From Octopus bimaculoides (Eukaryota), in the NCBI RefSeq assembly GCF_001194135.2, contig NC_068985.1, positions 112,251,041 through 112,314,949 on the forward strand: a stretch of DNA of 63,909 bases, read 5' to 3'. Both the position numbers and the translations under genes were made by a program. Shown one piece after another: positions 1-63,909 of the stretch (position 1 is its first letter; the number at the start of each line of letters is the position of its first letter). The notes under the pieces were generated by a model, which saw only the letters and a program-made list of their open reading frames with translations, searched no databases and was not told the DNA's origin.

Positions 1-14520: not shown

Positions 14521-14820
14521 ATAAGGGCTATATTGGGAGAGAGGTTAGAGTGAAGGGGCCACCACTATATAAACATACACATTTGCAGCAGTCATCTGTA
14601 ATGTGGGGGGTGGATGTCGGTGAGGCATGAACAGCTTCAGTGGGGTGGAGGGAAAAAAGCAGGCAAGTTAGATGTTGGTGTAGGAGAAGAGATTGAGATG
14701 TAGATGGGTGAGAAAAGGGTAGAGAAAAAGAAGAATAAAGATAGAGAGGGAGAAAGAGAGAGAGAGAGAGCTGAGATAATTGATAGAGAAAATGAGGTTC
14801 TGTATGTACATGTGTGCGTA

Positions 14821-14855
<35 letters not shown>

Positions 14856-16126
14856 CCTACATAACAAGATATGAAATCTTGAAATATTGCTGTGGGTTGT
14901 CTAGTGATGTACATATACGTAGATCTATTGACATTTACACATACGCAGGCTTATACCCAGATATGTAGCTAAAGTAATACACAAAGAAAAGTAGATAAAC
15001 TGCTCATACATACATACATGTTAGCTACACACATATACACACACAATGCAGACTCAAAGTCAAACATAGAACAATATTGTTTGCAGTAATGCCATTAGTG
15101 GTGTTGAGAGTGATGCACTGTACAGAGAGAAGTATTAATGAAAATAGCATTGGTATTCAACCCTAGGTCAAATCCACAAGCAGACCTATGATCAACAATG
15201 TTCCAACAGTAACAACATCAGATCATTGATTTGGACATAGAGCATCGTGCATCTTGGACCACATTGGCCACAGTGACGCCACCTCCCCCCACCCCACTTG
15301 GATTTGATTTGAAGGATATACGGTTGCTATTTGGAGCAGGTTGTACATCTGTACAGAGGTTCCCCCACCCACGTTGGTCATATAATGCAGAGGGTTGGCA
15401 GAATCAGATTAGTACAATGTTGGTTAAAATGCCTTGTGGTAAATACAAGTGCCCTTGACATTCTGAGATCAAATCCCACTGAGAATGACTTTGCCTTTCA
15501 CCCTTCCAAAGTTAATAGAGGGTGCCACTTTAGCATGTAAATTACCCTCACTCCTACATTTCAGTGTGTAATCAACTTGCACATTTACACTTCAGAATGC
15601 TGTCTACCTCCACTACAAGAACTTTATGCTGTAGGACGATAAACACAAGTTCAATAATGTTGGATAATGTCTTATTATTAATGATATAAAGACCTGTCCT
15701 CCACAGTAAAAGTGTTATTGCTGCTGCCTCTGCTGGAGAGGATTGGCCTTCAAGAACCCTGTGCAAATGTCACATAGAGAGCGCCAGTGTCAGTGTTACA
15801 CAAAAGCACCCATGCTTCTTGCTGGAAATCACTTACAAGCTGGAGCAATGTGAAATGAAGTGTTTTACTCAAGAATGCTATGCACCACTCGGTCTAGGAA
15901 TCAAATTGAGAACACAATGTGCCGCCCTTGGAATTAAAAGCATAACCATACAATTTTGAGCATGGCAGCCCAACCATTAGGTCATGCCCCTTCACTTTGT
16001 AAGAGAATCACTGAATCATTTAGAAATCAGGTGTCAAGGAGAATACATGCAACTGCAATAAATATGTGCAAAGAACAGAGAAAGAGAGAGAGAGAGAGTT
16101 AATGAAAGAGAGATATGCCAACTCAC

Positions 16127-16194
16127 CTGACAAGGCACATTTCCTGTACAAGATGGTGGGGAGGAGATATGGTTTGTGTCGATGAATACATTAT
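16127..16194 (-). CDS. Caskin: Caskin linker exon (68 nt, phase 1 to phase 0): (D)NVFIDTNHISSPPSCTGNVPCQ
   Basis: ttattattattttttgttttag|AT AAT GTA ... TGT CAG|gtgagt. Consensus acceptor and donor, open in the phase left by the 210-nt exon. Confidence 0.7.
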
Positions 16195-17134
16195 CTAAAA
16201 CAAAAAATAATAATAATAATAAATAAGGACGTTTTGATCAATGTTAAGCATCAGTTCCTAATCATACAAAAATTAGTTACTTCTATGTGAAATGGAAACA
16301 AGCAATATTAACGATATGTTTCTGATGAGTTGCAGCTCAAAAGATTTTTTTAAAACTTAGCCCAAGTTGAACAGTTTTTGTTTTCAATTTGGGTCTGTGG
16401 TTCTCGGCTAGGGACCGTATGATCTTTGAGGGTCCATATAAAATTTTGTTGTTAAAATTTATGTGCAATAAACTTGTTATATAATAGAAAACATATTTAA
16501 GCAACTTTTTTTTTATACAGGTGCAGGCGTGGCTGTGTGGTAAGAAGTTTGTGTCTCAACTGGATGGTTCTGTTTTCAGTTCCACTGTAATGCACCTGGA
16601 ACAAGCTTCTTCTATCTACTATAGCCTTGGGCTGACTGAAGCCTCGTGTGGATTTGGTAGATGGAAACTCAAAAAAACATATCATATCATTTACTTAAAT
16701 ATTGTATCTTTTACAAACATAGCCTTTCCTATCAGCTTTAATATATATATATATATATATATTTAGTAGAAAGTGGGTTATACATCTTTAGATTGTATAC
16801 CTGACTTTCTACTATAAAATTAATGAAATAGACGGAACGCTGAACTCCAGACTAAACAACTCAAACAACATTTATTTAGGTGGTAAAACATACATATCTT
16901 TAGTTATACATCTTTAGAGGTGAGAATAACGAGCTGTCGAGTATAAGACCGAAAGATGTAGAGACAGCTTTAAACACACGTCCATGCTCAATCACTGGCC
17001 AGCGAGAAAGAGAATGAATTGAGCGGGAAACACTTGCTTGTTTAATTCTACGCATGCGTAAGACTACGCATGCGCAGGCGTTACTACATATATATATAGA
17101 AATACATATATGTGTACATATATACATATATATA

Positions 17135-18062
17135 TATCGTGATGGCACCTGTGCCCAGCGTCGCCTTTCTGGCACTTGTGCCCACGGCATGTGTAAGGAC
17201 TTTCGAGCGAAATCGTTGCCAGTGTTCCTAGACTGGCTCTTGTGCAGGTGGCACATAAAATACACCATTTTGAGCGTGGCCGTTGCCAGTACCGCCTGAC
17301 TGGCCTTCGTGCCGATGGCACATAAAAGCACCCACTACACTCTCTGAGTGGTTGGCATTTAGGAAGGGCATCCAGCTGTAGAAACTCTGCCAAATGCTGT
17401 GCGGGAGAAGACCCGGCAAGCCAAGCGAGACCTAAATCTAAGGCCTCTGCCAGTCTATTTAGGCGTACCTTCCTTCATTGGACACTAAACTCCACTTGCG
17501 AAGACCTGTTGAGGCAAGTGAAATCGAAATCTAGTTAAATTGGACACTAAACTCCACTTGCGAAGACCTTTTGAGGCAAGTGAAGTCGAAATCAAGTCAA
17601 ATTGGACACTAAACTCCACTTGCGAAGACCTGTTGAGNNNNNNNNNNNNNNNNNNNNNNNNNNNNNNNNNNNNNNNNNNNNTTATTGGGGCAAGTGAAAG
17701 CGAAATTGTGATGGCACCTGTGCCCAGCATCGCCTTTCTGGCACTTGTGCCTGCGGCATGTGTAAGGACTTTCGAGCGAAATCGTTGCCAGTGCCCCTGG
17801 ACTGGCTCTTGTGCGGATGGCACATAAAATATACCATTTTGAGCATGGCCGTTGCCAGTACCGCCTGACTGGCCTTCGTGCCGGTGGCACGTAAAAGCAC
17901 CCTCTACACTCTCCGAGTGGTTGGCGTTAGGAAGGGCATCCAGCTGTAGAAACTCTGCCAAATCAGATTGGAGCCTGGTGTAGCCATCTGGTTTCACCAG
18001 TCCTCAGTCAAATCGTCCAACCCATGCTAGCATGGAAAGCGGATGTTAAACGACGATGATGA
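17135..18062 (+). mobile_element. Composite family-B (RTE 3' UTR) element with internal duplication and a 62-bp tandem repeat
   Basis: Two near-identical UTR modules (about 17135-17390 and 17700-18062), an ORF-end fragment AVREKTRQAK at about 17395-17425, and a (GAT)n tail. Confidence 0.8.
17478..17637. repeat. 62-bp tandem repeat (at least 2.5 units, runs into a gap)
   Basis: ttggacactaaactccacttgcgaagacc starts at 17478, 17540 and 17602. Confidence 0.9.
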
Positions 18063-18249
18063 TATACACACACACACACACATATATATACATATAAAAA
18101 TCATTGGGAGAAACAATCTTATTAGATGGAGTCCTATAAACATAATCAAACAAATGGAACAGATTTTGATGGTAGTATGGATTAAATCTTTAATCTAACC
18201 AGACAGCTGTTTCTGTCGCAAAAGACCATGTTTCGGGTATACAATTTAA

Positions 18250-19065
18250 GAATAGGTATTTCAACAATAGTAATACACATTATTATATTATGTCATTGGC
18301 CAGTGTGATTTATGTGGTGGGCGGATAGCACGGGGCCCAAGTTTTGGGTGTATCTTAAAGGTAATACCAACATCATTTGGGCAATGCTGATGTGGAATAT
18401 TCTCGACATTCTGCAGATGGTGTAGCGCTCAAGGTGACATTGCAAAGAATAAAACCTGAGCTTTTCTAGTCAAGGCCTGTCATGCCATCTATTTTTTTTG
18501 TAATTGATCTTTGAGGCGCTTCAACTTTGATGACACTTTATTTCGGGTGGGGAGACCACAGTGGACAACAGTATTCAAGGTGGGGTTAGGCAAAAGTAGA
18601 GAAGAGAAGAATAATGGTGTGGATATCTCTCGACTGGAAAGTTCTGAGAATCCAGGAACACATTCTGTGGGCCATGTCAGTTTTGCTGTTTATATGAGCA
18701 ACCCAGCTTATGTTGTTGTCCACAATTACTCTCAAGTTTCTTAGGTTGTTGGATGCCATTAAAATTTCACCTGAAGGAAGGAAGTATGGGAGTTTCAGGG
18801 TAACCACTTTTCCTAAGTGGATTAACTCAAATTTGTCCTCAACAGTATATTATTCATTTCCCCACATTGGATGACAGCCAGTTGATCTGACTGAAGACAT
18901 GACCGGTGAACCACTTCATTGACAACCCTCCGGATCTTGGAATCATCTGCAAAGATTCTTATGTTGCCATGTCAGTAATGTCAGTGATGAAGATGATGAA
19001 AAGAAGTGAACCCAACACAGTGCCTTGTGGAACACCACTACTGACTTTGGCAGGGATTGATTTTA
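18250..19065 (-). mobile_element. CR1/L2/jockey-group LINE RT remnant
   Basis: SGVPQGTVLGSLLFIIFITDI; LRNLRVIVDNNISWVAHIN...WILRTFQSRD; PHLEYCCPLWSPH; LEKLRFYSLQ. Frameshifted. Confidence 0.85.
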
Positions 19066-19530
19066 GTCCCACTGCATGGCACCTTGGACAAGTGTCTTCT
19101 ATTATAGCCTCAGGCCATCTAAAGCCTTGTGAGTGGATTTGGTAGATGGAAAGTGAAAGAAGCCCATCATATGTGTGTGTGTGTGTGTATATTTGTGTTT
19201 GAAACCCCACCATCGCTTGACAACCAATGTAGGGGTGTTTATGTCCACATAACTTAGCGGTTCAGCAAGAGGCCAGTAGAATAAGTACCAGGCTTACAAA
19301 GAATAAGTCCTAGGGTTGATTTGTTTGACTAAAGGCAGTGATCCAGCATGGCCACAGCCAAATGATTGAGACAAGTAAAATAATAAAAGAGTGTATACAC
19401 ACACACAGTGAGTGTGTCTTTGTGTCTGTGTTTGTCTCCACTGCTATTTGGCAATTAGTGTGGATGTGTTTACACCCCTACGACACAGAGGTTCAGCAAA
19501 AGAGACTTATAAAATAAGTACCAGGTTTAA

Positions 19531-19566
<36 letters not shown>

Positions 19567-20500
19567 TACGAGAGTTGATTCATTTGACTAAAATTCTTCA
19601 AGGCAGTGCTCCTGCATGGCCACAGTCTAATGACTGAAAGAAGTAAGAAGGTAAATATATGTGGTTAAGGATGGCTGTATGTTTTAAGGAATTTTGTTCA
19701 CAACCATCTGTACGGAGGTTCAGTCCCAACGTGAGGTACTTCAGGCAAGTGTCTTCTACCATAGACTTAGGCCTGCCAAAACCTTGTGAGTAGATTTGGC
19801 AGATGGAAACTGAAAGAAGCCCGTCATTTATGTGTGTGTGAGAGAGAGCGTAGATATGGGTGTGTCTCCTTGTCTTGTCCTCACACAATAGTTGTAAACA
19901 AGTGCCAATGTTATATAAACGGTGTCCTTCGTTGCCAATCATCTATGAAAACACATGGGGGGGTTGGGGGGGGGGTTGGATATTACAATATTACATTGCT
20001 TGGAAACGAGAGAGGATTGGCAATGAATTCTGTCTGAACATTAATACATCGACAACGCTGCTGCTGCTGCTAACGATGATAAAACTGATGAGGATAACGA
20101 TGATAAAACTGATGAGGATGATGATGAGTCTGTATTTCATAATCTCTATTCAATAAAACAGAGGATGTTAAAACAAGCACAACCAGGTTTAAACAAGTAC
20201 AATGGTCGATGCAATCAACTAAAACACTTTAAGGCAGTGCCCCTGGATGGCTGCAGTCCAAAGACTGAAACCAGTTATATACAAGCTCACACACAGAGTG
20301 AGACTAAATAATGCGTTTATTAAACATACATGGCATGGTTTCCGCTTACATATTTATGCATAAGCATGCTGTGTTACTTTAAGAGTGGAACTACTTCCTT
20401 GGTAGGTGATTTGATCTGAGATCATGAGTTGAAACCGAAAACAATTAACACATTGTTCCAGAGGAGTAATGATAGACATGTTAGAACACACACACACACA

Positions 20501-20893
20501 TACTCTTTTACTTGTTTCAGTCATTTGACTGCGGCCATGCTGGAGCACTGCCTTTAGTCGAGCAAATCGACCCCGGGACTTATTCTTTGTAAGCCTAGTA
20601 CTTATTCTACCGGTCTCTTTTGCCAAACTGCTAAATGACGGGGACCTAAACACACCAGCATCGGTTGTCAAGCAATGCTAGAGGGACAAACACAGACACA
20701 CAAACACATACACACACATATATATATACATATATACGATGGGCTTCTTTCAGTTTCCGTCTACCAAATCCACTCACAAGGCTTTGGTCAGCCTGAGGCT
20801 ATAGTAGAAGACACTTGCCCAAGATGCCACGCAGTGGGACTGAACCCGGAACTATGTGGTTGGTAAGCAAGCTACTTACCACACAGCCACTCC
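20501..20893 (-). mobile_element. tRNA-derived SINE family A, full length (tRNA-like head, CORE-like centre, internal microsatellite, 3' domain)
   Basis: Reverse complement reads ggagtggctgtgtggtaagtagcttgc...gggttcagtcccactgcgtggca.cttgggcaagtgtcttc...gaaacaagtaaaagag, with A-box and B-box-like motifs. More than 15 copies in the window. Confidence 0.85.
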
Positions 20894-22129
20894 TTTTTAT
20901 TTGGGATATTGTATAAAATGTGACCTACATGGAAAAAGTGTAAAATATAAACACCAAACATATACATTGATGATATACAAAGAGATGACAATATATGTTA
21001 TATATCTACCATGACATCTACTAGAGTTATTTTAATGACTAAACACTAAACTGTATGAATTGTTAACAAGGTGGCTTGCTGTAACAAAGGGTAAAGGTTC
21101 AAGCTGGCCTTTCAGAACCACACAGTGCATGTCAGACAAAAGCATATTACTAATTGCTACTAGGAATCAGGTAACCATAGCAACTTTATGGCTGAGTGGC
21201 TTTTGTCAGGAAGGGTAAACAGCTGGGAATAACTCAAAACTAACATAGTAGAAACAAAATTGATTCTGTGAATGGGAGGTGCTGGAAAGTAGAACAAGGA
21301 AGATTTGATTAGATGTAAATGAGGGAAGATTTGGACAGTTGGTGGAGGTGGTGGATGGAAGGTGTCGCACAGGTAGACATGGTGGCAAAGGGCATCTGTG
21401 GTAGGAGTAGACTAAGGAAGACTTGAATGGTGGTGGCAGTGTTGGATTATAGAGGTGGTGGTGGCAGTGGTGGACAGGTGTGGCACAAGTAGACATGGTG
21501 GCAATGGATGGTGATGGTTGGTCAAGGTGCCCTTGGGTAATGGTAGCATAGGGCATCTGTGGTAGGAGTAGACTAAGAAAGGCTTAAATGGTGGTGGCAG
21601 TGGTGAATGGTAGATGTAGAGGTAGATTAGGGAAGACCTAGGAGTTGATGGTAGGAATTTGAAATGGAAAAAGCAAAGACTCAAGGGTTGGCAGTGATGG
21701 TTGGTAAGGTACAACAGTGGCAAAAGAAGTAAGTTTTGGGGGTTGGTGGTGATGGTGAGCAGAGATGATAGAAATGACAAAGGATATTATGGAAAACAAC
21801 AGTAAGGGCCAAAAGGACACTAAAACCACAGAGACACATGTAAACATGTAATGCATCATCACCATCATCATCGTCTTGATGTCCACTTTTTCATGTTTGC
21901 ATGGGTCAGACAGAGTTTGCTGAGGCAGATTTTCTATGACTTGGTGCCCTTCCCCCTTATTGCCAACTCTTAAGCAAGTTAATATATCTCTCCTTGGTCG
22001 GGGCATGTTTTCATGGAAGATTGGACACAAATAACATTGCTTGTATGAAAGTAACACTCATTTACAATGAATACAGTTATGCCAGTACCATCTGACTGGT
22101 ACCCAGGCCGGTGACAAGTAAAAAGTGCC

Positions 22130-22445
22130 ATTTGAGCATTGGGCCTCATTGAGGCAGTGACAGGTGACCAACACCCTTGGTGATATACCATGCTTGGGTA
22201 GACCTGTCAAGCCAAGTGAGACCGTAGTCATGGTCAGGTCAATGGCACTAATGCCAGTGGCTCATAAAAAAACACCCACTACACTCTCAGAGTGGTTGGC
22301 ATTAGGAAGGGCATCCAGCTGTAGAAACCTTGCCAAATCAGATTGGAACCTAGTGCAGCCCCCTGGCATACTAGTTTTCAGTCAAACCGTCCAACCCATG
22401 CCAGCATGGAAAGCGGACATTAAATAATGAAGTTGATAATGATGA
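22130..22445 (+). mobile_element. RTE ORF end plus 3' UTR (family B)
   Basis: LGLIEAVTGDQ...QAK* followed directly by gtggttggcattaggaagggcatccagctgtagaaac...ggaaagcggacattaa. Confidence 0.7.
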
Positions 22446-22874
22446 TGACAGTATAAAAACAATGAAACACAAACACACACACACAACACACTAATCTATG
22501 TAGTCTGGAATAAATCATCTTCATCATCATTTAATATCCATTTTCCATATTGGCATGGATTGGATGCTTTGACAGGATCTGCTGAACCACAGGGCAGCAT
22601 TGTGCTCCATGCTCTTCCTAATGCCAGTCACCTAATACTGGGTATTGGATGCTCCTTTTTTTAATTTTTATTTTGTGCCACCAACATTAGTGGCATCGCC
22701 AAGTAGCTAAATGGATATGAAAGAACAAGAAAAGAGAGAAAAAGGAAGCGTCCCCTTGATTATGTAAGAGAAATTTTGGAGAGGGTGGACAACAAATTTT
22801 ATACCAGGGACAAGCAGAGATGTCCCATGTGTAAAGAAATAAAGAATGGTAAGCAGAATTCCGGTTTAAGCTCC

Positions 22875-23420
22875 CCATGTAATCCTTCATAACCTTTCTT
22901 TATTTTTTGCAATTTTCAGAAAATTTTTGCAAACACAGGAAGAATTCATATGATTATGCAAAAAAACCAAAAAAAACCCCAAAACCCCCCTCACTTTTTT
23001 TGTGTGATTTAAGACCGATTTAGCTGTTATTTTTAGCACATCTCACGACCACCTGATACCTTCCTTGTTTCTTTGTCACTCTGACAGGTATTGAGGTTTT
23101 TCACCATTTTTCTCTCCATAAACATATTTAATCGAATGATGATGCACCCAAGGGCAGTCCATTGCTAAGAGTTAAGCAAAGAATTTGGATTGTCCATATT
23201 TGAAACTCTGGTTTAAAAAAAACATTCAGGAAAGAGAACTTTTAGGATTGGAAGTTGGGGGCGGGGAGAAACGGGTTTTAAAAAAATTTTCTTTTAAATT
23301 AAAAAAATTTTTTTTTCTTTTTCATAATTGTATGAACTCCCATGTGTAGAACAAAAATTTGCAGAAATTTTCTGAAAATTCCCCAAAAATAGAAAAGTTA
23401 TGAAGGGTTATATATGATGT
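22875..23420. repeat. Inverted-repeat (MITE-like) element about 140 nt downstream of the 210-nt exon
   Basis: aatccttcataacc...aattttcagaaaattt pairs with aaattttctgaaaatt...gttatgaagggtta. Confidence 0.65.
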
Positions 23421-23562
23421 GCTTAAGCTACAATTCCAGAGAATGGCCATTTCTCACAGCTAAGACATTTACGATTATAAATTTGCTAAATCATAATTGA
23501 TCTGATGCTTAACAACAAGATGTGAAGTTTCAAAAAAGGGAAACGGTAAACTTTAAACTTAC

Positions 23563-23772
23563 CATGTGACTGATTGGATGTCATGGCGCTGGGTGATGGT
23601 GGGGGTGGAGGAAAGGGATACGTATCATCACTTCCACTCCCATCTGATGTGGTTCGTTTTGTGGTCCCGTAAGCCAAACTGTTGCGATTGAGAAGATCAG
23701 GCACTTGAATGCCGGTAGCAGGAACCAGCGGGGGAGTCTTGGTGTTGATATGATTGTGTGATGACGAGTGAG
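23563..23772 (-). CDS. Caskin: Caskin linker exon (210 nt, phase 1-1), Ser/Thr/Pro-rich with an FPPPPP motif
   Basis: ttatctcatttccttgcag|CT CAC TCG ... CAT G|gtaagt; exactly 70 codons, open: HSSSHNHINTKTPPLVPATGIQVPDLLNRNSLAYGTTKRTTSDGSGSDDTYPFPPPPPSPSAMTSNQSH. Phase matches the SH3 exon. Assignment to Caskin is by position, strand and phase. Confidence 0.8.
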
Positions 23773-24038
23773 CTGCAAGGAAATGAGATAAGATTGCAAT
23801 AAGAAAGAGAGACAGACGAGGAGAAAGATGACAGACCAAACGAAACAAAAAAAATAAATAAATAAATAATGAAAAATAAACAATAAAATAATAGAAATGT
23901 GGGTGGTTACTATAGATACAAGTGTGTCTGGATGCAGGGCAGAATGACAGCTGGGACACAAGCTAAAGAATTTAGAGTTTGGTGGTGCTTTATCAGTTTC
24001 GCGTGAGTATATGTTTTATATATACATATATACATATA

Positions 24039-24069
<31 letters not shown>

Positions 24070-24257
24070 ACATGCATACATATATATACATACACACACA
24101 TGTATACACACAAACATGTATATACATACATATATATACACAAGCACACAGACATATACAAACACACACATTTACATATATATACACACACACATATATA
24201 TGGACTGTGTGCGCCTGTGTGTGTGAGTGTATATATAGACATGTGTGTATGTATGTA

Positions 24258-24300
<43 letters not shown>

Positions 24301-25569
24301 TTGTATAATATGTTATTTTAAAGCTAAATATACTGTCCAAACATGACTACCATGATGTGGTTGGATGGTTGGATGTATTCCTCTTGGTGCACTGAGCTAC
24401 CAGTTATCAGTGGCTGTGCAAAATCTACCCCTGCACCCACACATCACTGCAGAGAGGGGGCGCTTGCCCTCCCCCCCAACACTGTTATCAATACTATATT
24501 GACATCTCTAACACTGCCAAATCACCATACCACCACCACCACCACCAACATCATCACATCTACTACCATGTGTTTAGCATGTTTCCTTGTTCACCTGAGG
24601 TCAATGACCCAGATATGAAAGGATGTTGTGATGGACACAGACACACACAAAAATAACCAAAGATATTTTATTTATTTACTCATTTATTTGTTTTATTTTG
24701 CACTGCTTTTTCCAAAGTGCATATGAGGATTTGAACCAAGTGCTTTGAGATACTAAAATACTGATGGATTACATATTGCCCTTGTTCGTAACTGCAAGGT
24801 AAAACTGCACCATCTTATGATAACACATCTACGGTTAGGACACTACACAGAACTAGTGGTCTAGTGACTTTTAGGTAGAGGGTGAAAATCTTAATTGGGT
24901 TAGGATTGAGTAGATACTGACAGCAGAGAGATGCATTATAAGACACTTTCTTGAGACAAACACTGCAGCTTTTCTGGCTTTTTACACTATATCTACATAG
25001 AAATATACAGAATGCTATTTTGAATTAATATTGTCTCCATTACTAATACCAATTTGCGACACCAGTAATTTGTTAATCACTGTTTTTCTATATCAGTAGA
25101 AGCTAAAATTGTCTAAGTGATTGATAGTGGATACTTGCAACTGATGATGTGCAAAGACGCAGCTGGATGCTATTCATCTGCTACCGATATATTTTTTGTG
25201 CTTTTTAGCACTATACGTCTATAAAAGATACTTTCTCTGGCTTTCTACAGTATATCTACATTAAATAAAATATACAGAACGCTATTTTGAACTACCACTA
25301 CTTCCATCCTTAATAATGAATTAATATAGATGACATAATTATAGTTAACTGCTTTTCAACTCTGGGTTTATGCCAGGAATCTCAGTTTGCAGAGCTGGCA
25401 TATCCTTGAGCAAACTGTTCTGGCTTCTAAAGTGCACTAAAGTAGAAAGCAGGCAATCATTTTATGACTGGTTGGTTGACAACTTCAGCTTACAGTTGTA
25501 ACCCGACATTTTTCATACTTTGGCTAACTTTTAAATTCAATATTGCTATCACTCATAGATATGCTTATA

Positions 25570-25735
25570 AAATATTTTTAAAATACGGTGCAGCATCCAT
25601 GACTTTTGGAAACATTTTTTCACTCAGAATTTTCAAAGCATGGAATAAACTATCTGCATCAGTTATTGGCAGTCAGAACACCACATCTTTCAAGATTTCT
25701 ATGCTCCTTGAAATTTACCAGCGCTACCCCTGATG
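25570..25735 (+). mobile_element. CR1-like LINE 3' end remnant
   Basis: NIFSLRIFKAWNKLSASVIGSQNTTSFK resembles the CR1 C-terminal FFSNRVV..WN.LP..VV...S...FK motif. Confidence 0.55.
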
Positions 25736-27236
25736 TGCCTTTCCTCTTTATGGATATCTTTCACTTTTCATTTATCCTTTACTTGTTTCAGTCATTTGAC
25801 TGTGGCCATGCTGGGGCACCACCTTGAAGAATTTTTAGTCAAATACATTGATCCCAGTATTTCTTTTTTTAAAGCCTGGAACTTATTCTATTGGTCTCTT
25901 TTGCCAAACCATTAAGCTACAGGGATGTAGGCACAGACACAAAGACATATACACACACACACACAGAGGCATGATGGGCTTCTTTCAGTTTCTGTCTACC
26001 AAATCCAATCACAAAGCTTTGGTTGGCCCAAGGCTATTATAATAGAAGACATTTTTTCAAGGTGCCCTGCAGTGAGACTGAACCTGGAACCATGTGGTTG
26101 AGAAGCTAGTTTCTTTTGCATTTCATTCTTTGTACTATACTTTTGCCTAGCATTACTGTCTTTCTTTAATGACTACTGCTGCCTTCTGCCCCATTTTTCA
26201 CCCTTTGGCAACAAGTTGTAATGAAACTGAGCACTGTATACAATAAGCTTATTATTATCATCTAGCGCTTGCAAGCCAACTGTATTAATGATCAGACAAC
26301 GTAGCTATTTGCAAGTCTTCTTTCAATGTATGACAGTCGTAGTATCATGACAATGGTTGTTGTTGCAGAATGTGCTACTGTGCTTAACTTATGACTATAT
26401 ATAAACAGACAAACATTATGCCATTTCTTTCTAGATTTCTATACAAACTACACTTTCAGCATGACTTAATTCTTGCTGGCAATGGTGCTGCATAAAAAAG
26501 CACCCAAGCCACTCTGTAAAGTGGTTGGCATTAGGAAGGGCATCCAGCTGTAAAAACCATGCCAAAATAGACCTCACTGGGGCTGGTGCCACATAAAAAG
26601 CATCCAGTCCAGTCCAGTCTGTAAGGTGGTTGGTATCAAGAAAGGCATCCAGCCATAAAAATCAGGCCAAAACAGACAGTGATGCCTGGTGCAGTCTTTT
26701 GGATTGCCAGCTCCTATTGAACTATCCAACCCATGCCAGCATGGAAAACAGGGATGATGATGATGAAGACTGTGAATTATGAGTTCAAAACAAATTGGAA
26801 CAAGATTATATTATCATATAGCAAAAACCAGAATTATTATAATTATTATAAATACAATTTAGTGTATTTGGAGAATGCACAGTGCTCACCTAGCGTGTGT
26901 CTGTGCGTGCGTGTACACACAGACACACAATATGTGTCACTAGTTGTATAACCTGTCCTGCTAGCATTACATGACTAATAAATGTTCTTGTCAAGATAAA
27001 ACAGCAGAGTTAAAATAGCAGAAACAAATTTCATTCATTCGAATTTAATAATTTTTTTTTTTTTTACATCTGTTTTTCTATGCTAGCATGTGTTGGATAA
27101 ATATACCATTGAAGCATCGTTTTACACCCAGATGCCCTTCTTCTCTCTATCCATTACCTGTTTTGCAAGGGGTCTCTTCACTCACATGTCTCTGAAGGCA
27201 TGAAAAAGGAAGACGATTTACTCTTTTTTTTTTTAT

Positions 27237-27626
27237 TACTCTTTTGCTTGTTTCAGTCATTTGACTGCAGCCATGCTGGAGCACCGCCTTTTAGTCGAGC
27301 ATATCAACCCCGGGACTTATTCTTTGTAAGCCTAGTACTTATTCTATCGGTCTCTTTTGCTGAACCGCTAAGTGACAGGGACATAAACACACCAGCATCG
27401 GTTGTCAAGCAATGCTAGGGGGACAAACACAGACACACAAACACACACACATATACATATATACGACGGGCTTCATTCAGTTTCTGTCTACCAAATCCAC
27501 TCACAAGGCTTTGGTCAGCCCGAGGCTATAGTAGAAGACACTTGCCCAAGATGCCACGCAGCGGGACTGAACCCGGAACCATGTGGTTGGTAAGCAAGCT
27601 GCTTACCACACAGCCACTCCTGCACC
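27237..27626 (-). mobile_element. SINE family A, full length
   Basis: Near-identical to 20501-20893. Confidence 0.85.
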
Positions 27627-28518
27627 TAGAGAGTAATAACAACAAAACTGCTAGTAAGGAACAACTTTCAGAGCACAAATGTAAACAAACACAAACATGT
27701 ACACACACACACGCTTGTGCATATGCACATTTAGGGTAAATGCTTGTATTCTGAGGGTGCTGCTGCACTCTGAATGCATGAGTTGATGTCTCATCAGGTG
27801 GTGAAGCAGCCCTGTAGGTGTTTCGGCCCCTTTCACCATGACACCAGAACTGCTCAGGGACAGACACCAATGCAAGCAACAGCACAACATGCAACTCATG
27901 CACAACAGTACAAGTTTTGTTGGGTCAGACATTGGGACTCTGAGCCAAATGTTTCCACCCACCTCAATGCTTTTTCTTGTGCTACCACTCATCCTCTCTT
28001 GAGCCAGATGTAATGGCTTGCTTTCTTAGAGACCCCTGATAATTTTCTTGGAGCATCATTCCTCCCCTTCACAGCTAGTCCAAGACTTTTGAACTTCAAG
28101 TGAATCCTTGTTCCAACAAATCCTTTAACACTTATCATTACATAACGGAATATTGCCTCCCATCCATTGTTTTTATTTTTCTACCAAAGTACCAAATTCA
28201 CTCACAAGGCTTTGATCAGCTCCTTGCGAAAGACATCATTCATTGGGGATTGAACTCATAATCTTATGATCGTGAAGAGTACTTCTCAACCACCCAAGCA
28301 TGCTTGTACTGATTATAGTGTCTAATTTGCGAAGATAAACAATGGCAAACATTCTGCAGTATAAATCGCAGCGCAGTTGTCCGACAAATGATAGATATAC
28401 GATTACAGTCTCTCTGTCTGTAAGACTGTTGCTCTTTATGTTTTCATTGCACATTGGTTCTTATAATAATATACACATACAGTAGTCTTTTCAACTTGCA
28501 TACGCTTTGCAAATAGAT

Positions 28519-28524
28519 TTTATT
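28519..28524 (-). promoter_or_regulatory. Candidate polyadenylation signal (AATAAA) for the alternative terminal exon
   Basis: Plus-strand tttatt reads AATAAA on the gene strand, downstream of the stop at 28733. Confidence 0.35.
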
Positions 28525-28732
28525 AAAACAAAGCCAATAAGAAACATATATTACACATTTAATCTATTACATTTAGTCATGTTTTACAAACAGTGCATTC
28601 ATGCAGAAGTCTCTCTCTCTCTCTCTCCACGCCACCAGCTGCACAATACTGCATAGTAGAGCAACGGCAGCACCAGCATCTAATCACAGCTGCCACTTAA
28701 AGACGGCATCTCGTTAATTAAGCAAAGATGGA

Positions 28733-28794
28733 TTAACAATAATGTTCAAACATCTCCAATCTCTCTCTCATCTCCTTTGAATCAATGCAATTTC
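28733..28794 (-). CDS. Caskin: Coding part of a candidate alternative terminal exon of Caskin: (x)GA-NCIDSKEMRERLEMFEHYC*
   Basis: Very strong acceptor ccccttctttttcttctgcttttcag|GA AAT TGC ... TAT TGT TAA in phase 1. Followed by non-repetitive UTR-like sequence and AATAAA about 210 nt after the stop; no strong donor seen. Confidence 0.5.
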
Positions 28795-29214
28795 CTGAAA
28801 AGCAGAAGAAAAAGAAGGGGGAAAAAACAACAACAACAAAAAGTACTACACCAGCATCATTGAATATTCTGATGACACTATGGGGTGGGTTTTGGGTGGG
28901 GAATGATGTTGGTAGTGGTGGTGGGGGTGGAAAGTGGGGAGGAAAAGTTAAAGAGGTAAAAACAAATAATGAATGAAACCCCACCAAAAAAATAATTAAA
29001 AAAAGGAATAAAAGGCAGAGAAGAAAATAAAAAAAAAAATTCCTGAGAAATAAGAAAAAAAGAAAACAAAGAAATGTAGAAAAAGAAAAAGCAAAGATAA
29101 GTAGAATAGAGAAGTATGAGAAGTGTTGTAGAATGAAGGGATATAAGGAGTCTGAGGATTAGGAGAATAGCGAAATGAGGAATAAGAGATTAGTAAAGTA
29201 TGAGGAGCTGAATA

Positions 29215-30060
29215 GGGAAGTATGAGGAGGAGGAGGAGTAGAGTACAAGACTAAGAAGGGAGTAGTAGAGTACAAGGCAGAAGTGCAGAAGCAGAACACA
29301 AGAGTGTGATGAGGAGTAGAGTACGAGGATGAGGAGGAGGAGGATAAGGAGGAGGAGGGGGGAGACTAAGAAGGGAGTAGTAGAGTACAAGGCTAAGAAG
29401 GGAGTAGTAGAGTACAAGGAAGAGGAGTAAAGTACAAGACTAAGAAGGGAGTAGTAGAGTACAAGGCTGAAGTGCAGTAGCAGAACACAAGAGTATGATG
29501 AGGAGTAGAGTACAAAGAAGTGGAGTACAAGGCTAAGAAGGGAGTAGTAGAGTACAAGGAAGAGGAGTAAAGTACAAGACTAAGAAGGGAGTAGTAGAGT
29601 ACAAGGCTGAAATGCAGTAGCAGAACACAAGAGTGTGATGAGTAGTAGAGTACAAGGAGGAGGAGAAGGAGTAGTACAAGACTATGAAGAGTAATAATAA
29701 AGTACAAGCCTAGGAAGAAGAGGAGAGTAGAGTACAGGCCTATGAGGAAGAGGAGTAGAGTATAATACTATGAAGAGGAGAAGAAAAGTATAAGATTGAA
29801 AAATGGTAGTAGAATACAAGAGTTAGGAGGAGAATACATGACAGTGAGTTGTAGTAGAGTACGAGACTGGGGAGAAGTAGAGCACAAGACTTTTTGAAAA
29901 GTACCTGTAGAGTATAAAAGTATGATGAGGAGAATATAGAACTGTGAGGTGTCATAGGAGTATGAGACAATGGAGAGTAATTGTAGAGTACAAAAGTATT
30001 TGAAGAGGAGTAACAGAGTACAAGACTATAAGGAGTGGTATTAAAATACAAGAGTACTTG
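29215..30060. repeat. Purine-rich minisatellite built on gagtagtagagtacaag with a 140-bp higher-order repeat
   Basis: taagaagggagtagtagagtacaaggctga..tgcagtagcagaacacaagag recurs at 29441 and 29581; degenerate flanks. Confidence 0.85.
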
Positions 30061-32645
30061 AACAGTGGTAGAATAGAGAAGCATTAGGTGTTGATGAGAG
30101 AAAATGTTAAAATCAGATGGCAGACAGCAGAGAAGAGGAGGAAGTAAAAGAAAAAAATACATTCAACAGGAAAAAAGGAAGAACTGTAAGAACGGAAAGA
30201 TGAGTTCTTAGCTAATGAATTGACAATATTTATAGTGAAATAATTAACTTAATGAGTCTTATGTTTTATGTTTTGTTTAGCTGAATTAACTGTCCTGTTG
30301 CATGAAACAAGAATGGTCTGTATTTGTTTCATTAATTTTACAAATTGCTAATTGAAGGCACTCCTATACTGACCATCCCTCCTGTAAAGTAGAAGTACAA
30401 TATTCGCAAGCCGTGATTGGTCAGGACTGAAAAGTTCTTCTCAATGTCACAAACCTGGGTAAGGCTTTTTTTTTTTCAGGGTTAACTTCTAGTTGTCTTT
30501 GTGGGTCTCCTCTATCCATTCCAATGATGTTTTCCGAGAGAAAAGACTTACATAGCTCAGTGCCAGTTTTGCCATAGGTGAATAAATGAATATAAAAACC
30601 ACTGCCATTGTTTTAAAGTCTACTTTTCCGTGCTTGCATGCATGAGTCAGATTGAATTTGTCGAGGTGGATATTCTACAGCCAGATGCTCTTCCTGTCAC
30701 CAACTCTCACCTGTTTCTAAGTAAGATGGTATTTCCCCTTGGCAGGATATGCTTTCACATAGAATTGGAAATGAAGCGTAACACTTGCACGATGAAGATG
30801 CTTGCTTACAACCATCACACGACGTCGAGGAAAGGAGAGAGTAACACACACATGATGGTTTTCTTTTAGTTTCTTCATCACTTAACTTCTACCTTCCATA
30901 CTGGCGTAGGTTGGATGGTTTGATAGGAGCCAGCCAAGCAGGAGCCCGCACCAGACTTCTGTGTCTGTTTTGGCAGGGTTTTACAGCTGGATGCCCTTCC
31001 TAACACCAACCACCCAGCAAAGTTTCCATCTACCAAATTCACCTACAAAGTTTCATTCAGCCTGAGGCTATAGTAGAAGATACTTTTCAATATGCCATGC
31101 AGTTGGGATTGAACCCAAAATTACATGGTTAGGAAGCAAGCTTCTCAACTCCACAACCTCAACTGCCCCTATTGTCTCATCATCTATATGTATTATGTCC
31201 ATACCAGCAGAGCCATTGCTCTTGTATGCAACACTTGATTCCTCTTAAACCCTGATCTCTGATCTCAGTGTTCACACACAGCAACATTACATATCCAGCT
31301 AATCACGCTCACTTTGTTTCTTTCCAACCTTCATACACACACACACACACACACACACACATTCTCCGCAATTTCTAACAGGTCAAGCAAAGACATAGAG
31401 ACTCCTTTGTTACAGATCACCCAAACATCTTTGGTATACCAGCAAGCTTGTGTATTAGTATTTAACAGCAAAATTAACTACAGATAGCAATGAGAACTAA
31501 CTGGAGTCAAATACATCAGTTAGAAAACATCAAAATTACATTTATACAGTCAAGGAGATCAAAGCTAAACAAGGTCATCCATCAGAACAGAACAAATACG
31601 TACATGTTTATCAGAATTGATCAAATGTAGGCATATTTATTGGAACTGAAATACACATACATTCATCAGAACTGGATAAATATACACACATCCATTAGAA
31701 CTAAACAAATATATACAGTAACCACAATTAAACATGGATATACACCATTAACAACAGCAGCATTACTGGTGATAACTGCATAATGCTATATAAAGCTGTG
31801 ATGAGGAATGTTAGAGCAACACTGACTGTGAACCTGAGGTGAGGGTTGTTATGCTAAGAATTGGTTTGTATATCGGCACAAGAAAAGAGAAATCTCTTTA
31901 TCTCTTGTACTTGTTTCAGTCATTACATAGCGGCCATGTTGGGGCACCACCTTAAATTTTTAGTTAAATCAACTGACCCCAGTACATTTTTATTATTTAT
32001 TTTTTTTAAGCCTGGTGCTTATTCTATAAGATTCTTTTGTCAAACCACTAGCTTACGGGGACACAAACCCCTTGTCAAGTGATGGTGAGGGTCAAATACA
32101 GACACATATATCTGATGGGCTTCTTTCAGTTTCTGTTTACCAAATCTACTCACAAAACTTTGGTTGACCCAAGGCTATAATAGAAGACTTTGCCCAAGGT
32201 GCCATAATGTGGGACCGAACCCAGAACCATGTGGTTCGGAAGCAAGCTTCTTACCAAATATATTTTCCATTGGACACAACAACATGCCCTGTCTATTGAC
32301 CATTGTGGTTAGTGCAGAGAAGGGACATGCTCTTTGTGCCTTGTCTCCATGTATTTTGTGATGCTGCTGCTGATGATGATGATGTTATTGATAGTAAGCA
32401 TTAGTGTGGTGTTAAATATCAAAGGTTAAAATCATGATTGCCGCGCTGTGGTATTAGCATTAAAAGGCACTTCTGATGTTGATGGAAGACAAACAACCAT
32501 CTATGCAATAAACAGTTCTTCGCATCGATATAGACACACCATACATAACATACACACACAAGTATACATGGGGTCATGTGCATTTACAAACAAACAAAAC
32601 CACATCTATGTTAAAAAATAAACATATCTCCATACATAGATGCAT

Positions 32646-32705
<60 letters not shown>

Positions 32706-33984
32706 AAATCACATCTATATTAAAAAATAAAAATATCTGCACACACACACACACACACACACAAGATGCATAAATAAAGCAGGTAACCTTTAACAAATGT
32801 ATTTCTGACACTTTGGAATGAATGTCTGCATAACAGCGCTGGTCACTAATAGAAACCTGCCAACTACATACATACACAAATACATACATATATATTTATA
32901 TATATATATATACATAGGTAAAAAGTAAAAGTGAAAATAGTACGGAAGTATGTTTAAAGATGCTTTTATTTATTTTTTTTTCTTTAATCAGACAGAAGTA
33001 TTTTTATGTGTTACATTAAATGACTTTTATAAAATATTAGCAGTTCCGATGTGTATGTTCATCTTATCAATTATTAAAAAATTCAAAGTGAGGAATTAGG
33101 AAATAGGAATTAAAAATGAGAAATTAAAACAGTTTTTTCTCATATTTTGTGCATAGTTAAGAGCATGTATGTTGTTACTAGACCCAACTCCTTGTAGAAC
33201 AAATATTGCCAAGCGTAATACTCAAATTACAGAGCAGAAGGCAAGCCACTGGATTTGGTTATAAAGAGATGATGAGCAATGTCTCAAAGAATATTGAGTG
33301 AAACCTAACAACCAATTGATCTAGCAAGTGGGGCCTCATTTCAGCGAGGTGAGGGCTGATGTACAATGATGCCATCAAGGGGAATACCCTGAAATGGTGT
33401 GCATTCTCTCCTGATACCCCATAAGCTTGCTAGCGTCCGATGCAGAGCTTTCAACTGGTAGCACTTGCATCTGCAAGTTGTTTGTAAAATCTCTCTTTCC
33501 CTCTATGTGTGTATGTGTGTATGTGTGTGTGTATTTATTATTTGATAGACACAATACATGTCTTTATGTGCTACTAATAGTTTCTTGTGCTGAGAACATG
33601 CTAAATAATGAATTAGAGTATGTGTAACAACTCTGCACAAGTCATCAGGTACAAGCCATAGCATAAACTAAAAATTGAGTCTGCTTTCCATGCTGGCATA
33701 AGTTGGTCAGTTTGACAGGGGCCAGTCAGGTAGAAGACTACTCCAGGCTACTGTCTGTTCTGGTATAGTTTTTACAACTGGATGCCTTCCTAACATGAAC
33801 CACCCTGCAGAGTGGACTGAACACAAGCAAAGTCAGTTTTGGTATGGTTTTTACAGATGGATGACCTTCCAAATACCAAACACTTCACAGTGCGGACAGG
33901 ATGCTTTTAACGTGGTACCAGTGCTGGCAAGGTTACCAAGTAACTTGCAGGACAAAGAATTTTAAGAGGGAAGGAGGCATTGGA

Positions 33985-34445
33985 GGAGGTGATGCATGTA
34001 TGCATATATGTTTGAATGCATGTCATTGTTCAGTTTTATTTCAAGATCTCTTGCCAATAGAGAAAGAGTCGGTTTCTAGCCTAGATCCAAGGTTCCATCA
34101 TTGGAATTTCAACATCAACAACAGGTCATTTTTGTTTGTATTTATGTATGTATGTATGTATATATATATGTGAAGATTCTTATGGTTTGCTTTATTGAGA
34201 GAAACCTAGAAACCAATTGATCTAGTGTATAGTCATGCGAATACATATATATATGCGAATACTATGTATTCGCACGCATATAGTTGCATATCTAGACATG
34301 CTCATATATATATTCAAATGATAAACTTCTGGAAAGTATTACAGGTTTTAGCAGTTCTAGTGATGGATTGAATCTGTAGTTTTCGAATTAGCTTTCTCCC
34401 TTCTAGTTTTGAGAAGTCTAATTTCTCAAGTTTGGTATTTGTGTT
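33985..34445 (-). mobile_element. 3' end of a non-LTR element (R4/Dong-like C-terminus plus 3' UTR)
   Basis: Reads LEKLDFSKLEGRKLIRKLQIQSITRTAKTCNTFQKFII*; a second copy lies in opposite orientation at 50175-50480. Clade assignment is from memory. Confidence 0.5.
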
Positions 34446-35434
34446 ATGTGTGTATATATAGGCTTTTAGTATTGCAAACTGCAAGGCAGCCTAACATGCA
34501 GTGACGTGTTCGGTGATAGGAAAGGCATCCAGCAGACATTGGAGAATGATGCAGTCCAGTGAATCTGCTAGAACCTCTCAAAACCGTCTAACGTAAACCA
34601 TCCTAGAAAATGGACATTAAAAGACGACGGTGATGATGATTCCAGTTGATGAAACATCTGGAATACTCGTCATTGAGGCTGTGTCACATGATACATGTAC
34701 ATATTGGTGTGCATGTGTGAAAATATAAGTGTGCGTGTGTGTGTACATATATGAAGTACACATATGCACAGACACTAAACGGTTTACACATCACCTTTGC
34801 TGTGATCAACCCCTTCTTGTATTATAACCAACAGATCTTCCTTTTCCGGTGAAACTGTTTATTTCAAACAAGAGTCTGTTAGTGCATTAGCTGCTGCACC
34901 ATCTGTTACTTGACATAATTACCTTCTTTTTTTTTCCTTTTTTTTTTGTTACCTAGTATTCAGGTCACTTAGTACAACTTATCAGTATATAATAATATAT
35001 TCTATGTCATTAGATAAACTCTCACAACACTGATGCGGAACCATAACCACCACCACCACCACCACCACCATCGCTGCCATCTCACCAGAAAGTAAAAATG
35101 AAAACACGTTTTCATATAACTGCCATTATCCAATGAAAACTATTTGTCCTGCATAGCATCTGTTATAGTTAAAACTGCATAAAAACTATGGAAGCCACTC
35201 TGTGCTAGCACCCTTAAAATTCCAGTTCAAAGTACATCAGTGACAATGTGTGTATTTGTATATTTATGATTTGTGTCTAAAAGAGGTAAAGGAGTATGTC
35301 TAGTTAGGTTACACAGTGAATATGTACCAAGACAATTGACAAGTCCCTTAACTCCTTGGGGGGCCATTGGGATGCTGCAGCCATGCAGCATGTCTAGGGT
35401 AAGAAAGCCTGGTGGAGCCCATCTCTCTCCAGGC

Positions 35435-35990
35435 TAAACTGGACTGGAGTAACGCAAAATGAAGTGTTTTGCTCAAGAACACAACAGATCACCTTGTCCG
35501 GGGATTGAAACCACAATCTTATGGTCGTGAATCCAACACCCTAACCACTATGCAATTAGTGGTACTCACTTCTACAGCTGAGTGGACTGGAGCAACGCAA
35601 AATGAAGTGTTTTGCTCAAGAACACAACAGATCACCTTGTCCAGGGATTGAAACCACAATCTTATGGTCGTGAATCCAACACCCTAACCACTAAGCAACT
35701 AGTGGTACTCGTTTCTACAGCTGAGTGGACTGGAGCAATGTGAAGTGAAGTGTTTTGCTCAAGAACACAATGTATCGCCTGGTCCAGGAATTGAAACCAC
35801 AATCTTATGGGCGTGAATCCAACACCTTAACCTCTAAGCAACTAGCGGTACTCATTTCTACAGCTGAGCAGACTGGAGCAACGTGAAGTGAAGTGTTTTG
35901 CTCAAGAACACAGCAGATCACCTTGTCCAGGAATTGAAACCACAATCTTACGATTGTGAGTTCAACACTTAAAACCACAAAGTCACGTGC
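35435..35990 (-). repeat. Head-to-tail array of four 143-bp units, each a family-D SINE head plus core
   Basis: (g/a)gactggag starts at 35441, 35584, 35727 and 35870. Confidence 0.9.
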
Positions 35991-36094
35991 CTCCACATGC
36001 ACCAAGACAGGGACAGTAAAATACTGATGAGAATAAGGGCAGGATGGAAGAGGTTTATCTCAATAAAGGACGTGATTAAAGTAGAGCCGGACAA

Positions 36095-36435
36095 GTCCAT
36101 GCATTGCCAGATTCTTTGATAGCGCCATCCTGCTAGAATTCTTACATGCAAGTGAGATGAGGGCTACTATGAAGAGAGAACACAACTTGTTACAATGCCG
36201 AGGGCCATGGAAAGATCCATGTTAGAGATATCATTGTGAAAGCAAATCTAAAACGAGAATATTTGACAATAGAACAAGAGAATGATGGGAATTGTAGAAT
36301 ACTGGAAGCACAAGTTCTGCTGGGTCAGACATGGCGCAAGGTTCACAAACAATAGGTGGACCCAAGCAGTTACTAGGTGGTATCCAAGAGACCAAAAAAA
36401 AGGGCTACTTGGAAGGCCTCCACAATGATAGCATA
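36095..36435 (+). mobile_element. Degraded RTE-type LINE RT C-terminal remnant (second lineage)
   Basis: Translates with stops as FDSAILLEFLHASE...RAMERSMLEISL*...KFCWVRHGARFTNNRWTQAVTRWYPRDQKKGLLGRPP, resembling the RTE C-terminal pattern WAGHVAR..RWT...WYPR....GRP. Confidence 0.75.
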
Positions 36436-36607
36436 AAATGTGCAGAGATATATTAGACATATCCTAATTTCAGTGGAGTGTATTCAGGAGAAGTGATTTT
36501 AGTGCATTAATGTATGTACCATAGGCCTAACTTCTCATAGGGTCAGGGTTGATTTTTATGAGACATTTTTTGGGGGTAGGGCAGGTGTCTTATATGCCAT
36601 CAAGTAT

Positions 36608-36695
<88 letters not shown>

Positions 36696-36696
<1 letters not shown>

Positions 36697-36901
36697 GTGT
36701 CCATAAATTATCTTTACAATTCAAAAAATTCAGAAAAAATAAAAAATAAGGATAACTCAGCAGAGTTTATTGGGAAACATAGGCAAACAAAGTTTTATTA
36801 GAAACATCAAAACACTTTTATAAATTCTGCTGAGTTATCCTGATTCTTAATTTTTTTTTTCAAAAATTTTCCGATGGTAAAGGTAATTTAAGGACACCCT
36901 G
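36696..36901. mobile_element. Tc1/mariner-type MITE with long imperfect TIRs
   Basis: ggtgtccataaattatctttac...ggataactcagcaga pairs with tctgctgagttatcc...gtaaaggtaatttaaggacaccctg. Confidence 0.75.
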
Positions 36902-37264
36902 TGTGTGTATATGCATATATGAAAATGAGATGAGAAAGGAATGAAATTTGTTATCTCGTTTTCTTTCTTATTATCGCTCTATACCCAGCTGATGCTTCAT
37001 TCTGAAGAATATGTATATTGGGTTATTATTACCTGGTTATTAGTCTCGCAATGCCTAAGAGAAATATTAAAATAGTTAAATGCAAATGCCCCCATCATTT
37101 GACATTGAAAAAATATGCACATGCACACGACAGAAAGACAAGCAGATAGACTAAAGTTTGTCAAGAAAAAAGCATAGTGGGAGAGAGAGAGATGTCTCAT
37201 AGATTAGTTAAGATTTTAAAGAAATAAAGTCAAACAGAAAGTACAGTGAGTCTGTGAGTGTGTG

Positions 37265-37432
37265 TATGAGGGAATTGCTGAAAAGTTCATGGGTTTAAGG
37301 ATATTTCTAAAAGCCTGGGTGGAGGCCCAAACTTATGAGTTCTTTTACAGTGCTTCGAAAAACTGAAGGGCTGCTGCAATAAGTGTGTGAATCCAAGTGG
37401 GGAATATGTTCAAAGAAATCATAATTAACTGA
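37265..37432 (+). mobile_element. Mariner-derived short element (transposase C-terminal remnant); inverted copy at about 61670-61825
   Basis: gaggg..ttgctgaaaagttc end, and KLKGCCNKCVNPSGEYVQ resembling the mariner C-terminal KCV...GEYVE motif. Two copies in the window. Confidence 0.6.
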
Positions 37433-39972
37433 TCCTCTTGCATTTTCTTTTACACGATGGGCGCAGGAGTGGCTGTGTGGTAAGTAGCTTGCTTACCAAC
37501 CACATGGTTCTGGGTTCAGTCCCACTGTGTGGCACCCTGGGCAAGTGTCTTCAACTATAGCCTCGGGCCGACCAAAGTCTTGTGAGTGGATTTGGTAGAC
37601 GGAAACTGAAAGAAGCCCGTCGTATATTTATATATATATATATNNNNNNNNNNNNNNNNNNNNNNNNNNNNNNNNNNNNNNNNNNNNNNNNNNNNNNNNN
37701 NNNNNNNNNNNNNNNNNNNNNNNNNNNNNNNNNNNNNNNNNNNNNNNNNNNNNNNNNNNNNNNNNNNNNNNNNNNNNNNNNNNNNNNNNNNNNNNNNNNN
37801 NNNNNNNNNNNNNNNNNNNNNNNNNNNNNNNNNNNNNNNNNNNNNNNNNNNNNNNNNNNNNNNNNNNNNNNNNNNNNNNNNNNNNNNNNNNNNNNNNNNN
37901 NNNNNNNNNNNNNNNNNNNNNNNNNNNNNNNNNNNNNNNNNNNNNNNNNNNNNNNNNNNNNNNNNNNNNNNNNNNNNNNNNNNNNNNNNNNNNNNNNNNN
38001 NNNNNNNNNNNNNNNNNNNNNNNNNNNNNNNNNNNNNNNNNNNNNNNNNNNNNNNNNNNNNNNNNNNNNNNNNNNNNNNNNNNNNNNNNNNNNNNNNNNN
38101 NNNNNNNNNNNNNNNNNNNNNNNNNNNNNNNNNNNNNNNNNNNNNNNNNNNNNNNNNNNNNNNNNNNNNNNNNNNNNNNNNNNNNNNNNNNNNNNNNNNN
38201 NNNNNNNNNNNNNNNNNNNNNNNNNNNNNNNNNNNNNNNNNNNNNNNNNNNNNNNNNNNNNNNNNNNNNNNNNNNNNNNNNNNNNNNNNNNNNNNNNNNN
38301 NNNNNNNNNNNNNNNNNNNNNNNNNNNNNNNNNNNNNNNNNNNNNNNNNNNNNNNNNNNNNNNNNNNNNNNNNNNNNNNNNNNNNNNNNNNNNNNNNNNN
38401 NNNNNNNNNNNNNNNNNNNNNNNNNNNNNNNNNNNNNNNNNNNNNNNNNNNNNNNNNNNNNNNNNNNNNNNNNNNNNNNNNNNNNNNNNNNNNNNNNNNN
38501 NNNNNNNNNNNNNNGTACAGAATTGTGGGCTTGTGTGTAAGTAATATCAGCTACCCTAAATTTAATACCCATGGTAGCAGTGGTATTGGAGTTGGTGGGT
38601 GTTCTCCACCAGCACCAGTCTTGTTTACACTATCGTTTTAATCTTGGTAGATATCACACGCACACAGCTATATATACAAGCTCCCATACACACTGATGAA
38701 CAGGCACACATACATGTGTATGTATATGTATGTGTATGCATGTATGTATGTATATATATATATACACACACAAGCACACAAACACATATATATACACATG
38801 CATACATATAAACAGGAACACATAGGTATGTATGAATGTGTGTGTGCATACACACATACATATATATCAACACACACAAACATATACACAGATACATATA
38901 GATATATAAATACATACATATACATATATACATGCACACACATGAATATTCAGACAGCCACTAAACACACACATGCAGACATACCTACATACATACATAT
39001 ATACACTCATGTATTCCTACAACTCCCCTGGAAACAGACATAAACACACACATATTCGACCCAGTATAAATAAACACATACGCATACATCTACTACACAT
39101 CACATATCCACATACATTTCAGGTAGTAGGCACACAAACACACATATACAGAAACATACCTCACCACACACATACGGTGCATACATAGTAGATATACAGA
39201 GGGGAGGGGTGATGTAGAGAGGTAATATAATGAAGTCACTAAATATAGGTGTGTAGTGAGATATTTAGAGGGTATGTAGGTGTGGTGGTAGTGACAAAGT
39301 AGTATTAATGGTATAAGTAGTGGTAGTGGTGGTATTATATATATATNNNNNNNNNNATATATATATATATATATATATATATATCTATGTGATATGTGTT
39401 TGTGTCTGAGTTTTTCTCTTCATCACTGCTTGACAAGTGTTGGTATGTTTACATCCCTGTAATTTAGTGGTTTGACAAAAGAGACCAATAAAATAAGTAC
39501 TGAGGTTCATCTGATGATCAGAGCAATGGGGACCCCCATCATCATCGTAACCGATGGAGTGCCAGTTAAGTTAATTAAGGTTAGGACAGGATGGTCATAA
39601 TTAGAATGCTTTTAGATGATATGCATATATGGTACAGGATGTCACCAACTGTGCAATCAACATGAAATACATAAACAATGACAGGAAAAAAATGGGAAAC
39701 TAGACTAGTAAACAGAGAAACAACCCTTCATCAGTTGTCGGCTGTCTATTTACTGTTCATTTTGAGCATTCAATGATAATATGAGTCTTCAAAGACAATT
39801 GCTCCCATAAATTCTAAAATAAAACTTAGGATTTATAGATGGGTCAAAGTTGGGATCAAAACAGGACAGTGGAGACATAAAAGGAAACTAAACGAAAACA
39901 AACATGGAAGGTCGTTAGACCAGAACGAGAGGAAAATAATGAATGCTGGGAGAAATATTTTCTTTGAAAAGA

Positions 39973-40041
<69 letters not shown>

Positions 40042-40044
40042 TAG

Positions 40045-40076
<32 letters not shown>

Positions 40077-40158
40077 GGGGGGCATAAGTCGCTTTACCCA
40101 TTTCTAATAAAGAAATGGGTAAAGAGACTTACAGCCATCTCTGTATATATGTCTGGGT

Positions 40159-40226
<68 letters not shown>

Positions 40227-40951
40227 ACAGGCGTTTTCAGTTTCTGTCTACCAAATCCACTCAGAAGGCTTTGGTCAGCCCAAGGCTATAGTAGAAGACA
40301 CTTGCCCAAGGTGCCATGCAGTGGGACTGAACCCAGAACCATGTGCTTGGAAAAGCCAGCTTCTTACCACACAGTCATTGCCTGCTCGTGGAATTAATGT
40401 GCAAGTGACCAAACACTCCATAGACATGCATACCCTTAACATAGTTCTCAGAGAGATTCAACATGACACAAAATGTGATATGGCTGACCTTCTGAGATAC
40501 AACGTGAAAAAAAGTGTCTTAGGTCAAGGACACAATGAACCCCCAGGAATCAAACTTATGACCTAATTACCATGAGTTGAATACCCTAACCACATAGCCA
40601 CATGCCTTCGCCATAACTTTAATTAAAGACATTATTCAACATGCCTTCCTTTGTCAAACATAGTGATGTTTCATTTGAGGGAGATTAGGCTACCATTTCT
40701 AGCAGGTCAGGGGATTATGTAGAGGTTCTTTAACAATAGTGGTATAGGTGTCAGTAGCAATCACAGTGCAGTGTTGTTTAGGCTTAGATTTATGCTGACC
40801 AAACGAACCTATGACCAAAGACATCCCCCCACCCACTACAATACTGTCTGTTTTCAGTCACTGTGCAACCTCAGGCTGCATATATTTTAATGTAGTTAAT
40901 TCTTCAATGGAAAAAAAAAAAAAAAAAAGCAAAAACAAAAAAAAAAACGTT

Positions 40952-41341
40952 ATAGGCTTAGGAGTGGCTGTGTGGTGAGTAGTTTGCTTACCAACCACAT
41001 GGTTCCAGTTTCAGTCCCACTGCATGGCACCTTGGGCAAGTGTCTTCTATTATAGCCTCAGGCTGACCAAAGCCTTGTGAGTAGATTTGGTAGACGGAAA
41101 CTGAAAAGAAGCCCACCATATATATGTATATGTGTGTATATGTTTGTCCCCCCCCCCCCAACATCGCTTGACAACCGATGCTGGTGTGTTTATGTCCCTG
41201 TAACTTAGCGGTTCGGCAGAAAGAGACCGATAGAATAAGTACTAGGCTTACAAAAAGAATAAGTCCTGGGGTCGATTTGCTTGACTAAAGGCGGTGCTCC
41301 AGCATGGCCACAGTCAAATGACTGAAACAAGTAAAAGAGTG
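40952..41341 (+). mobile_element. SINE family A, full length
   Basis: ggagtggctgtgtggtgagtagtttgc ... gactgaaacaagtaaaagagt. Confidence 0.85.
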
Positions 41342-41478
41342 TAGTTTTTTTGAGAGAGATTTGACTAGTCTTTCTAGCATGTTGAATGACCACATAATGG
41401 CTTCCTCATTCACTAAGTTGAGGTAGTAGCAGAAGAGGTTTTGAACACTCATTCTTGTCTGACATTTATGTGTGTGCT

Positions 41479-41523
<45 letters not shown>

Positions 41524-42480
41524 TTGGATTGTACCCCTGAGAAATAATGCTTCACCAGCTAGCCAGAAAACCACCCACCCATCCACATGCAGTAGTATCC
41601 TCAATATCTTCCTGTTCTCTAACAAGATCTGCTGCCCTGCCCTGCCCTACCCCTACCCCTATCAGGACTGACAGGAAGCTTAAAAAGCTAATCTGTGCAC
41701 TGACCCACAACTGAACAAGAACCTGTCATCAGCTAACTTTAAAGATAATGAAGTGATAATGAAGAGACACTGCTGAGACATCTATTCAGCAATATCAGTC
41801 ATCACTCACCCTCACCTCATAAATCTTTGATCACCAGCCAATGTCCTATATGTAAGAAACTAACCAACTAGTGGGGGTTGGTCTGTTGGAGGGCCAGCCC
41901 CTCGATGTTAAATAACAACAACAAGGGCAAATTCTGTTTCATCACCAGCTACATTTGGTATTTATCTATACCAGTGCTTTCCCTCCCATTATTCTCATCA
42001 TCGTCGTTGTCATCATCACCCACATCATCGTCATCACTATCATCTTCATCGTCATTGTCATCATCATCTTCACCACCACCACTACCATCATCATCATCAT
42101 CAAAGCACCACACAGAAACCAGCAGGAGACTCTGACACAAGTAGAACAGCTAAACAAACATAATATTGTGTTGAATAACAGTGGATATATTTATAAAGAT
42201 ATAAAAAAAAGAAAAGAAAAATACCCAGCAAAGTGAATTATCTTAGAAATACAATACCAAATAGGGATCTTCAAACTGGCATTGAGCTCTTTGAATTCTT
42301 AGATATTGAAACAGCGGCAAGTAAGTTGAAAAGGCACAGCGCCAGATTAAAACTGTTATTGAGTTTCGTATTGCTTATCAGCACCAGTTTCAAGTTGAGT
42401 AGAAGAGAATCAATCCCAATATTATTTAAGCCAACAATTAACTCCCCAACCACCAACCCTACTATTACGCAAACCCCAAA

Positions 42481-42600
42481 CTGAATCAAGCTCCAACTTC
42501 AATATTATTAAAATTCTGAACTGAATCAAGCTCCAACTTCAATATTATTAAAATTCTGAACTGAATCAAGCTCAAACCCTAATATTATAGAAACTCCTAA
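42481..42600. repeat. 40-bp tandem repeat (about 3 units) with degenerate continuation to about 42760
   Basis: ctgaatcaagctccaacttcaatattattaaaattctgaa at 42481 and 42521, partial at 42561. Confidence 0.9.
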
Positions 42601-43235
42601 TGTAATGAAGCCCCCAACATCAATGATATTCAAACCCTGAACTTAATTAAGTTCAAGTCCTGATATTATAAAAAAACCCTAAAAAAATCAGCCCGCAATC
42701 CTAATATTATATAAACTCCAACTCATCATCCAAAATATACAAACCCACAATTAACACAACTCCTAATATTTATTTCTTTATTGCCCACAAGGGGCTAAAC
42801 ATAGAGGGGACAAACAAGGACAGACAAAGGGATTAAGTTGATTACATTGATCCCAGTGCATAACTGGTACTTATTTAATCGACCCCCGAAAGGATGAAAG
42901 CCAAAGTCGACCTCGGTGAAATTTGAACTCAGAACGTTTCGTTCAGCATGCTAACGAATCTGCCAGCGCGCCGCCTTAACAACTAATATTACATACAACA
43001 ATGTCAATGGATAGATAGATAGATAAATTAAAATCCATTATTACACAACTACACAATTCAGTCATCGAACTGCGGCCATACTGGGGGCATTCAGCCATAG
43101 ACAATCTGCCTTGATGAATTCTGCTCAACCCATGCAAGCAAGGAAAAGTGGACATTAAAATGATGATAATAATGATGATAGTATGTGTTCAGTGTTGGTC
43201 AGAGCAGGGATGACAAAGTACTCTGTCAAATTTAC

Positions 43236-43256
43236 CGTTCCTCATAAACCGCAGAC
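43236..43256 (-). CDS. Caskin: Candidate 21-nt phase 1-1 micro-exon of Caskin, peptide (G/C)LRFMRN(G/A)
   Basis: aatttaatttgtaagcctcttTGCtccatcag|GT CTG CGG TTT ATG AGG AAC G|gtaaat. Open in phase 1, symmetric, UGC at -11. Confidence 0.4.
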
Positions 43257-43571
43257 CTGATGGAGCAAAGAGGCTTACAAATTAAATTCTTCCTACACTA
43301 TCAGTCAATGGAAGAACCCATCTCAACCGTTTGCTCTCTGTCATGGAATTTTCATAGACTATACAAAGATGGTTTACTGTTGTCTTTGTTTGGAAATTTA
43401 TAGGAAACCTTATCTTATTAGCTAGTTAGAAATAAATTCAACACAGGTGCCTGGGTACAGACAACTTGGCTGGAATAAATACATCATTGTAACAGCAAAA
43501 GGAACCAACAGAGCAGGTACAAGACTTAAAAAAAAAAAAATATTGGGATTGTTTTGTTCAAGGTAATGCCC

Positions 43572-43847
43572 CAGCATACTCTTTTATTCTTTTACTTGTT
43601 TCAGTCATTTGACTGCAGCCATGCTGGAGCACCGCCTTTAGTCGAGAAAATCGACCCCAGGACTTATTCTATCGGTCTCTTTTTGCCGAACCGCTAAGTT
43701 ATGGGTACGTAAACACACCAGCATCAGTTGTCAAGCAATGGTGGGGGGACAAACATATATATATATGACGGGCTTCTTTCAGTTTCCGTCTATCAAATCC
43801 ACTCACAAGGCTTTGGTCGGTCCAAGGCTACAGTAGAAGACACTTGC
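43572..43847 (-). mobile_element. SINE family A (5' part lost in a gap)
   Basis: Reverse complement of the 40952-41341 copy. Confidence 0.8.
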
Positions 43848-44463
43848 NNNNNNNNNNNNNNNNNNNNNNNNNNNNNNNNNNNNNNNNNNNNNNNNNNNNN
43901 NNNNNNNNNNNNNNNNNNNNNNNNNNNNNNNNNNNNNNNNNNNNNNNNNNNNNNNNNNNNNNNNNNNNNNNNNNNNNNNNNNNNNNNNNNNNNNNNNNNN
44001 NNNNNNNNNNNNNNNNNNNNNNNNNNNNNNNNNNNNNNNNNNNNNNNNNNNNNNNNNNNNNNNNNNNNNNNNNNNNNNNNNNNNNNNNNNNNNNNNNNNN
44101 NNNNNNNNNNNNNNNNNNNNNNNNNNNNNNNNNNNNNNNNNNNNNNNNNNNNNNNNNNNNNNNNNNNNNNNNNNNNNNNNNNNNNNNNNNNNNNNNNNNN
44201 NNNNNNNNNNNNNNNNNNNNNNNNNNNNNNNNNNNNNNNNNNNNNNNNNNNNNNNNNNNNNNNNNNNNNNNNNNNNNNNNNNNNNNNNNNNNNNNNNNNN
44301 NNNNNNNNNNNNNNNNNNNNNNNNNNNNNNNNNNNNNNNNNNNNNNNNNNNNNNNNNNNNNNNNNNNNNNNNNNNNNNNNNNNNNNNNNNNNNNNNNNNN
44401 NNNNNNNNNNNNNNGGTTGAATAAAATAATTTTGTTTATTGCATGAAATATCGATGGAGGGCT

Positions 44464-44912
44464 TTAACCCTTTAGCGTTCAGAATAATTTGTCAAAAGTA
44501 ATCCTTATTTATTCACATTAAAAAAAATTTATCTGATATTATTTTGTAGCTTCAAGATAGGAAAGATGTAATTACTTATTTTTAGAATGACATTGCATGG
44601 TAGGTGTGAGATGCTGGTTCTGGCCAGTTTGAGTATAAAATGTGTAGAATATTTGGGCCGGATACAGCCGGTTTAAACACTAAAGGGTTAACCATTTACC
44701 ATTTAAACTAGCCGGATCCAGCCAGAAGTATTCTAAATGTTCAATGTTCCAACCGGCCAGATCTGTCCTCTCACACCAACCCTAATATCATTCTGAAAAC
44801 TAACATTTTTGTCATCAAAATCTCATAGCTATAAAGATAATGCCTGATTAATTCAAAACAATGTAAATTAATAAACATTACATTTGACAGAATGTGAATA
44901 CTAAAAGGTTAA
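44464..44912. mobile_element. Two piggyBac-like MITEs in inverted orientation sharing a central TTAA; related copies at about 5362-5590 and 53743-53960
   Basis: TTAA|ccctttagcgttc ... ctaaaggg|TTAA|ccatttacc ... ctaaaagg|TTAA; the interior of the second is the reverse complement of the first. Confidence 0.75.
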
Positions 44913-44999
44913 TTTAGATGTCTTTAAAACAAGCTTGTATCATAGAACCAAGGGTGGTCTCAAACAAGTTGGTATCAAAATGGTTAATATTTGGAAAGT

Positions 45000-45400
45000 A
45001 ATTCAGGATGGTCATATTTTTTTCTTGCTCAATAAACATATGCGTTATATATTCATTTTTATTCCATGTCCATTGTCTGAAAATCTTTTCTCACACACCT
45101 GTGACCTCTTCATCGGCTCTATCCCATGTATCGCCTCCTGTTCTGTTTAACCCATTCTGAATGGTCATACATTTGTGACCTCTTCAGCAACTCTTCTATC
45201 CCACATGTCTCCTCCTGTTCTCTTTAATCTATTCTAAACAGGAGGATACATGTGGGATGGAAGAACTGCTGAGGAGGTCATAGGTGTGTGACAAAAGATT
45301 TTCAGACAATGGACATAAGATAAAATAACAGCAAATACAAAGTGTGTGTGTGTGTGTGCTTATTTGGAAAGAAAAAAAATGACCATCCTGAAATACAACA
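45000..45400. repeat. Long fold-back (MITE-like) element, arms about 150 bp
   Basis: ttcaggatggtcat...tgtccattgtctgaaaatctttt...cctcctgtt pairs with aacaggagg...aaaagattttcagacaatggaca...atgaccatcctgaa. Confidence 0.8.
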
Positions 45401-45809
45401 ATATTTGTTTCAATACACGATTTCACATTAAGAATCTTGCCAAACAAATTTATAAACATAAAAAAATCATGTTCAAGTCAAAAATAAACAACACCCTATT
45501 AACCCCTGACCTGTCTAAAGCATTTTTATAGGTTTTACCTAAACGCCGAAGCAAGTTTTTCACTTTTTAGTTAGCCCTTTTTTCATACATTCTTATATAA
45601 AGCTTCCTTTATTTCTTTCCGTAAGGCCAAAGTTACTTGGGTGGTTGTAGAAAAACTGGGAATATTCATCATATATGATGTATGGACGTCAGGGAAATAT
45701 GCATACAGGTAAGCTCACCACCATCAATTCACTGCAGGGAAAGTTCTCTGCCATCAATTTACTGTGAAAAAAGTTCACCAAGAAAATATATCCATAGTAT
45801 CTCTCTGTT

Positions 45810-46152
45810 CATCATCATCATTGTCGTTTAATGTCCGCTTTCCATGCTAGCATGGGTTGGATGATTTGACTGAGGACTGGTGAACCAGATGGCTACACCA
45901 GGCTCCAATCTGATTTGGCAGTGTTTCTACAGCTGGATGCCCTTCCTAACGCACACCACTCCGAGAGTGTAGTGGGTGCTTTTATGTGCCACCGGCACGA
46001 AGGCCAGTCAGGAGGTACTGGCAACGGCCACGCTCGAAATGGTGTATTTTACGTGCCACCTGCACAGGGGCCAGTCCAGCGGTACTGGCAACAAACTCAT
46101 TCGAATGTCTTTTCACGTGCCACTGGCACAAGTGCCAGGAAGGCGATGTTGG
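45810..46152 (-). mobile_element. RTE 3' end (family B), young copy
   Basis: (CAT)n tail on the left; high similarity to other copies. Confidence 0.85.
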
Positions 46153-46384
46153 TTAATAGTTGTAAACTATTTTATCGAAAAAAAGTGGTGAATTGATGAC
46201 GTTAAACTTTCTCTGTGATGAATTGATGATGGTGAATTTACCGGGTGAAATATATCCTGTGAATCCCATATAGTACACAGGTCAGGGTAAAGAGTTAAAA
46301 TATTTTGTGGAAGAAGGATAACGATAAATGAATGGATGGTCAGTCTTAATTTCTTACACTTGAAACTTTGTGCATTCATATATG

Positions 46385-46716
46385 TTGCCAGTACTGCCTG
46401 ACTGGCCTTCGTAGGATTTTCGAGCGAGATCGTTGCCAGTGCCCCTGGACTGGCTCTTGTGCGGGTGGCACATAAAATACACCATTTGAGTGTGGCCGTT
46501 GCCAGTACCGTCTGACTGGCCTTCATGCGGGTGACACGTAAAAGAACCCACTACACTCTCTGAGTGGTTGGCATTAGGAAGGGCATCCAGCTGTAGAAAC
46601 TCTGCCAAATCAGATTGGAGCCTGGTGTTGCCATCCGGTTTCACCAGTCCTCAGTCAAATCGTCCAACCCATGCTAGCATGGAAAGCGGACGTTAAACGA
46701 TGATGATGATGATGAT
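46385..46716 (+). mobile_element. RTE 3' end (family B), young copy, inverted relative to 45810-46152
   Basis: Ends ggaaagcggacgttaaacgatgatgatgatgatgat. Confidence 0.85.
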
Positions 46717-47126
46717 ATATGCCAGCACAGAATGGAATGGAAAACTGATGTTAAATGATGATGATTATGTACTCTCCTGGCATTAAATGACATATGAGGG
46801 TTCTGCAATTTCTTGCCAAACAATTTCACAGGTGATTTGTTTATTGTGACCAATTATTTGTGTTGCATGCAAGTTCACTTGCTCCATCAAATCAACACTA
46901 TTGTCTGTACAGGTGCATGGTGTGCCACACATCAAATATTGAAATGATCACAGAGCAATGTGAAAGGAAGTGTTTTATTCAAGAACACAAGGGACTGCTT
47001 GGTCTGAGAATCGAACCCATTATCATGCAATTGTGAGTGCAACACCCTACCCAATAGGCCATATGTTTTATATATATATGATCATCATCAGCATCATCGT
47101 TTAACGTCCGCTTTCCATACTAGCAT

Positions 47127-47164
<38 letters not shown>

Positions 47165-47167
<3 letters not shown>

Positions 47168-47480
47168 GTGTGTGGCTTAGTGGTTAGGGTATTCAGCTCT
47201 TTCATAAGGTCATGAGTTCAATTCCTGGTGACGTGTGCCCTTGAGCAAGACACTTTATTTCACATTGCTCCAGTCTACTCAGCTGGTAAAAATGAGTAGT
47301 GCCTGTATTTCAAAGGGCCAGCTTTGTCACACTCTGTATCATGCTGAATCTCCCTGAGAACTATGTTAAGGGTACACACATCTGTGGAGTGCTCAGCCAC
47401 TTGCACATTAATTTCACGAGTAGGTTGTTCCGTTGATCGGATCAACTGGAACCCTCGTTGCCATAACTAACAGTGCCAGT
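47165..47480 (+). mobile_element. SINE family D, full length. Others at about 61045-61350, 40385-40610, 46950-47065, 15830-15985 (minus) and 2060-2172 (plus)
   Basis: tRNA-like head gtgtggcttagtggttagggtattc...gagttcaattcc, core cccttgagcaagacactttatttcacattgctccagtc.actcagctgg, 3' end gatcggatcaactggaaccctcg. Confidence 0.75.
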
Positions 47481-48477
47481 TATATATATATANNNNNNNN
47501 NNNNNNNNNNNNNNNNNNNNNNNNNNNNNNNNNNNNNNNNNNNNNNNNNNNNNNNNNNNNNNNNNNNNNNNNNNNNNNNNNNNNNNNNNNNNNNNNNNNN
47601 NNNNNNNNNNNNNNNNNNNNNNNNNNNNNNNNNNNNNNNNNNNNNNNNNNNNNNNNNNNNNNNNNNNNNNNNNNNNNNNNNNNNNNNNNNNNNNNNNNNN
47701 NNNNNNNNNNNNNNNNNNNNNNNNNNNNNNNNNNNNNNNNNNNNNNNNNNNNNNNNNNNNNNNNNNNNNNNNNNNNNNNNNNNNNNNNNNNNNNNNNNNN
47801 NNNNNNNNNNNNNNNNNNNNNNNNNNNNNNNNNNNNNNNNNNNNNNNNNNNNNNNNNNNNNNNNNNNNNNNNNNNNNNNNNNNNNNNNNNNNNNNNNNNN
47901 NNNNNNNNNNNNNNNNNNNNNNNNNNNNNNNNNNNNNNNNNNNNNNNNNNNNNNNNNNNNNNNNNNNNNNNNNNNNNNNNNNNNNNNNNNNNNNNNNNNN
48001 NNNNNNNNNNNNNNNNNNNNNNNNNNNNNNNNNNNNNNNNNNNNNNNNNNNNNNNNNNNNNNNNNNNNNNNNNNNNNNNNNNNNNNNNNNNNNNNNNNNN
48101 NNNNNNNNNNNNNNNNNNNACAATAATTATTATTATTATTAATAATAATAATAATAATGATGATAATAATGTCATTTTAATGATGATAAAAGCAGGAAAG
48201 GAAGAACAAAAGCAAAGAAATATTTCACATTTGTTTGTTTACATTTGAAAATTTCCACCATTTTTACTCTTGCAGTGCCACAAGCAGCTGGCATTGCTGA
48301 AGAATTCCATTCTGTTTTATTCCATTCCATGATCTCCTTACCACCACCACCACTATCGTCTCTTCAACAGAAGCCACAGTAGAAAAAAAAACCCCCCCCA
48401 AAAAAACCCCAAAGAACAAACAATACTGACAATTCAATACAATACAATATTATATAGCGATGGTAGCAGCGCTTTAC

Positions 48478-48513
48478 CATATTCCTCGTTAATCAGCTCA
48501 TCGACCTTAATAT
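48478..48513 (-). CDS. Caskin: Candidate 36-nt phase 1-1 micro-exon of Caskin, peptide (Y)IKVDELINEEY(G)
   Basis: tttataatttttcaagTGCaccaattcag|AT ATT AAG GTC GAT GAG CTG ATT AAC GAG GAA TAT G|gtaaag. Open in the phase required by the SH3 exon, length divisible by 3, UGC at -13. The donor is only moderate. Confidence 0.45.
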
Positions 48514-50115
48514 CTGAATTGGTGCACTTGAAAAATTATAAACCAAACACACTAAGTGATCCACGACCACCACCGAGAAAGAAGGAAAGAAACAAACAAA
48601 GCAGGTTATAAAAAGGAGGAGGAAAAGGTAGAGGAGGAGGAGGAGGAGGAGGAAGAAGAAGAGGAAATAGAAGGTGTTGTATGGTATTGTTTGTTTATTT
48701 ATTCAACCATTTATTGACTTTGCTCTTAATCAAAGGAACTCCCTGAATGAACAGCACAACACTGGGTAAACATGTTTTAAAGCCGGTCGTTTGTTAAGTT
48801 TGTTATGCGGCTCCGAGCTCGAGTGCTCACCAGAAGAATGGAAAAGAGTTATGTCAGTCTTTCATCCCTATCTATCTATTGATGCTGCTGCTGTTTCTAT
48901 CACTACCACAACTACTACCATTACGACCACAACTGATACTTCTATTACGCGCCACCACCACCACCACCACTACTACTACTACATCTGATATTGCTGCCAT
49001 CACCACCACTGTTACTACTGCCACTGCTACTGCCACCATCACCTCCACCACTGCCAACCACGATTACTACCACCACCACCATTGCTGTCTCGGCCACTAC
49101 CATCACCACCCCTCTATCTCCACTGATCACTACCAATGTGGAAGGATGAGGTGACTGGCATCATTGTAGCAGAAACAACACAATGTTTCTATAACAAAAA
49201 CCTCACCACCATCATCATCATCACTACAGTTGTCTAATGTCTGTACATATCAATACATAGGCACATTCATGGCTGTGTGGTAAGGAGATTGCTTCCCACC
49301 CACATGGTTCTGGGTTCAGTCCCAGTGCATGGCACCTCAGGCAGATGTCTTCTACTATAGCTTCAGGCTCACTAAAGCCTTGTGAGTGGATTTGGTAAAC
49401 AGAAAAAACAGAAACTGAAAGAATCCCGTTATTATGTGTATGTGTGTGTGTGCGGGTGTGTCTTTCTGCTTGTGTTTGTCCACCCATCCACCACTTGACA
49501 ACTGGTGTTGGTGTGTTTAACTCCCCATAACTTAGCAGTGTGGCAAAAGAGACCGATAGAATAAGAGCTAGGCTTTAGAAAGAGGTCAATTTGTTTGACT
49601 AAAACCCTTCAAGGCGGTACTCCAGTATGGTCGCAGTCAAATGACTTAAACACATAAAAAAAAAAGAAAATAGAATTAAAGAATGTAAAACACACACAGA
49701 GCAACAACATCAACATCAGTTACAGACCGAAAGAATGGTTTGAGTGTTGGACAAAATATACTCGTCCTCATCATGTTTTTTCTTTTATATGGCTGGGTGC
49801 TCTTCATGTCACCAACCCTTACCCGTTTCCAAGTGAGATGCTATTTCCACATGGTCAGGTATGTTTCTATGGCAGAAGGGAAATGAATAGCATTGCTTGT
49901 CTGAAGGTGGTAATCATTGACAACCATCATGTGATGCCAACACAGGGCTACACACAAATATCAGCATCATCATTTAACATCAATTGTCCATGCTGGCATG
50001 GGTTGGACGGTGTGACCAGAGCTAGCAAGCCAGGTGGCTGCACCACCAGACTCCAACCTGATTTGGCATGGTTTCTACAGCTGGATGCCTTCCCTAATGC
50101 CAATGCCCTTCCTAA

Positions 50116-50148
<33 letters not shown>

Positions 50149-50174
50149 TATGCATACAGAATGGCGAAAGAAGA

Positions 50175-50480
50175 TTTGAAGACTATAGATCCAAGCCACC
50201 ACTGGAACTGTAAAAATCTGTCAAGCTTTCAAGAAGTTTATCATCTAAGTACATATGCCTGTGTCTAGACATGCGACTATATGCATGAGAATACATACAT
50301 AAAACAAAATATAACAAATCTGTACATGCACCGTCTCCAAATACTGCATGTGTACATATATACGAGCAAAAATACTCTGTTGATGTTGTTGAAATGCCAA
50401 TGAAGGAGCCTTAGATCTAGGTTAGAAACCGATTCTTTCTCTAGTGGAACGAAAGCTTGAAATAAAACTGAATGATCAAA
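50175..50480 (+). mobile_element. Second copy of the R4/Dong-like 3' end
   Basis: IQATTGTVKICQAFKKFII* followed by the same UTR (ctagatctaggttagaaaccgattctttctct) as the 33985-34445 copy. Confidence 0.5.
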
Positions 50481-50944
50481 CAAACACACACATGTTTGTG
50501 CTTCTTGCAGTTTCCATCCCCCAAATCCACTCACAGGTGTTCGGCTGACCTGGAGTTTTAGCAGAAGACAGTCGAGGTTGAACCTGAGACCATATGTTTG
50601 GAAAGCAGGCTTCTTAACCACACAGCCACACCTTGTGATATTTAGTTATGTGTTCAAATCCTGCTGAGGTTGGCTTTACCTTGCACCATTCTGGGAGTTG
50701 AGAAGACAAAAGAACTAGTTAAGTACCGCAGACAATTTAATCAACTTTAATTCTTTCGCATTTATACCGACCATATCTGACCCAAATATCCTACAAGTTT
50801 CATGTTCAAGCTGGACAGATCCTACCTCTCATGCTTACCCTACACTATCATCCTAAAAGTGAATAATCACATCACTGAAATCTGAAAGTTACGAGATAAT
50901 GCTTGATTAATTCAAGATGATGTGAATGTGTTTGAGAAGACATG

Positions 50945-51322
50945 TCAAGCCTAGTGAAATCATAGTCGTGGACGATGTCAGTGTCACGTAAATTGCACCC
51001 ATGCCGCTGGCACATTAAACCCACCTTTCGAGTGTTGGACCTCATGGAGGCAATGACAAGTGACCGAGACCTTTGGCAATATGCTGTGCTTGAGTAGAAG
51101 ATCCACCATCAAGCCAAGTGAAATCATAGTTGTGGCAGATATTGATGTCATACAACTGGCATGCAAAAGCATCCATTACACTCTCGAAGTGGTTGGCACC
51201 AGGAAGGGCATCCAGCCGTAGAAACCATGCCAAATCCGACTGGAGTCTGGTGCGGCCCCTCAATTTACCAGCCCTAGTCAAGCCATCCAAATTATACCAG
51301 CATGGACAATGGACATTAAAGA

Positions 51323-51385
<63 letters not shown>
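50945..51385 (+). mobile_element. RTE ORF end plus 3' UTR with a long (GAT)n tail
   Basis: LMEAMTSDRDLWQYAVLE, then the family-B UTR and a (GAT) tract of about 20 units. Confidence 0.75.
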
Positions 51386-52955
51386 CATTTGACAGAGTAA
51401 TCTGAATGCAAAAGGGTTAAGCTTCCCTAAAACTGTGTCACTTTGATCCAATGTTAGAAATCTATTGATCTATAAAGTATCATAGCTAGCCAAGCTTTCA
51501 CTTTAAACCTTTTGTTTTCCATATTTCTGTTGAAAATCACTACCTTTATTTCAATTAAGTTTGAAAATAATGAGGCATTTAGGATAATGACTTTGTCATA
51601 ATTAAGCTGGCGTTTACAACATAACATGAAATTTTAATGGAAAGTTCTGGTTTAGATTAATATTAATGCTTGTTACCCTTTTGTCTTACCCATGCTAGCA
51701 CAGAAAACAGACATCAAATGATGTTGATGATTTCTACTTAAATACATTGCCTTTGTTTTGGATTAATTTTGAAAATAATGAAAAATTTAGTAAAACAACT
51801 TTGGCATTATTCAGGTGGTGTTTTGAACATAAATTAACATGAAATTTTAATGAAAGGATTTTAGATCACTTTAAAACAGCAAGTTTGTATCACAGAATAG
51901 GGCTGGCCTCTGATAGGTTCATATAAAAATGGTTAAAACCACTAACTGTTTCATCTCTGATTAGCTCCAGACTACACATCCTCTTTTCATCATGAGTAAT
52001 AATAATAATTGGTACAAAAGATGGGCTACAGCACATATTCTGCTCAATACCACAGATTTACTTGACCTTAATCAGTTAAGCATGTCTCTTGGTGGCTGAC
52101 GATATGTGCATCTCTGATCAGGAGTAGAAGTAGTGGAGGAGCTTCATAACCATGTGTTGAGAGGAATTCTTTGGGATTTGAATAATTCACTTCTGGAAAC
52201 ATGGGTGTTTCATTCAACATCCTTAAACAACCCTTATTCAGGGACCTTTTGAGGGGGATGGGTTACTCGACCTGAAGAAAATTTTAACTGGACCCCACCT
52301 GCAAGGTCATGTGCTATTTATCTTGATATGAGATCACCATGTTGTGTACATATGGTTGTGATGCATGTGCCTGGTGTACCCTTATCTGACAGGTAGTAAT
52401 GATGGGTATATTGGGCTTCGTATATTTTACCTAATGCCATTTTGATGGTATGCACTACTCTTTCAATAATAAAAATAAGTTATCATCATTATTATTATCA
52501 ACAATCATTTTCCATGTTGACTTGGGTTGAACATTTTGACAGGAACTAGCAAACTAAAAGACTGCACCAGGCTTCACTGTCTGTTTTGGCATGAATTTTA
52601 TGGCTGGATGCCCTTCCTAATGCCTACCACTTTACAGAAAGACCCGGGTACTTTTACGTGGCACCAGCGACAGTGAGGTCTGCTTTGGCATGATTTTTAC
52701 AGCTGGATGCTCTTCCGAATGCCAAAACTACCAGATGAAAGGTAAAGTTGACCTTGGTGGAATTTGAACTCAGAATGTAAAGACAGACAAAATGCTGCAA
52801 GAGTTACAGAAATATTGATGACAATTCAAAACCAACAAGAACTGGGAGATGATGCCTTAAAAGACACCACAAAGTCAAGAATGGTAGAGAAAAGTTGTCC
52901 ACGGTCTTTGTCCCATAGGGAGCAAAAAGCTTAAGTAAGTAGAAATAATACTCAC

Positions 52956-53067
52956 ATTGACTGTCCACTAAAACTACATGGTCAGCAGGGAAATAGCCAG
53001 GCTTGGACATCCTGTCATTATGAATTACACATCCTTTCCATATTCCGTCGGCTTTCTGTTCGAGCAC
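52956..53067 (-). CDS. Caskin: Caskin coding exon, C-terminal half of the atypical SH3 domain (phase 0 to phase 1, 112 nt)
   Basis: Minus strand reads ttttttttccag|GTG CTC GAA CAG ... AGT CAA T|gtgagt, giving VLEQKADGIWKGCVIHNDRMSKPGYFPADHVVLVDSQ. This matches my recollection of the vertebrate Caskin1 SH3 ([28 protein letters not shown]). Canonical splice sites and an open frame. No database search was run. Confidence 0.9.
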
Positions 53068-53144
53068 CTGGAAAAAAAAAAGATACATTTCGACATTAAA
53101 ATGAGGGTGAGGAGGGCATCCAGGTATGTCAAAAACATTTCAGT

Positions 53145-53146
53145 TT

Positions 53147-53236
<90 letters not shown>

Positions 53237-53238
53237 GG
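53145..53238. repeat. (GA)n microsatellite, representative of very many (TA)n, (CA)n, (GA)n, (CAT)n, (TAA)n and (TAG)n tracts in the window
   Basis: Directly visible; such tracts explain most ORF-track entries. Confidence 0.95.
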
Positions 53239-54605
53239 TTTCTATACTTTGGAAAGGAATCTAAATGTAAGAAAAGCATCCAAAACACTGTTGGCTTTTT
53301 GTTCAAGCACTAAGATAAAAGATTAAAATACCAATATGCATATGAAAAGTAACCAGGTAAGAGAACATCACCTTGTAAGAAGAGTAAACAGGTGTAAGAA
53401 TCACATCTTACTGCAGAGAGAATGCCACTGCATTTAGAGGCAAAGAATATATCCAGTCATTGGCAGGGCATCCTGTTATAAAGTCCCAGGGCTTTCACAA
53501 TCTAGCTCAGGGGTTCTCAGCCATTTTTTTATTATCTATGAACCCCTTTGATTTGTATTTTATTCTGGTGGACCCCATAGCAATTTGATGTTTAAAAACT
53601 GATTTTATAGAAACTTTATTTTGTTTTACACACATTAACTTGTGTGGGTTGAACTATGTAAAATGTTAGGGGAAAGAAACCTAGCTGATTCTCCAAATGC
53701 ATACATCTGTAACAAATGTTTTTCAGTGGTCCTAGTTCTCAAACCCTTTAGCATTCAGATTTCTTAATCAAATTTATTTATTCATATTGTTTTGAATTAA
53801 TCATGCATTATCTAGTAGCTTCGAGATTTCAGTGGTGCGTTTGTATGTTTTTAGAATGACATTGTAGGGTGAGTGCGAAAGGTTGGATCTGGTCAATTTT
53901 AACATAAAACAGGTGGAATATCTGAGCCATATATGGCCAGATTAAATGCTAAAGGGCTAAACACACACACGCACACACACACAAAGACAGGGTGGTTACT
54001 GCTGGAATGTGTTTTGATCATATGTTTGCTGGATCAGAGTCTGACTCGGGGTTAAACAGCCACAAAGATATCATGAATGAGATCAACAATCACAGCAAGA
54101 ACCAGAACAATATTTAGGAGTGATTCAGCTGTATTCTGAGCCCCTGCACCCCATCCCCCACCCCACCCCACCAGAACCTGACCTCCAAGTATATTTTTGG
54201 TCCTGATTCCATCATACACAAAATTNNNNNNNNNNNNNNNNNNNNNNNNNNNNNNNNNNNNNNNNNNNNNNNNNNNNNNNNNNNNNNNNNNNNNNNNNNN
54301 NNNNNNNNNNNNNNNNNNNNNNNNNNNNNNNNNNNNNNNNNNNNNNNNNNNNNNNNNNNNNNNNNNNNNNNNNNNNNNNNNNNNNNNNNNNNNNNNNNNN
54401 NNNNNNNNNNNNNNNNNNNNNNNNNNNNNNNNNNNNNNNNNNNNNNNNNNNNNNNNNNNNNNNNNNNNNNNNNNNNNNNNNNNNNNNNNNNNNNNNNNNN
54501 NNNNNNNNNNNNNNNNNNNNNNNNNNNNNNNNNNNNNNNNNNNNNNNNNNNNNNNNNNNNNNNNNNNNNNNNNNNNNNNNNNNNNNNNNNNNNNNNNNNN
54601 NNNNN

Positions 54606-54648
<43 letters not shown>

Positions 54649-55401
54649 TAATACACACACCACACACACATGTGCGTACACTTTGCTAGCCGTGTATATT
54701 TCTAAAACAGCTGGGTACTAGCTCATAAACACAATGTGTATATATACATACATACATACAAACAAACAAGAAGGGGGAAGAACTAAAACATCATCAGCAC
54801 CATCACAATCACCATCGCAACTGTTCCTCCCCCCTACCCCACTCCCACCATCGAAGAACCACTTCCACCACCCCAATCTGGAGTGTATTATTTTCTGATA
54901 AACATCGGGTTAATGAAAATACTCTTAAACCAAGGTTTGCCAGAAACGTTATCCAAGAATCTATAGAATAATATTTTTCTTCGACAAATAAAGGAATAAA
55001 ATAATAAACATAAAATATATAGAAACAAAAAGTAAAAGGAGAATATACACATCTATCGTCATTATCATCATCATCGTTCAATATCCGTGCTCCATGCTGG
55101 GATAAGCTGGATAGTTTGGCAGGATCTGATGGGTCGAAGGACCACATCATGTTGGGACTTCAGTGTCTGCTTTGGCAGGGTTTCTACAATAAGATGCCCT
55201 TCTTAATGTCAACCAATTTACAACATGCACTGGGTACCATTTTTTTTTCTTTTATGCTACCACCTCTAGTGAAGTTGTAAAACCCAAGATGGGTTGTAGA
55301 GGGGGATCTTTAGGCCAGGAGTACTTTTCAACCATTTTCTTTTTTTTTAATTATGGACTCTTTTCATTCTTATTTTACTCAGATGGACCCTCCTAGCCAT
55401 T

Positions 55402-55610
55402 CATCATCATCAACATCGTTTAACGTCCGCTTTCCGTGCTAGCATGGGTTGGACGATTTGACTGAGAACTGGTGAAACCAGATGGCTACACCAGGCTCCA
55501 ATCTGATTTGGCAGAGTTTCTACAGCTGGATGCCCTTCCTAACGCCAACCACTCCGAGAGTGTAGTGGGTGCTTTTACGTGCCACCGGCACGAAGGCCAG
55601 TCAGGTGGTA
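55402..55610 (-). mobile_element. RTE 3' end (family B), young copy
   Basis: catcatcatc...cgtttaacgtccgctttccgtgctagcatgggttggacg, nearly identical to 58567-58791. Confidence 0.85.
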
Positions 55611-57175
55611 AAAAATCATATATTTTTAGACTCAGACATTAGAAGAAATTGTATTAAAAAATTGTTAAAATATTTTGTTATATTTGTAGAAGAATAACCA
55701 ATTTATTGCAGGTAAATTTGAACAACAAAATTTTAAATGGACCCTCAAAGAGCTATAGGGACCCCAGATGAGAACCACTGGCATAGCACAAAAGAGAAGG
55801 TGGTGTGCTGAGCAGATTCTAGGGGTTGAGGAGTTATATGGCTACTCACAGGCCTGGTTACTGTTTTAATCAACCACAGAAGGAATGACAAAAGGTAAAG
55901 TTAATCTTGGTAGGGATCAACTTATCCTGTCTAATAAAATAAATACCAGTCAAAAACTGGGGTTGATTTAGCTTGTTCTCTCCCCAAGAATGTGTGGCCT
56001 TGTGCTTATTGAGGTTGAAAATCAAATAATAGGAGCAAGAAGAGTTTCTTACATAGGTACAATGCCATCAATTCCACACCAAAAAGATGAAAGCTAAAGC
56101 TGACCTCCGCAAGATTTAAACTCACAATGCGCTTTAATAATAATGATAACATTAATGGTTTCAAATTTTGCCACAGGGGCAGCAATTTTGGAGTGGGTAG
56201 GGGATGAGTCAATTACATTGACACCAGTGTTCAACTGGTACTTATTTTAATGACCCTGAAAGGATGAAGGCAAAGTTGACCTCAGCAGAATGTGAACCCA
56301 GAAAGTAGCAATAGGCGAAATACTGCTAAGTATTATGTCCAGTGTGATAATGATTTTGCCAGCTGAACCACTAAGTTAAGGGGATGTAAACACACCAACA
56401 TTGGTTGTCAAGTGGTGATGGGGGGAAAGGACAAAGAGACACACATAGATATACATATATATATGTAGCATCTAAATACTTTACAGATGCTATGTTCTCA
56501 CATTTCTTGTCTTTTTCTCTGCTTTTTGAACTAACTACACACACACACACACATATATATATATACACATACATACATACATACATACATATTGATGGGC
56601 TTCTTTCAGTTTCTGTCTACCAAATCCACTCACAAAGCTTTGGTCGGCCTGAAGCTATAGTAGAAGACACTTGCCAAAGGTATCATGCATTGGGACTAAA
56701 CCAGGATTTGTAGAAGTATAAGCAATTTATTGTAGATAAATATTAACAACAAAATCTTATATGGACCCCCCAAGGGCCATACGGATCACAGTTGAGAACC
56801 ACCATGTTAAATGATGAAGCTGATAGGCAAAAGGCTAGAAATTTGGTTGCAGAAAGTTAACCAGTTGCATCAAACTCAACTGGTCCTTTCTCACAATTTC
56901 CATCCCTAAAACCCTGAACACATAACCTTATTCTTAGGTGCAGAGATGTTGCCATGAACAAGTGGAAGTGAATTGCACTTCAAAGAGCTTGCGTTTGATT
57001 AAATTTAATCCAAGTACCACTGGTATATATAACCATGTCCTAGAAGTGTAAATGGCAAAATTGGCCTTGATGAGATTTGATCTCAGAGCACAAAGTAGAA
57101 ATGTAGCAAAGCATTTTTTGTCTGAGGGTCTAGTAATTCAGCCAGTCGTGCCAATCCATGACCACACATACAAAC

Positions 57176-57228
<53 letters not shown>

Positions 57229-58014
57229 TATATATATATATATATTAAAGTTGTATGGAGAATAACCAATGAAAATAGTTGTAGGAGGAGGAGGAAGAAG
57301 GAAGGAAGGAAAGCAGGAAAAAGTAAAGAAAGAAAAAAAAGAAAAGAAAAGAAAGAAAGAAAGAAAGAAAGAAAGAATTGGGAGAAGTGGGGTCTGTAAC
57401 TAAGGAATGTTCTGGCATCTGTGAATCTGAAATTCCTCAGATAAGATGCAACTTGATAAAGCAGAATGATGCAGTGGAGAATGGTGGTACCGGTAGAGGT
57501 ATTGTTAGTGCGAAGGTGCTGGTGGTAGTACTAGAAGTAGTGGTGATGGTGGTTGTGGTACTCTCAGTGGTCACAATACTGATAGTGACGATGGAGGTTG
57601 TAGTGCTGGTGGAGCAAATACTGGTGAGATGCTAAATGTGGGGGTACTGGGAGGTCGTGCTGGTGACGGTACAGGCAGTTGTGTTAGTGGCCCTGGCAGT
57701 AGTGCTGTCAATGGTGCAAGCAATAGTGATGCTGATGGTGGTGGAGGTGGTAGTACTGGTAATGGTGATATGGTGGTACCGGCAGTAGTGGTACTATTGA
57801 TGAAGGTGGCAGTAGTCAAGGTACTGGTGACACAGAAGCAAAACTCTGTGTGTGTATAAGAGAGAAAGAGAGGGAGGGAGAGAAAGAGCAATAAAGAGAT
57901 GGATGGCTGGATATAGATAGGCAGATAAACAGACAGAAATACACACACACACACTATACATAATATATAGAGAGAGAAAGAGAGAAGTAGATATATAAAC
58001 TAATACACATGCAA

Positions 58015-58500
58015 AAGGTACACTTGTACCTTAACTAATACTCATGCACTAGGTACCCTCATATCTCAATACCGACATTAATATCAACTAATATCACACA
58101 CACACGTTACCCTTATGTCAAATAGTACTCACATACAAAGTATCTCTGTACCTCAACTAATACTCACACACAAGGTACTCACATATCTCAGCTAATACAA
58201 ACATAAGGTACCACCCTGTGCCTCAACTAATACTCATGCACAAAGTACTCACCTCAACTAATACACATACAAGGTACCCCTGTACCTCAACTAATACACA
58301 CAAAAAGTACCCCTGTACCTCAATTAGTACTCACATACAAGGTACCTTCATACTTCAACTAATACTCACACAAGGTACCCTCATGTCTCAATAGTACTCA
58401 CATACAAGGTACTTTCATACCTCAACTAATACTCACACACAAGGTACCCTCATGTCTCAATAGTACTTACATACAAGGTACCCTCATACCTCAACTAACA
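58015..58500. repeat. Minisatellite with a unit of about 31-33 bp (ctcaactaatactcacacacaaggtaccc...) and alternating variants
   Basis: Roughly 14 recognisable aggtac/aagtac-containing units. Confidence 0.85.
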
Positions 58501-58566
58501 TACACACAAACATCAGCAATACATAGCACACACACCTACACACTGAATGGAAGATATATATATATA

Positions 58567-59610
58567 TATCATCATCATCATCATCGTTTAACGTCCGCTT
58601 TCCATGCTAGCATGGGTTGGACGATTTGACTGAGGACTGGTGAAACCGGATGGCGACACCAGGCTCCAGTCTGATTTGGCAGAGTTTCTACAGCTGGATG
58701 CCCTTCCTAACGCCAACCACTCAGAGAGTGTAGTGGGTGCTTTTACGTGTCACCCGCACGAAAACGGCCACGCTCGAAATGGTGTCTTTTANNNNNNNNN
58801 NNNNNNNNNNNNNNNNNNNNNNNNNNNNNNNNNNNNNNNNNNNNNNNNNNNNNNNNNNNNNNNNNNNNNNNNNNNNNNNNNNNNNNNNNNNNNNNNNNNN
58901 NNNNNNNNNNNNNNNNNNNNNNNNNNNNNNNNNNNNNNNNNNNNNNNNNNNNNNNNNNNNNNNNNNNNNNNNNNNNNNNNNNNNNNNNNNNNNNNNNNNN
59001 NNNNNNNNNNNNNNNNNNNNNNNNNNNNNNNNNNNNNNNNNNNNNNNNNNNNNNNNNNNNNNNNNNNNNNNNNNNNNNNNNNNNNNNNNNNNNNNNNNNN
59101 NNNNNNNNNNNNNNNNNNNNNNNNNNNNNNNNNNNNNNNNNNNNNNNNNNNNNNNNNNNNNNNNNNNNNNNNNNNNNNNNNNNNNNNNNNNNNNNNNNNN
59201 NNNNNNNNNNNNNNNNNNNNNNNNNNNNNNNNNNNNNNNNNNNNNNNNNNNNNNNNNNNNNNNNNNNNNNNNNNNNNNNNNNNNNNNNNNNNNNNNNNNN
59301 NNNNNNNNNNNNNNNNNNNNNNNNNNNNNNNNNNNNNNNNNNNNNNNNNNNNNNNNNNNNNNNNNNNNNNNNNNNNNNNNNNNNNNNNNNNNNNNNNNNN
59401 NNNNNNNNNNNNNNNNNNNNNNNNNNNNNNTGTTCGTACGCATGCGTCATACAGTCTGCCTTTTACTCTGAGTGAGAGTCCCTTTGTCGCCAGCAGGGGT
59501 AAGAGCTCTCTAAACTTTGCCCAGGCTATTCTTATTCTAGCAGCTACACTTTCAGCGCACCCACCCCCACTACTAACTTGGTCGCCCAGATAGCGGAAGC
59601 TATCGACTAC
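58567..59610 (-). mobile_element. 5'-truncated RTE-clade LINE: RT fragment (59431-59610), gap, then 3' UTR and (GAT)n tail
   Basis: Uninterrupted frame VVDSFRYLGDQVSSGGGCAESVAARIRIAWAKFRELLPLLATKGLSLRVKGRLYDACVRT, typical of the RTE RT C-terminal region. The other side of the gap carries the family-B repeat in the same orientation. Confidence 0.85.
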
Positions 59611-59613
59611 ATA

Positions 59614-59662
<49 letters not shown>

Positions 59663-59986
59663 AACATACACACACACATGATTAAGGCACATACTTTCAC
59701 TCCTACAGACAGACACACTGTTGACCTATAGCCCTAATTAGTAGTGACATATTCTCATCAACATAAACCAATGTATATAGATTGCAAGGTAAACAGACAA
59801 ACATCTCATTATCAACACACACACTCACACATGCAATCACACTCAAGTAGCTGATATCAAAAGTATATTAAATGAAGATTGACACATCAGATAACAACCA
59901 CACAGTAGATATATTATTTCTGATACAGCATGTGCATGCGTGAGATGTGAGCGAGCATACACATATGTGAGTGAGTGAGTGAGTGA

Positions 59987-60032
<46 letters not shown>

Positions 60033-60182
60033 GATGGCTTGCCTGAAGGCATGGCTGTGGGGTTAAGAAGCTTGCATTGCAAACCAAGTGGATTTGGGTT
60101 CTGTACCACTGTATGACACCATAGGTGTCTTTTATTATAGCTGCAGCAACCAATGTTTTTTGTGAGTGATTTTGGAAGGCTG

Positions 60183-60218
<36 letters not shown>

Positions 60219-60311
60219 NNNNNNNNNNNNNNNNNNNNNNNNNNNNNNNNNNNNNNNNNNNNNNNNNNNNNNNNNNNNNNNNNNNNNNNNNNNNNNNNNN
60301 NNNNNNNNNNN

Positions 60312-60364
<53 letters not shown>

Positions 60365-63300
60365 TGTCCCCCACAGATGCTTGACAACTGGTGTTGTCCC
60401 TGTAATGTAGCGGTTCAGCAAAAGGGATCAACAGAATAAATACCAGGCTTAAAAAAAGTATTAGGGCCGATTCACCTAACTAAAAAATTCCTTAAGGTGG
60501 TGCTCCAACATGGCCACAGTCAAATAACTGAAACAAGTAAAAGGTAAAAAGGTGATATATATATAGGATGCCCTTTCTTATGCCAAACACTTCACGGAGT
60601 GTAATGGGTAGGTTTTCCAAGGCACAAGCCAGACTCATCATCAGGTGAGGTGGGAGTGGGAACTGGGTGCGACTGATCACTATTTAAGGGTGCACCCTCA
60701 GATTCAGAAAATACAGTTTACAAAAGTCATCTTCCTGCAATACATTTCTTGGAGTTTGGCTGACTTTTCTTCTCAAACCAGAATGCAAAATATATTTTCA
60801 AATAACAAACAAGCTGAAACAAAGAGACTAGTCATAAATTCCTGAAGGAAATAGAGGAAGAAATTATATGGCCCTAGTGAGTTTGTTATGCAGCTTGCAA
60901 GACTAAAGATTCCATTCAATTAAGTGGAGCTACATCATTGACTGCGGTGGCTTTAAGTTAGGAGGTGAGTGGAGCCAGAAGAACACGGGTTTCTTACTAG
61001 AGAGGAGCTACATAGCTAATCCCATTATAGGACTGTCAGTCTTTCAGTTATGATGACAACAGTTCCAGTTGATCTGATCAATGGAACAGCTTGCTTATGA
61101 AATTAATGTACAAGTGGCTGAGCACTCCACAGACATATGTACCCTTAATGTAGATCTTAGGGAGATTCAGTATAACACAAAATGCGACAAAGCTGGACCT
61201 TTTGAATCACAGGCACAACTCCGTTTTTGCCAGCTGAGTGGAATAGAATGACTTGAAAAGTAAAGCGTCTTGCTCAAGGACACAAAGCGCTGCTAGGAAT
61301 TGAACTCATGGCTTTGTGAATTTGAGCTGAATACTCTAACCACTAAGCTATGTGCCATCTATATTACGGAAGAAAGGTTGGGAGTAACTGTGGTGGAGCA
61401 GGAAAGCGATGAAAATAGTGGTGATAATGTAGCAGGGTGGAGACTCAAAGTATGAGGTGGCTTGAAGTGAGTGGATATAGGAGAACGGAGTGAGCAGATG
61501 GTTAGAGATTGTAAGAGGATACAAGTGAGTGAGAGATAGTTAGAGATGGGCAGGTCCTCTGTAGGTGTTGACAGTGTCTAATTCAATAAACCACCTGTCA
61601 TCATCATCATCATCATGCTAAAGAGTTAATTCTTTGGGTAAAAAAAAATATAGGAGAATCAGCTAATAATGATTTTATTCAACATATTCCCCTCTCAGAT
61701 TCACACACTTATTGCAGCGGTCCTTCAGTTTTTCTAAGCCCTATAAAAGAACTCGGAAGGTTGAGCTTCCAACAGACCTTTTGTGATACCCCTAAAACCA
61801 GGAACTTTTCAGCATTCCCTTGTACTATGTGACTAAGGTACTCAGAAACTTACAGAGTAAGTAACTAACATACTAAGTGACTGAAATATCCAAGGGCCTA
61901 GGGGCTTAATAAATAATATATTGTATGATGAGGTACCAATTTAGACTCAGTAGTGTCAAAGGTAATATCAATGGACACAATAAGTGGTACCTAGAAACCA
62001 AAAAAAGAAAAAAAAAAAAAAAANNNNNNNNNNAAAAAAAAAAAAAAAAAAAAAAAGGAAGAGGAACTGAACTGCTCAGACTCAGAAGTTGACATGGTAG
62101 TAGAAGCGATAGCGAGTGACTGACTGAGATGCCTGGCAGTGTTGGCAATGGTGAGCAGCAGAGATGGTGAAGTTGTAGTGTTTGTGTGCATTGGAGATAG
62201 TGAGAAATAAAGATGCCAAGCTGTGGAGATGCTCAGCAGCCAATCAAACAATAGAATTAAGATAGCAGCCATTGTCTGTCTTTGTGTGTGTGTGTTAGAG
62301 AGAGAGATAGGGGGGGGGGGAGAAAAATCAAATAAAAATTCCACCAAACAGCTGATGACAAAAGGAACAAAAACAAAAAAAGAAAAGATAACGTTTGTAA
62401 TAAAATAAATATATATAAAAAAAAAAAGCAGAACAAAAGCTCTTTGAAAACAATAAGAAAAGCTGGTTGTAGTTAAACCAATAGTTGCATCAAATGTGAC
62501 ATATGAAAGTGGCAATGTTGTTATGGTGGTGGTGTTTGTTTGTTTGTTGTTGATAAAGTATGGCAGATTCAGCAAAGTGAGACAAGAAACAACAACGAGG
62601 ACAAGGAAGAGCAGGACGAGGAGGAGGGCACGGAAAACAACAGCAGCAACAATGAGGATGACACTTGCCGACAAAGACAAAGACAATAACAATGACAACA
62701 GTAACAACAACGAAAATGAAAGTGAAAGTGAAATTTAGAACAGAAAGGGAGAAGATAACGTCAAAGTGAAAAATAATCAATATTATATTGTAAATAGTAT
62801 GTTTCATGTAAAACAGCAGTGACAGTGATAATGGTGGTGGTGGTGGTAGCGATGATGGTGGTTGTGACAGAAATGTATCGGTGGTGATGGTGGTAACAAT
62901 GGTGTTGATAATGATGATTGTGGTAGTGGTGGTGGTAATAGTGACAACGGTGTTGATGGTAGTGGTAATGATGATGCTGCTTGATGGTGGTGGAGGCATT
63001 TTATTGTTTGTTGTGGATGAGGAAATCTAATTTTTCTTGACAACCATAGCAGACTATTCTCACTGGTTCCAATACAATTTCCGACACACATACACACAAA
63101 ATATTCATTTTGTTTATGATTACATTATTATCATTATTATTATTATTATCATTATTATTATTGGCTTTTCTTTTTTTCTCTTCTATAAAATCTGTTCAAC
63201 GTAGAAAGAGAGTAAAAAAAGAGAGAGACTGAGATGACGGAAGAGTAGAATGACAATAGCTGCAGCAGTGTGCGTATGAATGTGTGAGTGTGTATGTATG

Positions 63301-63909
63301 CGTGAGAGAAAAAGAGAGGGAGAGTGGGGGGGGGGGCAAACAGATTGGGAGATTCCACTGACCTAGAAAGGGGAGGAGCAGAGAGGAGGCGGGATGGGGT
63401 GGGGTTTGTAATGACAGAGCTCAGAGTCTCCAAGACATAGGGATTTTGTCTTAAAAGCATTCCTGACTAAAAAGTCAGAGTGTTTTAAAAATATGTACAC
63501 ATGTACACACATACATACACACTCATACAATGATCATAGACACATACATACACACTAAACAAACAGACAATATAACACACACACACACACAAGCCACATA
63601 TGTATCTTATGGCACCCTGGTTGTTTTCTACTGTAACCTCAGGTTAACTGATTCCTTGTCAATAGAATTTGGTAGATGGAAACTGTATGGAAGCCTAAAT
63701 ATATAGCAAACACTGACACACAATAAATGAAAAAAAAAACCAGATCTATCATCATCATTTAGCATCTGCTTTCTCTGCTGGCATGGGTTAGACGGCTTGA
63801 CGAAACTAGTAAGCCAGAGAGCTGCACAAGGTTCCAGCCTGATTTGGCATGGTTTCTACAGCTGGATGCCCTTCTTAGTGTCAACCACATGTATATATAT
63901 ATATATATA

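What the first reader, a model, noticed from the sequence alone, without database searches (positions are those of the whole stretch)
28490..28830. Intronic alternative last exon predicting an ankyrin+SH3-only Caskin lacking SAM domains
One of the strongest acceptors in the window, followed by a short in-phase ORF, non-repetitive UTR-like sequence (with a UGCAUG at 28600-28605) and AATAAA. Established: Caskin architecture is ankyrin repeats, SH3, tandem SAM, then a Pro-rich tail, and the SAM domains mediate polymerisation and partner binding. Inference: intronic polyadenylation here would yield a short isoform that could act as a competitor of the full-length scaffold.
Basis: partly seen in the sequence, partly recalled or inferred. 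Interest (0 to 1): 0.7.

Follow-up and report, generated by a model that had tools for sequence, protein, structure and literature searches.

The report
Unproven intronic end-exon in octopus Caskin
Inside a 29-kb intron of an octopus Caskin scaffold gene lies a stretch that looks like an alternative final exon, which would cut the protein off right after its SH3 domain. No annotation or transcript record I could reach shows it being used, so it is most likely an unused look-alike.

Summary
The window holds three exons of an Octopus caskin gene on the minus strand: 53067-52956 (second half of the SH3 domain), 23772-23563 and 16194-16127. The finding sits in the 29,183-base phase-1 intron after the SH3 exon.

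There is a long pyrimidine tract ending in AG at 28796-28795, TGCATG at 28605-28600 and AATAAA at 28524-28519. I also found ATTAAA at 28563-28558, three UGUA motifs, a GU-rich downstream element, and no usable donor for 589 bases.

There is no "short in-phase ORF". The T left by the SH3 exon plus GA makes TGA at the junction, so the product would be a 361-aa (or 348-aa) ankyrin+SH3 protein ending VVLVDSQ.

- **For:** the acceptor ranks 2nd of 3050 AGs by a crude score, and the poly(A) context is in the top few percent.
- **Against:** the acceptor is the edge of a 1.4-kb pyrimidine-rich repeat block, the hexamers occur at background frequency, and no cephalopod annotation or transcript assembly I could query holds such an isoform.

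Conservation and expression could not be tested. Best reading: an unused or noise-level decoy terminal exon (0.55). A real intronic-polyadenylation isoform is at about 0.27.

The parts
52956..53067 (-). Constitutive Caskin exon coding the second half of the SH3 domain (VLEQKADGIWKGCVIHNDRMSKPGYFPADHVVLVDSQ plus 1 nt, T). It is 112 nt long, enters in phase 0 and leaves in phase 1, with donor AAT|gtgagt.
   Evidence: tblastn to mollusc and Argonauta/Octopus caskins; the spliced translation equals O. bimaculoides P0267. Top acceptor score in the window.
23773..52955 (-). Phase-1 intron of 29,183 bases between the SH3 exon and the linker exon. It contains the candidate.
29228..29784 (.). Tandem repeats (periods 47 and 140, among others), purine-rich on the + strand and so pyrimidine-rich on the gene strand. 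They form part of a roughly 1.4-kb pyrimidine-rich block (about 28795-30160) whose 3' edge is the candidate acceptor.
   Evidence: TRF; GC and AT skew in 28001-30000; four of the eleven best acceptor scores lie between 29042 and 29767.
28795..28845 (-). Candidate 3' splice site: a 49-base pyrimidine tract (tactttttgttgttgttgttttttcccccttctttttcttctgcttttc) followed by AG at 28796-28795.
   Evidence: Crude PWM rank 2 of 3050. Shuffle controls reach this score in 8% (local block) and 2% (whole intron) of runs.
28505..28794 (-). Candidate terminal exon, which would be entirely 3'UTR. GA at 28794-28793 completes TGA with the T at 52956. It starts GA-rich (28775-28751) and has no second copy in the window.
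   Evidence: translation ...VVLVDSQ*; self-BLAST; no donor scoring 3 or more until 28206.
28600..28605 (-). TGCATG hexamer (Rbfox-type motif). There are 40 such hexamers on this strand of the window.
28558..28563 (-). ATTAAA variant poly(A) hexamer with U/GU-rich sequence downstream.
28519..28524 (-). AATAAA poly(A) hexamer. Three UGUA motifs lie upstream (28588, 28571, 28555), TTTGCAAAG lies at 28513-28505, and GU-rich TGTATGTGTAT lies at 28481-28471.
   Evidence: The context is among the best 8 of 206 hexamers for UGUA count.
28190..28330 (-). Copy of a dispersed SINE-like repeat downstream of the candidate. It carries the first decent donor (CTT|gtgagt, exon end at 28206).
   Evidence: matches at 20762, 27489, 40249, 41092 and elsewhere. 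The 28330 limit comes from reading the sequence; the BLAST matches cover 28190-28276.
23563..23772 (-). Next constitutive exon (linker: S-HSSSHNHINTKTPPLVPATGIQVPDLLNRNSL...SNQSH), 210 nt.
16127..16194 (-). Following constitutive exon (DNVFIDTNHISSPPSCTGNVPCQ), 68 nt, donor CAG|gtgagt.

Best explanation
The stretch is ordinary intronic sequence of an Octopus caskin gene that happens to look like a terminal exon. A very pyrimidine-rich, partly tandem-repeated block about 1.4 kb long ends in an AG, which creates a strong-looking 3' splice site. About 230-270 bases downstream, the AT-rich unique sequence contains two poly(A) hexamers with GU-rich sequence after them. If the spliceosome ever joins the SH3 exon to it, the junction makes a TGA and the transcript would end near 28545-28495. 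That would give a 361-aa ankyrin+SH3 protein, but I expect this to be absent or at noise level rather than a regulated isoform.

Shown: the gene identity, the exon phases, the motifs and their background frequencies, and the absence of any such isoform in the records I could reach. Inferred: that the site is not used.
For: - Gene and phase.
- The acceptor is the edge of a pyrimidine-rich repeat block: strand skew, tandem repeats, and four of the eleven best acceptor scores lying at 29042-29767 inside that block.
- A second acceptor in the block, at 29042, also gives TGA. This shows such look-alikes come in series here.
- Local shuffles reach the observed score in 8% of runs.
- AATAAA occurs 1.08 times per kb and TGCATG 0.67 times per kb. 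Thirty of 94 minus-strand hexamers have a GU-rich downstream element, and there are ten composite acceptor+PAS sites on this strand.
- The gene strand as a whole is rich in decoy acceptors: 7 sites scoring 10 or more, against 0 on the other strand.
- No short isoform appears among the 9 members of the Octopus sinensis/vulgaris/bimaculoides/Argonauta cluster. The exact predicted products are absent from the collection, and no short cephalopod form turned up in the N-terminal search.
- No Rfam family matches.
Against: - The acceptor scores as well as the true exons and exceeds 98% of whole-intron shuffles.
- There is no donor for 589 bases, so the anatomy is specifically that of a terminal exon.
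- The AATAAA has an unusually good context: 3 UGUA motifs, a CA, and a GU-rich element.
- The exon starts GA-rich, like a splicing enhancer.
- SAM-less Caskin forms that end just after this same exon boundary exist in transcript assemblies and annotations of vertebrates, a starfish and a spider.
- The absence from annotation is a weak negative, because the one Logan member of the Octopus cluster covers only the C-terminal part of the protein.
Confidence: 0.55

Rival explanations
1. This is a real alternative terminal exon of the skipped-terminal-exon, intronic-polyadenylation type. The SH3 exon splices to 28794, TGA forms at the junction, and cleavage follows ATTAAA or AATAAA. The result is a roughly 40-kDa ankyrin+SH3 Caskin without the linker, SAM tandem, proline-rich region or tail. 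It could not polymerise or bind SAM partners, and it might titrate ligands of the ankyrin and SH3 domains.
For: - Acceptor rank 2 of 3050, exceeded in only 2% of whole-intron shuffles.
- No donor for 589 bases.
- Two poly(A) hexamers with GU-rich downstream sequence, plus 3 UGUA and a CA for the AATAAA.
- The predicted 3'UTR of about 250-290 nt is close to the 350-380 nt median reported for octopus (PMC9699675).
- The Pfam layout shows SH3 ending at residue 356 and SAM starting near 600, so the cut is clean.
- Truncated SAM-less Caskin entries exist in other phyla.
Against: - No such isoform appears in any cephalopod annotation or assembled transcript I could reach.
- All signals are individually common in this AT-rich, microsatellite-rich genome.
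- The acceptor is explained in part by the repeat block.
- No added peptide exists whose conservation could be tested, and no cross-species DNA was available.
- The competitor function is pure inference.
Confidence: 0.27
2. It is a long poison cassette exon running 28794-28206. It would use the donor carried by the downstream SINE-like repeat, put an immediate stop into the mRNA, and send the transcript to nonsense-mediated decay as a way of tuning Caskin dosage.
For: The junction stop codon. The only donor scoring 3 or more downstream is CTT|gtgagt at 28206.
Against: - A 589-nt internal exon containing two poly(A) hexamers is atypical.
- The donor is weaker than the true one (3.1 against 4.3) and is part of a dispersed repeat consensus.
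- There is no transcript evidence.
Confidence: 0.05
3. The unique 28330-28794 stretch belongs to something else, such as a degraded transposable element or an independent non-coding transcript. The splice-like and poly(A)-like motifs would then be leftovers of that element.
For: It is flanked by a tandem-repeat block and a SINE-like copy. The window is full of repeat fragments.
Against: There is no second copy in the window, no Rfam match, and no ORF of note on either strand. A 64-kb window cannot show genome-wide repetitiveness.
Confidence: 0.08

Closest known systems
SAM-less short Caskin entries in other animals. Logan transcript clusters: P0288 (421 aa, 21 member sequences), P0290 (376 aa, 9), P0298 (403 aa, 27), P0299 (363 aa, 6). 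RefSeq predictions: caskin-1-like isoforms X4/X5 of Salvelinus alpinus, X3 of Poecilia formosa, caskin-2-like of Patiria miniata (387 aa). Also caskin-2 of Nephila pilipes (362 aa).
   Same: They keep the ankyrin repeats and the SH3 domain (some also the CASK-interaction region) and lack the SAM tandem. Many stop a few residues after the same exon boundary at the end of SH3.
   Different: - Their tails mostly start with G, which looks like read-through of the donor into the intron. That points to intron retention or truncated gene models rather than a separate exon deep in the intron.
- None is from a cephalopod.
- I found no paper describing a function for them.
Truncated isoforms made by intronic polyadenylation in general, for example secreted versus membrane immunoglobulin heavy chain and soluble decoy receptor tyrosine kinases (from my own knowledge, not checked here).
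   Same: The proposed mechanism is the same: a 3' splice site plus a poly(A) site inside an intron competes with the downstream exon and gives a protein lacking C-terminal domains, possibly acting as a competitor.
   Different: In those cases usage is shown by 3'-end mapping and the isoform's function has been tested. Here only sequence signals exist.
Cephalopod Caskin isoforms actually seen in the collection. An ankyrin-less form starting MFRRKSKK... (P0275, P0279, P0280, P0284, P0048; cuttlefish-type, the cluster's one named member being Acanthosepion/Sepia pharaonis). Tail-less forms ending ...EDERK (P0273, P0274, P0283) or ...NEERKYFMSP (Octopus-type P0271).
   Same: They show that the cephalopod gene does make, or is assembled into, alternative first and last exons that remove whole domains.
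   Different: They remove the ankyrin repeats or the C-terminal tail, and all of them that cover the SAM region retain it. None ends after SH3.

Membership tests
Caskin (CASK-interacting scaffold) gene | N-terminal ankyrin repeats followed by one SH3 domain | tested here: met
   The window exon 53067-52956 is the second half of the SH3 domain, 73-92% identical to mollusc and cephalopod caskins. The three window exons spliced together are identical to the O. bimaculoides caskin-2 segment. Pfam on the O. sinensis orthologue finds Ank to about residue 294 and SH3_2 at 300-356. The ankyrin exons themselves lie outside the window.
Caskin (CASK-interacting scaffold) gene | Tandem SAM domains and a conserved C-terminal tail downstream of SH3 | tested here: met
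   Pfam on P0265 finds SAM_1/SAM_2 in two stretches (about 600-723) and Caskin-tail at 1325-1351, the latter below its cut-off. These exons are not in the window, so this was tested on the orthologous protein only.
Alternative terminal exon made by intronic polyadenylation | A consensus 3' splice site inside an intron, with no 5' splice site before the poly(A) signal | tested here: met
   Rank 2 of 3050 by a crude PWM. No donor scoring 3 or more for 589 bases. This is sequence resemblance only.
Alternative terminal exon made by intronic polyadenylation | A poly(A) signal with upstream and downstream auxiliary elements | tested here: met
   ATTAAA at 28563 and AATAAA at 28524, three UGUA motifs, a CA, and a GU-rich element at 28481-28471. 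The hexamers themselves occur at background frequency.
Alternative terminal exon made by intronic polyadenylation | Observed transcripts or annotated isoforms that end there | tested here: not met
   There is no short member in the Octopus/Argonauta cluster. The exact predicted products are absent. The N-terminal search found no short cephalopod form. This is a weak negative, because the one Logan member of the Octopus cluster covers only the C-terminal part.
Alternative terminal exon made by intronic polyadenylation | Poly(A) cleavage cluster, a coverage step, and junction reads | not testable with these tools
   No read-level octopus RNA data are reachable. The supplements of the FLAM-seq/Iso-Seq study do not mention caskin.
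Alternative terminal exon made by intronic polyadenylation | Conservation of the signals in related species above the intron background | not testable with these tools
   The Argonauta gene spans 335 kb and no DNA was returned. The metagenome scans found no octopus DNA, even for the SH3 exon. Look-ups of window ORFs found nothing.
Poison cassette exon | A 5' splice site within a normal exon length downstream of the acceptor | tested here: not met
   The first donor scoring 3 or more is 589 bases away, inside a SINE-like repeat.
Recursive splice site | An acceptor immediately followed by a donor consensus (AG|GTRAGT) | tested here: not met
   The sequence is cAG|GAAATT.

The most novel reading that the evidence does not exclude
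The site is a genuine, regulated intronic-polyadenylation exon that gives octopus neurons a 361-aa ankyrin+SH3 Caskin unable to polymerise. Together with the SAM-less forms that end at the same exon boundary in vertebrates, a starfish and a spider, it would point to an old and overlooked short Caskin isoform class that modulates the full-length scaffold.
Probability: 0.12. Interest if true: 0.45.

Novelty: not a real feature. Interest (0 to 1): 0.17.

Why it matters
If it were real, it would be one more case of a scaffold protein producing a domain-truncated variant by stopping transcription inside an intron. It would offer a handle on how Caskin assemblies at synapses are tuned in a large invertebrate brain. 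Even then it would be a new member of a well-known kind, not a new mechanism.

As things stand, the value of this check is mostly corrective. It fixes the exon phases, shows that the stop codon is created by the junction, and shows that each signal is common in this genome. It also identifies the public data that would settle the matter.

Tried and rejected
1. Regex search for ankyrin and SH3 motifs in six-frame translations found nothing. The ankyrin exons are outside the window.
2. The first protein search, with the two joined exons, returned only a 134-aa Biomphalaria fragment. Its ending ...DSKGK looks like donor read-through, so it is not an isoform.
3. The exhaustive representative search with that fragment gave mollusc caskins plus several 57-98-aa ORF-style calls spanning the exon and its flanking intron (P0072, P0079, P0090, P0151). 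I rejected these as isoform evidence.
4. Fetching the orthologous locus failed. The Argonauta hians gene spans 335 kb and no DNA was returned.
5. Exact look-up of the predicted 361-, 348- and 265-aa products found none in the collection.
6. Look-ups of window ORFs overlapping the candidate, tried in the hope of finding other octopus contigs, found nothing.
7. Metagenome scans for the acceptor region and, as a control, the SH3 exon were both empty. That collection therefore holds no octopus DNA and its negative says nothing.
8. Rfam matched no family anywhere in the window.
9. Literature searches found no paper linking Caskin with octopus and none describing a short ankyrin+SH3 Caskin isoform. 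The supplements of the octopus FLAM-seq/Iso-Seq paper do not mention caskin.
10. I considered and rejected a cassette (poison) exon because there is no nearby donor, and a recursive splice site because no GT follows the AG.
11. My acceptor and donor scores come from improvised matrices, not a trained model such as MaxEntScan. The ranks are indicative only.

Full report
**What is in the window.** The gene lies on the minus strand.
- 53067-52956 codes the second half of the SH3 domain: VLEQKADGIWKGCVIHNDRMSKPGYFPADHVVLVDSQ plus one extra base.
- 23772-23563 codes a linker: S-HSSSHNHINTKTPPLVPATGIQVPDLLNRNSL...SNQSH.
- 16194-16127 codes DNVFIDTNHISSPPSCTGNVPCQ.

Spliced together they reproduce the corresponding segment of Octopus bimaculoides caskin-2 (P0267, P0270) and O. 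sinensis caskin-1 isoform X2 (P0268) residue for residue. Pfam on the O. sinensis orthologue gives ankyrin repeats to about residue 294, SH3 at 300-356, two SAM stretches between about 600 and 723, and a weak Caskin-tail match at the C-terminus. That is the architecture described in the literature (PMC7830187; PMC4994250). The ankyrin, first-half SH3 and SAM exons are outside the window.

**The observation.** The finding lies in the 29,183-base intron between the SH3 exon and the linker exon. On the minus strand, a 49-base pyrimidine tract (28845-28797) ends in cAG at 28796-28795, and the sequence GAAATTGCATTG... starts at 28794. TGCATG is at 28605-28600 and AATAAA at 28524-28519, as stated.

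I found several further features:
- ATTAAA at 28563-28558.
- Three UGUA motifs at 28588, 28571 and 28555.
- TTTGCAAAG at 28513-28505.
- A GU-rich TGTATGTGTAT at 28481-28471.
- A GA-rich start at 28775-28751.
- No donor scoring 3 or more for 589 bases. The first is CTT|gtgagt at 28206, inside a dispersed SINE-like repeat.

The stretch 28330-28794 has no second copy in the window, and nothing in the window matches an Rfam family.

**Correction of the ORF.** The SH3 exon ends ...GAC AGT CAA T|gtgagt, and the constitutive partner begins CT CAC..., which gives TCT (Ser). The intron is therefore phase 1. Joined to 28794, the T plus GA reads TGA, so the translation is ...VVLVDSQ* with no added residue. 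The product would be 361 aa, or 348 aa without an N-terminal 13-residue insert that differs between O. sinensis isoforms. It would end just after the last SH3 strand, so it would indeed be ankyrin+SH3 only. A second strong acceptor 248 bases upstream, at 29042, also starts with GA and gives the same stop.

**Is it more than chance?**

The acceptor. With a crude acceptor matrix built from general knowledge, 28794 ranks 2nd of 3050 AGs on the gene strand. It sits just behind the true SH3 exon acceptor and ahead of the true acceptor at 23772, which ranks 12th. However, the site is the 3' edge of a pyrimidine-rich block about 1.4 kb long. Strand skew is marked in 28001-30000, and tandem repeats of 47 and 140 bases occupy 29228-29784. 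Four more of the eleven best scores fall inside that block. Dinucleotide shuffles reach the observed score in 8% of runs for the block and in 2% for the whole intron. Shuffling destroys the runs and microsatellites typical of this genome, so these figures flatter the site. The gene strand as a whole carries 7 acceptor-like sites scoring 10 or more, against 0 on the other strand. Only one of these is a known exon, so decoys are plentiful.

The other signals. AATAAA occurs 64 times (1.08 per kb) and TGCATG 40 times on this strand. Thirty of 94 hexamers have a GU-rich downstream element, and composites of an acceptor scoring 5 or more with such a poly(A) site occur ten times on the minus strand and four times on the plus strand. 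In favour of the site, the AATAAA context (3 UGUA) is among the best 8 of 206 hexamers, and the lack of any donor gives it the specific anatomy of a terminal exon. My rough post-hoc estimate is about 0.2 such top-tier combinations expected per window. That is suggestive, not significant.

**Search for the isoform.**
- The 90%-identity cluster holding the Argonauta hians protein also holds all the Octopus entries: O. sinensis X1-X3 (1340-1353 aa), O. vulgaris (1316 aa), two partial O. bimaculoides models (771 and 676 aa), a 558-aa C-terminal Logan transcript and a 53-aa fragment. None ends after SH3.
- Exact look-ups of the predicted 361-, 348- and 265-aa products found nothing among about 15 billion proteins.
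- A search with the Octopus N-terminal 361 residues returned many short Caskin entries, but the best was only 55-60% identical. There is therefore no separate short cephalopod cluster.

This negative is weak for transcripts, because the only Logan member of the Octopus cluster covers the C-terminal part of the protein. It is somewhat stronger for annotation: the three annotated Octopus genomes and the Argonauta annotation contribute no such isoform to the collection.

**Precedents elsewhere.** The same search showed that SAM-less Caskin entries are common in other animals:
- Logan transcript clusters with 6-27 member sequences (P0288, P0290, P0298, P0299).
- RefSeq predicted isoforms in Salvelinus alpinus and Poecilia formosa that keep the CASK-interaction region but no SAM.
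- A 387-aa Patiria miniata protein and a 362-aa Nephila pilipes protein.

Many stop a few residues after the same exon boundary, with unrelated tails that begin with G. That is what read-through of a G|GT donor gives. I take most of them to be intron retention or truncated models rather than dedicated exons. The idea of a short ankyrin+SH3 Caskin is thus not new to the databases, though I found no paper describing one. Cuttlefish-type transcripts show other domain-removing isoforms: an ankyrin-less form starting MFRRKSKK..., and tail-less forms ending ...EDERK. An Octopus-type transcript ends ...NEERKYFMSP.

**What could not be done.** Cross-species conservation of the intron and read-level expression are the decisive tests, and neither was reachable:
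- The Argonauta gene spans 335 kb and no DNA was returned.
- Window ORFs overlapping the site are not on record elsewhere.
- The metagenome collection holds no octopus DNA, even for the SH3 exon.
- The supplements of the octopus Iso-Seq/FLAM-seq study do not mention caskin.

**Verdict.** Whether the exon is used cannot be told from what is available.

I weigh two things against each other. On one side are the decoy-rich, pyrimidine-skewed sequence context, the background frequency of each signal, and the absence of any cephalopod record. On the other are the high acceptor rank, the clean terminal-exon anatomy and the good poly(A) context.

| Reading | Probability |
|---|---|
| Unused or noise-level look-alike | 0.55 |
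| Real intronic-polyadenylation isoform | 0.27 |
| Long poison exon using the SINE-borne donor | 0.05 |
| Leftover of another element or transcript | 0.08 |

Even if real, it would be a new member of a known kind. Interest is low.

Noticed in passing
window 61951-61990 (minus strand): The O. vulgaris caskin model (P0266) replaces the SH3 second-half exon with a 13-residue exon, VPLIVSIDITFDT. That sequence is in the window, right after an acceptor (ctag|GTACCACTT) that scores 8.65. At the position where the model's exon must end, the window reads CTGAGT rather than GTGAGT. The exon may therefore be species-specific or an annotation artefact. It would destroy the SH3 domain while keeping the reading phase.
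   Followed up: partly
window 29042 (minus strand): A second very strong acceptor-like site (score 10.95) lies 248 bases upstream of the candidate, inside the pyrimidine-rich block. It also starts with GA and would give the same junction stop codon.
   Followed up: partly
whole window, both strands: Acceptor-like sites scoring 10 or more number 7 on the gene strand and 0 on the opposite strand. GC and AT skew are positive on the + strand over most of the window, so the transcribed strand is pyrimidine-rich throughout.
   Followed up: partly
window 28190-28330, with similar pieces at 20762, 27489, 35500, 37567, 40249, 41062, 43791, 49374, 56618 and elsewhere: Many copies, in both orientations, of a SINE-like dispersed repeat. 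Conceptual translations such as ADQSLVSGFGRQKLKEA and GLVKPDG.TRLQSDLAEFLQLDALPNANHSESV recur throughout the window.
   Followed up: partly
window about 18500-19260 (minus strand): A fragment of a reverse-transcriptase ORF (SSGVPQGTVLGSLLFIIFITDI..., ...IFADDSKI...), presumably a LINE remnant inside the downstream intron. The acceptor-like site at 18770 lies inside it.
   Followed up: no
proteins P0275, P0279, P0280, P0284, P0048; P0273, P0274, P0283; P0271: Cuttlefish-type transcript assemblies show a Caskin form without ankyrin repeats (it starts MFRRKSKK... just before SH3), seen in several independent contigs. They also show forms with an alternative C-terminus (...EDERK) that lack the conserved tail. 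An Octopus-type transcript ends ...NEERKYFMSP.
   Followed up: partly
proteins P0001, P0072, P0079, P0090, P0151, P0294: Several database 'proteins' are just the SH3 exon read through into its flanking introns, with endings such as GK*, GEKIKN... and GQNKE*. This shows that the exon boundary VLEQ...VD(S/G)Q is conserved across molluscs, and that such entries should not be taken as isoforms.
   Followed up: partly
window 23760-23772; proteins P0264, P0265, P0268: O. sinensis isoforms X1 and X3 carry an extra HSSS at the start of the linker exon compared with X2 and with the window, which has a single CACTCGTCATCA unit. This could be a 12-base tandem copy or alternative acceptor use in O. sinensis.
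   Followed up: no
window 53269-53316 (minus strand): About 200 bases upstream of the SH3 exon, the same strand reads ILVLEQKANS in one frame, repeating the first six residues of the exon (VLEQKA). It could be a small partial duplication or chance.
   Followed up: no
window, 12 runs of N totalling 4627 bases (for example 1136-1973, 37644-38514, 58792-59430): Masked stretches or assembly gaps, often flanked by TA or TG microsatellites. Any exon or signal inside them is invisible, including possibly the first-half SH3 exon if it lies at 54226-54605 or 58792-59430.
   Followed up: no
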